This document shows, in pieces, positions 1 through 64,000 of a stretch of DNA of 64,000 bases. The stretch covers positions 13,020,001-13,084,000 of the forward strand of contig CM119386.1 in the NCBI GenBank assembly GCA_051294905.1, written 5' to 3'. The DNA is from Botryllus schlosseri (Eukaryota). Numbering within the stretch: the first letter of the stretch is position 1; every line of letters begins with the position of its first letter. A program made the translations under genes and the position numbers. Below the pieces are notes generated by a model. It was not told the DNA's origin, ran no database searches, and saw only the letters and a list, made by a program, of their open reading frames with translations.

Positions 1-659
1 GTATTTACTGAAACTCTATTTGATAAACGGAAAACTCAGTCGTGAATAGAGTTGTAAGTTTCAAGGGTTGTTTCAAAGTATGATCTTGAAATGTGACTGG
101 ATCAAAGTTGGTAGTCATGTTTGTCAAAGTCCAAATATTTCATTTTGGATTATCTGGATTTATCTTTAGTACATCCCGCGAATGGATTCCGATGCGGTAC
201 TATAACATTTTTGATAATAATGACTCAAGGATTTTCAATCAACAATACTGGAATTTTTTGGTAATGCTAGAGTTGACGAGTGATAAGATGTGTGTTTTTG
301 TTAAGAGTTTGATTCCAAGTCAATAAAGACAATAACTGTGTAATGCACATACTTGTGATTCTTGATTCTTGTAGAGTTATAGTTGGTATTGATTCTATAA
401 GTGTGAAAACAGTGGCGCGGAATGTGCGAATAATTCGATGTGGCTGAAAGTCGGCGTCAGTAATATTCGGGTTACGTTCGATTCAGCAAAAACGCGTTAA
501 GGGATTTGTCAAAGGATTAGAGTTGTACCGATTTAAAACATTCAGATACGAATCGACTTGATTTGTGTAGTGAGTTACATTTCAAGTTGACAAACTAACA
601 CATTGATTGAATATTTTCATGGATCTTATCACGCAACTAAAGTCAGCCACTATTCGCGA

Positions 660-1476
660 GGTGTGAAACATATAGCGATCGCGGTCAAGTGACAAATTGT
701 TGGTTTTCGAATCACCGCCTGCGACGGTTCTGGGACAAACTAATTACCGAAATATTACCTTGTGAGCGGGTATGAGGGATTGCTAGCATTATCCGGTGAG
801 TGGTCGTCGGATTTTAAAATTATATCACACCCTTTTGAATAAGCGTTCACTTCACAGAGGATTAGGGTTAGAGCTGAAATAAGTGACAATTTGTCGCTAT
901 TCAAGTTACCGACACTGGCGGTCTGTTATTCGTTACTTGTTAAATCTTACGAGTGAAATCAAGTTCCGTGCCAAACTATCAAAATATTACCTTGTGAGCG
1001 ATTGGTATGTATGTAACAGCAAGTCACGAATGATGGCTATGTCTGGGACATTATCTTGTGAGTGATCGTAGCATTTTACAAATATTTCACACCTTTTTTG
1101 AAGTGTTAGTTTGTGTGCACGGTTATTGTTGGTGTTGAAGTCGCCGTCTACGTCGGCTCTGTGACAAAATAATTACCAAAATATAATTCTGCGAGTGATG
1201 CTTACGAATATTTCACCGCGTGAGCGATCGATATGTCTGTAACACCAAGTCGCGAAAGATGGTTATGTCCGAGATATTATCTTGTCAGCGATCGCGGGGT
1301 TTTGCAAACTATTTCACACATTTTTGAAGTGTTAGTTTGTGAACGCGGTTATTGTTGATGTTCGAAACGCCGTCTACGCCGGCTCTGCGGTAAACTAATT
1401 ACCAAAATATTACCTTGGAAGTGATTCCTTGTCAGCGATTGCGGGGTTTTGCAAACTATTTCACACCTTTTTTGCT
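660..1476. repeat. Degenerate tandem repeat, ~226-bp period
   Basis: GAAGTGTTAGTTTGTG at ~1100 and ~1326; recurring ATATTACCTTG, TATTTCACAC, CGGTTATTGTTG. Confidence 0.7.
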
Positions 1477-2390
1477 GAAAGTACGACATACCGCCCGCAG
1501 TCTATACCGAAAGTACGAATCACGACCGCATCCATAAGACGCAATAGCCGCATGCGACCCCCGCCGTGAGAAATAAGAGCCGCATGCCAACACGAGTTTC
1601 CAATACGACATGCGAGAGATGCCTATACCCGAAAGTACGAATCACGACAGCGTCCATAAGAATCCATTACGAATCACGGGAAAGTACGAATCACGACCAC
1701 GAGTTTTCATTACGATTCAGGAATAGTGTAATAATCGATAGTAGCGGCTGGACGAGAAATAATTCAGCACGCAGGTCGTTCGAAATATAGGTCGCACTGC
1801 TTAATCCTCACAACAAGTCACGTTTCCGTCCGCGCGGTTATTGTTGGTGACTCGTACATATTCAACACCGCGCGAGAGATGCCTGAAAGTACGAATCACG
1901 ACCGCACCCATAAGAACACATGGCGAGTCATCACAGATCCCGTAAGAATACACGACAGGCGAATCACCGCCACAGCCTATAGCAAAAAAGGCGAGTCACG
2001 ACCGCGAGTTTTCACGATATACACATTAACAAAGATTCATTCACATGACTATTCACTTGATACATATTCAACACCGGTCGAGAGATGCCTATACTCGAAA
2101 GTACGACATGCCACCCCGAGTTTCCATGCGATGTGCGAGAGATGTCTAAAAGTGCGACATGCCACCACGAGTTTTCCATGCGATGTGCGAGAGATGTCTA
2201 TATCTAAAAGTGCGATATGCCACCACGAGTTTTCCATGCGATGTGTGAGAGATGCCTATACCGGAAAGTGCGACATGCCACCCCACCCATAAGAACCAAT
2301 GGCGATGTGCGACCGAGAGGGGGGTCTAAAAGCGCGATATGCCACCCCGGGTTTCCAGGCGACATGCCACCCCGCCCATAAGAGCCCCAT
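1477..2390. repeat. Modular minisatellite, regularising to ~52-58-bp units at 2080-2390
   Basis: GAAAGTACGA at 1477, 1509, 1631, 1680, 1885, 2097; GAGAGATG-CTA...AAAGTGCGACATGCCACC..GAGTTTTCCATGCGATGTG units. Confidence 0.8.
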
Positions 2391-2424
2391 GCAAAAAAGG
2401 GCACACCCAGACCGATCGACTACA

Positions 2425-2576
2425 CTACTTTCGCACCGTCGGTTCATGCTTGAAAGAGAAATCCAATAACTCCTCCAGATTCTTTTTACTGGATAACGAC
2501 ATTGTCTTAGCATCAATATCTTCTGTCGCATTATCGTCCAGCTCATTCATGATCTTTTTCAAGTATGAAAACGAAT
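2425..2576 (-). CDS. Candidate exon 2 of the same gene: (D)SFSYLKKIMNELDDNATEDIDAKTMSLSSKKNLEELLDFSFKHEPTVRK*
   Basis: TTGTTTCAG acceptor in phase 1, protein-like composition; ends at TAG 2425-2427 or splices at AA|GTAGTG (2429). Confidence 0.4.
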
Positions 2577-3189
2577 CTGAAACAATTCTATTTTATCTGT
2601 CACATTAAATAAGGCATAAGATGGAATGGAGCGAAAAGACGTCGGAAGTAAATCTGCAAATCTCTGTGTTTCATCTTAGAACCGAAGTATAGTGACAATT
2701 ATATTTATTGAACTACGATCCAATAGAGTAGTTACAAAGCAAGAGGGGCTATTAGATGCTTTCCATCATCCTTCATGGGAACATAAAATATCGTGGTGAA
2801 GGCACATTTGGGTGGCGGTGGGGGTGTTAAGTCCCATAACTACAGCGTTAATAGGCCTACCCATAGCGCATGTAGAAAAAAACGAATATGCTTTATGTAA
2901 TCTATAGTCTGTCAACCTGCTAGGTCTGGAAATTGATCAAGTAGTCTTTGTCGAGCAGCAGTTTTTTCTCGCATTTTCGCCATTTCAAGTTCTTCTGCCG
3001 TAATGGATGCTTTGCGGCGATGTTGAGATGCAATGCCTGAATGAAAATATGCATTCAACATTATAAACCTGCATACAAGCATTCTCACTGCTCATGTGTA
3101 TGAGTTCCGATCACGGGTGCATGAATTCGGAAGGGGGCGACTCGCACTCTTTTATCCTTTCTCGGAGATTATGCCATTTATTGAGCAAG

Positions 3190-3600
3190 TGTGGAACAGC
3201 ATCTGTGCTGTGCATGTGCAACCCAAAGCCGAACAACACGCCGATCCCCGCACGCACCCCCAAACCCAACCTAACCTTTACCGCTCCTTCGCAACGTCGT
3301 CCAGTCCCTGTCTTCACATAATCCCGAAGTTATAACTTCCAACTAACCGATCCAAAACCTACCCCCTAAACTCTATTCCTCAGACAGCTACTGCGCCCAA
3401 ACAGATACCGACAAACCCTAATACGCAACTGCGATCGATGAACCCAGTCCTAAATAACCACCATCGGCACCATCCTTAACCCACTATACCACAACTCGAA
3501 ACCCCTAGCGCTCGCCCAACCCACATCTCATCCTAAACCCGAACCAGCATAACCTGAAACCGCAACGCAGATGCCTCAACTACAACCTACAAACGGAGAA
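3190..3600. repeat. Strongly strand-biased C/A-rich tract with degenerate CCTAA/CCCAA motifs
   Basis: Repeated AACCC/CCTAA/CCCTA; short GCATCTG / CAGATGC inverted ends; no clean (CCCTAA)n run. Confidence 0.45.
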
Positions 3601-3862
3601 TACAGCTCCTAGCCAAAAAAGTAACTAATTCGAATGAGTAACGATCTTTGTTGAATGGCTAATGGCTATATTAAGGCATTGACAATTTGGAATGACTCTT
3701 TTTGCCGAATTACTCGCCGTTATGACACTTGGTGGTTTGACTTCATAATTTGTATACTCGTTGTTTTGTGTGCTTGATGAATCCATAGTGGTTGGTGAGT
3801 CGATGCTCAATCTGTATTTCGGCCATACACAAATCTGCTAGTCAGACTAGACATAATCGTAC

Positions 3863-3980
3863 CACTTGTAGATCTTTCTATATCGGTTGCCTCAGATTGT
3901 TTCACAGAACCGCTTGACGACAGTCGTCTGCGCTTCCGAAATGCACCATCAGCGGCGGTTCTGCTTGGAGAAGAGCCCAT
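3863..3980 (-). CDS. Candidate exon 1 of an unidentified minus-strand gene: MGSSPSRTAADGAFRKRRRLSSSGSVKQSEATDIERSTS
   Basis: GAAAG-ATG-G start context, MGxxxS myristoylation consensus, polybasic RKRRR, phase-1 donor G|GTACGA. Confidence 0.4.
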
Positions 3981-6900
3981 CTTTCAGAGATTGCGCGCAC
4001 CGAATGCCGTGATATCTGTCACTGCGATTCGACTTCTGCACGAAGCGACACGGGATTGATGCGACGAGATCGTATATTATTGTACGTAGGAATGTTCTTA
4101 CTGAAAATAGCATAAATAGTAGCCTAAACTCAGTATTCAAAGATACGATTATTTGTTCTGCGCCAATTCACAGAGTATGATAAGGCAATGAAGTGAGGTT
4201 ACTATAGATACTGATCGCATAAGGCAGTCGCAAAACGCTGCCCTCGTAATATTTTATTCGCCGCAGCTTTTGTCATCGTCAAACACAGATATATTTCTAT
4301 GTTGATCGATTAGTGGCCGGGGAGAAGTTTTCGTCATTAGTGAACGACATCGTTTGATTGATATGAATAATTTAATATACATTCTAGCTAAGATTCGGCG
4401 GGGTGAGTACGGGGCAATGATATGGTCCGCTGCCTCATCATAATTGGATCCGCGCTCAGCTTAACTTAGATCATATCTCAATAATTATATTTATACCCAT
4501 TTAGGGAATAATGTCAAGCGCTAAAGCGGACGACCGTACAAGTCAGAAGTTACCAGCAAATTGAATATATGGGATACTAACTAACCAGAATTCCTACCGA
4601 AGCGTTGGGGGTTTATCTATGCTCCTCACCACCTTCTGATCCCGTGTTTGAAAAGTCAAGAAGCGGGCCAAGCAACGAGTCGACAGATACGGAATCATGA
4701 TAATGAATATGGACCTGCTGTAAATGAACTTTGTAGTCGAAAAACAACATACCTTTGCACACCTTCATCAGGTGAACCCAAGGCCAGAAAAGCATATTAT
4801 TAGTTATTGTATCTTGAAGGTACGTGGGACCATCCATACTCAGTACTCACCAGTGACCACAGACCATATTCATCTTGCGACTAGTTTTGAGAGAATTTTG
4901 AGAGTTCATCGAATCATTATGTTATCATGGCTTGATCTCAGTTCTATTAAAATACGCCGATGATTGAAGTCATCAGCAAATTTCATAACACCGCAGCACT
5001 TTATAGCTCCGTAATTAATAAGTCTCATTTTGGTATGGTAAGATTAGTTATTGGTTCGATGTAATATTCCATACAACGTTAGCCCACCGTATCCCCGTCC
5101 TTAGATTTATTTACGTTATGCGTGTAACCGAACTTGAACAACAGGTTAAATTAGAAGAGAACTCACTTTTGAAGTTCAAATCTTGACGATGATAGATTCT
5201 GTAAATTTTAATTATAACGCGTTGATGTTGAAAATGCGATTGCGCGAACATAGGAAATGGATGGGCTGTTATCGGCGATATTGTCACTGAAGTATTGATA
5301 ATTTACGACTAAAATACGGTATCCCGTTTTCCATTTCGGTTGTCCAGAAATTATCTTTTTGACCTTTGTCCGTATTGTAAACGACTGCCAGGAATAGTCT
5401 CGTCGGCTTTCAAATTGCACTATAGCCTACTTCCATTCATTTATACTTTGGCGACATTGGTTGGGTGGATGGATGGTTGGTTACCCACGTTACTCGCTTG
5501 TAGTTTTATTCCCTGATACGGGCTGTAATCCCACAATGGAAACATGAATCGGTGACTTTACTATATTGCGGTGTTTAGTTTACATAGAGCGATGTTAGGG
5601 CTATTTGCAGACTTTAAATAGTGTTTTACGGTAAGTTATGAAAAGATATATCAATTTGTGGTTCACTTTTTACTACCGATCTTTAGATTGCAGTCTTCTT
5701 TCTTCCTTCATCGATCTCGGAGTATAAATAACCTCGCTTAAGCATTGTGCAATCACGTCCCTACAGTAAATTTAATTCTCCTTCCATTTCGCTACTGATA
5801 AGCCAACATCATTATAGACGTTTTTAAAGAAATATCGGATTTTAACGTTCGAGGCCAAGAAGGATATTATCGACCGAACTGGAGGATATATTCTTTCTCA
5901 GAAAAAAGTTAGAAATGTCACGTGATATTATGGTCTATTTCTGATTTCATTTTACTGTCTTTGACCATTACAAAGGGTGAATTCGGTTCGTAAATTTGAC
6001 AAGTCGCCGTATATTCTGCTCTCAGTCACTATTATTCTCGCATTTCTATTAACAGACCATGCATTTCTATAATGAATAATGATTATATTGGTACCATATT
6101 GTTCCGATCCTGCATGATAAAGTATATAGATTATATACTCTATTGATCAAGCGAATGGCGTGCCTAATCGCAGAATAAGGCAGCATTTCTCATTACTTAT
6201 GTAGCGTAGCAAATGAACGAGCAATTAATTATATCGTATGCGTATGATGAATGGTGAAATGAGTTTGGGCTGCCCATGTCATTGAATGTACCACAAAAAT
6301 TCTGTCTCGACAAAAATTGCCGTAACAATATTTTTACCACGTTTTCAAGAAGGATCGGTCCAGGATGATTTTAGTCAATTTTCTCCGCCCTTTTTAGGAT
6401 CGCTTCTGCTGAAAAGTAAACCTATGCAATATCTTTATGGATATAAAACTGAGCAGGTCCATACGTCAGGCGATGCCACATTTATCAATCGCTTACTGTA
6501 TCTAATTATTATTTTATTTGTATGATAGTTATACTGTATAACAGTTCGCGGCATTCTCGCAATTCCAAGCGGCCGCAATGCGTACGTGCGTAGTGAAATC
6601 TTGCGTCGACGCTGCGTGACTTGGGCTGTAATCAATCATCTGGTGAGCTGCGATCGAGCGTGTAACGTAAATTCCGCCGTAATGTGCCGTACTCGCGCGC
6701 TAGCACCTAATTTAGCGACAATCTAAACGCAGAACATCATGCTTATACTAAAGGGTTAAATTTATTCCAGGCGGGCTATTTCCGATCCAGCAAAAGTAGC
6801 TCAAGGGGATACTCTGGGTGAAGTATATCCAATTATGCATGCATCTTATTAGGCGCTATGTTCGATATGATGTCGGTGGTACGTGAGTGATGTTTGAATA

Positions 6901-8354
6901 CGACGACTCGGCGTAACGCACATCGTGTATGGAACGTTAGGTGCCTTTCCCCGCGTAATTGATGTGCGTTGAACCCGCCAAATGAATCAGACTTATGACT
7001 GAATGCCAATTTTATTCAGGCTTTTGTTCGAACATAATCAAAGTCATTCTGACTTACTGTCAATCCCTATTACGCAGATGATTGTAAAAGAGTCTTTCCA
7101 ATTTGTCTAAATGCGTGTTCGCCTGAATGATTGGGCGGTACTCGCTTTTGGCTTAACGTAAGGTATTGATCTCAAAGTCGCTTTTACTTAAAATGTGATG
7201 GATCTTCTCACAGAATTTAGGATTTTGTCAAATCCCGAGAGACTCGAGAAATAAGATATATGCCAATCGGTTCAGGTATCATTCTGTGTAATCTCATAAG
7301 TTGAGTAGAGCTGCTCACAAGACAGTCGGGATAATTGGAGTTTCTGCTACTGCCTGCAGACACAGTGCCTATGGTAAATATGTTTTCCGGTGAGTCGACA
7401 TATGCTCAATACATTGTCTGAGTACGGAGAATTTATAATAGTGCATGGTATATCATGCCAAGGAGTATATAAAACTTACTTTCCACTGCAGTATGACCAC
7501 GGCCGTAGACGAAAGTGGTATATGTTTGTTAGAAGAGCTTCTTGGAGGCAGAGAACATCAATATACTATTCATTTATATGTATATTAAATACATAATACT
7601 GTATATACATAAAATATATACATAGTGCGCAGGGTTGCAATGTTTGAAGTAAGTTTTTGAGGTAATTTGTTACTTTCGTAGATATTCCAGTGTAGACATG
7701 ACGTTTCATTGCTGCAAGTTTTACCTCTCCTACGATTTTTTCCATCAATTCCACTGGGAATGAGCATCGGGGCTTTCCTTGATCAATTGTTGCCGTATCA
7801 TCTACATTATTTGACTATACGCTCACCACAGTCTCTATGCGCTGTATAGTATACGATTAAGATTGTTGTTGATTACAGTGTGATGATTCCTAATGCGGTA
7901 ACATTAGGAATGCGAATGCAATTACGGGTTTCATGGACCATGCAGCACCATAACTACTCAGCCCCTCCTCGCCATCTAATCCGTATAAGTGATGTCTTAT
8001 AAAAGCCTAGAAGTTGGCCGTGCTACAAGTCGGCAGCTACGGAATAAAAAAAATGAAAAAAATTGACCTGATGTAAATGACCATAGTAGTCGACAAACAA
8101 CATACAACTACTCAGCTGGTTGCATCTCGGCATTGACAAAAACTGGAATCGAATAATCAATTTCCGACGTATGCATTTGCGGACGTTTTGTGATAAAATA
8201 TAGGTACTTTCAGCGGAGTGGCGTAGCAATATGACAACTAAACGCCAACAAATCGCACTCCCAACTTACTTTCGTGATTCGAAACACGAAATAAGATAAG
8301 TTCATCCTCATATCCTATCGTCGACTATCATCGGGAAGAATATCAAGATTTATC

Positions 8355-8500
8355 TTGCAGCCAGGTTGTATTTTCAGCCTGAAGAAATCGAATTGGAGTA
8401 TTTGAAGGCAATTCACCGTGAGACCCAACGTAGCATTAAGGAAATGACTTTACGACAAAGCCAACAAAATTTGACGTATGCGGCAGGCGATTTAGCTCTG
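8355..8500 (+). pseudogene. Probable decayed non-LTR (RTE/CR1-type) reverse-transcriptase fragment
   Basis: GCIFS (cf. QGCILSP) then, after a frameshift, LEYLKAIHRE...SIK...QNLTYAAGDLAL (cf. GIK...NLRYADDxxL) at about the expected spacing. Confidence 0.4.
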
Positions 8501-9039
8501 AACAGGGAGTGCGGCCAAGGAGGCAGTGCCTCGATCACTTGCCGAGTGGATTATTAAAAGAAAGTAGTGTAACCTTCAATGATTATTGTTATTTGCCTTC
8601 TGGTCTTAATGTTCACATATGTAGCACCTGTGCTAACGACCCGGCGTAGAATTTAAAATAATTGGTATCATTCGAATACTATGGTCGCTCACTGATTCCG
8701 AAAATCATAATATGAGTAATAGCCGGACACCAAAACCCCCTCAAAATCGCCAAGAACTGTTGAAATCGGTTTTACTGTCACGTACAGGGACTGCGCAATG
8801 AAACATTTCAAGGGGGAAGGGGGAACAAATTAATCCGTGTCCGGTTGCTGGCCTGACAATCCGACAATGCGCTATTCGCTATCTAGTTTGCGAACGACGG
8901 TACGGTGTAGTATAAATTCTGAAGTAGCGATAGCTCAGATATATTACAGAGCAAATACCTTCTCTTACTGATTTAGCTGTAATGTAAATTCCTTACATAA
9001 CTTCATTTGTGAAAACGTAGTACCTGCTGCGTGTGAAGC

Positions 9040-10153
9040 GCGGCTGTAGAGTCAACATAATTGTATTTGGTCTTGATGGCGTCGGAGCCACAAAATTTTT
9101 GTAACACCCTTTGGAATCGGAGTTGGAGTCAGAGTTGGGGAAACTCGGGTAACCATATTTTGTTATCCGAGAAAGAAGACTCTTTTTTCAGGTGATGTCA
9201 ACGGCATGGTCTTTACGGGAAATGGTGTGATCGGTCGTGATTTGTGTAAAAAAGGTTGTTTTTCCGAGCCGGTTCCCACGGCTTGTTTAGTTTGTCACCA
9301 ATTGGGACGTCATAGTGGATTGACATTGATAATTGAAAATATAGGATAAATATAGTTCTTTTGACGAAATATCTCTACTATCGCTGTTAAACCGACTATT
9401 TTGAGGGTTCCAACCATCCCATATCCATATACGTCGGCTATATCGGGGTTAATTGTTCGTAGGCTCATACAACATGTTTTTGGAAAGTATTTACACAATT
9501 ATGGCATAATTTTACAGCTTGAAAAAACATCATTTTTTTTAAAGGCCTCTGTTTAAAACACTGTTTAAAACATGTTGTAAACATAGTGTTTTAAAACACC
9601 GTTTGTTTTAAATGGAACCCTAACTGTCTCTATATCATCGGCGGCAATAAAAGAGGACGTTTTACTACAAAAGGGGAAATTTGGGCGTCCTCGGAGGACA
9701 TTTCGGTTCTATTGAAAAAAAATGACAAATCCTCTTGAAGAGGAGGTATGGTATCCACAGGGGAAACACAAACTGGTCGGAGTCGGAGTTGGAGTGGTAA
9801 AATGTTCTGATTTCGACTCCGGCTACTTTGAAATTCATCCTAATGTTCTCAAATGCTACTAAAAAGTGCCGTTGCAGTTACAAAACACATTACGTTCTTC
9901 ACGTTGGCGGAATTCCACAAACTCAATTTCTTTCTGCGACCTTGATTTCCCTCAATTCAAAGAAAATAGGCTGATCAAATTGGTAATATTAATGACTAAA
10001 ATGTAAATTAACATGAACGTTGGAGTCGGAGTTCTGTGAAGAAAATATTGGAGGTCGGAGTAGGCAAGTTTAAATCTTCCAGAGTCGATACACTGAAAAT
10101 GTCTGGAGTCAGAGTTGGATTAGGTGGTAAAGTTAACCGACTCCACAGCTCTG
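9040..10153. mobile_element. Degenerate hAT-type MITE with GGAGTCGGAG subterminal arrays, containing a family X copy (~9300-9622)
   Basis: Right end CCGACTCCACAGCTCTG; repeated GGAGTC(G/A)GAGT; nested segment matches 63060-63335. Confidence 0.6.
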
Positions 10154-12884
10154 ATGCGATGGGTGCTAACTGCTAAGCTACTGTGAAGAAGTCATCAACT
10201 GATTCTGCTATCTTTCTTGGGTGTTATATATTCGCGAATCTGGGAATCTGCTTATCCAATCATGAAACTCTCCGCACATCACTGGGTCAGAAAGTTTTCG
10301 GTTGTCAAGGATATCTTGAGCAAACTGAAGTTGCGTTTTGTGGTTTAACGTTAAAGTTACGAATAAAAGAATGGAATGATGTGATTTGTGGAATTATTTG
10401 ATCTCACGAGATAGCGCTCGTGAGTCAAGAGTCGTCTCGATAGTTTGTTGACATTGTCACTTGTCAATACTACTGCGAAGGTGAATAAGACGAGATGTGT
10501 AGCAGTGGGCATTCTAAGTATCGATGTCTTTCTATGTTCCGAAGACAGCTGCTATGGAATACGATATAGCTAACGAACTATGTACTGAGCGGTATATAAA
10601 AATTATCTGACGCGCCGTGGTGGAACTATATGATGATAATTTGCTAGGTATTAATGTATGATGGTATCGGACAGCCTTTCCGATCGAGTTTAGGACAAAA
10701 TAGCTAATGAATTTCTTGAAGAATGCGCGCGAAAGCTCGTAATAACGGAATCCGAGATAGCACAATACTGGAAAAGAGTTTTGCAAATGCAACGGTTTCA
10801 TGTGCGTCGCTATGTGACGCAGATTATGATGACGTCACATTGTTAACAAATGACAGTATTTTCGGGAAGTGCAACTTCCATTTCCTAGCAGAGCGTTGGT
10901 GCGGAATGCAGCTTCAGTTTTAGTTATTCGATTTATCGCTCGCCTTTGTGCTAGGGAGTTACATAGTATTGTTTAGTTGCTTGCATATAGCAGCCAGCTG
11001 CTGCCTTGCTACTACTAGAAGGTGTTTACACAATAATACACATAGTTGTTGGTGGTCAACTATTCTAGTACAGAATGACATGGGGCGGTCTACTCGTTTC
11101 TGTCAAATGTTGTTTCTACCGTGTGAATGTAAGCGTACAAACACAGTAACGTTCAGTAGCGGAAATTATGATCGATTTCGTATATGTGCATGTGCAGTGT
11201 GCATATTAATGGATGCGTGTCGTGCTCTGAATGATTTTGCATTACCGAAATTTGGACATCGCGTCATTTGCCTCGCAAAAGGCAGTCATTAAAATGCAGT
11301 GCGTGGTTGATTATAATGTGGACGCAAAAGTAAGCTATCTGAAGGTTCGTGTCTAATTTGTGCAAGTATGCGCGATATGCGACTGCGCGCAATTCACATG
11401 CACCAGTTGCTGAAATGTTAGTCGTTTTTGGGATTTGGCATTAGCTCTCAATTCATGACGGCAATCTACTTTGTAGCATGGCAATAGTATCACAATAATG
11501 TTATATTTTCGATAACGTATCGCGCATGGTGTTAACTGCATTAGACATACGAGTTACAGATTCATCATCTATAATTGGGTTGAACACCCTAGTGTAACGG
11601 TTGTCTAATATCTAGTCGGAGCTGTCACGTAATATTGTGCATTCGTCTCAATGGATTGACGATTAAAGTGTACGGTGATTTCATAGTATTCAGTTACCAA
11701 TCAATAAAATTGGCGGTTCAATACCCCAGAGATGTTCGCCAAACGCGTACGGAGCAAAATGTATGAGCACTGATCATGATCATGTATATAAATCGATCAG
11801 TTAGGGCACATCCGTTTTGATGTGAAGAGCGGTTGCTGTAATTGTTGCATGGTTTAATCTTCCATACGCCGGATTGCTGGGTACAGTTCTGTGGCGTTTG
11901 TGCGAATGCGTAACTATGGCATTGATGTTATACTGCCGCCGTGCTTGTATTGATAACAATCCACAAGTTGCGGAAACTTCCGTAACAGTTCAATTTATAA
12001 CGCTGTACACAATATCCGTAGAAAGCCAATCCATTGTCCCCCAAGTCCTGTAATAATGTAAAATACTCAAATAACAACATCGACTTTCTGTTGTTCAACA
12101 CTTCCTATTATCGTCACATCAATATTCCGATATTTATTTAAGAATGGATCTGCGGCTTGGTTTGTCGCGCTTCGCAACTATTCCTTTCTCATAAATTTAC
12201 ACCGACAGGATAACTTAACACTACGCGTAAACGTATTAGCCCTATATTTTTCATTACACCTTACACCCTGCGAGGTGCTCATCAATGAATATATATAATG
12301 ATATAGGCCTGTAGAGTATAGTAAGTTCATGAGCGCAATTGACATAGTCAATTGACAACACGACAGTTCTTTCGTCGAAGCAACAAAAGCTTGTTTCAGC
12401 TACTTATCTAGGCTCCTACTGAATGAAATAGGCATGACCCCAGCCGGTGTCCTACTCAAAAACAGTGCGTTTCTAACCATTTGAAGGCGCTGCCCCGACT
12501 TATTCGTACCCTTGCTGATCCGTACCAGTGTCGAATACCTCAACAATGTACAATTATACGCATGAGCGCGGTGGATACGACGTTGAATAGCCAGGACTCC
12601 TCTACATTGTGGTTTGTCATCAGAATCACCCGCCGCAATTACGACAGTGGTCCATGCTCGCCACATTTGATCAAACAAATTAAAAAACCTTCGCATTTCC
12701 TATAAATCCACACAAAATGTATTGTTCTCGGGCTGTTTTTAAGGATACGCATTGCGAATATGCACCGTCGCTCTCGTGTTTATAAAATGTGACCGAACCA
12801 CACGACATGCGAATTCTCCATATGAGAGAAAAGCTATATAAGTGCAATTATGCATTGCCCAACAATTGGTATGTAGTATACCTA

Positions 12885-13248
12885 CCAGACTCGGACAACT
12901 AGATAATTCCAGTCATCTAATAGACTAATTAGAACGGAATTCCGGTAATATAATTCTAATCTAATTTGTGAAATGTTTCTATGCTCTAATTCTAATATAA
13001 TTTCTGGCTTTCCTGAAAATGTTACAGGAGAGCTGTATATTGCGAAACGAGCCAAGCTTGGTGAGCACACATTCGCCATTGTCACGCGCATGACAATGAA
13101 CAAAGATTTGACATGAAATCAACTGTTGTGTTTCTTCCGCGAATTCAGCAGTTTTAATTCTAATCTAATTTGAAAAAAAATTGTAGCTATAATTCTAATT
13201 CTAATCTAATTCGGAAATTTTTGGTAGTTGTCCAATGTCCAACTCTGG
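12885..13248. mobile_element. MITE family Y (TA-flanked), relatives at ~54690-54960 and ~60305-60595
   Basis: Ends CCAGA..GGACAACTA / TAGTTGTCC..TCTGG flanked by TA; shared core GAAATGTTTCTATG...TTTCCTGAAAATG(C/T)TACAGGA. Confidence 0.6.
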
Positions 13249-13474
13249 TAGGGGCGCCGGTCTGACGCAGGGCTTTGCATTTCCGCGTGTCTGTCAAGAT
13301 GTGCTTATGATATGCATTTATGTACGTATGCAATACATGCATAAACCGGCTTCGCTGTTTTCAGCACTGTTTATTCGCTGGTGTTAGTTCCAATGCAAGC
13401 ATTCGCGACCCGATATGGGTGTAGATGTGCGAATCTCACAAACATTCCCCGTACGTCGCGTCTGCGGTTGGGAT

Positions 13475-13979
13475 TAGGGCTGCATTTTAAACAAATGGTG
13501 TTTTAAAATATACGTCGTTTATAACATGTTTGAAACAGTGTTTATAAATATACCTTTTTTCAAACGTTGTATAATTATGCGATAATTGTGTAAATGCTGT
13601 CGAAAAAACATGAACTACGAGCCTGCGGACGATTTGCACTCGACATAGTCCACGAATACGACATGGAATGGTTGGAACCCTCGAAATCTTCGGCGGTTCA
13701 ACAGTTATAGCACGTAGATACAAATCATTGGTACGGAATTGCTGTTCTGATGATGATGATGACGACCATAAAAATGCTGCATAACTATGTAGTCCTAGTT
13801 AACGATATTTTTGGTCCGTTATGGCAGGGTCGGAAGCCTTTTTCGTCAAAGGAGTCATCAGTCAATCCACGGTGACGTCACAATTAAATATTTGTTGCGT
13901 CGTGGCTAAAAAAACAATGAAAATACATGTTTTAAACGAGGGTCATGTTTTAACCATGTTTGTTTTAAATGCAAACCAA
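13475..13979. mobile_element. Older, reverse-oriented copy of MITE family X
   Basis: TAGGGCTGCATTT left end; internal TGGTTGGAACCCTCGAAA is the reverse complement of the 63140-63170 core; TSD decayed. Confidence 0.65.
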
Positions 13980-15071
13980 GTTCTAATGACAGTGGATTTT
14001 AGAACTTGTACCAAAATCTTTCACCGCGCAACCTTCGGAAATAGTGATTAAGCATCTTTCTGCGTTTCATCTCCTTTTTTCTGGTGTTACGCACCCGTTC
14101 GTCCGCGCGGCGTAGCCCATAGAGACGCATGTTGCAAATTACGCGTGTCGCCACATGCCACATATATCTGTCGATTCAGCGAGATGCCACACGCGTCGTC
14201 GCAGAAGTCGAAATTGCGGCTGGAACGCTGATCGCAGACGTCAATTTTACAACCTCAAAATGTCTCGCTACGTACATTGTGCAATTAGTCCTGTAAAATG
14301 TACATTCGCGAACACTTAATAGAAAAGGAACGCTCAAGCAACGATTTATCAGTCATTACGATGTACTTTAACATCGCATCATCGAAATTAAGGAGAAAAT
14401 TGTCAGTTCTTACGAGTGTAGGCTCTGTTCAAGAAAACCTCAAGTTATTTTGCGACTGCTCGCAAAATTTGCCTGAAGGGCCCCGTGCGTCTAGATCGGC
14501 ATCGCATTTGTACCGTAACTCTATCGTAAACGTACCAACGGCGAATTGTTGCTAGCTTGTTAACCTGGGAGGATTCGATTTTCCTTACTGCGCAGAGATA
14601 GAACAAGAAACAGGGAACTCTTGAAACTGATTCGTCGCGGATAATTGATATTGTAACTGACAGGCGATGCTCTTGAAGCGAGACAGCGGCACGACCGCGG
14701 CCGCGCATGAAATATCCGGTGACAAATCGCCTAATTCAGTCGCGAAATCAATAAGCTCTCCATTCATTACCGATTGATGGATTGTAATATAATTGATGAG
14801 ACATGTTTCGCAGAATTTCGGTCGAAGCGTCGGTTAGATGTGGACGCATTGAGACGTCTTATAGCCTGTTGCATTGGAGCATGGTGTTTCTATATATTTG
14901 GCAAGAGCTAGTGGTCTGTTTTTTATATATTTATTCTCAATACTATGATTACATTGTTATAGGTTTAGGGATGTTGCAGAGCATTGGGTAGGCGATCTGT
15001 CATTATACTGTGAGTATGTGAATATGTAATTTACATGTATCCAAGGAATCTTGGTAGGAAGAAATGCGTAT

Positions 15072-15531
15072 TGGGGTTGTAACCAAGTCACAAGGTTCCG
15101 AGTCACAAGTCAATCTTACTTTTATAGTTTTGATTCGAGTCAAGTCGAGTCATTTTCAGCTCATCACCGAGTCAAGTGCGAGTCGTAGTCTGGTTGTGGA
15201 AAGGGTCGAGTCCGAGTCACAGTGTTGAAACTTGCGTCCCAACCCAAGTGTTCATTGTTCATTGGTGAGTTTAAGTCACGTTCAACTCACTTTTGAAAAT
15301 CTTGGGTGATATCGAAGGCCTGGCATTCATAATATCCTCGTTTTCTTACTGGTAACACGTTTATTCAAACGGATAACAGACAGTTTCTTGGCCCATTTTC
15401 AAGTATCGGTCCTGTGCAATGACTCGAATATAAATCGAGTCTGTTCACATCGTTATTAAGTCGAGTCGAGTGATTTCCCATTTAAAAATGACTCGAGCCA
15501 AGTCGGTTCAACTCGAGTGATTACAACCCTG
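15072..15531. mobile_element. Degenerate MITE with GAGTC/CAAGTC subterminal arrays
   Basis: Ends GGGGTTGTAA / TTACAACCCTG; shares GAGTCACAAGTC motifs with 23653-23873; no clear TSD. Confidence 0.55.
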
Positions 15532-15577
15532 AATTTTGGAGTTTAGGTATGTGACGCACAAATTCAGTAATCGTACT

Positions 15578-15842
15578 AGTGGCGAGATACCGTACTGGTA
15601 TAATCCGCAGCAACCATTCGGTTGCGGGTTCGAGTCCGGCCGAGGCCGAATTCCTACCCAAGTGTTGGAGGTTTACCTATCTATAGGCTACTTCTCGCCA
15701 TCTCACCGTCGCACCAGTCTTATAAAAAGCCAAGTGGGCCGTGATATACAAGTCGGGGTTGGGGAAAATTGGCCTGGTATAAATGACCAATGACCATGAC
15801 CATAGTCGTCGACACATACCATGAATACCACAAACAAACAAC
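15578..15842 (+). mobile_element. tRNA-derived SINE, family S
   Basis: B box GGTTCGAGTCC at 15627-37; body GAATTCCTACC-AAGTGTTGG-GGTTTA...CTCGCCATCT...TATAAAAGCC; A/C-rich tail. Confidence 0.75.
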
Positions 15843-18800
15843 CAGTAATCGTAGATGTTATGCATCCAATGTTTTTGTTAAAATCACTACGCTACCGATG
15901 ATCGCATCCTCCGTTTTCATACTCTCAGACTTTCTTGTGATGTTGCGATTAAATATAAACGCGCGCGCAGCCATTACACATGCACGTTCACTTGTCAAAG
16001 TATTCTTATTTACAACTTCTTGATAAATATCAATATTTGATACTCTATATAATCAATTTATGTCCCCTCGCGACTGTCGCATGTAATTGCAAAAGGTTAT
16101 TGGTTGTTGAGTAGACATACAGGCATATTGTTAAAAGCACATATAATATAATGCGTGTATCCCTGTGCAGTGTGCAGTGTGCACAGTATAATGTGTTTAT
16201 GTTTACGCGTGTCAATTTCCAATTAAGCCTTCCGATTCGCTGTCGTTGTTAATCACGGTTCCGTGTATGATATATCCCTCAAATGACCCGCGCAGTATCT
16301 TGGATCAATACTTTCAATCCACCCAAATATTTAATTCCGCGGTGCACAAGGTTCTCGTGCCATATGGCGCTAGCGGAATGACTGTTACGTCGGCGTGTCA
16401 CGCATGCGTTACGTTAACGACGCTCTGCGTCACTAATGTTGCAAACTACAAGGCACCGCGGAATGATAGCTGTGGATAATCGCGCAAAAACAATATTTGT
16501 GTCCCGTATCGCTCGTCACGCATATGCAATATATTCAGAAAGCATACTTTGACGCTCAAATTTGTAACTGTATACTTCTGGTTGTCGTGAATTATATAAG
16601 CTACGCAATATGATCATTTAATTCCATATTTTGCGCAATCGATTTGATGTTGTTTGATAGAGTTTTGTATAACCGAGAGAACTTGATAAGCTTGCATTAC
16701 CTAATTTTACGCAATTATGTATTTCGTCAAAATATCACACGTAACCAATGCAAGTAAACTACCGAATCGGGTTTTAACATCCATCCCCATTTCCACTATT
16801 TTATCTCGATTCAGTGTATTGGCTGACGATTCTGTAAAATCAAAATACCCTTTGAGTGATCTCGCAATCATTTATTTGCGAGGTAAATCAATAAGCAATC
16901 ATATGGCAAACAGGCTCTTGAGAACGTTGACGGAACTGATTGCTTGCTGATTTGGTTCATCTGAAGTCGAAAGGTGATCGTACCCTGGACTCAAGCTCTC
17001 ACCAAAATGGTCGTAGGTGGTCAACATGGTTGATACGTTACATTCCATGACACCGTATAGCTGTGATAGTATAGGTGCATTTAGAACATGTGTGTATATT
17101 ATAATCGTATCCACTGTATAATCGTAGGGCACATAATTACTCTATACGGTTTTAAGATACGTCGTTAATATGAGAAGTTTTTGTACAAACGATGGTTAAT
17201 GATTTCCCAAGTATTCCACGCGCATATATGGTATTACAGCACATTTGTAGCGTGTGGGCTTCGGCTATCAGCAGCAACGGTAGAATACAGGGCCCATTGC
17301 AGAGTTGGAGCTATTTTGGCACATAAGTTATCGTCCGTAACAAGGGCTGTGAACATTGCACAGCAGTCCACGGTCTCTTCATGGCACATGCACAGCTGAG
17401 TGACGTTGGGATATCCACATACGCTGTGATAACATAGGATCCAGTAAAAGTAGGCCTACTTGGTTCAACTGGCAGTTTTTCGCTACGCTAACCTACCCGA
17501 AATTGGCCCTGTTTCCTGTATAGCTGCTGTAACTTCATTTAAACGAAGCTATCGCGAATATTTCACGGTGATCACTCTAACTTCCTATGCTGTTCGCGTA
17601 GTTACGTTCTCAACTACTGAATAACTGTGCTGGTGGAGGAATTTGAGTGAAAATTCAGGTTATTGCGAGTCTGATGGATGGATGGACCCATCCATACTAC
17701 TCTAGTTGTATTGTTACTTTGTTGTGAGCGCGAGGTAAAGCGGCAAAATTAATGGTGATGGTTACATTGCATAAAGGCTGGTTGATCATGTTGCTGCAGC
17801 AGCTACGTTACGGCGTTATACGCATATACGCGATTTATCAGTATGATATGATCGAGGTTGGTCATGGTCAATGGTCATTTATGGTCTATAAGACCATAAC
17901 CGTCTGAATATTGCGTAGATGTAATTTGCTGTATTCTTTTACCAAAAATAACGGACACAGACACACATCAAACAAAATCCGCGCCTTCAACTGCAACTGA
18001 TACCCGATATGCGCCGACTTGATCAAATTTCGAATATAAAACCCTTAAACCGCTTTTAGGCATATTACGAACATTCTTCTACAACGCACTTCTATAGAGT
18101 TTTCAGAGTTAAATGTCGATGTAGAAATGGGAACGTCCCACGAACCGCCTATTTTTTGCGTGATGCAACCATTTTGTGCTGAAAACAGTAAAGAGTTAAC
18201 AATGTACTATGAAGATTTGGTAGGGGCGAAATTATTAACAATGCCGTGACGTCACGGATCCATTGTTGCGAGCGAACGTATGTGATATTGAGATCGAAAA
18301 TTTGGAGGGTCTGTCGCCCGGTCTGTGTGTAGCATTGCAATGAGTAACGTGGTATCAACGTTAACGTGGTTATGGCAGTAGCAACGCAACTGTATTAGAA
18401 TATTGGTCGACATTCCAAAATCCCAAGCAAAAATCACGACAAAGGAACGGCAAGGTAACTCTGTAGCGTTCTTTTGTGAAAATGTCGTACCGTACCTGTC
18501 GCTAAAACCCAATCGTACAGTGCCAAATCTCATACACTGCACTACCAATTCCCTGGCCTTGTGCCAAACAGCGTGGATCAATGGTAGAATTTGATACCAA
18601 TACTTATTGCCCAGACTGATCATTTGATCAATGATATTCTCGGAATAGCGACGTTACGAATAGCGAAAACACCATGTAAATCCTTTCTTTCTACAACGAG
18701 GCTGAAAATGCGCATGATTGATAGTACGAATTGATTTGGCAGTGCCCGCGTCATAGAAGTGTTTCGCACCAGTGAAGCACCAGGGTATAATGTAGTAATT

Positions 18801-20252
18801 ACGGAATTAAGTACAATATTGATGTCACTGATTGATCGGGCAGGATGCGTTTATAAATGTTTTAACGCTAGAAGATTATCCGTGTTTGTAAGCACGCGTC
18901 TTTTCGGTGCGACTGCGCATAATAAATCATCACGCACGCGATAAATAACATTAATTATAAATACGAATTATAAATACAATAACGCGTTTTCAATTGATTT
19001 TAGGACCCAGGAATGTATTTGCCTTCATATGAGACGCTTACAAACTATACCAATCTATAGTTAGTTGACGGTCAACTAACTAACCTGTTTTTTGAGAAGT
19101 GCTAGTTTTATCTCTACTGCGAATTTTGGAAAGCGGGTAGTTCTAATTCTAGTTTCGCATTTTATTATAGAATTTGGTTGCCGATATGCCGAACAACATG
19201 AAAACACGTGTGGTCCATTGGCGTGAATCGTGCTACCAGTGTTCTGTTGTGTGATGTTCTTGCAGCCATTGTTCGCTCAGTGTCATCACAAATCACAACT
19301 AACAGCGGCATCTCTCCAGTGGGTGGGTTTTGCGGGTCGAAACCCCTCGCATTTCAAGCTGGTGCCGATGTTCACTGAAAAGCCGATAAGTTGCTTCTGG
19401 ATTGAATCTAGGTAGTTGTGTTTTACTTATAGTTAGTTGCGTGTTTTCGAGGTCGTTCCAATGGCGAGTTTTGAAAAGAGAGTATAGTTCTAGTTCTAGT
19501 TCATAGTTGCGCGTTTTGGCAATATATTAGTTTGTATAAGTCTGCTACATACACGTTTATTCGACCATATTATATCATATGTATGTTGCCGCATTCGTTC
19601 GCTGGTCAACTCGGACTATGGTGCTTGCCGTTTGTCGGTATTCGCTAGGCTGAGATGGTTGCTGGATTTATGGACTTCGTTAAATTGTTTCGATACCGTC
19701 ATTTCTTCCCAGTGTCCTATTCTTGTGACGATATGGAATGCCGAAATTTCGAAAAGATTGAATGATCTTGACGAAGGAAGATAACCTTTTCCGCGCATTC
19801 TGGTATGCACTATGCATGCAGTAACTCGATACCTAGCAAGTTATCGTAAAATCATATCAATAAATGGTTTTATGGTATTACCAGCAATTTGATCTGTCCG
19901 GAGTGAATATGCATAATGCATAAACTTGGTTTAATTCCTATCGAAAATTGAGAGCTTTCGCAATGCCTAGAAAACGAATCCAACGCGTCAATTGATCATC
20001 TTCCTTCTCAGAACTACATAGCATAGGATATTTGTGGAACCACGCTACAATCAAGTCCGATGCTATGTCATCTCCCAATCGTTGGCATTGAGAACGCGAT
20101 ATTGATTTCGATGGGAGAATGAATCACCTTGGAAAGTGTTTTCATGGGCATAAGTAATAAACGATCAGAACATCTGCTGTCGCGCACCGGCCTGGCCTGT
20201 GCTGAAGAATTGAAATACCCCTCGCTGAAGTAGAATTGTAGAAACGCACGTT

Positions 20253-20318
20253 ATGGCGGAACCAACGATCACGACAGGGTGCAATTGCTCCGCGACATCA
20301 AGCCCCGATAGCGTATCC
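20253..20318 (+). CDS. KCNMA1: Slo1 exon 1 (inferred first coding exon): [22 protein letters not shown]
   Basis: ATG at 20253, 22 open codons, strong phase-0 donor TCC|GTGAGT matching the phase-0 acceptor at 20881; N-C-S sequon suits an extracellular N-terminus. No homology support. Confidence 0.7.
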
Positions 20319-23300
20319 GTGAGTATCATTTCTGATAGGCCGTGTGATGATATTGATATGCGTAATTGAAATTTTAAAAGCCGTGCTTCTGAAACTGCAT
20401 CCAAACCCGAAGATTTTCGTAAAACGTATGTGTACGAATTACGTGATGACGTGTCCGGTTAACCCCACAACACTGTGGGATTTCTTTTTCTTTACCGCTT
20501 TTTATTCTCTTGGTTATATGGAAGGTTTCGTTTACTGTCAATTCGATATATTTTATAGGAGATCAAATTAATTTCAAGCAAGCTGCATTGGTAATTCCTC
20601 CAATGAAAGACGGAACATAGTTTTATTCTCTTATTTTTCATCGTGAAGTAAATTCAATGTTCAAAATGTTCTACCCCATAGTTTGCTTCTGGTTATACGC
20701 CCAAAAGTAAAGACAGTGCAGGTTACATCCTGTATAATCTATTACGATATCTCCCCCTTCTTCAGTTTAACAAATTTATGCACCCAGGAATGGGCATTGT
20801 TAATCAATTATTACGTATGGAGATTGTACCCAAGTTTTGTCTGTTATGTTATGTTGCTGTGATGTACCGATTTTATATAGATCTCCACCGCTGACATCCA
20901 CTCCATTAATGCATGTGAAGACACTAGAATGTGGTATGTCTTCTTTTTGTCGTCAATGATCACATTCTTTGGAGGACTGTTTGTCATTCTGCTTTGGAGA
21001 TTGTTCAACTATATGTGCTGTGCGGCGTACGGGTAAGCATTGATCCAAGCCTATTTGTTTACCGTGCTGTAGGCTACAAAAAATGTATAAATATTTAACA
21101 AAGCGATAATCATCACAAATGCTTGATATAACTTGAAGCTAATGATTACCTTTCAAGTGCTAAAACATGAATACTCATGTAGTAATGTACATTTGTTTTG
21201 ATAGTACTAAATGCTATTATGCACAATGGCTGATCAGTGATCATAGTATTTTCAATCTTAAATCCTTTACAAGGATTTCACTCATTTTCAGTTGTACATG
21301 TAATTTAATGTATAGTTGTAACGCATTGGAACTTCACATTTCAGAAAGTAAATTTGCCTTTCACCATCCAACTCAAGTATTTTTATACTGACATGTTATG
21401 TCTTTGACCAACTCCGGACTGGAATTTTGTAATTGAATTGCACACACTTGGAATACACTTGGCTGACAAGGTCAATCATGAGAAATTTGAATATATAAAT
21501 GGTGTATGTTGTAACGTTTATTCAATCAATTCTATTTTGGATAAACCTTGTTTTATCGGGTATGCGGAATCTCATATTGAAGTTATTATACAAAAATCAC
21601 ATTTACCAGAGTCTGCATAAAGTAGGGATGACTGTTATTTTGCTTTATAGCAGTTCTACAAAGGAAACTCATGCAACAAGAGGTTCGAGCGACAGATTAG
21701 CAGTAGAAAGAAACTCGGAGCAATCTTTTGGCGCGTTGGATGTAGAGTGGATGACGATTGTGAAAGATTGGGCCGGTGTGATGATATCGGCCCAAACGTT
21801 GATCGGTCGATTTTTAGTAAGGATGTGTTTGTGGTGGACCAGATGAAGTGATTTAAGTCAATGATCTTTCTGTATTCGACAGGTTGTCCTTGTTTTCTTG
21901 TTAAGCATCGGTGCTCTTGTAATCTATTTTATCGACTCATCCAAGTGAGTGTATATTATATTCTTTTGTAACTTCGCAACTGGGTTTTCCTACAGTACAA
22001 AGAAGCAATCTTATTAACAAATAGCTATGCGACAGGAACACAAAGTTGGAATGTTGTCTCCACTTGAATTACTATGGAAATTTAGTTATAAATCTCTCTC
22101 ATCCAGCGTACATCAAATTGATCATTCATATCTTTAAACAGTAAAATAGATGATCCATGCTGACAATCATCCTTTTTAGGTAGCACTTATTGCAAATCTT
22201 TACTCAACCGCAACTTATTTGACATACTTGAACTGCTCAACAAATAATATCCGAAGAACCTTGGAACGCAGTAAAAGTACCCATCCGGCAGATGATTGAT
22301 TCATAAATTCCCTACAAGGTCCAAAATTAGTGTCTGTTCGATGGGCGTCCAGTTATATTTTAGAAGCAACTACCATATAATTGATGGGTAGAATATGCCA
22401 TTGATATGTTGTTGGCTTACTGCTGCTAATTTGGTCAGATAGGTTTCTCAGAATATATAGTGAGTTATAAATCATGTCGATAAATAGAGTATTGATTAGG
22501 CTAATCGATGATGTAGCCCTGTGGGATAGAGGATGCTTGTTAAGAGAAAAATAATAGCATTTGACAGCCGATATCCATATGCTTCATTGTTACAGTCCCA
22601 TTGAGACGTGCAAGAACTTTCAAACAGACAGAACCTTGCAGTGGGATGCTGGCTTCAATGGATTCTTCCTGCTTTACTTTGGTTTACGGGTAATATATCA
22701 AATCCAATATTTAATATTCGAAGACCAACTTGATGTCTAGATAAGTTAGCTGGTACCACACAACCCTATTGGATTTAAAACTTGTCATAACTGGGGCGAT
22801 TTTGTCCTAATTTTGACCAAATTTTGACCTCACGTAAGCAAATTAGGTGTTTTCCCACATAATGTTAAAATTGTACTACTTGTCTTCATTTTTGGTTGGA
22901 ACTGTCTGTCCTTACGGAGTAGTTTGGCCGGAAAAAAACGTTTTTGGCTTGAAAACTGACAAGTTTTAACCTGAAAAAAACTAGCATTTCAACAAAATCT
23001 GGCCCAATGAAGAATTCCATTAGTTACATCGCGTATTATGGTTGAAATAAATAAAAGTTTTTGTAGTGCAACGAAAGTTACTTTCCTACAGCGTCGGGTA
23101 CAAAGTGTCTGTCCTTACTAAGTAGCTTACCAAGAATGGAGTAAGAATGTTCAACAGCAGCAGTTGTTGGCTGACAACACTGAAGTTCTGGTTCACTGTT
23201 GGTTACACACGGTGTTGCTTCATTCTGACAGCACTGTCTACATCATAATTTTTCATCATGCGCTTCTCGATATAAGAACCATGCAATGCCCAAGCAGCTT

Positions 23301-26300
23301 GCTTCAGTTAGGATATTGTGAAACATTGACCATAACACCATGCCAACCTAGTTGTTGCATTTGACCATTTATGATTCACAATGAGCAGATAATGGGTCGT
23401 ATACAGCGGTAGGCCTATAAAGTAGGCTACACGCTGTAAAATATCGAATGATAAGTTCACAGACAGTGCAAAATCTACGATGCAAATGAAATGCAGAGGT
23501 CAAAAATATTTTTACTCAGTAAACTATTTTGACAAAATTTTAACATGTCAAAAAAAATCGCCCTATTCATAACTCATCATTCATTGTAATATCATCTCAT
23601 ACCACCAAATTGTCACCTTGATGATCATGAAACACAAATGTATTAGGGTACCTAGTGTTGGGGTCAAGTCACTGCCTTTGAGTCACAAGTCATTTCGAGT
23701 CATTGCGCATATTGACTCAAGTCAAATCAAGTCACTAGTCAAGTCAGGATGAATTTGCAACGTACGAGGCATACAAATATACAATAAGTCCACATTTATT
23801 CTTAATCAACGAATGAATATAGAGTTGAATACATAAAGGCGCTGTACAGCTGACTCGAGTCATCCCAACACTGGTATTACCTAAACTAAACTTGTGCACC
23901 TTTTTTACATTAGTGACCGAGGAAACGTCAGCCTATTTCACGCTGAGCTTTTAATTTTCCTTTCAGGACAAAGTCTTTCCATTCATGGAAATCATGATTG
24001 GTCATGTCGTGTGTATGTAGGCGTGGACCCATTTTTTCATGCTATATTAATAATGCCCATCGCAAGAGTTGCCAATTCGAGTAGGGGTTCAGCATATGGG
24101 AATACATATTGTATGTGGGTTGGGAAGTATTGGCCTATCATTTTGTGATGTAACGGAAGCGTAATGGCTAAATATGTATTGTATATAATGAATGCTCTCC
24201 CAGGTATGTTTTAATGTTCACTCAGCCTACATTTTATCATCGACATCCTGAATCATAATCCTTTAATCTCCATGACTATTCTGTGCATGCTGCTGTTAAC
24301 ACTGGTCCAAAACGCCAGCACATCCATCTGCTTCCAAGTAACGCTTAGTGCTATTATTACTTGTCCCTATAATTTGAGCATCACCTTTGTCCTCTCTTGC
24401 CGACACTCCCACCATGTTACATAACATTGAATTTTTGTTTGAAGCACTTGAACAATATTGAATGCGTGAACATTCTGAGGAGATTAGGCTGTCCAACATC
24501 CTCGATTGGCATGTTATATTCTTAATAATACAATAGACGGTGATGATTATTTTCGATGTATTTTAATTGTGGTCGCTTTTTTTTCAGTTTATCGCCGCGA
24601 ATGACAAGTTGCACTTTTGGTTCGAGCTGAATTCGTTGGTCGACTTTTTCACTGTTCCGCCAGTTTTCGTTTCTGTGTATCTCAATCGTACTTGGCTAGG
24701 TGGGGTCGCATTCTGCTTTTCAGAAGTTCCAGATATCTTCGATATTTGAAATTAGACATATACCGGAACTGTCAAACCTTTCATGCTCTTGCCAGGGGTT
24801 GGACTTGTCTTGATACTGCTATTTTGCTTCCATCACCCGGCAGACAGTTTTGATGGATTATTATATAATGAATAAATAATAATAATCGTTCAGACATGTT
24901 ATTAATTGGATAGTATTGAATAGTATATTGAAGTTCTGTACCCCCAAGAAGCTCTTCTAATTGGATAGTGTATTCATATTGAAACGAATCTGAATATTTT
25001 CGGCTGACACTCAAGGGTAATCGTCATCACCTAGTAGAGAATTGGAAATTGCTGACGTCATCACCTAGTAGAGAATTGGAAATTGCTGACGATTACCCCT
25101 GACGGGTGTCAGACGAAAATATTCGGTTCATTTCAATACGAATATGCTATTAAATTGTATATTGAAGTTCTGCACCTCCAAGAAGCTCGTCAAACCTTTT
25201 ATAAACTTCAAATGTTCCCGCTCACCCGTAACAGTTCCTATCATAAAGCTATTAAGAAATTTTCATCCCCCGTATATCTCAAATGAAGATTATGTAGGAA
25301 ATATATCCGCATTTCAAAATATGTAACAACCAGATATTGTTGCATAGCTGTGTTTTTCAGGGCTGAGGTTTCTTCGTGCACTTCGTCTTTTACAATTCTC
25401 CGAGATTCTGCAATTTGTTAATATTTTAAAAACTAGCAACAGCATCAAACTTGTGAACGTACTTTCCATATTTTTGAGCACGTGGCTCACGGGCGCCGGT
25501 TTTATACATTTGGTGAGGGCTGCATATGTAATTGCGCTAATTCGTGTATAAACTCGTGATCTCTTGCAGGTTGAAAATACGGGTGATTTTTGGCTAGGAT
25601 TTAGCAATGCCAACAATATTACGTATTGGGAATGCGTTTATCTTTGTATGGTAAGTTTTTTGTTTATCTTCAATAATTCTGTAGAAATTGACACCTTAAT
25701 TTGCTAAAGATGCGGACATAAACATTGAACGGGTTGTTGATATCTCCAAATACAGTTGATCAAGTAGCTCGGAGGGAATGTATATGATGCATTTTCAAGT
25801 CATAAGTCACTACCACTGCCATGCGAGATTCTAATCCCATAAATCAATAAACTGGACTGATCATCCATAAAATGCTAGCCTGAAATATCTTCTTTGCGGT
25901 TCTTAATGTATTCCGAAGCACAGATATTACTTATTTATGGCATCCACCAGCAGACGTGTACAAAGTCGTGGACGATAGGCTGTGGGGAATCTTGGTATTG
26001 TATGATTTAAAATAAGGCTTGTTATACAGGTAACAATGTCAACTGTGGGATATGGGGATTTGGTGGCGAAGACTACACTTGGTCGTCTCTTGATGGTACT
26101 TTTCATTTTGGTCGGACTTGCTATGTTTGCCGGATCGGTTCCAGAAATTATGGAACTCATTTCGAACAGACGAAAGTACGGCGGCGCCTATACGTCGGTT
26201 AGCGGCAGGAAGTAAGATATATGGTTTTCTGTTATATCTGAAATTGCTGGAGATCCTGCGACTTTCTCTCCTCTTTATAAAGGCGGTGTTGCATAAACTC

Positions 26301-29300
26301 TGATACTCATAATGATAGTTTTATCATCATCATCATCATAATTTCATCATCATATTACATCAATACACCACAATGTTGTGATATAACGAAAAGATAGGAG
26401 GTTGCCGAAACGACTTTGAGTGGGCGAAGGCAACCAGTTGTGCACTAGACACTTGTAATAAACATCATGCATTACAAAAAAACTCATAGATTCAGTGATA
26501 TTGATGTCACTGAAATTTATCACGTATGGTATTTTCAATGCATTCGCATTATACTCTACAATACATGTACAATTCTACATCAATGGTTTTCATTCGTTTT
26601 CTAGTCACAATCTCCTGGCAGGAAATGTTCAGGCTAGCGGAACCCTGAATCATTGAAATTAGCACTAAACAGCAGTGTAGCCTACTTATTTAGCATGTGA
26701 AATGTTGGAAAAATTTAAATGACAACTCATGAAACCATTTTGTCTGCAGCCATATTTACTGTAATGGCAGTAACTGATATAACATGCTAGTTGGAAAACG
26801 TTGCTGTGATATCGGGAGTTGAAGCTTAGTAAGTCAGACAGCAACTTTTCCTCTTCTGCCTTGCCCACATATTACCGGGGCAAGTTAAAATTTTACAGAG
26901 AAACCGAATATCAGGGTTTGGTACATTTTTCATGAAAAAGCCATAACACAGTAAGAATAGTTCTGCGCATGTCACTTGTTGGCTATGGTACCTAACCCAA
27001 TGGACTTGGCAACATATAGAGTCTCCTCAGAACACAAGACTCCTTTGCTCAAAGATACTTTTTTCCAATGAATTCACCGAATATTATTTCTTCAATCGAT
27101 CGCTCTGGTGCGTTTGCGACCCAAATGACTACCCTTCATGAACCACAATTTGAGAATCACTGAACTATGACGTCCAAGGTGTTTAGATCAGTGGTTCTCA
27201 ACCTTTTGACCTGGTGGACCGATAAAACTTCAAAACAAATGTTGCGGACCGGTGAGCCTTCGAAAATCACAATTTACATTAAATTTAATGATGAAAAATG
27301 TATGCAATTCAAAAGTAATATTGGAAATTTCATTTAATGCTGCCTTTTTGGTGTTATATATTTGTACTTGGTCTTATTGAAGTTTCTGTGAGAAGCTAGC
27401 AAAGTCAGTTAAGACCAATAACTTGATTGTGAGTGTTGGGCTCTGTTGAAAGAAAGCGAATTTGTTTTTTGCTGTAGCCTCTAATGCCAAGCTTAATCGC
27501 AATGACTGAAGTTAATTTTGTACCCATCTATATATTTCACGTATAACTTGCCACGGACCGATGGTTGAGAAATACTGGTTTAGAGGATCAGATGGCCTAG
27601 ATCTGGCACAAGATCCAAACTCGGTTTATCACGCTTGTGTTACACAAGTATCAGATGATTTTGTTTCTTCTGCATCCAGCAATTTTATTGCTATAACAAA
27701 ACTCGGTAATTCTGTGCCTTATTGTACCGGTATCGTATTTTGTACGCTATCTACTCTACAACATGAATATGAGCAATTCCATTGCATTTCCATGCGTGAT
27801 TTTCCTGCTGTATGAGGTATCATATGTGAATTGCATAGAGCTCTAACGCATGGCATCATTACTTATATAGCACCTTGATCCCTGTGGAATACATATCATA
27901 GCTACAGACTTGGCCTCACGCAAGATGCAGGATTGACGTATCACGTTATGCTGCAAAGGTCTTCACCTTTTATTTAGTATACTAGTCCCTTGCCAAGCTC
28001 TATTTCAAGTATCCAGTTGCAATGAATGTGAGCTTGCTATATATTCATAGCGGCATTTTCGGTGTTTTCGTAAGCAATATGACATGGTATTCATACCGTA
28101 TATGAAATAATCACCACCATCATACAAGGCAATCAACTTCCGTTGGGGAATATCATTAATATTCTCTAGTGTCCATAGTTTGACTTATTAATCCCAGTGC
28201 TAGGAAACGAGTCGTGTTACTCCTAATATCAGTCATAGGTCATATGTAGAAATTACATGGTTGGGTCAATCGGACATCCATTATATATGTGTCATGTTAA
28301 TTCTACGTCAATAGAGGGAGTTACGGTGTCAGTCGAGTATGTGTAACATCTGGTTAGATCCAGCAAAGTTTGTTTGTTGACTAACCCAAGTTATTCCATT
28401 AACTCTTTGCGATTATACTGGTGAATCATGTTGTTTCTAATTAAAAGACGGGGATTTCAATCATTTTGTTACTGATACTCGCCAATGCATCAAAATGTGA
28501 CAGTTGCACAGAAGAACTGGTGGCTTTCAAACGTTTAAAAGGAATAATTTGCTACATTCACAAACCTGAAGAATGTCTTCATGTTGTTATGCATTGGAAC
28601 AGGTTCTTGGAGAATTACAATTCACCCAGGTCTAAAAAATTTTTTTGGTACATGATAATCCAGTTTGTTTAAAATTCATTTTGTCCTCTTGAGAATGCAA
28701 CCTGTGTATTCTTTGTAAAATTCGATTATATTCGTGGCATTTTGCTGGATATTTAGGAACAGCTATGTGAAACATGATCCATATTTTGTGCGTTGCTGTT
28801 GATACTACTTTGACATTCAGCACCATGAAATACCATACTCTAGTTTTTCTGTGTTTATATAATGATGAAGAACTGGTACTTAATACCCTCATTCAGTTTA
28901 ATTTTGGCATGGACAGGAATTTTGACATGAAACCATGTCAGAGTAGTCACGTTGTTATTTTGGAAGATTGTGTTAAGCTTGAATAATTTATGCAGCCACT
29001 TTTTTTCAGGCATATTGTTGTGTGTGGACACATAACGCTGGAAAGTGTTTCATATTTTTTGAAAGACTTCCTACACAAAGATCGAGATGATGTCAACGTT
29101 GAGGTTTTATTTTTACATGGGTGAGTATCTTTTAGCAATTCCAATTTTTTTTATCTTTCAATTTATATTCTTGTTAGCGTGTAAAGTTTTGAGCAGCTTC
29201 GTGCCAATCATATTAATGTCATCTTCTCGGTTTTTGATTTCCTAATTTGCAGAGTCTTTCAAGATCACTCAGTCTGATTACTATGTTCATTACAATCAAG

Positions 29301-32300
29301 GGCTCAAATGAATTTTTTCAGACGAAATCAAACCATTCAAATTATTTATATAACACAATAGTATTCAAATGTTAATGTCTGCATATTTAATGCTCAGTAT
29401 CAAAACTAGCTTACGTTGTAGGAATTGTGACCTGCCTCCAATCATTTGTTCCCAGATCAGTTAATTGCGAACCATATAGTTCTCATTGGTCCGCTCTCAC
29501 TTACAATAAGGAATCGTAGTGTGAGGAAATGCATGCAAAACATTTTTGTCCAGAATTCAAACCCTGCAAAATCGTCCGTTACGATTTCAATTCAATCTTT
29601 TAGTAACAATTTTATCATTTCAATACACAACAAGACTGCGATACAATGAAAAGATAGTAAGGTGCCGAAAGGACTTGGAGTAGTCTGAAATCAGACACCC
29701 ACCTGGCCTAGGTGATGTAAAAAGGAGGGAGGCATGCACAGTGAATGAAAATTAAAATAAGGTAATGTAAAAAAACAGGCGACAAAAAGAGGTGCAAGTG
29801 TTGGAAGGCGAGACCGATGTGTCAGGTCCTGGTCCGGTAAACTTGAGGGCTGATTGATTTCACCTGTACCTCTCTGCACCATATTATCATCTTCCTACTG
29901 TACTGTATTGCTTTGAAGTATATAAAGTTATACACAAATACTTTTCCAACAGTTTGTCTCGTGTGTTCTATGTGCTAGTAAAGGCATACCGATCGTAATA
30001 GTCCATAACATAAAATGTCATAAATAGAGCCAGTAGATCACAATATGAGCAGAGTAATTATGAACTTACCTTTGAAAAGTTTTTATTGAAGTTTATTAAA
30101 AAATTGAGGTGTGAGGGTAAGACGAGACAAAATTGCGGGGTGAGTTGAGACACCGGTATCTGATCGATTTTCTATTGAAAGAAATTAAATTTTCCAATAC
30201 AGTTTTAACTGTTTACAGCACAAATGATAGTTATCTAGTAGTTAGCTCGATGCGGCAGCACAAGACAAAACAAGAACACAGGGTCCCATGTATAATTTGC
30301 TTTCGATGGCATTTAAAATCATATGATGTACAAATCCGTTTCAAAAGTGGATTATTTCATGATTACTAAATTTAATTTACGATGCTACTAGCTGATTCAG
30401 CATTTGGGATGAATTGGTGCTGTATCGAATAGGAATTGCCTGGTGTTTCATCCTGAACACAGTGTGTCTCATGTTACCCTCACCTGGGGGTACTTTAAGA
30501 CATTGGACCAAGGATTTTTGAAGCCCAAAAAATCCTGTAGTACGTTGTTCAATATATCTCAAAACGGATCACAGGCTTTGCATCAGAACCAAAATTTATG
30601 CTCTGAAGGCATTACTTTTTGAGTGGCGCTGAAAGACATAAAAAGTGTCCCATCCCACCCTCTTCTACGCAGAGCAAATTACAATATATTATCAAGTGGT
30701 ACTTTTTTCTATTTAATGCAGATAGTAGAATTTTACACAAACACTTTTTCAGTCAAACGTCAATACCAAAACCGGTCCGCATCTCTACTAATTTCCATTG
30801 AAACACAATCCGTGTCCAGGTTATAATTTAATTCAATATCCTCTTCTGCAGGATACCCCCAAACTTGGAGCTGGAGGCCCTTTTCAAACGGCATTTCACC
30901 CAAGTGGAATTCTTCGAAGGTTCTGTGCTTGTGTCGAGCGATTTGTCTCGGGTGAAAATCGAGGAGGCTGACGCCTGCGTCATCTTGGCCAACAAGTATT
31001 GCGAAAACGCGGATACGGAAGACGCCTCCAATATCATGAGGTAGTCTAATTCCGGACTGTAACTTGTTAATTGCGGAAGTGGTTTCTTAATCCAGCCTGG
31101 GAACGCCCTAGAGATTTGAGAAGATTCAAGATTATCGATGTGGCAAGATCTTACCCTGCTTGCTTTTATTTTATGCCCGCTCGAGGATCCTCCCTATCTT
31201 TTCATTGTATAGCAATCTTTAAAACCATTGTATCAATAAAGCTGTCAATAAACAAATGAATGAAAGTGTGTAGTCGGTAAATTCAAAAGCTACCGGTATC
31301 TCAACTTCAATACTGCTACATTGTCGCATATTTATTTAACAAAGTCCCTTAATCAAGTTCATGACAGAGGTTAAAAGGTTTGCTGACACCTTTCTGAACT
31401 ATGGTAACGACATAGTGCATGTATGGACATCAGCAAAGGTGCTCATGAAAGTTACTGCATTGCCATTTCATAAAAATATTGATGATATGATTGTAGGGTT
31501 AATGAGCATAGCTTACATAGTCTGTTACATGAGCTATTTGTGATTCGACAAATCTTGTGATGTATTAATCACGTTATTTTGTTTTATTCCAAAGCTTCCT
31601 TGGAGACTACACTGCATTTCGTTATTTAAAAGCCACTCCTGCGATTCAGTCCTGGAGAACAACACCCCAACTATTACTGAAACAAACGTGCTTCTTTTTC
31701 AGAGTGATATCAATAAAGAACTACCACCCGAAAGTGCGAATCATCATTCAGATTATGCAGTATCACAATAAGGCTCATCTGCTCAACATACCCAGTTGGA
31801 GCATTGAGGTTGGTTTTGAATACGGAAATAGCAGCGTGCGAATTCACCCAGGCGTCAAAACCGCTAAGAGTATCTATATATCCGAATTCCCTACGGTATA
31901 TTTCGATTGAAGTTTCCAAACACGATACTTAATATCATTGATAATTCTTTATGATGACCATCTTATTTTTCCGCTGCAAACCTTCCGATATGAGTTATAG
32001 TCGAGTCCTCAGTGATGTGTATTTCTGTTATTTTGATTTGAATGCTTGGTAATATGGTGTTTGCCTATTCTCATTGTAGTTGATTCATTTAATTCTGTGA
32101 CGTATGCCATTGAGTCCCGTGGGAGACAAATACCGACGGAGATAGTATTAATGATATCATCTCTTTCAAGGCGCCAAATAATCAGGGATATTGGTCTTGA
32201 ATCAATTTCTGGTATTTGGTGGGGATATTGATTTTGCTTCAAATGAATATCAACTGCCATGAAGTTACTTTAAAGATTTATTGACACAACAATCGATACT

Positions 32301-35300
32301 CTTATTGTAGACTTGAAGGGGAAGTCGTAGATCTTGACATATACATGCTACGTCACAAATATTTACCCTGGGCAAAATCGAAACTTTGTACTGCAGCTTA
32401 AAAGTCAATAGTTAAATGACTGAATGAATCTGAGCGACTCAGCTTAGCTTCCCTGGTATTTTATGGCCTAAAGATTGCTTTTGACTACTTTGTTTCAGGA
32501 TGGCGACGACGTTATATGCCTTGCCGAATTAAAGCTGGGTTTCATCGCGCAGTCATGCTTGGCGCCTGGATTTTCAAGCTTGATGGCTAATTTATTTTCG
32601 ATGCGATCTTACATTAAGGTAAACTTCTTCATTAACAATTCTACGACGTTTGTCGTAGGAAGTAAGATAAAATTCCACCTATGACAGATATTCTAATAAT
32701 TTTTCTTTATCAATATGGTCTTTCCCGTAGTAGGGGTCCGTACAGCGGATCAATGATACGGTTTATAGTGTGACTGAATTTTTATGCGGTGTACCCTTAT
32801 TGCCGCAACCCTACCCACTGTGAACGTCACTGGAATGGATTTCACTCCTCAATGACTGGGTTTTAGAGTCACAGTCGCCAATGCGATTTGAACCCAAGCT
32901 TTTAGATTGGCAAGTTCACTGCTCTAAACACCGAGCAACGGTGACTGTTGACTGATTTTCTCATAATAGCCATCAAAATTCATAACGGTGCATACTTTAG
33001 AAACATTCGGATGGTGCAGATTGAATCACGAACTGAACATTGATTTACTCGCCATGTCATATGTCAGAGGTCCTTATACTGGGGTATGCGGGCTAGTTTT
33101 AAGGGGCCACGAAACGCCAATCATGAAACTACAACTACAAAACTACATGTTTCCTTGATAAGATCTACCCTTATTCTTGATTATGTCCTTATTTTGTCTT
33201 ATTTTCAGTACATGTCTCCTTTTTGATATTATCAAATAGCTTTTTCAGCATCAACTAGACCAGATGGCAATATGGGGCCGTGATAAGGCAGTAACCTTTT
33301 TTTGTGATCAGCTCCCTACATTTCACGGTTAGGCTACTCAGAATTTTTGTATTTCCTTAATTTTTGATCTATATCAACCGAAGTCCTGGATGTGCGGTTC
33401 AAAGGTTAATTACTACTGTCATTGGTAATGCTGGACGGTGTCATCTCTGCAAGTGTGGCAACTATTATGTTTCCACATTACTTGAGCGCTTTCCAAAAGC
33501 CTATTAATCAGTTACGAACTGATATCTCTCAGCAAACTGCGGTTCTCAAGATCTATTTTCGCAATACCCATCGATGCATATTTTCCCAAGGCTCCCAGAC
33601 TTCGGGTGGTTTACGCTTCGAGTCAGGGATGTTCAACGTGCGGACTGCAGAGAAAAACTGTGGCCCACAAACGACTGCTCAATGTTTTGAATTACTTGTG
33701 GCCATCGCAATCGGTTTCTAATTACCTGAGTCTGATATGTTTGAGCTAAGGTCAATTAGGAATAGAGAAGTGCAAAAAACTGTAAAATCACTAACATATG
33801 CATATGCAAACTTCGTATATAAATATATTTTTGACTAAATCTATTCAATAGCCATTCTTTTCCTTCAGATATTCATGATAGTTATCTGCAGTATGATATC
33901 TAACATTTTTGATATCGCCATCACCATTACCGATTCCTAATTAGATTGTGGTCCTTCCAACCAGGAGAAAGTTTAGGTGATGTTTGTATCTGGTCTGCTT
34001 GTCAAAAAGGCTACACACACCTGCTTTGAGTGATCGTGTAAGGTCTCAGAGACTTGATTTGGCCCAGCCCTGCTGATAACTTGTTTTCGGTGAACCTGGT
34101 GGTTATGATGTATGTAACAAATCATAGAATTCTTGATCATCAATATGTTGTATATTGAATGGGCGTCAGCTTTATAAATTATTTGTTTAGCGTAAAATAC
34201 GGCTAAGCGTAAATACTGTCATACAACCTCACGTCGTGTCTGAAAGCTTGTTTATGCCCGAGGATTATTACGGAGGAAAACATTCGATCGGTAATTTTGA
34301 CAACAATATTATTTATTTATAGATTGACGCTGACTCGTGGCAGAAACATTATCTGGCCGGCGTCGGTTCCGAAATGTACACGGAATACATGTCACCGTCT
34401 TTTGTGGGTTACTCATTTCCTAAAGTGTGCGAGTAGGGAAAATGTGTGCTGCGTATCGAGTAGATATTCTGCAAATTTTTTTTCTTTTCAGAATATGCTA
34501 CAAAAAACTCAAACTGCTCCTCCTCGCTATTGAAGTGAAGCATGAAAATGATGAGTGCAAGTGAGTATCGCAACCAGCAGCCCAGCTGACGTTATTCTGT
34601 ATCAACTCAAAGTATGAAAAAGGATACTCTTTGGATTGGGAAGGACCCGGAAACCTTCGAAATTATCTTTTTCATTAAAACTATTACAAGCACCTATCAT
34701 TATGGTTGCGTCTTTCACAAGAACATCGCTAAAACCACAAACATTACCGGTATCAAGATTGATCCCAATGATGAAATAAGATTTAAAAATATTCCATGTC
34801 GATTTAATTGTTGAATTCGTTTTCATGACCGTGAATGTTAATGTATTCGATTAAACTCCCATGGGAAATGAAAATTTCAGATCTCTATAACAGTATAACT
34901 TGTCTCTACTATGTAATCAAATGGGCTCAAATTTCAGATATGTCACAGATATAAGTTATAAATTTTGCAGCCATGGGAATGTGACCATATCAAACCCCGT
35001 TAGAACTATCTTGGCTATTTCTTTTTCAAAACTCACGATAACATCTTCAGTTGCTTAGTGAGGCATAGGATGTAGAAAATACTTTTATGACAAAGTAGAC
35101 GTTGTAATTTCCCAGTCAACCCAAGACTGTAATTTTTTGTTTTACAATAGCTCTACAAATAGATATTGGCGACAATAAAAATTCATGAGTAGAGTTCTGT
35201 TTGAGGAACATGATATTAAGTATGTAGGCGACGGTTATTGGCTGTGTAGCCTCATAAATATTACAGGAACTAAACGTTGTCAATACTAGCTGGTGTGTAA

Positions 35301-38300
35301 AGTTGTGAGATTATTTCAGCAACGGCCTATTTTGTAGTTCATTTCTTCTCGAAATAGATATCTTGTAGGTACTCTTCAGTGAGTAAGAGGCTGACGCAGT
35401 TACACAGAATAATCAGGTGTGCATTAAAATTTGAGGATGTGTTATCTTTCTTTTGGTCCTTGGGCACACAAATGTAAAAACAATTTCTTGAGTGCTTACT
35501 TGTAAGAAATTGGTATTATTTGCAGTTTTCCGTCACCGTCACATCAAAATGTTTTCATCCTTTGGCCTCAATCCTTATTGCATTAAATATCGAAAAAGCT
35601 ATGAAGATCATAACTCAACTCATAAAACCTGACAACACTATCAACAGAACAGTATGGGCGCTTCTTCGTTATTGGTGTGTATATTTATTAGTGATGTGTT
35701 TCAACAAACAGACTTAGTCAAAGTCCAAAATATGATAATGTAATTGTATGCAAATGCATATAATACTTTGACGTGATTACACATTGTCGATACACAACAT
35801 CACTCCCATTAACCGTGCAAAGACGGACTTTATTTTGTTATTATATCACAATTATGACTTATGCTGGGTTGTTGTATTCATTTTTCCAAACATGTGATTA
35901 GGTTGGTGTAGTATTCAAATCACTTGGATTCCAGAGTTTGTGGATTCATGTATTCATTGAGTTTTTCCATACTGATCCGCAGACTATGTTTATATATAGG
36001 TCGGTATGAAAAATTGTGATCACCTAAAATTTATCTCATCAAAGTACTTTTAATGTAATGAAAACAAAATGTCAAAATAAATGTCTTTCAGCAACACACT
36101 TCCGCGAAATATTCTCCAACGCAGTTACAAGCGGTACGTTGATACCTGCCACATTATTTCCGCGCACCTGCCTGACAAAACAAATTACAGTCGTTACATC
36201 ACAACGCTTGTCACATTGCATGAGGCCTACTACTGGGATTCTCTGACACCAATATCTTCCTGCTTTTCCATTTCCTCATTTTCTCTAGCGCAGTATTTAT
36301 TTTCATTGACACGTAGCGTCTTGGCTTGATCACAATTCACAATTAGAAGCGGCCTACAAAAGGTGAACATGAAATTGTCATTTTCTAATGAAAATGGCCT
36401 TTTGTGGTGCCTTCTTCAGCCGCACATCCGCACATATTTTTCAGTAGGTATGCGAGTATGCAGTTATATGAAATCATCTGTGAATCCTCTAACTGCTTCC
36501 CTTATAAGACACATCAATTTTGTAATCAATCTTACGAGCCCAACATATCTTAGTTTTGATCAAGTTTCGTGAGTCTTGTAGGGCAAGGATTTATGCTGGC
36601 ATTTTTCGTGGGTGCATCACTGATGACAGCACTTACTTTTAATCCTACATTGAGAAACTTGCTATTTTATTACCCTCACTCTGCATGTTGTCATATTTTT
36701 TTAAAATTCATTCACTTTTCAAATACCCATGGTGAAAAATCCATATCGTTGCACGGAATGAGACGATCTAGCTCACCACTGGTATTGGGTTATTACCACC
36801 ATCAAACTTGAATAGGATAATCTCCGTTGTACAAAACATTCTGCAGACATATTTTCAAGATGACTGCCGTAGTTAAAGAAAACATCATAGCTAAAAGTTT
36901 TTGTGCTTATTGATGTCGAGACTTGGTTAACTCACTAAATCAGTGGTTCTTAACAGCGGGCCCGCGTCTGCTCCAAATATATTTCAAATTTATTATCAAT
37001 TGCCAATGCCTGTCCATTAATTAGAGAAATTTGGTCGGATCTAGAAATTAAGACTGGAATTGAGAATTCTTTACGGCATGATGTAGACTTCATGGTCAAC
37101 TTTCAACTTATCCTATGTCACAATGCTGCAAATGTTGTTGTTAATGATTTTAAAGTAGGCTACAACTCATAAACCGGTACGTGAAAGCTAAGGCGACGCA
37201 AGCAAACTTGAGAATCACTGCTGTAGTTCACCTTAAATGATAATGTCGCAATATCAAAAATTCATGATTTCAGCAACATACATTTGCTGCGTTTTGCCAC
37301 ATTAGCCATCTCACATGCACATTGCCACTGCACTCACCAAATTCTTGTGGGTTTTGCATCTATTATGTTACACTCAATTTGATTTGGGTGCTTCCACTTC
37401 TTCAGAATCATGATTAACCCTGGGGACCATGTTACAATTCAAGAAGGAACACTGGGGTTTTTCGTTGCTCAATCTGCTAAAGAAGTCAAAAGGCAAGTTT
37501 GTTATTGAACCTTCACCATTGTGATGCAAGTATTGCATCTGAAGCGGCTGTATGAGAGATTGAAAGTATAATCGATGCATTGGGGTCTCAATTCACTTAT
37601 CATGATAAACTCTGATTCGAGATCACGGTAATGCAGTTGAAATGCTTGTTGAACTGGGATCATAGTTTATCATGATCAGTGATTTCGATTGGATGTTTCC
37701 AACCTATTGCTGTTATGAGCAAGAATTTCAACAAGTCAGATAACACATTGTACATTTGGTATATTGTCTATTTGATACGGCAACTACAATTTGCCGTCTT
37801 TTCTAAGCCATTTGGTTCTGTTTATTGCTGATAGCCTACCAAGAAAAGTACCAGTCAATTTACAGTTTTGATTCATTGAAACTGCTACACCTGCAGTGTA
37901 CAGCAGACTATACGATTTGAGAGGTATAGTTGTAGGCCTATACACTTGAATAGGCCTAATTTTGCTTGCTATTAGTAAATGGTGCTGCACCGTATTTAGA
38001 CAGCAAGTAATAAGGGATTTGCTGTTTATCTTTACAAATTTACTCCAATATCATGATATTTAAGTAGGTTTAACTCAGGGGCGGCCAACCTTTTCGTCCA
38101 AAGGGTCACACGAGATTATAGAACCATCGCGTTGGCCACTTGAATGCTGATGACATTTCTTTAGTTGTCCAATTGGAGCGAACGCATCAAAAGCGATAAC
38201 AATTATGTCATGAAGAGTCAGCGTGTATTCATATAATAACCGCACCAAACGCGAAAATTTTTTAAAGTTTATGAATGAATTCGGTCAATAATAATGTCAC

Positions 38301-41300
38301 CTGCATACATTGCGGGTCACCTATGTATACCGCTCAGCTCATTTGGCAAGGACAGGATTTCTCGGCTTTTGGACGTATAAATATCTAAGATTTCGGCAAT
38401 GATGCGTCAATCATTTCGTGCAAAGGTTTCATTTTTTGACTATCTTTCTGCGAGCGGACATGCTAAGTCGGATGCTGGACGACACGTTCTCTCATAATCG
38501 TGAATATAGTTTAGACTCAATTCTATAAATTAAGCGTATTTTTAATTTTCAGGAAGTGGTACCAATACTAAAAGCAAGAAATCGAGTGACTATTAATCGC
38601 GATCGAAAAATAGCAAGTCAAATAAATCTGCCAATAAATATTCTACTTTATCGTCATATACAAAGATAAACAAAGATTGTGGCTGGCCCCTGGCTACGAC
38701 AATGCAACGGAACTGATAATTAAGTCATCAGCATCACCAATTTCGCGGTCAAGTTAATCAAATTTTTGGTCGGCCTCGCAAGTTCACAATAAATTACCCC
38801 GATAATTTTTTATGATATAACTAATTTCCAGAATTACTCAGCGGGCCACAGGTTGGCCGCCCCTGGTTTGACTGTATGAGTCGTAATGCCCGATCTCAAC
38901 GTTCATACTGGTAATTGTTAGATAAAACCACTCATAATAGAAAATTTTAGAGGAAAATTGTGACCCTTGACCTGAAAATATTCTATATTTACAAGTTTCA
39001 TTGTCTAAGCACAAATTTCACTCATCCCAAACTCAATAATCACATAAGAATTCTTGACATGCATCACCGAAATGCTTTGATCTGCCGATAGTTTGTGTTA
39101 CCGTATTGGCTTGCTTGTGTCACCCTCACACATATCTCATATCAGTTTGCAGGTCCTAAGCTATCTTAGTCATGTGTGCTGCTCTTATGAGCATCCAGCA
39201 ACTATCGTCATTATAGCAAATTTACATGTATCGCTTTTATCTTTAGCAGTGTGTTTGGGTATCTGCCTAGTTCAATTTCACATGTGTGCTTAACGATAAT
39301 GTCAGCAGGAATATGGAACATCACTGTTTGTCATTTCGCTGTGATGCGGAAATTACAGTGACAATGGCCGCGTCACTTATCTATGCAAATATTCCATTTG
39401 TGTTTGTCTACATTTCGTAGGGATATCTAGATCATAATCCACATCTGGATATGCCAGATGTTGTAGGGGTCGGGCTTTGTAAAGGCGAGTACCTGAGTGA
39501 CATTTCAAGTCAAATATCCGCTGTTATCTGATAATGGCTCTAAATGACGCAGATTGTTTCATCCTATAATTTGGTTAAATTAAGTTATCTGATAATAGTG
39601 ATCACTACTGCTCATTTGATTTGTGCTGCTGTTGAAGGGTTGTTCAAAATTGACAAACTCTCACAAAGCCATTGTTTTCATTCAGCTTCCCCCGCATGTG
39701 TCAGCGCTGATGATAATAGTGAACCTATTAAATCGTATCAAAAGCAGGTTTTCATCGACTTATATGATGCGAAATGTCACAAATACGTCTCTTTGGAAAT
39801 TATTGGTGAGCGCGCGAGCCTATTAATACATACATTTGATAGGAGATACATCATCAGAGCACTACACACAGGAATTTGAATTAAGACACTGAATTCTTGA
39901 AAGTTTGTCAATTTTGAGCAACCAACTGACAACGCTGATTAGCTATATGTAGTGATTTCACGTGTATTTCCACCGCAAGCATTCTGTTAATCTAAAATTT
40001 GAAAATCCTAGGGCATATTTTTATTGTGAGAAATGCCATGAATATGTCATTGACGAGAAGAAGATACTTGTGTGCGAGCATATGAAACGTAAGCATTGTT
40101 TATTGCCTGCTACTTGTGGCACGGCACGTAGAGATCATTGGCAGCATGGCTCTAATTATTTTCGATATCTTCTATCCGCTGGATTTGGAGCAATGATGTT
40201 TGGAGTGACAGTGAATCTTTGCTGTTTATTGTTGATGTGTTTTCATGCATCGTTTGACTGTCGAACCCCGTTCATGGTGCACGAATCAAACCATTACGCT
40301 TAAAGTTACACTTAAACGTACATTGCATCGGACACGGTCTGGAATTTAGACTGCGGTTCGTAATATATTATGCCAAATTCATCCATCATATACAAAAGAA
40401 ATTGAAAAAAATTCAGTGGATTCTTCATTCCAGATCTGGTTTCTCTAGAATGGTTACCTTTGTAGGGTACACAATTTCATTCATGATATCTGAGTGAAGT
40501 AATATAACTTCAGTTGTGACATTCGGTGTAACGAAAAATGTCATGCACTTCTACAAAAATATGTGAATTGATTGTGAATTGTCACTTGTGAAAAATTGAA
40601 TTCGAACAGTAATCCAGCAATATTTTATACCTTCAGTAGGAAGTGAATCCAACGTAAAACTTCAGCCAATGCGTATCGCTGATTCCCTGTGGTATCCCCT
40701 ACTGGGGAAAGCCGAATGACAAATTAGAAAATGCATTTTTTGTTCTAGATGTTACATTTGCATATCAAATGTCAAAGGTGATTGATTGACATAGATCGTA
40801 ATCATAAAGTGATTGATTGAGAAAGATAGTAATCATATGGCATCACACGCATTACCAGACAAAATCCAATGCAATGCTGTAATTGAAGAATCTATCACAC
40901 ACAGTGACACAATATCAGAGGGAAGCTGCTGTATTTGTAATACAAATATTTCAATTATATGAAATTCTGTGCCTCTTTGAAAATATATTAGGCCTACTTA
41001 GCAGTTTTGTATGCAATCATCAAGAATTATGTAATGCAATCTATGTAATTATGCTGGTCTACCTGTTGATTCCTTACTTTCGTTGAGTGAATTTATTCTT
41101 ATAATTGCCTTCTTTACCATTGTGCTAATTCGATAATTTTGCGTAGGGCACTTTTTTACTGCCAATTGTGCCATGAGGATGTGTCAGACCCGGATTTGAT
41201 TAAATCATGTGAATGCCGGAGAAAAAGGGATTTTCCAAGTAAGAACGTTTAAGTGCTCGTACCAGGCATGCACTCATAATGTAACACGTAAATGTTCACG

Positions 41301-44300
41301 GCATTTTCTTGATTTTTCGTTTAACCAATAACCTTGTTTGGTTTCATGCATCAAATAACATTTTGAAGACCATTGGTTGAAAAATGTGTGAAATTGATTA
41401 TGCCATATTGTATGGTTTCATTGGCTACCTATGTAGTTCAAGATCCCCACCACTGCGTTGTTGATAATATCCACGTCAGTGTTTCTTCTGATGTGTTAAA
41501 ACTATGTTAAACAAGGTAGCTCAATGCAACATAGTTTGTATCACTGCTAGTATGATATCAAATGAAATTTAGTTCTACAGCAAGGTTTATACTTTTCATC
41601 AAAGAACAGAATGTATCACGGTATTGCCTTGGGTATACATCAGTGGTTTCCAACGTGGGCGATATCGCCCCCAAGTGGGCGATTTTGAGAAACAAGGGAG
41701 AAAATACCAAAGGGGGCGATGGGGGTGCGAAAATATTATAATGACCAGTGAGATCATGGCCAAAAAATGCACTTGAAGATGGTTTATTTTGCATATGACG
41801 CGAAAACCGGTTTTCCGTGCACCTACTCTGTCAATTCAAAAGCGATCAGAGTTAGCTGAATGAATGTCCCGTTTTTTAATACAATATGCAATACATTGGG
41901 TTATAATTTTCATCTGAACAAGCTACACATACAATGTACAATGCGATAAGACACAATGCAATGTAACGAACAGATAGGAGGATGTCGAACGACACGCATC
42001 AGTAGCGATCCTTTATATGTCCTCATTGCCGGATCCATAAACATGGGGGGCGAAAATTTGTGTCGAGCTTGATAAGGGGGCGATGAGTCCAAAAAGGTTG
42101 GGAACCACTGGTATACATGTACATAATCACAAAAAGTTGATCAAAATCCCCCTATCCTTACCTACGTAACTGATATCGTGACGATGGTTACCACTATTAA
42201 GTTGGCGACCGGGGCTACTGACCAATCATGGTCGAAGTCCTTTTAAATTTACAAACAGGAATGTTGACCAATGAATTGTGTATAAAAATAGTATATCTGG
42301 CAGTCACAAGGTAGGATATTGCTACATATATTTCAAACAATATGGCCTTTGTATTCCATTTTTGATATTTATTTGCATGAAATTCCATTGCTGAAAGATC
42401 GCTTTGTGATTGCCTAATTCTTACTATCACTGATAATAATTAGCTTGCATGGCTCTAATATCTCAAGTTTGGTTAGTGGTATGGTGCTGGTTTAACGCAT
42501 GTTTCGGTAGTGATGTTTTATTCTTTCTTTATTGACCTATTCCGCGCAGGAAGAGCAAAGAATATACAGACTTATAAATTTCCTGATAGCAAGCCAGACT
42601 CTGGTAAGTTATGTTGGGGATGTAGATATGAAAGATTGGCTTGCGCTTGTTCAAAATGGGATGAAATACAATTCTTCCTTAATTGGGCCGCAGTGTTTAT
42701 ATATTTTTTTTTTTGCTGGAAATATCGTAACGAACATGCCACGAAATAATTGAACCGATTTCTGTTCCAATAGTATGTAATGGATAGTGAAATCTCATAC
42801 ACCATGATTTAAAATACTGCATCAATGATTCGATACTAACCAATTCAGGGCTTCTATTTTGCATGCCCAAGTGAAAAATCAAGCCAAATCAACTTACTTG
42901 AAACATGAATTTTGTTAGAACATTGATGTATTCCTAGTTTCCTCTTTGATACTCTGTATAATAAGGTTACACCATGGAGATAGCAGTGTGGTTGTGGACT
43001 TGTGCTGAATATCGATCAGGCTGAATTCTTTTAACATTACTGCCTCCAGAGTTAAGCGTGCATCCAGATAAATGATGAACCTATTTCTACTCAATATATT
43101 GTTATCATAAGAAAAGGCCAGCTTACTCTGCCAGAATTACCAGTAACGTATTGGTTATTTCTGGAAATCATGACATACTGTAGCATATCTCTGAGTACAC
43201 TTGAGCATACTTGATGGTCTTATTACATTTATGCGGTTATGATATTCTTAGAAAATCGTAAAACTGCTAAAAGGCATAATCGTGAATAATTTGTATCAGA
43301 CTGTTGGAACCACAATACATTCAGTCATTGATACCTTACTCTGACAGTGTAAGCTAGGTCAGACGATTTTTGAGGATAATCAACCAGTTATCTCAATATC
43401 CCTGGGTTGGATTCAGCTGGTTCGCACGATTATACAGAATTGTCTCATGAAATTTTATGGGGTCAGCGAACCGGTTAGCATTTCTGGTAACTGTCAATCA
43501 CTTTTTCTAGCAGAACCACATTTAAAATTTGAATTTTAGTGATAGAACCAGCTGACAAAATATTGAATCCTACCACGGGAATCAACGTTACAAGATAACA
43601 CATCTGCCAATGATTGAACATATTTTGAATGCGGCACAATCCGGTGACCCAGATAATGCTGATCATTATTGGTCAAGATGGATTTGATTTATGAGATGAT
43701 TTTAAACAGACATTGTGTAAAAACTATGTAAGTTCCATAAAAGGTATCTAGTAGAATTCCTTATTTTTCCATCACGCGATTACCGTATTCTACTACCGTA
43801 TCCCTCTCAAAAGGGATATTGGTTTGTCTATTGAATTCTGTCCACTGTCAGTAGCCGAAGTAACATTCCGTCGACGAATTTGTTAAGAAATATATAGTTT
43901 TCATTTGATCTGTGATGGGTGTAACTCTTGACATTGATATCCATATTTTCTTTGTGGTTTGAAAGTAATATTGCCATATGTGGAAGAAAAGACCAAATAA
44001 GTGAAATTTGTAACTTTTTCTCGACTACGGCGGAAATTAAGCCTTTCGCAATTTTGATCGAAAGCAACTTTTAAGTTTCTTCTACTGGTAACTGTGGTAC
44101 GATGTATTGCAACAGTGTTTTGTGCTCCATACTTTGAATGTTGTGATGCAGACATGCAAGGCTTCGAAGCTCCATTGTTGAAAGGATAGGCTACATGAAT
44201 GAAACTATAATTTTTGTGAATGAAATAAATTTTAGTAGGCACAGGGATGCAAAGATTTGAACTGGCGCCACTTGGCACCAATCATTTCATTCAATATGTG

Positions 44301-47300
44301 CTCCAGTGGTAAAATCATTGTGCCCAACCCGATGTTTTAGAAGCTTTTAGAAGCGGGTGTGCTTTATTTAGTGCCCTTTCCATCGTTATTATCTCGCCCA
44401 CTATGTGAGTATAGCCATCATAGAGTCGACAGATGTGGTAGTTTCGCATGCTGTACTCCAAGTGTTACAAATTCCCTCTGTTAAATTAGTGTGGAGTTAC
44501 CATATGTACTTTGTCAAATTACATCTTGTTCGCTTAATCCTCAAATTGTAATGCATAGTTGCTTGCAACATAGTGCCTTTCTCGCAATCTGTGGTTTCAA
44601 GTTGGAAATTGGGAGGTTGGACTTTTGTAGCTAGTCCTCTTAGGCTCTTACACCGAGACTATTTTTTCAGCTTATGATTCATTTTGGTGACATTTATCTG
44701 GTTACCTGCTTGGCGATTCATGCATTTTCCCCACTAGGTTCTTGAAACAAAATGGAGCAAAACTATAGGAAGAACTGTACTAAAAGGCACATTATGGCAT
44801 GTGTATTTTGGCTTCCCATAAACACAGTCTAAATTGGGGAGGAAATTGTCAAAACTGAATGCAGTCATTCATACAAGTCTATGAACTGTGACCTATTTTC
44901 TTTGAGATGCACCTATATCCGGCTATATGCAGTTGCTGCTTTGCAAGAATAACTATATTGTATGGGTTATAATACTATATGCATGCTGCGTTGCTTTGCA
45001 ATATCAGCAACTAATCCGAAGGTTCTTGTGCATTCGTTGTGTATGTTATGATGTCGTGATCGGATATCGGAATTTATCAATACTTTTCAATCAGACTGTT
45101 ATATCTGTGACATAGATTTTCGGAACAAAGCAAAATCTCTTGTTGCAACTGAAGGTTCATGTCTGCTTTTGAATTTCAACCATGGCAGTTTGGTCTGTAA
45201 TGATACCCCGGTACAAGTCGGTAATTGGATATGTTTTTTGCAATATTATCCTGTCTGGTGTTGTGTTGACGTTAAGGTGTGTGGTGTTCAGTAGGGATGG
45301 TGTGAACGTGAGGTTCACGTTCGCGTTCTGTGTGTGAACCTCGGAAAATTAGAGGTTCGCGTTCACAACAGAACCTTGGTAGGTTCTGCACTGTGAACCT
45401 TTTTAATAAAGTGTAATTTGCACTTCATTATAAGATCATTGGTTCAAATATATTGCATTTCAACTGCGGGTCACTCTATGCATGGCGCTGGCAGCATAAA
45501 AAATCAACGCTAACGAGCATGCACCTTGACAACCTAAAAGTTTTACTTGCTTTTTTGTTACAAAAATTTTCACGAAATATCCAGCTTTCCTTTTGTGAAT
45601 ATTTAATGACTCTCCGCTGTGCGCTTGACCCGCAATCACACAACATCACGAGCGATTTACGTAGTCAGCGAATGATGCTTATTCAACCAATCAATGACAT
45701 TGATATCGTTTTCTGATGTAAAAAAATCGAGCGGGCGTACGGGATCAATCTTGACTTCATATCTTTACTGTATCATTAAAACCAAATTCGCGCGATTAAG
45801 GTGCTGGCTACTGCTATAGGCCTATAACCTGTTGTTTATGGTATCGGTAGCGAGTATAGAAACCCGTTTTACACTCTGCTCAATATAAATGTAGCAATAC
45901 TCAGACTACGAACACATTGTCCGGTCTGGCTAAGACCGTTAAGGCGTAAGCTTATATTCCCTGGTAAGTCCTCGTCGAAATTGTTGGCGAAGCGACGGAA
46001 TGTATTGATTTTATGAGATTATTATATAATTTGATAACCGCGGTTGATACATTTAGCAACGTTTAAAACGCCAATATGTACTTCAGCAAGGTGACATTAT
46101 GTGGCCCGAGTCTTCGCTAGGTATCGTGTACATTAATATAGGCTATCACTTCATTGAAAGATAGGGTTGGAATTAGCAATATGACGTCACGAGGTTCACG
46201 TTCGTGTTCACACAGAACCTTTCAAAAAGGTTCGCGTTCACACGAACCCGAACCTTTCAGAGGTTCACACCATCCCTAGTGTTCAGTATGTGTGAGGATT
46301 TGATTATTGAATATAATGCTTGCCAGTTGGTACAAATCCTGATACGGTAGTCAAGTAACAGATGCCAAAAATGGATATGAAAATATTTGTATTTTGGAGA
46401 ACCATCATAAACCTTTTCCATAATAAGGTTTCTGGTATCAGTGCAATTTATAACAGATGTGCGTGATCTGTTTGTCTTTCCTGACACTCATTGATTAAAC
46501 TGATTTGAATTTACTTTGCAAGCGATTTTTCAATTGGTCAGTCTGATCTGAAATTTGTTTGATGTAAATAAACCAGTCATCTGGTTTCACCTATGATATG
46601 GTTTATATATAATATGATAAAATTATGCGTTTTTCAAATCTGCCTTTTTCGTGAGTTCCATTTGGTTTGGATATTCTCCCCTATAACATATGGTAGTTCT
46701 GTAGAAAACAATACGAACTAGCAGTAATACACCAACTAGTGCCTTGTAAATTTTGAAGAGCCTGACTAAAAATGGAATTGATGATAATTCAGATCTTTCA
46801 TCACTTCCAATCATTGACATTCATACTCCTACCTTTTTCGTAGAGCACATCAAGGAAATTTAATCGATCGATCTATTAGAGTTACTAGTATTAAGTAGGG
46901 CTGGGCACAATGATTCGAGTACTCGAATCTGAATCGAGTATTAATTTTAATGATTCGAGTCGAGTGGTAAAAGACGATTTTTTCGAGTACTGATATTATA
47001 CGCTCCTCACCACTGAAAGTTGATTTATCAACGAGGAGTTTATCAACGATCAACGAGTTTATGCTAATTTCACTGTTGAAGCCTTGAAACCTTGATTGGC
47101 CGTATCGTAGCATACGAAACATGAAGTACAAAGCTACGAACGTTACTGGAAATAGCACATCTACGAAGTCATGATCATCCCACAATATTGTCACCAAGTG
47201 CAATGAAATCGGTATGGTCGAAAAAATAACAAAGTATCCTTAATATTATGGATAACAGGCAATATATTCTTTGTGGTCGCTTAAAAGGTACATATTTGAA

Positions 47301-50300
47301 CTTTGACAAATAATATTATGCTATGGCGTCATAATGAGTGATACTCGATTACTCGACTCGACTCGAAGCATTTTACGTGATTCAGAATCGAATCACTCAG
47401 GTACTCGATTTTGCCCAGCCCTAGTATTAAGCCAGCAGGTGCTTAGCGACAATAACTTTACCCAGCGCTGTAACACGAAATTAAGTTGAAAGATACCTGT
47501 TTTTCAAACTTCTTTTGATTTATTAATGAGACACTTGGATCGGGAACATGCACTCAGAGATATTAATGAATTATTGATGTCCCGTTATCTTTAGAAGTAC
47601 AAAAACTTATTGTCTGAAATGGCACAGCGTCACATTTTTTCATAGTATCCCATTTCTTTTGCATCATTGAACCAACGGGTAACGTAGTTCTACAAACTGG
47701 GAGCAGTAATATTGCAAGCATAAGAATATCGCTGCGTTTTGTGCCTACGTATCTACTTAGTTGTAATCAGGATTTTACGATCAACCACATGCAAAAATTA
47801 TACCCTCAATCCGCCGTGAACGGATTTCATCCGTATTATCATAATGTTTTCAGATATGCATTTGATCACTGTCTGTGTAACTTACAAAGTCGAAACATGC
47901 ATGTGAATGCTAATACATCCTGCGAATACTGTTGCATGCTACGAATGTGTCTGATTATCCTCCATTGTGATTTCTTTCAATTCGGTGACATTTCGATATG
48001 TTGTGTGTGTTCATTGGTAAAAAATAAACATTTTGCAATGACAGCAGTCGAAATGTTGCCGCCTCCATACGAAGCAACATCCGGTAAGGATTCAATGCAA
48101 TCTGGCAATCCGGAGTCTTCGAGACGCAGGTGATTTGGATTAGAGATTGAAGTATACGAGACTTCACTGTATAAATCAGTGATTCCCAAACTGTGTTCTA
48201 TAACTACTTCAATAGCTCATAACAACATATGACTAACATATTACGGCACTGTCGACAGGGAAAGGTAATTGCTACGTCATATTTAGGCTGCTAGATTAGA
48301 ATCAACTCGTGAACAAGGAATCATTCCGCAAATCATGGCGGCATTGTCCCACTTGTACTCCAGCATTATATCCCAGAATTTGCGGCTCAACAACTTTAGA
48401 CGGGTAGCGAAATCATTTGGAAGCAATGAATCAAACACTCGTTATGCAGAAAACGAATACTGTTTCATTGATTTGCGGATCAAACGATTTTCTCAAACGA
48501 CTTTTCCACAAAAAAATGGACCCGTTTTGACAGTCTGCTTCCAAATGCTATTCTATATAATCGATGCAAAAGCAATAATAATCATATTGGTCATTCCCAT
48601 ACATTTGAACATGTATTTCCTGTTTTGACAAAAATTAAAAGCTGCAAACGAGCGAAATTACCTCGAATTTAACACGAAATATGAGTAGCCTATGCGTCTC
48701 AATATTGCAACTTCGTTTCATCAGTATATGCTCAATGTTCGTTTAAAGAAGCACACTCATTAAAGCGTGAAAATAATTTTTAGACTTTTTTCCGCTTGTA
48801 AGTGCGCCGCGAGTGTCATATCATTTTTCTGGCGCGCCACAAGTTGAAAGATTTTGGGAACCATTGGCCTAAATAGTTGTGTATGCCAGGCATTAAAGCT
48901 GTGACGTATATCATTACATTTCAGTTTGATAGTATTGATTGGCCGAATTTTCGACGTGAGGTTATATTTCAGTGCTCCGGCAACTACAACAGTAATATCC
49001 TCAGTCGCGACCGCACCCAATTCGCAAGACGTGGATTCCGCGATGAAATATGACAGCACGGGAATGTTTCACTGGTGCCCATCTCGAGACCTTAGAAAGT
49101 GTATTTTGGTGAGGATTTCATTCCTTTTTTATTAAATCCATCGGGGTTTAAAATCATCGCAATGTTGCTGCTATCATTGAGATTATTGAAGATGTATACC
49201 GCAATTTTTCGTGACGTTTTATCACAAGAATGATCAAATACCTCGCATATCTTACAGAGCCTCGTACTCGTTTCGTATTTACTAACGCTGGTGAAACATA
49301 TCTTGATGGTGTTCGAAATTGCTGTTGACATCCTTGTTTAAATAGCATTCGAATGTGCACGCCTACTGATATCAATGTAAGGCTTACAGCGGTTTCCAAC
49401 TGGTTGTATTCGGTTTACCCTCACGCTTCACTGCCATGACTGCACTAATTCACAGTGGGTGTGTAATTGGCGCCCCACGGATGCATTTATGATTCGTTTT
49501 CGAGCCTTGGCTAGTCTTGGAGCTGGCAATCATTTATATAGACTAGAAGAGTCTCTGAGGTATCGCGGTGACACTAGCATCTTCATTTTTGGGACGCAAG
49601 AACACAAAAACATACTATGGAAAGAGTGAAAAACATTTGAATATTTCAGCCTCCTGTAACTGTTTTGATTCGATACAATCACCAGAGGCAATAGCATAGT
49701 GAGCTTTAATTTGGAATGTCTCGGTCATGGCTATGCTGGTTGTACTGAGTGGACACGTCTGATTTAACAATAGCTCTCTTAGGCCTGGTGTACAAGACCT
49801 TAGTAGTCAAGCACCATAAACCCCTTATACATTCATACATGCTTTCAACATGATTGATTGGGAACCGGCGTGGACCATGTCATAATGTCCCATTTCAAGG
49901 TATAATGTGAACCGATAAATTTCTCAGATTTTTGTCAAAAGAAAACTGGACATTCTCACTGCCTGCGGCAGATCAATATCCAGACGAAATTACATCCCCG
50001 CATTTTGTATTCAGAGCAGGGAACGGGCGTCGCACATCACTCTACGGCGTCACATTATAGCGTGCATTTTCGGCGATGCGAAAAGTCCTTTGCTCGGGTT
50101 GCGAAATTTTATCATGCCGCTGAGGGCATCCAACTTCCACTATCACGAGCTCAGGCCCATTGTGCTGCTCGGCGATTTGGACTTCATCAAACGAGAATGG
50201 GACACCATTTGCAACTTTCCAAAAGTGGATATTTTGCCTGTAAGTCTGTCTGGTTTCACACTGTTATGACACTGCAGCTTGCGAATTAACGGACTCCTAT

Positions 50301-53300
50301 CGTAACAGAAAATAATACCATCCGTATTTGCTTTATTTTATCCGGTTTGAGTAAATATTAGTTGTTTCGGTATTGTCCGAATCTTTTCTCTATGTCGCTA
50401 TTGCGATCTTTGCCATGTGGTGAAAGTCATTTGCACTGGGTCCGGTAGGTGGCGCGATAGCCTTTGTTGTATGATCCACAGCTACAACACCAATGGGTTG
50501 TGGGTTCGAGTCCGACCGAGGTCGACTTCAGAATTCCTACCTAAGTGTTGGGGGTTTATCTAGGCTCCTCCTCGCCATCTCATCAGCGCAACCGGTGTCT
50601 TACAAAAGCCTAGAAGTGTAATGTGATCGACCATAGTCGACCATAGTCGACCATGTAGTCGACAAACTACATGAATACTACAAACAACATTTCCACGTTA
50701 AAAAATTCTCATCCATGTTGTGCGGGATGTATTGTCCTATGGCAACGTGGCATATCTCGCAGGCTCTACAATGCCGATGTGTAAAGACTGTATAAGCTGA
50801 TTGCGTAGATATGCCTTGTAGATGTATGGAAGAATAAACCTGGTGTTTTAAGTGGCAGACGATTTTGTTGTTCACGGTGTTACAGATGTTTCTCTTATTC
50901 AAAGGCCATATGTGCTCGAAATATTTTATCGTAACCAAAAAAATCATGTGTTCCAACACTATTTTCGCCACTATACCTAATTAGACTCGATTGCTAGTTT
51001 GATCACGTTCGGCTATTTGCTCTACAGGGATCACCGCTGAGTCGCGCCGACTTGCGTGCTGTCAATGTCAATACGTCGGACATGTGCGTGATCTTGTCGA
51101 CCAATCAGAGCGCGGTTGAAGACCCGTCGTTGCAAGACAAGGAATCCATTCTGGCGTCACTAAACATCAAATCGATGCGTTTCGACGACAGCGTCAGCAT
51201 ACTCCAAGCCAGCTCGAGAGGTAGGATATTGTTTCCGTAGTCTTTCACAAATTTCACAACTTGATCAATATTAGATTACCGACATTGCGCTCTAGAATTA
51301 TCTAATTGTCCAAGTACACCTCGATAATATTTTTCAATGCCGGATTCATCTGTTTTCGTTAAATTTAACCTACATCTGCTGCATGCACTTCGGCTGTATG
51401 TGTGAGTGCGGTTAGGTGTCACATCCATGGTTTCTGAAGTATATTTTTTACTTAACCTCAACGTTTGCATAAAGGTTTTCAAGGACACGATACCTCTGGT
51501 AGTATTCAGGACGACACAGACGAAAACCCTGTGGTGACAAGCGGTGCAAATATACCTATGATCACTGAATTGGGTGAGTTGCGTTTATAGGGAGATTCAT
51601 AGAGAAAGGGAGAGTGTAATTTGATGGTAACATTGCATGAAAAAGTCAGCCAGAATTACATTCGGGCAAGTGGTCATCAATGAATCGCAAAAGCGTAAAT
51701 AATCCTAATATCTAAACATATATTCCTTGAAAAATGGTGCATTGAGCTTAAGCCATCTATCTATGATTATATTCGAATTGTCATGCCGATTGTTATTGTA
51801 CAACGATGTTTTCAATTGTCTACTACAGTGGTCTTCAACGTTTTTCGACGTGGTACACCCTTTTAACGTTTGCTCAAAACTCGTACACCCCTGTTCATTA
51901 GGGGTCTTCAAAAATGACTATTTTTCTCAAATCGTACTGGTCACTTGATAAAATTGTTAGGTCACCTACCTTAAGCCTACACACCAAATTTGGTTCAATT
52001 CCAACTAGTAGCTGCCTTGCTACGGGAGAAGAAAGTTTCTATTTATTATACAAAAATAAATAACGAAAAATTTGAAATTTTTCTGTTCACCCCATGAAAG
52101 TATAAGGTTGTCCAAAAAAACTATGTTCTTCAAATTTGGTTCAATTCCGACTAGTAGAAGCGGAGCTATTGCCGTCAAAAAATTTGGATTTGAATAAAAT
52201 AGTATTTGGTCACAGAGTCTATTCGCAGCCAGTTAGGCAGCCCGCCACGCGAATTGGAATTTATTTCGTGTCAGAGCAAAAACAGCATGGCGTTACGAAC
52301 GATAATCAACCTAAATGTAACAGTATTGGGGAGAGAGTAGGTAAAGCTACTGCTGCAGAAGCGGTAATTCAGAACAGCGATGATAGCAGGCGCACCAGCC
52401 TACTGCGTATCAGGCCTGCCCCGCACCACACACAGTCGATGGCAGCACATGGGCTGCAAGAGATGTCAGTAACTTCAGATCGTATGCCGCTATACACAGT
52501 CTATTGTCGCTAATTTACATCACTAATAACAAAATACTAAATTGGAAATGTATGGCGAAAGATTGGACGTACAATCGGCATTTTAAAACAAAAGGGTTTG
52601 GATTTCAACATGGAAGCTGTTTCGACCTTGGCTGGCTACGTCACTTCATTTATGTGCATTGCGGTATTTATTAACGTCGGGTAGGAAGTACAGATTCAAA
52701 AAGTCTGAGCTATCGCGGCGGTTTCCTCAAAAATCACTAAATTACAAATGACTAGCTGAACACATGACGAAAATATAAATTTTATTCCGCTCGTGGCCCT
52801 AGAACTCCCACAATCAGCCTCGAATTTTTCATTGTTTTGGAGATTGGCATTGGGACGCAACAATGCTGTCTGGCGAAGCGAGAGAGTAGCTCACGAGAAA
52901 AAGGGCCAGACAGCATTGTTCAGCATTGTTGCGTCCCAATACCAATCTCCATAACAATGAAAAATTCGAGGCTGATTGTGGGAGTTCCAGGGTCACGAGC
53001 GGAATAAAATTTATATTTTCGTAATCAGTGCAGAGTCAGCTTTCGATTGATACCTGTTTTACCAAATTTAATGCTCGGCAAGCCCGTCAAAAATGACCGT
53101 CAAATTGCCTGTAGCCAAATGGAAATTGTGACGTGATACAATTTCACTGATGCGTGAGATTTGCTTGTGTCGACACCATATAGGACACTATGGTATTACA
53201 CTTGAGATAACATTGTACCATATTGCTCATTAACCTGTGCGTCAACCTGTACTGACCTATAAACCTGCCTTTGTGATAGCTAGCCATCGGCTCATTGTTA

Positions 53301-56300
53301 CTCGGATCTGGTACACCCCTGTACACCCCCCGAGTGGTACACCCTTTCCAAATTCTGGTACACCCTGGGGTGTACGACAACCCCGGTTGAAGAGCACTGG
53401 TCTACTAGTCAGCCGAAACTATTCGGGTTTATTTCAATATGAATGTACTATTCAATTCAATCAATTGTATATCGAAGTTCTGTGCCTCCGAGAGTGTCTT
53501 CAAATATTCCTTATGGATTCGTTTGTCTTGGGTGTACATTCACACCCGTATATCAAGGGTGGTACACGGGTGGAAATACACACTGTTTTCGCTAAGAGTA
53601 TGTGGTGCTTATAACAATGCTGGTCAGAGAAGCCAGCGTTGGTGCTCTCGTATAAAAATAGAAGTAAATTCCCACGCCAATACAAATCGAGATAGTGATT
53701 TACAAGACGTGTCCAACTTTCTTCTTTGCCAAATTGAAACTGTAAGTAGTTTTGCTTTAAAATCTGTAGAAGTGAATGTAATCTAAACGCATAACTACTT
53801 GTGTTAGGATTGGAAATATAGGCAAAAGCTACGCGACTATTTCGAACAAGTGTAAGTACTCCGTTACCGTCCAGCTCTAAGGATACCGTAGCCACTTTGC
53901 ATCGAAGGTCAAGTCAAAACATCCCAACCAACCTACATCAATCTTAACCGAGGTCGACTCCGGAATTATTGCGTAAGTGTTGGAGGTTTATCTAGGCTCC
54001 TCCTCGCCATCTCTTCCGCGTAAGCGGTGTCTTATAAAAGCCTTGAAGTAGGCCGTGCTACAAGTCGGCAGTTACGGAGTAGTAGTTGACAAACGCCATG
54101 AATACCACAAACATAGAAACATCAATCTCAAGATATCGATGATGAAGTCAACTCCGCGAATAAGGAGAATCAATTCCGGCCGATATCTTTCACAGTGAAC
54201 GACACCAACGTGCAGTTCCTCGACCAGGACGACGACGACGACCCAGACACGGAATTGTACCTCACCCAGCCGTTCGCGTGCGGCACCGCGTTCGCCATCA
54301 GCGTATTAGACTCTCTCGTCAGCGCGGTAACACCTTCCTATCTTTTCATCGTATCGCAGTCTTGTGGTGTTTTGAAATGATGAGATTACTAGTAAACTGA
54401 CACTGATACTGATACTTCGTTTCAGACTTACTTCAACAGCAACGCGCTCACTCTGATAAGGACGCTCATAACCGGAGGCGCTACGCCGGAACTGGAAGCC
54501 ATACTAGCGGAAGGCAACGCGTTACGCGGGGGCTATTCGACGGCTGAGACGCTGTCGAGCCGAGACAGATGCAGGGTCACGCATCTGGGACTTCACGACG
54601 GGGATTTCGCCGGATTCGGGGTATTTTTCCCTGTATAGTAACCGGAGATGGTCCAAATAGTCAGCGTTGGTACTCGACTAGAAGGCAGGCTCGGAGAACT
54701 AGATAATTCTAGTTGTTTAATTAAACCAATTAGGAAAATATCGGTTATCTAATTCCAGTGTAATTAGAAGTGTTTCTATGCTCTAATTTTAATTGTTATC
54801 TAATTTTTACTTTTCCTAAAAATGCTACAGGAAAACTGTATAGTGCAAGTATATTTGCCACTTCCATGCTTATGATAATGAATTCTGATTCGATATGAAC
54901 TTCACTTTCGTTGTAGTTCTTGTTAATTCGGAATTTAATTTAATTTCGACATTAGTAAATAGTGCAATTACGCGAGCCGTACTTGAGCACAACGAAGAAG
55001 TCACGGCGGTACCGCGTTACTTTCATTACAACATCCATCGCGGCAATACAATTATTAAACTCGAGAAGTCTCGAAGTCTTCGTGTTTAATAATTGCACTA
55101 CTTCGATGGATGTTGTAATGAAAGCAATCTTAAGTCCTGTACCACGAACCAACTATTTAAGTATAATCTCGCGTGCGGTTTTGAATTCTCCTATTTCGAT
55201 TTCAGAACGGTGGAAATTACGGCGATCTCTTCGTACAAGCCCTGAACAAGTACAACATTCTCTGCTTCGGTATTTACAGGTAAAGAAAACGTCTACAGTC
55301 GTTTTATGTATTCCCTCGTTTATCTCCATCCAGTGTGCACGCCCCTTCTTTACATCGCCTAGGCCAGTGGCCCCCGACCTTTTTGGATATCGGAGCCGCA
55401 TTTTACACTTCAGAGTACGTGTGGAGCCGCATGAAACACTCGACTAGGCTACTTAGAACGAAAATAATTTATAGGTAGCTATAGCTCAGCTCTCACCATC
55501 CAGCTAATTCAAAAGCTTGCACAATTGCACAGCACATAGACTTCTATAGATTCTATAGCGGTTATTTTAGCATTGATAGACGCAGATTGGCGAGTGCTAA
55601 ACATTGGAATAGTCTGGAAATGCATATCATTACTACAACGTACTATTCGTTTTGTGATAGCTCTTCTTAAATTCCAGCACTTGATGCACAAGTTGTCGGG
55701 GTATTATACGCTGAGTAATATTGGACTTATTGCAATTTATACTTGACTATGAGCCGTTATGTGGATGTTAGTAAAATTGTGTCGGAATTTACTCTTCACA
55801 GAGACGATATATAAAGGTCTATGACCAGCAGAACACAACAGATATCCTCGTCTGACGGGTATTCATCCAGCGTGCGTTTGACGCCAGCCTGCAAGAATTC
55901 TCTTACCCGGTTTTTCACAAGCGGCCTTGGACGGCTTCAGACAGAACTAATATCCCTTTATTTTAGCATTCATATACAATACGATTTATCAACGAAAAAC
56001 TCACATAACTCCGCTTCTACTGGTCAGAATTGACTCAAATTTGTTTTGCAACGTCTTTGAAGACAGCTCAACAATTTCATGGGGTTGGCAGAAAAATTTG
56101 AATTTTTTTTTTAATTTTCCATTATAAATTAAAAATTTTAATTGGATCTGCGGAGTCCTATACTTGTTAGAATTGAACCAAATTTGGTGTGCAGCGTTTT
56201 TTAGGGTAACCTGACAATTTAATCAGTGAATGGCTGGAATCCGAAAAAAAAAGTTAATTTTGAACAGCCCTAATATACATTAGGGCTCTTCAAAAATGAC

Positions 56301-59300
56301 TTTTTTTCTCAAATCGTACTGGCTACTTGATAAAATTGTTATGTTACCTAATTTAAGCCTACACACAAAATTTGGTTCAATTCCAGCCAGTAACCGCTTT
56401 GCTACAGGAGAAGAAAGTTTCTATATATTATATAAAAATAAATAATAAAAATTTTGAAAATTTTCTGTTCACCCCATGAAAGTGTTAGGCTATCTAGTGT
56501 CTATAGAAACGATGCTCACCAAATTTGGTTCAATTCCAACCAGTGGAAGCGGAGTTATTGCCGTCGAAAAATTTGGATTTGAATAAAATAGTATTTACGG
56601 TGACCAATTCTTTGTTTATTTATTATAGTTGTGCTCACCGTAAATACTATTTTATTCAAATCCAAATTTTTCGACGGCAATAACTCCGCTTCCATATGTT
56701 GGAATTGAACCAAATTTGGTGAGCATCGTTTCTATAGACAGCCTAACACTTTCATGGTGTGAACAGAAAATTTCAAATTTTTTATTATTTATTTTTATAA
56801 AATAAATAGAAACTTACTTCTCCTGTAGCAAAGCGGTTACTGGCTGGAATTGAACCAAACTTTGTGTGTAGGCTTAAATTAGGTAACCTAACAATTTTAT
56901 CAAGTAGCCAGTACGATTTGAGAAAAAAAGTCATTTTTGAAGAGCCCTAACATACATACATAAACTGACTATAACTATTCACAGAAACAAACAAGAACTG
57001 TAGTCTATCATATTTTTGTGGCATATTCAGAGGTCGATCAGCGCCGCAAGAAGGCTACCTTGGAGCCGCGGTTGGGAATCACTGGCCTAGGCCTAGGCCC
57101 AGGCGGGTGTCTGATTTCAAAGACTACTCCAGGTCGTTTCGGCACCTTCCTATCTTTTCCTTGTATCGCAGCCTCGTGGTGTTTTGAAACGATAAAATGA
57201 TTAACAATAAACAGATACCAATACCCGTTACAAGTTTCCGTTGCTTTGACAGACTGCGGGACGTGAATCACGACGCGGATCAAGTGACGACGAAACGCTA
57301 CGTCATCACGAGTCCGCCGGACGATTTCAAGCTGATGAAGTCGGACCTTATATTCTGTCTTATGCAGTTCGATTTTTGCGGGAAGAATAACCTCGCCACA
57401 AAGTAATGCGGGGTTTTGGCTTGTCTGCGTTTACGTTACTATGTATAAGTGCGCGGCGTGGCGTATATGTGCGATAGACAGGGCTGGGCATAATCGAGTG
57501 CCTGATTGGTTCGATAACGGGTCGAGTATTGACCTTCGGGTAGAGTACCACTCATTATGACCAAATTGGGCGGCTATATTAGGGTTACCATATTTTGGGA
57601 ATCTGAAAAGAGGATGCTTTTTCAAAATTTACAGACTTGCAATACCGGAGTAAAATCCCGAAAAAACGGTAAATTTTTCCCGACTTTTAGGTCGGTTGAC
57701 TAAAAAAAAAGGTCATTTCTCTGGCTCAAGTTCCGAAACCCCGTCGGACCGGTACTTGGCCGCTGATTTCCTATATCTCTGCCAATTTCCACGTACATTT
57801 AACCAAAATTCTCAAAAGAAGAGGACAAATTCTCAAAAGAAGAGGACAAATTCTCAAAAAAGAGGACAGATCCTCTTAAAAGAGGACGTATGGTAACCCT
57901 AGGCTATATGCCTGGAAAAATTTGTTTGTTCGTTTCAAACCAACTCATCAACAAGAAATCGTTCAGCAAATCAGGAACACACTGTCATAAATCAAGTAAA
58001 CGTTTTCCAGAAGAGCTGCTCATTGACATGAAACGCCCGGATTTTTGAAACTCTGTTTTCGCTAAAAGCTTTGGATGTCTCCTCCCAAATTTTATTCCAT
58101 GATTGTTGATATACAATGTTCTTTCCAATTCTCTACTAGTTGCTGACGATTACCCCTGACGAGGGTCAGCCGAAAATATTCAGGTTCATTTCAATATGAA
58201 TATACTATTCAATTGTATATTGAAGTTCTGTACCTCCAAGAAGCTCTCCATGATAAGTGCGATCAAAATTTTATTGTCATTTGCACATTCACGGGTGTGT
58301 GAACGTGTTTTTTCTTCGTTTTGACTGACACATCAATCGATTTTCTAAGCAACGTTCTTGTGAGGGTGCCACAAGCCGAAAAAGTCTGGGGACCACTGCA
58401 CTATATAGTCTTCTGTAAAAAACATAAATTGGATTAGACAATCGAATTTCAATTCTTGACCACAATCATCACAATTGACGGTCGACCAGGGATTCACGTA
58501 CTCAAACCGTTGTGCTCAGCCCTACACAGCTACACTGTACCCACCACCATAGTATCGACCTGTTCACATCCGCTTTGGTCTCCTGGATTACATAATAGAG
58601 TGTATACCAAGGTAGCAAATGAGTTTAACATCTTTCCCAATGTACGAAAGCATTACATGAACGCTACCGTATAGTTCAAATGGAGTGGAAAATAACGGGT
58701 TTCGAATACCCGAGTAGATGAAACCCGGCTGTAATCGAGCTGGAGAAAACTTACAGATTGCCTATTGATCTTTCTTACGCTCTTTTGTAAAAAATATCGG
58801 CACGACCGCGACTATACGGAGACGCTTTTCTTTAATCCAGCCCTCAGAAAGTTCAGCCCTCGTCTTCAACCCTGGCAGCCTCTACCCTGGCGGAGATTTG
58901 TTAGGATGAATCGCCGTAAGTGTGAGGTCATCGGTGAAGCATGGCTGCGCGTTTCTAATTCTGTTCACTATGTAGCGGTTTGCGTATGGATCGGCTTGCC
59001 TTCTGCCTTTTTCGTTTGGTAACGGGGTGATTCGATGCAGAATCGGCGAATATAATTTGCGCTGTTTTGTGAATTTGTGTTGCCGAAGATTTTAATTGGT
59101 ATGGTGTCCAATCTAATTTTGTTCCTATCTGATAATGCACCGACAGTAATCATTGTATACAATTGAATACTACATTCGTATTGAAATAAACCTGAATATT
59201 ATCAGCTAACACTCGTCAAGGGTAATCGTTAGGTGATACGATTGTTGATATGCAATGTTCTTTCCAAATCTCGACCAGTTGCTGACGATTCACCTAGACG

Positions 59301-61273
59301 AGTGTCAGCCGAAAATATTCGGGTTTATTTGGATACGAATATATTATTCAATTGTATACTTAAGCTCCGTGCCTTCAAGAAACTTTTTAGTGATCTTTTC
59401 CGTATTATTGACAGTTTCTCCTGCTAAAGCGTTGTGTGGACGTATGCTTGGCTCAGTAACTGGGTTAAAAAGTTCAATATCTATTGCAATAGAATTGCTG
59501 TATAAGGAATCTTCGCCTCGTTTCAATTTTCAACTTGAGCATTGTTCGCTACGTCAAAATTGCGCCTCGAAATCGTGTCGTTTAGAAATGAACTACATCC
59601 TGTCAATTTTCAACGGCTTCTCCCAAATTTTTTCCATTTGGATACAGAAGTTCTATCAGATCACTGTAGGCCCAACATTTCCAATCTTTCCCTGTAGCGT
59701 GCTGCAAATAAGATAATAGATGAGTTAGATGACGAAAGCTACTAAGTACTAACATATAAAGGTTCTTTATTTACAGTTTTATGGTGACAAGTTTACACAA
59801 TCCCGTAATCCCCTCTCGAATGCATAATGTCAATGCACATATAAATCAATCAGTATTCTTTAGCAAAGCTCACCATCTCTAGGAATCGATATATGGTCAC
59901 AAGACTCCTGATTTGTTGTGATTTTATTTATATTTTGCTGGTGTTGTAGTTGCTTTTGATGTGCCGTGATTTTTAGGGACCATATTTAACCTACCTGTGG
60001 TTGATTTATCAGAAAAGTAACCTCAAATGCCTTATCCTAACGTACAGCACGCCGTGAATGGTACGATATGCCATCTCTCAATACTACAACAGGTATATAT
60101 CCGGTTAAGAAGCACAAAATAATATCACTTTTGGTATTTGCGAATCAAAATTTACAATTGTAAAGCGTAAAAATAGTATATAAGTAAACAGAACAAAGCT
60201 AACACAATCCCAGGACATGCATTGCGGAAACTTACTGCATTGACCGTGGCTGATATAATTCATGATTCCTTCGCGCAATTCCTACAGTAAAAGCTACTTA
60301 TTATAGACTGGGACAATTAGCCAATCCTAATCGTTTAGTTAGACTAATTAACTTTATTCAAAGATACTTTTGAAATGTTTCTATGATTCAAATTTTTGGT
60401 TTTCCTGAAAATGCTACAGGAAACGAGCTAAGCTATACTGTACGGAAATCTGCCACTTTTCATGCATTTCAGAATAAACTGACATGAACCAAACTTGAAT
60501 TTTGTTGCCTTTATTTCTAATCCGGAATTTAATTCATATTCAAAGTTATCGTGAATTCAGAAATGAGGAAAATTGTCTATTTGTCCAAGTCTTTTACAGA
60601 TATTAAAATACTAATATTAGCAAATTATGGACGGACCTGAAATTTACATTCTTACCGTGTGCAGTGCGTTGCATGCGATACCCTCTAATTGTGTTGAACT
60701 AATTTCGATATCGTGTGACCAATCGAAGATTTTAATTTAAAAGCGTCCCACGAATTCCGTGCGTGAACACCGATTCCTTTCAGGTCCGGGATGGCATTGA
60801 AACCGTCGCACGCGGCCACTTCATCCAGCTTGACAGTACCATACGCGTCGCGCGCTTTAAACAGGAGCAATTCGGATCGGCGCGATTCCAACTACACATC
60901 ATCACAACCCGTTAATTCATCGCCGCAGTTCGGCTACGCGACCCATTCGCAGTACCTATCAACGCCGTCTTTACCGCGAACGCCCGGCAGGCAAGAAGGC
61001 GAATCTCTTCAAGAGACGCCCACCAGGAATCTGTACGGGTTTCAAAACAACGGCAAAGGCCTAGGACACAACAACAACCACTCGTACGCTGACAAAAGCA
61101 ACAAAACCCCGGCGTCCTCACAGCAAGAACAGCGCGGGAAGAGAACTCCGTCCCGTGAAATACCGGACGACAGGAGGTACGTGAATATCGGAAGCGGCAG
61201 TCTGGAGAAGAGAAAAACTCGGTCGGCGGATCACAGGATGAAAGGGAACAAGTATGACAGCACAGTCACGTAG
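20253..61273 (+). CDS. KCNMA1: Slo1 / BK large-conductance Ca2+- and voltage-activated K+ channel alpha subunit, full gene model (27 coding exons, 1237 aa with exon 17a, no cassette)
   Basis: join(20253..20318,20881..21032,21651..21816,21883..21944,22596..22689,24588..24699,25361..25512,25570..25650,26030..26211,29010..29120,30852..31040,31703..31808,32499..32618,34323..34432,34492..34560,37406..37492,40012..40088,48045..48129,48973..49108,50015..50239,51028..51220,51475..51573,54196..54326,54426..54620,55206..55279,57253..57402,60784..61273). Sum 3714 nt, all phases compatible, GT-AG except one GC-AG. Hallmarks: S4 [10 protein letters not shown], filter TVGYGD, RCK1 [10 protein letters not shown], Ca bowl [16 protein letters not shown]. 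Confidence 0.96.
20881..21032 (+). CDS. KCNMA1: Slo1 exon 2, S0: [50 protein letters not shown](G)
   Basis: Matches vertebrate [24 protein letters not shown]; TAG acceptor 20878-80, donor GG|GTAAGC. Confidence 0.93.
21651..21816 (+). CDS. KCNMA1: Slo1 exon 3, S0-S1 loop: ...[25 protein letters not shown]
   Basis: [13 protein letters not shown] motif; NAGNAG acceptor TAG/CAG (21650 or 21653); donor TTA|GTAAGG. Confidence 0.95.
21883..21944 (+). CDS. KCNMA1: Slo1 exon 4, S1: [20 protein letters not shown](N)
   Basis: 62 nt, near-identical to vertebrate S1; CAG acceptor, GTGAGT donor. Confidence 0.96.
22596..22689 (+). CDS. KCNMA1: Slo1 exon 5, S2: [31 protein letters not shown]
   Basis: 94 nt; FFLLYFGLR motif; CAG / GTAATA. 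Confidence 0.96.
23653..23873. mobile_element. Short MITE related to 15072-15531
   Basis: TIR TAGTGTTGGG / CCCAACACTG; TSD only partly matching. Confidence 0.55.
24588..24699 (+). CDS. KCNMA1: Slo1 exon 6, S3: [37 protein letters not shown](G)
   Basis: 112 nt; TTTTCAG acceptor, G|GTGGGG donor. Confidence 0.97.
24917..25190. repeat. Inverted pair of hammerhead/pLTR-family arms with a 34-bp tandem duplication between them
   Basis: Minus arm 24968-25026, plus arm 25085-25190; GTCATCACCTAGTAGAGAATTGGAAATTGCTGAC at 25023-25056 and 25057-25090; cores mutated (CTGACGG; deletion). Confidence 0.8.
25361..25512 (+). CDS. KCNMA1: Slo1 exon 7, S4-S5: [50 protein letters not shown]
   Basis: 152 nt; voltage-sensor arginines; TTTTCAG / GTGAGG. 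Confidence 0.97.
25570..25650 (+). CDS. KCNMA1: Slo1 exon 8, turret/pore helix: [27 protein letters not shown]
   Basis: 81 nt after a 57-nt intron; YWECVY motif; GTAAGT donor. Confidence 0.96.
26030..26211 (+). CDS. KCNMA1: Slo1 exon 9, filter + S6: [60 protein letters not shown](K)
   Basis: 182 nt; TVGYGD; AA|GTAAGA donor. Confidence 0.98.
27189..27577. mobile_element. hAT MITE (389 bp)
   Basis: TIR CAGTGGTTCTCAACC / GGTTGAGAAATACTG; TSD GTTTAGAT/GTTTAGAG. Confidence 0.85.
29010..29120 (+). CDS. KCNMA1: Slo1 exon 10, RCK1 start: [36 protein letters not shown](G)
   Basis: 111 nt; TTTTCAG / GTGAGT. Confidence 0.97.
29652..29860 (+). repeat. Unclassified dispersed repeat family Z (other copies ~63694-63895 +; 55322-55364 plus 57085-57160 minus; fragment ~26391)
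   Basis: Shared GGTG(C/T)CGAAA...TTGGAGTAG...ATCAGACACCC...GCCTAGG...GGCATGCACAG...GGTCCGGTAA. Confidence 0.7.
30852..31040 (+). CDS. KCNMA1: Slo1 exon 11: [62 protein letters not shown](R)
   Basis: 189 nt; RCK1 motifs conserved. Confidence 0.97.
31703..31808 (+). CDS. KCNMA1: Slo1 exon 12: [35 protein letters not shown]
   Basis: 106 nt; TTTTTCAG acceptor, GAG|GTTGGT donor. Confidence 0.95.
32499..32618 (+). CDS. KCNMA1: Slo1 exon 13: [40 protein letters not shown]
   Basis: 120 nt; AAG|GTAAAC donor. Confidence 0.97.
32730..32945 (-). mobile_element. Probable tRNA-derived SINE, second family
   Basis: Minus strand reads TTGCTCGGTGTTTAGAGC (A-box-like) ... GGGTTCAAATCG (B-box-like); single copy seen. 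Confidence 0.45.
34323..34432 (+). CDS. KCNMA1: Slo1 exon 14: [36 protein letters not shown](E)
   Basis: 110 nt; EMYTEY motif. Confidence 0.96.
34492..34560 (+). CDS. KCNMA1: Slo1 exon 15: [22 protein letters not shown](K)
   Basis: 69 nt after a 59-nt intron; GTGAGT donor. Confidence 0.95.
37406..37492 (+). CDS. KCNMA1: Slo1 exon 16: [28 protein letters not shown](R); non-canonical GC donor
   Basis: 87 nt; INPG...EGTLGFF motif; donor AAG|GCAAGT. Confidence 0.94.
38076..38865. mobile_element. hAT MITE (790 bp)
   Basis: Perfect 15-bp TIR CAGGGGCGGCCAACC; TSD GTTTAACT/GTTTGACT. Confidence 0.9.
40012..40088 (+). CDS. KCNMA1: Slo1 exon 17a (mutually exclusive A): (R)[25 protein letters not shown]
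   Basis: 77 nt, phase 2 to 1; TAG acceptor, C|GTAAGC donor; CXXCH motif. Confidence 0.88.
41147..41238 (+). CDS. KCNMA1: Slo1 exon 17b (mutually exclusive B): (R)[30 protein letters not shown]
   Basis: 92 nt, phase 2 to 1; TTTTGCGTAG acceptor, A|GTAAGA donor; closer to vertebrate [26 protein letters not shown] than 17a. Confidence 0.9.
41641..42110. mobile_element. hAT MITE (470 bp)
   Basis: TIR CAGTGGTTTCCAAC / GTTGGGAACCACTG; subterminal GGGGCGA; perfect TSD GTATACAT. Confidence 0.92.
42550..42603 (+). CDS. KCNMA1: Candidate Slo1 cassette exon at the STREX-equivalent site: (R)[17 protein letters not shown]
   Basis: 54 nt (18 codons), phase 1-1, stop-free; long polypyrimidine tract + CAG, donor CTG|GTAAGT. 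Confidence 0.72.
45292..46278. mobile_element. hAT MITE (987 bp)
   Basis: TIR TAGGGATGGTGTGAAC; subterminal GGTTC/GAACC arrays; perfect TSD GTGTTCAG. Confidence 0.92.
46896..47423. mobile_element. hAT MITE (528 bp)
   Basis: TIR TAGGGCTGGGCA; subterminal ACTCGA/TCGAGT arrays; perfect TSD GTATTAAG; a related left end occurs at ~57478. Confidence 0.92.
48045..48129 (+). CDS. KCNMA1: Slo1 exon 18, RCK1-RCK2 linker: [27 protein letters not shown](S)
   Basis: 85 nt, phase 1 to 2, which is the bridge needed between exons 17 and 19; no sequence homology; acceptor is pyrimidine-poor. Confidence 0.65.
48973..49108 (+). CDS. KCNMA1: Slo1 exon 19: [45 protein letters not shown]
   Basis: [11 protein letters not shown] motif; TTTCAG / GTGAGG. 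Confidence 0.95.
50015..50239 (+). CDS. KCNMA1: Slo1 exon 20, RCK2: [75 protein letters not shown]
   Basis: 225 nt; [13 protein letters not shown] motif; GTAAGT donor. Confidence 0.97.
50447..50690 (+). mobile_element. tRNA-derived SINE, family S
   Basis: B box at 50503-13; same body; GACCATAGTC tandem near the tail. Confidence 0.78.
51028..51220 (+). CDS. KCNMA1: Slo1 exon 21: [64 protein letters not shown](G)
   Basis: 193 nt; [16 protein letters not shown] motif. Confidence 0.97.
51475..51573 (+). CDS. KCNMA1: Slo1 exon 22: (G)[32 protein letters not shown]
   Basis: [10 protein letters not shown] motif, donor G|GTGAGT; 5' boundary ambiguous between two in-frame AAG acceptors (start 51475 or 51484). 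Confidence 0.85.
51899..52212 (+). mobile_element. Solo left arm of the foldback family, nested in hAT 51826-53399
   Basis: Colinear with 56281-56600 (TAGGGGTCTTCAAAAATGAC...GAATAAAATAGTATTT). Confidence 0.85.
52768..53021. repeat. 254-bp inverted repeat nested in hAT 51826-53399
   Basis: Arms 52768-52874 and 52905-53021, few mismatches, one CAGCATTGTT duplication in the right arm. Confidence 0.88.
53408..53500 (+). repeat. 3' part of a hammerhead/pLTR-family copy interrupted by the hAT insertion 51826-53399
   Basis: GTCAGCCGAAACTATTCGGGTTTATTTCAATATG...GAAGTTCTGTGCCTCC; its upstream flank (...CAATTGTCTACTA) lies at ~51790-51825. Confidence 0.75.
53948..54117 (+). mobile_element. 5'-truncated family S SINE (further fragments at ~7960-8110 and ~4585-4630)
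   Basis: Body and tail match the two full copies. Confidence 0.72.
54196..54326 (+). CDS. KCNMA1: Slo1 exon 23, calcium bowl: (V)[43 protein letters not shown]
   Basis: 131 nt; intact Ca bowl. Confidence 0.99.
54426..54620 (+). CDS. KCNMA1: Slo1 exon 24: [65 protein letters not shown]
   Basis: 195 nt; TGGATPELE motif. Confidence 0.98.
55206..55279 (+). CDS. KCNMA1: Slo1 exon 25: [24 protein letters not shown](R)
   Basis: 74 nt; YGDLF...LCFGIYR; TTTCAG / GTAAAG. Confidence 0.96.
55365..57084. mobile_element. Non-autonomous hAT element (1720 bp) containing the foldback
   Basis: Ends CAGTGGCCCCCGACC / GGTTGGGAATCACTG, subterminal GGAGCCGC at both ends, perfect TSD GCCTAGGC (55357-64, 57085-92). 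Confidence 0.85.
56281..56949. mobile_element. 669-bp foldback hAT-type MITE (near-perfect palindrome)
   Basis: Arms 56281-56603 and 56635-56949, 31-bp spacer; termini TAGGGCTCTTC/GAAGAGCCCTA; 8-bp TSD ATATACAT/ACATACAT. Confidence 0.93.
57253..57402 (+). CDS. KCNMA1: Slo1 exon 26: [49 protein letters not shown](K); read-through ends at TAA 57404-57406
   Basis: KRYVIT-PP...[10 protein letters not shown] motif; donor AA|GTAATG overlaps an in-frame stop. Confidence 0.93.
57580..57901. mobile_element. hAT MITE (322 bp)
   Basis: TIR TAGGGTTACCATA; AAGAGGAC subterminal repeats; perfect TSD GGCTATAT. Confidence 0.92.
58100..58248 (+). ncRNA. Minimal type-I hammerhead ribozyme motif in a Penelope-like pLTR-type repeat (best-preserved copy; core 58142-58185)
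   Basis: ACCC-CTGACGA-G(GGTCAGC)C-GAA-AATATT-C-AGGT: intact CUGANGA and GAAA, 1-bp helix II, palindromic helix III, UUC cleavage triplet at 58179-81; one C.A mismatch at helix I. Confidence 0.7.
59150..59385. repeat. Second inverted pair of hammerhead/pLTR-family arms
   Basis: Minus arm ~59150-59231, plus arm 59281-59385; cores degenerate (TTGACGAG/GATA; CTAGACGAG). Confidence 0.8.
60784..61273 (+). CDS. KCNMA1: Slo1 exon 27, long S/T/N-rich C-terminal tail ([15 protein letters not shown]...DDRRYVN...KYDSTVT*)
   Basis: TTCCTTTCAG acceptor in the phase 2 required by exon 26; 162 further open codons with coding-like GC content; low-complexity tail as in other Slo1 proteins. Confidence 0.8.
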
Positions 61274-61359
61274 ACAGCACCCGTATATCAACTCATGATT
61301 GAATGCGCAGCACGCACTAACGAGCAAATTGATAGCATTTCACACCGTGTGTAGAAATC

Positions 61360-61587
61360 AAGAGATGAGCGAATCTAGTATATCCAATCCGGAACTAATA
61401 CTGTCTGATGTCTAAACCTAAATCCCTAGTCCAAATCCGGTAACGGCTGACATTTGTTCAAAAGTCTCGTGAAAATAATAAAAATTTCTTATCCAAAATC
61501 ATCGTGAAACCATATCCGATCCAAATCCGGCCAAAATCATCAAACGCGGTTTTGCTAAGTCGAAGTCCAAATCCATGCTCATCTCTG
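61360..61587. mobile_element. Degenerate hAT-type MITE 87 bp after the exon 27 stop
   Basis: Ends AGAGATGAGC / GCTCATCTCTG; ATCCAAATCC subterminal repeats; contains AATAAA at 61477. Confidence 0.6.
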
Positions 61588-62880
61588 GGAAAATAGGTCG
61601 GTACTGAAACCACCTGTCGCGACTTTGCGTGGTCAGTGCCTCCTTCGGACACCAAAGTACGTAGTGTTATATTTTTTCATCTGCACCATGTTGCGTTATT
61701 CTGTGCGAGTTGGTTTGTTTACTCTTCGTGTGTTGGCGGATTTCTCTGATCTTTTACTGCGTCTCTTATCTCTACCTATCACTGTTTTATCGCTCGATGT
61801 CGAAGATTTGATCTTGCTTGCTTTACCGCGTATTATCACTGACGGGCGGAAAAGAGTCGCGCGTCGTGATATTCGACCGATGGAGGGCGTATTCAACGCC
61901 AAAGTAAGGACTCTGCCTATGGGTCGAACCCTTGATTCGATCAAACACAACCTGCGGACAGATACGCGCCTAACTTTCAATAGTACATGAAATGCAATAT
62001 ATTTAAACCTCTGCTTTACTGCGGAATCCAAGTATCGCCTGCCGCTGCAGTCGAACAGGTTTTGGTTATGACGCGAAAGGCTTTGTTTTAGCTGTACAGC
62101 AGTCATGTTTAACTTTCGACCGTATGCTGCTTACTGCTCATCAGTGTTTGATAGCACTTGTGAAATCTCTGTTTTTTCATGCCATTCACGGAACAAGATC
62201 AATCCATCGAATTCTCGCGGTATCAATGACCTTAACTGTCCTCTGCGTATCTATAGAATCTACACCCGAAGAGGGCTATGCTTCGATGTGCGGTCCATAG
62301 TGTTTCACGGAGAATCCTGACATGTAATTCTTTATCATCTATGTTCCTCTGGCGAATGTATAGAGCTTATGAACCCGGATAAGCTCCATAGAAAATCGGG
62401 CTGGCGATAGCAATAGGGTTTGCTTGCGCTTACTGGCAACGGAAGCTATTATGGACCGGGCGTAAAGAATGAGATGGGCGTAAAAAATTTCAGCAATGAG
62501 GCGCAGTCGCAAATAATAGTAAATATGGCACAAGCAGCGCGTCATTGCAAAATGATGAAACAACAATGTCCGAGTTGATAGATTCGGGGGCAATGGAACC
62601 ATCCCGCTCATTCTACGCCGCAGGGTGCCGTCAGGCAAACTTCGCTTTTCTCCATCTTCGCAAACATTTTCGCACCTTTCATTTCGCACGGAATCAATAC
62701 TTGTTCTTCTTCCGGCACTATATATAGTACCAACTCATCCGCGGTTTCTTTGGTTTCCTCTGTTCTATCGTTGTTAGATTTGATATATCGTCGATGAATC
62801 GCGAATCATTATGATTTGAATTTTTATTTAATCAATAAAATATGAAACGTTCTCTCCTATTTGGTTTCTTTGTGTCTTAG

Positions 62881-62912
62881 GAGTCGCACCGAAATGCGGG
62901 AGTACGTACCAG
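62881..62912 (+). CDS. Orphan 32-nt micro-exon, candidate alternative Slo1 C-terminal exon: (R)SRTEMREYVP
   Basis: Long polypyrimidine tract + TTAG acceptor and CAG|GTAAGT donor; open in phase 2 from the internal donor at 61176; could instead belong to a downstream gene. Confidence 0.5.
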
Positions 62913-62933
62913 GTAAGTCGAATTGTTTACCAT

Positions 62934-63335
62934 CAGGGTTGCATTTAAAACAAAAATCAATTTAAGACAAACATGTTTAAAACAAGGCCCTAAATTAAAA
63001 CATGTTTTTTTTTGTTTTTTTTTTAATCCGTGACGTCACGAATATTCAATTATGACGTCATAGTGGGTTTACATTGACCATTGAAAATATAGGGTAAATA
63101 TAGTTCCTTTCACGAAATAGCTGGACTATTAATGTTGAAGCGACTATTTGAGGGTTCCAACCATCCCATATCGATATACGTCGGCTATATCGGATGGTAA
63201 TTGTCCGTAGGCTCATACAACGTGTTTTTTGGAAAGTATTTGCACATTTATGGCATAATTTTTCAACTTTGAAAAACACAGTTCTTTTTTTAAAGGCCTC
63301 TGTTTAAAACACCGTCTGTTTCAACTGCAACCCTA
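62934..63335. mobile_element. hAT MITE family X (402 bp)
   Basis: Ends CAGGGTTGCA / TGCAACCCTA; perfect TSD TTTACCAT; related copies at ~9300-9622 and 13475-13979. Confidence 0.88.
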
Positions 63336-64000
63336 TTTACCATACTGTTGAATGTTGATGCTATCTGCGAAGCTGTAAAGTGCAGTAAGAGCACATTCTT
63401 TCCGTATTCACGCACGTTGCACTGGATATGGAATAGGCTGGAAACTTGTCGCAGAATAGCGACACATAATCTGCATCGGAAGTGACACGGAAAAACGATT
63501 GAATACAAAACACTCCCCATAATAGTTTCTGATGCGATATTTCACGCAAGCATTCGTCACCAGTGAATGCAGCACGACACAGCGTGGGGATATTGATGAT
63601 GGATTCGGTTATCACATCAATAGTAGATTCAATCAATCAGTTTTATTAATATTTTCATCATTGCAAAACATCACAAGGCAGCGATACAACGAAAAGATGG
63701 GAAGGTGTCGAAACAACTTGGAGTAGCCTTTAAGATCAGACACCCACCTTAGCCTAGGCGAAGTAAAGAAGAGGCATGCACAGTTGCACACTGAATGAAA
63801 AGTGATGCAGAGAATATAAGACGCAAGCGACAAAACGAGGTGGCACGTGGCGAGGTCGATGTTAAGTCGTGGTCCGGTAATCCTAGAAGCTGGCTAGTAT
63901 TGACTATCAATACAAAATTCGAATACCCCTGTTAAAGGCCGGCTGAAATATCAGACTATAGTTCAGAATTTATTAGTAGGCCTATAGGCTACCAGTGCCG

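What the first reader, a model, noticed from the sequence alone, without database searches (positions are those of the whole stretch)
40012..41238. Duplicated, mutually exclusive exons give two versions of the BK heme-binding CXXCH linker
Seen: two paralogous exons 1.06 kb apart, 17a ([26 protein letters not shown], 77 nt) and 17b ([31 protein letters not shown], 92 nt). Both run phase 2 to 1 with good splice sites, so including both (169 nt) frameshifts and exclusivity is enforced by frame. Known: this segment is the vertebrate CKACH heme/redox motif followed by a CGC pair. Both copies keep CXXCH, but 17a has lost one distal Cys and 17b keeps both. Inference: a splice switch tuning heme, redox or metal sensitivity. 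I know of mutually exclusive Slo exons at other positions but not at this linker; novelty needs a literature check.
Basis: partly seen in the sequence, partly recalled or inferred. Interest (0 to 1): 0.88.

Follow-up and report, generated by a model that had tools for sequence, protein, structure and literature searches.

The report
Two alternative BK-channel linker exons
A potassium-channel (BK/Slo1) gene carries two tandem copies of the small exon that encodes its conserved CXXCH "heme" motif; messenger RNAs use one copy or the other, and a distantly related species keeps both, so this is a real, old splice switch of a familiar kind at a position not reported before.

Summary
Exon 17a (40012-40088, 77 nt) and exon 17b (41147-41238, 92 nt) are paralogous. 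Both have AG/GT borders and the same phases. Including both, or neither, breaks the frame.

RNA-derived contigs join the upstream exon (end 37492, GC donor) to 17a and, separately, to 17b. Each alternative exon is joined to the downstream exon at 42550. Exon 17b is also joined to the exon at 48045. No 17a-17b joint was seen. In run X13 the word depth was about 7 for 17a and 19 for 17b.

A relative with saturated synonymous sites (pS 0.85) keeps both exons in the same order, with the same 77 and 92 nt lengths and the same splice sites. The a-type keeps C..CH...CEH.K and the b-type keeps C..CH...CEC plus a basic tail. The duplication is therefore old and both copies are under selection.

In 120 hymenopteran and 120 teleost isoforms, alternative exons lie elsewhere and this exon does not vary.

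Tandem, mutually exclusive Slo exons are a well-known kind, so this is a new member at a new site. The heme, redox or metal reading is untested. Earlier notes of this scan touched the neighbouring 42550 cassette but not this pair.

The parts
37404..37492 (+). Constitutive upstream exon (…[29 protein letters not shown] + AG). It ends in phase 2 and is followed by a GC donor (gcaagt) that both alternative introns use.
   Evidence: tblastn to Slo1 proteins; sequence; joints from 37492 (reported as 37490, ambiguity 3) to both 40012 and 41147 in RNA contigs
40012..40088 (+). Exon 17a, a-type linker exon, 77 nt, phase 2 to 1. Encodes [25 protein letters not shown] (CXXCH kept; distal pair is C-E-H; no basic tail). 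It is the minor form in the run where both were seen.
   Evidence: One 133-nt RNA contig in run X13 holds upstream exon, 17a and the 42550 exon (depth 7). The orthologue in L001 at 10144-10220 is also 77 nt with ag/gt.
41147..41238 (+). Exon 17b, b-type (canonical-like) linker exon, 92 nt, phase 2 to 1. Encodes [30 protein letters not shown] (CXXCH, C-E-C, basic tail).
   Evidence: Joints 37492>41147 in X11 (depth 22.4, 849-nt contig) and X13 (18.7); 41238>42550 in X13; 41238>48045 in X11. The orthologue in L001 at 11337-11428 is also 92 nt.
42550..42603 (+). Downstream 54-nt cassette exon ([17 protein letters not shown]). It is joined to either 17a or 17b and is skipped in the X11 contig.
   Evidence: joints 40088>42550 and 41238>42550 with GT..AG ends
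48045..48083 (+). Next downstream 39-nt exon ([12 protein letters not shown]), joined directly to 17b in run X11.
   Evidence: The loose end behind 41238 in X11 is identical to window 48045-48074.

Best explanation
The gene is a Slo1/BK channel alpha subunit on the + strand. The ancestral 77-nt exon encodes the end of RCK1 and the start of the RCK1-RCK2 linker (CXXCH followed by CXC). It was duplicated in tandem before this species and the species of contig L001 diverged. Splicing from one GC donor at 37492 chooses either 17a or 17b. Because 77 and 92 are not multiples of three, mRNAs with both or neither exon are frameshifted with early stops, and are presumably removed by nonsense-mediated decay (inferred). 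Only single-exon mRNAs encode a channel. This gives two channel isoforms. The b form is canonical: C-x2-C-H-x11-C-E-C plus a basic tail, [RK]RK[RK]. The a form is five residues shorter, has no basic tail, and has the nearly invariant last Cys replaced by His (C-E-H). In solved human Slo1 structures this segment aligns to the model up to residue ~630-632 only in Ca2+-free or binding-site-mutant states, and to ~613-617 in Ca2+-bound ones. My best inference is therefore that the switch alters a state-dependent structural element at the RCK1-RCK2 boundary. That would change gating set-point and/or sensitivity to ligands of the Cys/His cluster (heme, redox, metal). Shown here: the exon pair, its mutually exclusive use and its deep conservation. 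Inferred: NMD of the out-of-frame forms, regulation of the choice, and every functional consequence.
For: Gene identity: tblastn of Slo1 proteins covers the pore ([10 protein letters not shown]), RCK1, the Ca2+ bowl ([28 protein letters not shown]) and the C-terminus. Transcripts: 37492>40012 and 40088>42550 lie in one X13 contig; 37492>41147 appears in X11 and X13; 41238>42550 in X13; 41238>48045 in X11; no 40088>41147 joint was seen. Conservation: L001/L002 carry an a-type exon (AYIYCKDCHNDIDDIRKMQTCEHFK, 77 nt) and L001 also a b-type exon (ALLYCESCHEDIACPDQIKVCECKRKKELA, 92 nt), in the same order, with ag/gt and identical last exon bases (AAC|gtaag, CAA|gtaaga). Synonymous sites between the two species are saturated (pS 0.85 over 347 codons, dN 0.075). 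The a-a (dN 0.42) and b-b (0.31) distances are smaller than all a-b distances (0.53-0.72). The vertebrate orthologous exon is single, 77 nt, with the same phases. In 32 diverse Slo proteins C, C, H and the first distal C are invariant, and the last C is Cys in 30 and His in 2. The AF2 model gives pLDDT ~91 and ~74 for the two 10-residue blocks covering this segment.
Against: Transcript evidence comes from assembled contigs of only two runs whose RNA nature is guessed by the tool. The spliced GT/GC-AG joints argue that they are RNA. Contigs show presence, not absence, so rare double-inclusion or double-skipping forms cannot be excluded. 17a was found spliced in one run only, at about a quarter of the summed 17a and 17b word depth. 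Two raw bulk RNA-seq runs had no reads on the gene at all, so nothing is known about tissue or stage specificity. Both exons evolve fast (48% and 61% amino-acid identity between species, against 87-97% for most of the neighbouring exons). With 25-30 codons, dN/dS cannot be estimated once dS is saturated. No functional assay exists for either isoform, and heme binding has only been shown for mammalian channels.
Confidence: 0.85

Rival explanations
1. 17a is a decaying duplicate that is spliced in occasionally as noise. Only the 17b isoform matters.
For: 17a is the less canonical copy. It has lower word depth (7 against 18.7 in X13) and was not seen spliced in X11. Its amino-acid identity between species is only 48%.
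Against: At saturated synonymous divergence a neutral pseudo-exon would not keep an open frame. Nor would it keep the exact 77-nt length, both splice sites, the same terminal bases and the positions of C, C, H, D, C, E, H and K in two species. The 17a mRNA is in frame on both sides.
Confidence: 0.07
2. The switch is real, but what it changes is linker length and charge (the five-residue basic tail of 17b) and hence gating-ring mechanics, trafficking or phosphorylation. It does not change heme, redox or metal chemistry.
For: The CXXCH motif and the first distal Cys are identical in both forms. The conserved differences are the tail [RK]RK[RK][DE]xx, the PD motif and Cys/His at one position. The segment is aligned to the model only in Ca2+-free or binding-site-mutant human structures. 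Known Slo splice sites cluster at domain boundaries and shift gating (Fodor and Aldrich 2009 as cited).
Against: The one Cys that changes is Cys in 30 of 32 diverse Slo proteins. The replacement is His, another metal/heme ligand, in both species. That pattern looks like selection on ligand chemistry.
Confidence: 0.4
3. Exon choice is dictated by competing RNA secondary structures (docking site and selector sequences, as in Dscam or 14-3-3zeta) rather than by frame and NMD alone.
For: Many mutually exclusive clusters that arose by tandem duplication use this mechanism (PMC6071210). A 53-nt inverted repeat lies just upstream of 17a.
Against: No sequence complementary to two selector-like sites, one near each exon, was found among 23 inverted-repeat pairs. 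The intron sequences are not alignable with L001, so conservation could not be shown. The frame rule already suffices for exclusivity.
Confidence: 0.1

Closest known systems
Mutually exclusive tandem exons of insect slowpoke (Drosophila sites A, C, E; Lagrutta et al. 1994, as cited in PMC9741552)
   Same: The gene family and mechanism class are the same: tandem exon duplication and one-of-a-set inclusion. The isoforms differ in a short homologous segment of the cytosolic gating apparatus.
   Different: The position differs. In 120 hymenopteran isoforms the alternative segments are the S6-RCK1 linker (three versions), the RCK1 exon FQGTIMNPIDL…, and the exon TLSPTFIGMPF…. The CXXCH exon shows only single-residue differences. 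The window gene has no duplicates at those three sites. The events are therefore independent.
C. elegans slo-1 and human KCNMA1 tandem-duplicated exon events (PMC9741552; Fodor and Aldrich 2009, Annu Rev Physiol 71:19)
   Same: Lineage-specific, non-orthologous duplicated exons recur in Slo genes at domain boundaries. The present pair sits at the RCK1/RCK2 boundary and fits that pattern of convergent evolution.
   Different: From what I could read, those events are placed on the human gating-ring structure and described as unrelated events that coincide in one region. I found no text placing any of them on the CXXCH exon, and I could not read Fodor and Aldrich 2009 in full.
Vertebrate splice site 2 (STREX) in the RCK1-RCK2 linker
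   Same: It lies immediately downstream of the same exon. In teleost isoforms variation begins right after …CGCKR. The window also has optional cassettes (42550, 48045) at that junction.
   Different: STREX is an optional insertion, not a replacement. The CKACH…CGC exon itself is constitutive and single in vertebrates (77 nt).
Heme regulatory motif 612-CKACH-616 of human Slo1 (Tang et al. 2003 as cited in PMC2266614; PMC12346439)
   Same: Both 17a and 17b keep C-x-x-C-H at the homologous position.
   Different: Heme binding, the Cys612-Cys615 redox switch and CO effects were shown only for mammalian channels. Nothing is known for this animal. The residue that differs between 17a and 17b is the second Cys of the distal CxC pair, which is not part of the defined heme motif.

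Membership tests
Slo1/BK channel alpha subunit | K+ pore signature TVGYGD with S0-S6 membrane part | tested here: met
   [10 protein letters not shown] at 26030-26212, and N-terminal/S1-S6 exons aligned to Slo1 proteins
Slo1/BK channel alpha subunit | Two RCK domains with the Ca2+ bowl DQDDDDDPD | tested here: met
   RCK1 exons 29008-37492 are 65-89% identical to vertebrate Slo1. [28 protein letters not shown] lies at 54183-54335.
Tandem-duplicated mutually exclusive exon pair | Adjacent exons that are homologous in sequence | tested here: met
   12 of 25 residues are identical and DNA identity is concentrated in the exons. No other match in the 64 kb window.
Tandem-duplicated mutually exclusive exon pair | Same splice phases; each exon alone keeps the frame, both or neither breaks it | tested here: met
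   Translations of all combinations
Tandem-duplicated mutually exclusive exon pair | Mature transcripts contain exactly one of the two | tested here: met
   Contigs show upstream-17a-42550 and upstream-17b-42550/48045, and no 17a-17b joint. Limits: assembled contigs from two runs, so rare forms are not excluded.
Tandem-duplicated mutually exclusive exon pair | Both copies conserved in related species | tested here: met
   L001 has both, with identical lengths and splice sites, at saturated dS. Only one relative had a contig long enough to test.
Insect slowpoke sites A/C/E (orthology) | Alternative exons at the same protein positions | tested here: not met
   Insect alternative segments map to other exons, and the CXXCH exon shows no alternative version in 120 isoforms.
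CXXCH heme regulatory motif of Slo1 | C-x-x-C-H at the end of RCK1 | tested here: met
   CEKCH in 17a and CQLCH in 17b. These residues are invariant in 32 Slo proteins.
CXXCH heme regulatory motif of Slo1 | Heme binding and inhibition of the channel by heme | not testable with these tools
   Needs expression and patch-clamp or spectroscopy
RNA-structure-controlled MXE cluster (docking/selector type) | One docking sequence complementary to a selector next to each alternative exon | tested here: inconclusive
   No such arrangement among 23 inverted repeats. Short or imperfect stems would be missed, and there is no alignable intron from a relative.

The most novel reading that the evidence does not exclude
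The five conserved ligand-type residues C-x2-C-H-x11-C-x-C form one functional heme/metal/redox cluster at a state-dependent element of the gating ring. On this reading, this lineage evolved a regulated splice switch, kept across a divergence deep enough to saturate synonymous sites, that toggles the last ligand between Cys and His and removes a basic tail. That would give neurons or muscles two BK channels with different sensitivity to heme, CO, oxidation or Zn2+. It would be a natural experiment showing that the distal CxC pair, so far without an assigned role, is part of the sensor.
Probability: 0.2. Interest if true: 0.7.

Novelty: new member of a known kind. Interest (0 to 1): 0.5.

Why it matters
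Slo genes are the textbook case of convergent evolution of alternative exons at domain boundaries. This adds an independent, old event in another animal lineage, at the RCK1-RCK2 boundary. The exon involved is constitutive in the vertebrates and insects examined here. Because the pair differs at a nearly invariant Cys (to His) next to the heme regulatory motif, it offers two natural, selected sequence versions. With them one can test what the conserved CXXCH…CXC cluster does, and whether heme/redox regulation of BK channels is ancient. For annotation, it shows that gene models of this locus need two isoforms at this exon.

Tried and rejected
1. Two raw bulk RNA-seq runs (X23, X30) were laid on the stretch and gave no reads on any exon of the gene. 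They say nothing about usage.

2. A full-length protein search with a vertebrate query was filled entirely by teleost isoforms. It was useful only to show that the exon is invariant there.

3. I tried to bias a profile toward the window's clade by aligning single exons to a sea-urchin scaffold. This produced a scrambled MAFFT alignment (A2), which I discarded.

4. The locus of the Polistes isoform could not be fetched because only the longest product is on record. I compared 120 isoforms instead.

5. Relatives P0408 and P0004 had no retrievable DNA. L003, L004 and L008 end before the linker.

6. A JGI metagenome scan with the upstream exon found only a vertebrate contig (L009). It has a weak 'YFYCKSCYQ*' match in the intron upstream of the vertebrate exon. 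This lacks the His and an acceptor and ends in a stop, so I treat it as chance.

7. An Rfam scan of 37300-43200 found nothing.

8. The inverted-repeat scan gave no docking/selector pattern.

9. Fodor and Aldrich 2009 could not be read in full. Only its citations and my recollection of the abstract were available.

10. The AF2 coordinates could not be read in scripts, so Cys-Cys distances (a test of a metal cluster) could not be measured.

11. The species is coded. Earlier notes of this scan call the genome a tunicate; I did not verify this.

Full report
**Observation.** Exon 17a (40012-40088, 77 nt) is bounded by …cctag| and |gtaagc. With the two bases AG left by the upstream exon, it reads [26 protein letters not shown] plus one base. 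Exon 17b (41147-41238, 92 nt) is bounded by …gcgtag| and |gtaaga and reads [31 protein letters not shown] plus one base. The upstream exon (…[12 protein letters not shown]) ends at 37492 and is followed by GCAAGT, a GC donor. Either exon alone continues in frame into the exons at 42550 and 48045. Both together run into a stop, and so does skipping both. The motif A-x-[FILYW]-[YFW]-C-x-x-C-H occurs only twice in the six-frame translation of the whole window, at these exons. A self-comparison of all recognisable exons of the gene finds no other tandem paralogue. Chance is not a reasonable explanation.

**The gene.** tblastn of Slo1 proteins from a representative search places a BK/Slo1 alpha-subunit gene on the + strand from about 20.9 kb to beyond 57.4 kb. 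It has the pore ([10 protein letters not shown]), RCK1, the Ca2+ bowl ([12 protein letters not shown]) and the C-terminal part. The species is coded by the tools. Earlier notes of this scan call the genome a tunicate, which I did not test. The closest vertebrate exons are 65-89% identical.

**Transcripts.** I laid four runs on 37300-43200.
- The two raw bulk RNA-seq runs (X23, X30) had no reads on the gene.
- Two older runs kept as assembled contigs were informative.
- In X13, one 133-nt contig (depth 7) holds the end of the upstream exon, all of 17a and the start of the exon at 42550. Its joints are 37492>40012 and 40088>42550, the latter with GT..AG ends.
- In the same run, other contigs join 37492>41147 (depth 18.7) and 41238>42550 (depth 5.8).
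- In X11, an 849-nt contig (depth 22.4) runs from the exon ending near 34560 through 37404-37492 and 17b. It continues with 30 letters identical to 48045-48074.
- The first joints are reported two bases to the left, with an ambiguity of three. Only the GC…AG reading gives a legal intron.
- No contig joins 17a to 17b.

So both exons are spliced into mRNA, each directly to the same upstream donor and to the same downstream exon, and never together in these data. The caveats are as follows. These are assemblies from two runs whose RNA nature the tool only guesses, although the spliced joints argue for RNA. Assemblies show presence rather than absence. 17a was seen in one run only, at roughly a quarter of the summed word depth of 17a and 17b.

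**Conservation.**
- A 15-kb contig from another species (L001, with a second run L002) was reached through an ORF that contains a neighbouring exon.
- L001 carries the same gene with shorter introns. Most of its neighbouring exons are 87-97% identical in protein.
- Between the orthologous flanking exons it has, in the same order, an a-type exon (AYIYCKDCHNDIDDIRKMQTCEHFK, 77 nt) and a b-type exon (ALLYCESCHEDIACPDQIKVCECKRKKELA, 92 nt). Both have ag/gt, the same phases and even the same last three exon bases before the donor. L002 shows the a-type exon and ends before the b-type position.
- Over 347 codons of constitutive exons the synonymous difference is 0.85 per site, which is saturated, while dN is 0.075.
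- Neutral sequence at that distance retains nothing. The survival of frame, length, splice sites and the Cys/His pattern in both copies therefore means purifying selection on both.
- The non-synonymous distances a-a (0.42) and b-b (0.31) are smaller than every a-b distance (0.53-0.72). The duplication therefore predates the split.
- Conserved a-type marks are Tyr at position 2, C-E-H-hydrophobic-K at the end, and no tail.
- Conserved b-type marks are Leu at position 2, H-E-D, P-D, I-K, C-E-C and a basic tail [RK]RK[RK].

**Wider distribution.** Three more distant, intron-poor marine metagenome contigs (L005, L006, L007) have a single b-type linker that directly follows the upstream exon sequence without an intron. 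A vertebrate contig (L009) has a single exon of 77 nt with the same phases, [25 protein letters not shown]. So 17a and 17b are duplicates of one ancestral exon. 17a has kept the ancestral length and 17b the more ancestral sequence. Only one relative with a long enough contig could be tested, so the age is bounded only by that split.

**Is it known?** Tandem, mutually exclusive exons are classic in Slo genes.
- Drosophila slo has three such events (PMC9741552; PMC6071210).
- C. elegans slo-1 and human KCNMA1 have unrelated ones.
- The recurrence of lineage-specific splices at domain boundaries is the thesis of Fodor and Aldrich 2009 (cited). I could not read that paper itself.

To see where the insect sites are, I aligned 120 hymenopteran slowpoke isoforms. 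Alternative versions occur at three places:
- the S6-RCK1 linker (three versions);
- the exon FQGTIMNPIDL…;
- the exon TLSPTFIGMPF….

The CXXCH exon shows only single-residue differences in that set. In 120 teleost isoforms the exon is invariant, and variation starts right after CGCKR, the STREX site. A review lists four mammalian splice sites, none replacing this exon (PMC13674577). Full-text searches for such a pair, or for tunicate BK splicing, found nothing. The event is thus a new member of a known kind, at a new position. It may still exist silently in automatic gene models of this species, which I could not see.

**How it probably works.**
- Exclusivity follows from the frame rule, with nonsense-mediated decay of the out-of-frame products. 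That last step is inferred.
- The intron between the exons is 1058 nt, so steric exclusion is out. No docking/selector stems were found.
- Both acceptors have poor polypyrimidine tracts, and the shared donor is GC. These features are usual for regulated exons.
- Each alternative exon in both species has a (U)GCAUG within about 100 nt downstream. This is a lead, not evidence.

**What the switch changes.**
- In an alignment of 32 diverse Slo proteins the two Cys and His of CXXCH and the first distal Cys are invariant. The last Cys is Cys in 30 and His in 2.
- 17a replaces precisely that residue with His, in both species, and drops five residues of basic tail.
- An AF2 model of RCK1 plus this segment gives pLDDT of about 91 and 74 over the two 10-residue blocks that cover it.
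- Human Slo1 structures without Ca2+, or with mutated binding sites, align to the model up to residue 630-632. Ca2+-bound ones stop at 613-617. Some Ca2+-free entries also stop near 615, so this is a trend rather than a rule.
- The exon therefore encodes a structured, apparently state-dependent element at the RCK1-RCK2 boundary, next to the heme regulatory motif 612-CKACH-616 (PMC12346439; PMC2266614).
Neither can be tested with sequence tools.

**Verdict.** The structural interpretation is supported. The functional interpretation remains open. The kind is known, and the site and lineage are new. I score interest as moderate.

Noticed in passing
window 41890-42015 (intron between 17b and the 42550 exon): The stretch has enormous depth in all four runs (word depth up to ~31,000; thousands of raw reads). 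Nearly all reads fit only partly and run on into other sequence. It is probably a fragment of an abundant, transcribed repeat. There is no Rfam match.
   Followed up: partly
window 37493-37498: The donor shared by both alternative introns is GC (AG|gcaagt), whereas the relative L001 has GT (AG|gtcggt) at the same place.
   Followed up: partly
window 39638-39690 and 39871-39923: A 53-nt inverted repeat (79% complementary, 180 nt apart) ends about 90 nt upstream of the 17a acceptor. It could be a MITE-like insertion or a splicing-relevant hairpin. No counterpart could be checked in the relative.
   Followed up: no
window 40144 and 41266; L001 10254 and 11528: Each of the four alternative exons (two species) has a GCAUG or UGCAUG within about 30-100 nt downstream. 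Only one of the four (L001 17b) has one within 300 nt upstream. This could be Rbfox-type enhancers of inclusion.
   Followed up: no
window 42550-42603 and 48045-48083: The 54-nt cassette is joined to both 17a and 17b in run X13 but skipped (17b joined straight to 48045) in run X11. The junction right after the alternative pair is therefore itself variable, like the vertebrate STREX site.
   Followed up: partly
window 34532-34560: The X11 contig differs from the window at two synonymous positions in this exon. That run therefore comes from another haplotype or strain.
   Followed up: no
PDB entries aligned to model m9b0af0e7a955: Human Slo1 chains align to the model through residues 630-632 in Ca2+-free, EDTA or binding-site-mutant structures (6V3G, 6V35, 8V60, 8V63, 8V64, 7YO4, 9CZJ). 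Ca2+-bound ones align only to 613-617. Some Ca2+-free entries (9CZK, 8VAZ, 7YO2) also stop near 615. The CKACH…CGC segment seems to be ordered in a state-dependent way.
   Followed up: partly
L005, L006, L007 (marine metagenome contigs): These are Slo1 genes with few or no introns in this region and a single b-type linker. L005 looks like a cDNA-type sequence with a frameshift and long Asn-rich stretches in the linker.
   Followed up: partly
L009 5393-5419: In a vertebrate KCNMA1 contig, the intron upstream of the CKACH exon has a weak match 'YFYCKSCYQ' followed by a stop. It has no His and no acceptor. It is most likely chance, but a very old relic of a duplicate cannot be excluded.
   Followed up: partly

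What the first reader, a model, noticed from the sequence alone, without database searches (positions are those of the whole stretch)
61141..62918. C-terminal splice switch resembling the vertebrate ERL/VYR/DEC system
Seen: inside exon 27 the codons R-Y-V are written AG|GTACGTG (donor after 61176, phase 2). 1.7 kb downstream is a 32-nt exon with very strong splice sites (62881-62912) that is open in that phase, giving ...DDRR-SRTEMREYVP, then phase 1 to an exon I could not find in the window. Known (from memory): in vertebrate KCNMA1, read-through of a phase-2 donor gives K-Y-V-QEERL, while splicing gives the RKEMVYR or DEC tails. Inference: the same donor-in-YV logic, and possibly an R-x-E-M motif, is ancestral to chordates or convergent.
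Basis: partly seen in the sequence, partly recalled or inferred. Interest (0 to 1): 0.75.

Follow-up and report, generated by a model that had tools for sequence, protein, structure and literature searches.

The report
Possible alternative tail of BK channel
A sea-squirt BK potassium-channel gene has, in its last coding exon and 1.7 kb downstream, the sequence signals for swapping the channel's tail as vertebrates do, but no RNA or cross-species data could be obtained, and the small downstream exon could equally be the start of the next gene.

Summary
The window holds a sea-squirt BK/Slo1 gene. Its last coding exon (60784-61273) contains AG|GTACGTG after 61176, in phase 2. A 32-nt unit (62881-62912) has a pyrimidine tract plus TAG acceptor and the only perfect CAG|GTAAGT donor on either strand of the 64 kb.

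- **The small unit is probably a real exon.** About 0.015 such acceptor-donor pairs are expected by chance in the window.
- **"Open in that phase" says nothing.** It is open in all three frames.
- **The read-through tail is coding.** Two relatives (84% and 45% identical) keep it, down to ...GNKYDST..T*.
- **The 61176 site is a credible donor.** It is the best donor-like GT between the exon 27 acceptor and the small exon, and stronger than 10 sampled constitutive donors. The distant relative has only AG|GTTTTC there.
They show ...RDKQ then K+YVQEERL, or RKEMVYR, or the 60-residue VEDEC tail.
- **Use of the splice could not be tested.** Every search for RNA-derived fragments or for related DNA covering the small exon came back blank.
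- **There is a serious rival.** The small exon has an in-frame ATG 13 nt after its acceptor and a TATA-like motif 160 nt upstream. That fits a spliced-leader first exon of a downstream gene.

My odds: BK tail switch about 0.4, next gene's first exon about 0.35.

The parts
57251..57402 (+). BK exon 26 (end of the Slowpoke_C domain, ...[26 protein letters not shown]...). Donor AAA|GTAATG after 57402, phase 2. The 5' boundary is approximate.
   Evidence: Pfam PF21014 E 6.6e-10; PDB BK chains E 2e-10; sequence.
60784..61273 (+). Last coding exon ('exon 27'). Acceptor CCTTTCAG|G, then 162 codons and TAG at 61271-61273.
   Evidence: Sequence. Homologous ORFs P0001 (84%) and P0002 (45%), with the same acceptor position in L001.
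61174..61182 (+). Internal donor-like site GAG|GTACGT, phase 2, written across codons R-Y-V.
   Evidence: 7/9 consensus and 8.9 bits. It is the best GT between 60784 and 62912 and exceeds the 10 validly scored constitutive donors of the 11 sampled.
61177..61273 (+). Read-through tail (R)[31 protein letters not shown].
   Evidence: Conserved in P0001. The end motif GNKYDST..T* is also kept in P0002.
61477..61482 (+). First AATAAA after the stop (204 nt downstream). Likely poly(A) signal of the read-through mRNA.
   Evidence: By my reading of the L001 sequence, the relative also has an AATAAA about 200 nt after its stop.
62719..62726 (+). TATA-like motif TATATATA(G), 160 nt upstream of the small exon. 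It is the only one in 61-64 kb.
   Evidence: 34 such motifs on the + strand of the whole window.
62834..62839 (+). Second AATAAA, ending 41 nt before the acceptor AG.
62858..62880 (+). Acceptor of the small exon: a 75% pyrimidine tract plus TAG.
   Evidence: Only 44 sites this good on the + strand.
62881..62912 (+). 32-nt candidate exon. In the BK phase it reads (R)SRTEMREYVP then phase 1. It is open in all three frames.
62894..62896 (+). In-frame ATG in a GAAATGC context (A at -3 to -1), open to the donor. The three ATGs in the 100 nt before the acceptor all hit stops.
62910..62918 (+). Perfect donor CAG|GTAAGT.
   Evidence: Unique in the window on both strands; 0.31 expected.
62935..63334 (.). 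MITE-like repeat with 18-nt terminal inverted repeats, 22 nt after the donor. Not part of the exon.

Best explanation
The gene is a sea-squirt BK/Slo1 channel gene, and its default mRNA reads straight through exon 27. That gives a conserved tail ending ...GNKYDSTVT and probably uses the AATAAA 204 nt after the stop.

My best guess, by a narrow margin, concerns transcripts that run past that poly(A) site. In some of them GAG|GTACGT after 61176 would act as a donor and join the acceptor at 62881. This would remove the last 32 codons and replace the tail with SRTEMREYVP plus at least one further exon beyond the window.

That would be a choice between a retained intron and a spliced alternative 3' end, built like splice site 4 of vertebrate KCNMA1 (QEERL by read-through; VYR or VEDEC by splicing).

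Shown: the BK identity, the exon 27 boundaries, the coding status of the read-through tail, and the strength and rarity of the signals. Inferred: that either site is used, that the two are joined, and that the arrangement shares ancestry with the vertebrate one.
For: - **BK identity:**
- **The small exon's signals are far beyond chance.** It has the only 9/9 donor in 128 kb of both strands (0.31 expected), 32 nt after one of only 44 acceptors this good on the + strand.
- **The 61176 site is the natural partner.** It is the strongest donor-like GT in the 2.1 kb upstream of that acceptor (8.9 bits). The 10 validly scored constitutive BK donors reach 2.2-8.2 bits.
- **Both possible upstream donors are phase 2** (57402 and 61176), so either splice stays in frame.
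- **Published vertebrate constructs fit the layout.** A primer encodes ...R-D-K-Q-K with K = AAG, followed by the last 7 residues of ...QEERL. RKEMVYR is 21 bp and the VEDEC tail 180 bp. A junction after AA of a split K/N codon fits these.
- **The tunicate codons look homologous:** D-D-R-R-Y-V against vertebrate D-K-Q-K-Y-V.
- **The exon start resembles the VYR exon.** S-R-T-E-M matches R-K-E-M at 3 of 4 positions within one residue of register. Simulated chance is 0.003 for that register and 0.01 at any offset.
Against: - **No RNA evidence of any kind.** Three protein-database searches covering fragment sizes 33-283 aa found only genomic ORFs.
- **The 45%-identical relative has R-F-S written AG|GTTTTC,** a poor donor, at the same codons.
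- **The read-through tail is conserved to its last residues,** so it is at least the main form.
- **The small exon has no stop,** unlike the terminal VYR exon, and no continuation exon is visible in the remaining 1.1 kb.
- **It carries first-exon marks:** an in-frame ATG in an A-rich context and a TATA-like motif 160 nt upstream.
- **The donor-like spelling partly follows from codon choice.** An R-Y-V peptide with an AGG or CGG arginine codon spells one automatically.
- **The motif match was noticed after the fact.**
Confidence: 0.4

Rival explanations
1. The 32-nt unit is the first coding exon of a separate downstream gene on the + strand. Transcription would start near 62750, after the TATA-like motif. 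The spliced leader would be trans-spliced onto the unpaired acceptor at 62881, translation would start at ATG 62894 (M-R-E-Y-V-P...), and the perfect donor would join exon 2 beyond the window. BK would then have only the read-through tail, and the R-Y-V donor look-alike would be unused.
For: - **In-frame ATG 13 nt after the acceptor,** with A at -3 to -1 and open to the donor. The three upstream ATGs (62794, 62811, 62842) all run into stops and would be removed with the outron.
- **The only TATA-like motif in 61-64 kb lies 160 nt upstream**.
- **No good donor between that motif and the acceptor**, so the acceptor would be unpaired in such a transcript.
- **Trans-splicing is common in ascidians.** About half of Ciona genes are SL trans-spliced at unpaired acceptors (PMC1488885). 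Earlier notes on this genome describe acceptors in front of ATGs.
- **BK has its own AATAAA 204 nt after the stop.** By my reading of the L001 sequence, the relative has one at a similar distance.
- **The distant relative lacks a good internal donor**.
Against: - **No downstream gene is visible.** 62913-64000 holds only repeats, with no Pfam hit and no credible exon.
- **An ATG open to the donor in a 32-nt unit is not rare by chance** (my rough estimate, about one in three).
- **One TATA-like motif per 1.9 kb is also common.**
- **This reading leaves two things as coincidences:** the R-x-E-M similarity, and the strongest local donor sitting on the codons that match the vertebrate split codon.
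Confidence: 0.35
2. Both are true. The exon belongs to a downstream gene, perhaps in an operon-like unit with BK, since an AATAAA ends 41 nt before the acceptor. BK transcripts that read through occasionally cis-splice 61176 to 62881 and give in-frame BK-neighbour chimeras of little or no function.
For: The ATG frame equals the BK phase. An AATAAA lies just upstream of the acceptor. Ciona operons juxtapose the upstream 3' end and the downstream trans-splice acceptor, and an acceptor with an upstream partner donor prefers cis-splicing (PMC1488885).
Against: 16 of 18 Ciona operons lack AATAAA near the boundary. A 1.6-kb BK 3' UTR is not supported by the relative, where by my reading of L001 an AATAAA lies about 200 nt after the stop. 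No RNA data.
Confidence: 0.12
3. Chance. Neither the internal GT nor the 32-nt unit is ever spliced, and the signals are accidental.
For: The internal donor alone is expected about 0.3 times per exon of this size. Constitutive donors here are weak, so consensus strength predicts use poorly. No conservation data exist.
Against: A perfect 9-mer donor 32 nt after a strong acceptor is expected about 0.015 times in the whole window on both strands. The unit is not part of any in-window repeat.
Confidence: 0.1

Closest known systems
Vertebrate KCNMA1 (BK/Slo1) alternative splice site 4: QEERL, RKEMVYR (VYR) and VEDEC C-termini
   Same: It is the same gene family and the same place, the end of the last common exon. 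A split basic codon is followed by Y-V when read through to a nearby stop, and a downstream exon begins R-x-E-M. Published sequences agree on the vertebrate side...RDKQK (K = AAG) plus 7 residues ending QEERL, RKEMVYR as 21 bp, and VEDEC as 180 bp (PMC3642354, PMC3840924, PMC6901604).
   Different: The tunicate read-through tail has 32 codons after the split one, not 7, and ends in its own conserved motif GNKYDSTVT. The downstream exon is a 32-nt internal exon without a stop, whereas the VYR exon is terminal. Use of the splice is unproven. A relative lacks the Y-V donor. That the vertebrate donor is GTATGT is recalled from memory and was not checked here.
Spliced-leader trans-spliced first exons and operons of ascidians (Ciona; PMC1488885, PMC2760879)
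   Same: An acceptor with no obvious promoter-side partner donor, a short leader (13 nt) before an ATG in an A-rich context, upstream ATGs that would be removed with the outron, and a strong first donor.
   Different: No downstream coding sequence, SL-bearing cDNA or conserved N-terminus could be shown. In a BK read-through transcript the acceptor does have a strong potential partner donor at 61176.

Membership tests
KCNMA1 site-4 type C-terminal splice switch | The host gene is a Slo1/BK alpha-subunit orthologue and the site lies after the Slowpoke_C domain. | tested here: met
   PF21014 match on exon 26; human, Drosophila and Aplysia BK structures are hit; pore, S4 and Ca-bowl exons lie upstream.
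KCNMA1 site-4 type C-terminal splice switch | A donor inside the last common coding exon whose read-through reaches a stop and gives a functional tail. | tested here: inconclusive
   GAG|GTACGT in phase 2 is present and is the strongest local donor. The read-through tail is conserved in two relatives. Use as a donor is untested, and the site is poor (GTTTTC) in L001.
KCNMA1 site-4 type C-terminal splice switch | mRNAs that join that donor to a downstream alternative exon. | not testable with these tools
   No transcript-derived fragments for exons 26-27 in the protein collection. No same-species contigs.
KCNMA1 site-4 type C-terminal splice switch | The alternative exon supplies a complete alternative C-terminus (stop codon, poly(A) site). 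| tested here: not met
   The 32-nt exon has no stop in any frame and ends in a perfect donor. No continuation is found before 64000. The end of the putative tail is unknown.
KCNMA1 site-4 type C-terminal splice switch | The alternative exon is conserved in related species. | not testable with these tools
   The only related contig reaching far enough downstream (Logan SRR25569784, 3243 nt) is listed without DNA. L001 ends 366 nt after the stop. Metagenome scans were blank.
SL trans-spliced first exon of a tunicate gene | An unpaired acceptor closely followed by the start codon of a protein-coding gene. | tested here: inconclusive
   An acceptor, then an ATG 13 nt later in a good context, with upstream ATGs closed by stops. 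The rest of the gene lies outside the window.
SL trans-spliced first exon of a tunicate gene | cDNA carrying the spliced leader joined at the acceptor. | not testable with these tools
   No RNA data are reachable.

The most novel reading that the evidence does not exclude
The phase-2 donor written as basic-Y-V, and a downstream exon beginning R-x-E-M, are inherited from the common ancestor of tunicates and vertebrates. BK splice site 4, the switch that sets surface trafficking of vertebrate BK channels, would then predate vertebrates. Its read-through Y-V residues would be conserved because they are the donor.
Probability: 0.22. Interest if true: 0.55.

Novelty: new member of a known kind. Interest (0 to 1): 0.4.

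Why it matters
Vertebrate BK channels choose among three C-termini that control export from the endoplasmic reticulum, surface expression and dependence on the beta4 subunit (PMC3642354). I found no description of this site outside vertebrates in the papers searched.

If the sea-squirt gene uses the same donor, the switch dates to the tunicate-vertebrate ancestor. It would also offer a simple chordate in which to test what tail swapping does. It would be a clear case of amino acids (Y-V) being kept because they spell a splice site.

If instead the small exon starts the next gene, the finding is ordinary. It would then mainly warn that spliced-leader acceptors in tunicates can mimic alternative exons.

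Tried and rejected
1. **Transcript evidence through the protein collection.** I searched the whole tail exon (sizes 89-283 aa), the 60 residues before the donor (33-105 aa) and exon 26 (40-126 aa). Only two genomic ORFs from relatives were found. Full-length isoforms could not be reached because of the length filter.
2. **Exhaustive phmmer of the tail** returned the same two relatives only.
4. **Exact look-ups of three window ORFs,** meant to fetch same-species contigs reaching beyond 64000, found nothing on record.
5. **Metagenome scans** with the tail alignment and with a degenerate small-exon pattern were blank.
6. **Searches for something else in the region.** Rfam on the window found no family. 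Pfam on ORFs between the stop and 64000 found nothing credible.
7. **Small exon as part of a repeat: rejected.** The MITE starts 22 nt after the donor.
8. **Small exon as a terminal exon,** reading on to TAA 62963-62965 with ATTAAA at 62994: considered unlikely. That stop, signal and T-run lie inside the MITE insertion.
9. **Longer exon versions from acceptors at 62624, 62728 or 62778** hit stops in every frame.
10. **Non-coding conservation with L001:** none, so no 3' UTR footprint.
11. **PDB search to display the vertebrate tail next to the tunicate one:** no significant match.
12. **ESM Atlas call:** it gave no usable protein ids.

Full report
**What is there**

The window carries most of a BK/Slo1 (KCNMA1-like) potassium-channel gene on the + strand. 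Recognisable S0-S1, S2, S3, S4, pore, RCK1, RCK2 and calcium-bowl exons lie between about 21.7 and 54.6 kb.

Exon 26, ending at 57402, matches the end of the Pfam Slowpoke_C domain (E 6.6e-10). It also matches solved human, fly and Aplysia BK structures. Earlier notes of this scan place the genome in a stolidobranch sea squirt related to Styela clava. I did not verify the species independently.

**Check of the observation**

- Exon 26 ends AAA|GTAATG after 57402, in phase 2.
- The last coding exon starts after CCTTTCAG at 60784 and runs 162 codons to TAG at 61271-61273.
- Inside it, codons AGG TAC GTG (R-Y-V) spell AG|GTACGTG. This is a donor-like site after 61176 in phase 2, as reported.
- At 62881-62912 a 32-nt unit follows ...TTTCTTTGTGTCTTAG and is followed by GTAAGT.
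- Joined to 61176 it reads ...IPDDRR-SRTEMREYVP and leaves phase 1. Joined to 57402 it is also in frame.
- The unit is open in all three frames, so being open is uninformative.

**Is it more than chance?**

For the small exon, yes.

- CAGGTAAGT occurs once in the window counting both strands, against 0.31 expected from shuffles.
- Only 44 acceptors on the + strand are as good as this one, so one lies 10-100 nt upstream of a given point about 5% of the time.
- The expected number of such pairs in the whole window is therefore about 0.015.
- The unit is not part of a repeat. A 400-bp MITE-like element with 18-nt inverted ends starts 22 nt after the donor.

For the internal donor alone, no. 41 GT sites on the + strand reach 7/9, so about 0.3 are expected in an exon of this size.

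That donor is still the best donor-like GT anywhere between the exon 27 acceptor and the small exon. It scores 8.9 bits on a generic donor matrix that I wrote from memory. The 10 validly scored constitutive donors of this gene (of 11 sampled) score 2.2-8.2 bits, or 5-6 of 9 consensus positions.

**The read-through tail is real coding sequence**

Two ORFs from Logan assemblies of other species match the exon:

- P0001 is 84% identical and keeps [17 protein letters not shown]...[10 protein letters not shown].
- P0002 is 45% identical and keeps ...RGNKYDSTTIT at the very end.

In P0002's contig (L001) the exon has the same acceptor position. By my reading of that sequence, an AATAAA lies about 200 nt after its stop. 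The window has one at 61477, 204 nt after its stop. So the unspliced form is at least a major, selected form.

At the donor position L001 reads A-R-F-S, written AG|GTTTTC. The AGG codon is kept, but the donor context is poor.

**Vertebrate side**

Papers confirm three mutually exclusive C-termini at site 4, with effects on trafficking.

- A published primer encodes ...R-D-K-Q-K with K = AAG. It was used to replace the last seven residues of the ...QEERL form.
- RKEMVYR is 21 bp and the VEDEC tail 180 bp.

That the vertebrate read-through is spelled GTATGTG is from memory and was not checked.

On this basis the tunicate D-D-R-R-Y-V lines up with vertebrate D-K-Q-K-Y-V. The S-R-T-E-M start of the small exon matches R-K-E-M at 3 of 4 positions within one residue of register. 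Simulated chance is 0.003, or 0.01 at any offset.

**What could not be done**

No RNA-level or comparative evidence for the small exon was obtainable.

- Three protein-collection searches covering fragment sizes 33-283 aa found no spliced fragment.
- The one related contig long enough to include the homologous downstream region is listed without DNA.
- Same-species look-ups and metagenome scans were blank.
- Non-coding DNA is not alignable between the window and L001. A conserved small exon would therefore stand out if the DNA were available.

**The rival reading**

Tunicates trans-splice a leader onto unpaired acceptors in about half of their genes (PMC1488885). Several features here fit that.

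- The small exon contains an ATG (62894) 13 nt after its acceptor. It has A at -3 to -1, sits in the same frame as the BK phase and is open to the donor.
- The three ATGs in the 100 nt before the acceptor all meet stops.
- The only TATA-like motif in 61-64 kb lies 160 nt upstream.
- No good donor lies between that motif and the acceptor.

This fits a first coding exon of a separate downstream gene (M-R-E-Y-V-P...). An AATAAA ending 41 nt before the acceptor could even suggest an operon-like junction, although most Ciona operons lack that signal.

Against this reading, no downstream gene is visible in the last 1.1 kb, which is repeats. Each of these marks is also individually common.

**Weighing**

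I take the small exon to be real (about 0.9). Two points favour the BK switch:

- the strongest local donor sits on the codons that match the vertebrate split codon;
- the exon start resembles the VYR exon.

Four points favour the neighbour-gene reading:

- the ATG and TATA context;
- the lack of a stop in the small exon;
- the poor donor in the distant relative;
- the fully conserved read-through tail.

My odds are: BK tail switch 0.4, separate gene 0.35, both (chimeric read-through splicing) 0.12, chance 0.1. Shared ancestry with the vertebrate switch gets about 0.2 overall.

**Verdict**

The decisive data are junction reads and the sequence beyond 64000. Interest is moderate. If true, it would be a new, tunicate member of a known vertebrate splice switch.

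Noticed in passing
window 62935-63334; copies at 9299-9564 (+) and 13475-13970 (-): A 400-bp MITE-like element with 18-nt terminal inverted repeats (AGGGTTGCATTTAAAACA / TGTTTCAACTGCAACCCT). It carries two perfect TGACGTCA (CRE-like) palindromes and sits 22 nt after the small exon's donor.
   Followed up: partly
window 49046-49060 and 61250-61264: The pentapeptide KYDST occurs twice in the BK protein. One copy is in the linker exon ([12 protein letters not shown]) and one at the extreme C-terminus (GNKYDSTVT*), with 11 identical nucleotides. The C-terminal copy is kept in both relatives, so the tail may mimic the linker motif.
   Followed up: partly
window, the validly scored constitutive BK donors (21816, 22689, 25512, 26211, 31040, 31808, 32618, 54326, 54620, 57402): Constitutive donors of this gene are weak (5-6 of 9 consensus positions, one with T at +3), while acceptors are uniformly strong (pyrimidine tract plus CAG). 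Donor strength is therefore a poor guide to use in this genome.
   Followed up: partly
window 61172-61213: The tail segment [14 protein letters not shown] resembles the C-terminus of ribosomal protein eS30 (RRYVNVASGPGKKR in PDB 9bh5). The E-value is about 1, so it is probably chance.
   Followed up: no
window 63628-63880; copies at 29586-29840 and 57091-57207: Another dispersed repeat family, 74-83% identical between copies. One copy lies just upstream of exon 26.
   Followed up: no
window 42550-42603 and 23914/23967-24203: These are the only other + strand acceptor-donor pairs with an 8/9 donor. The second lies upstream of the S3 exon and was not examined.
   Followed up: no
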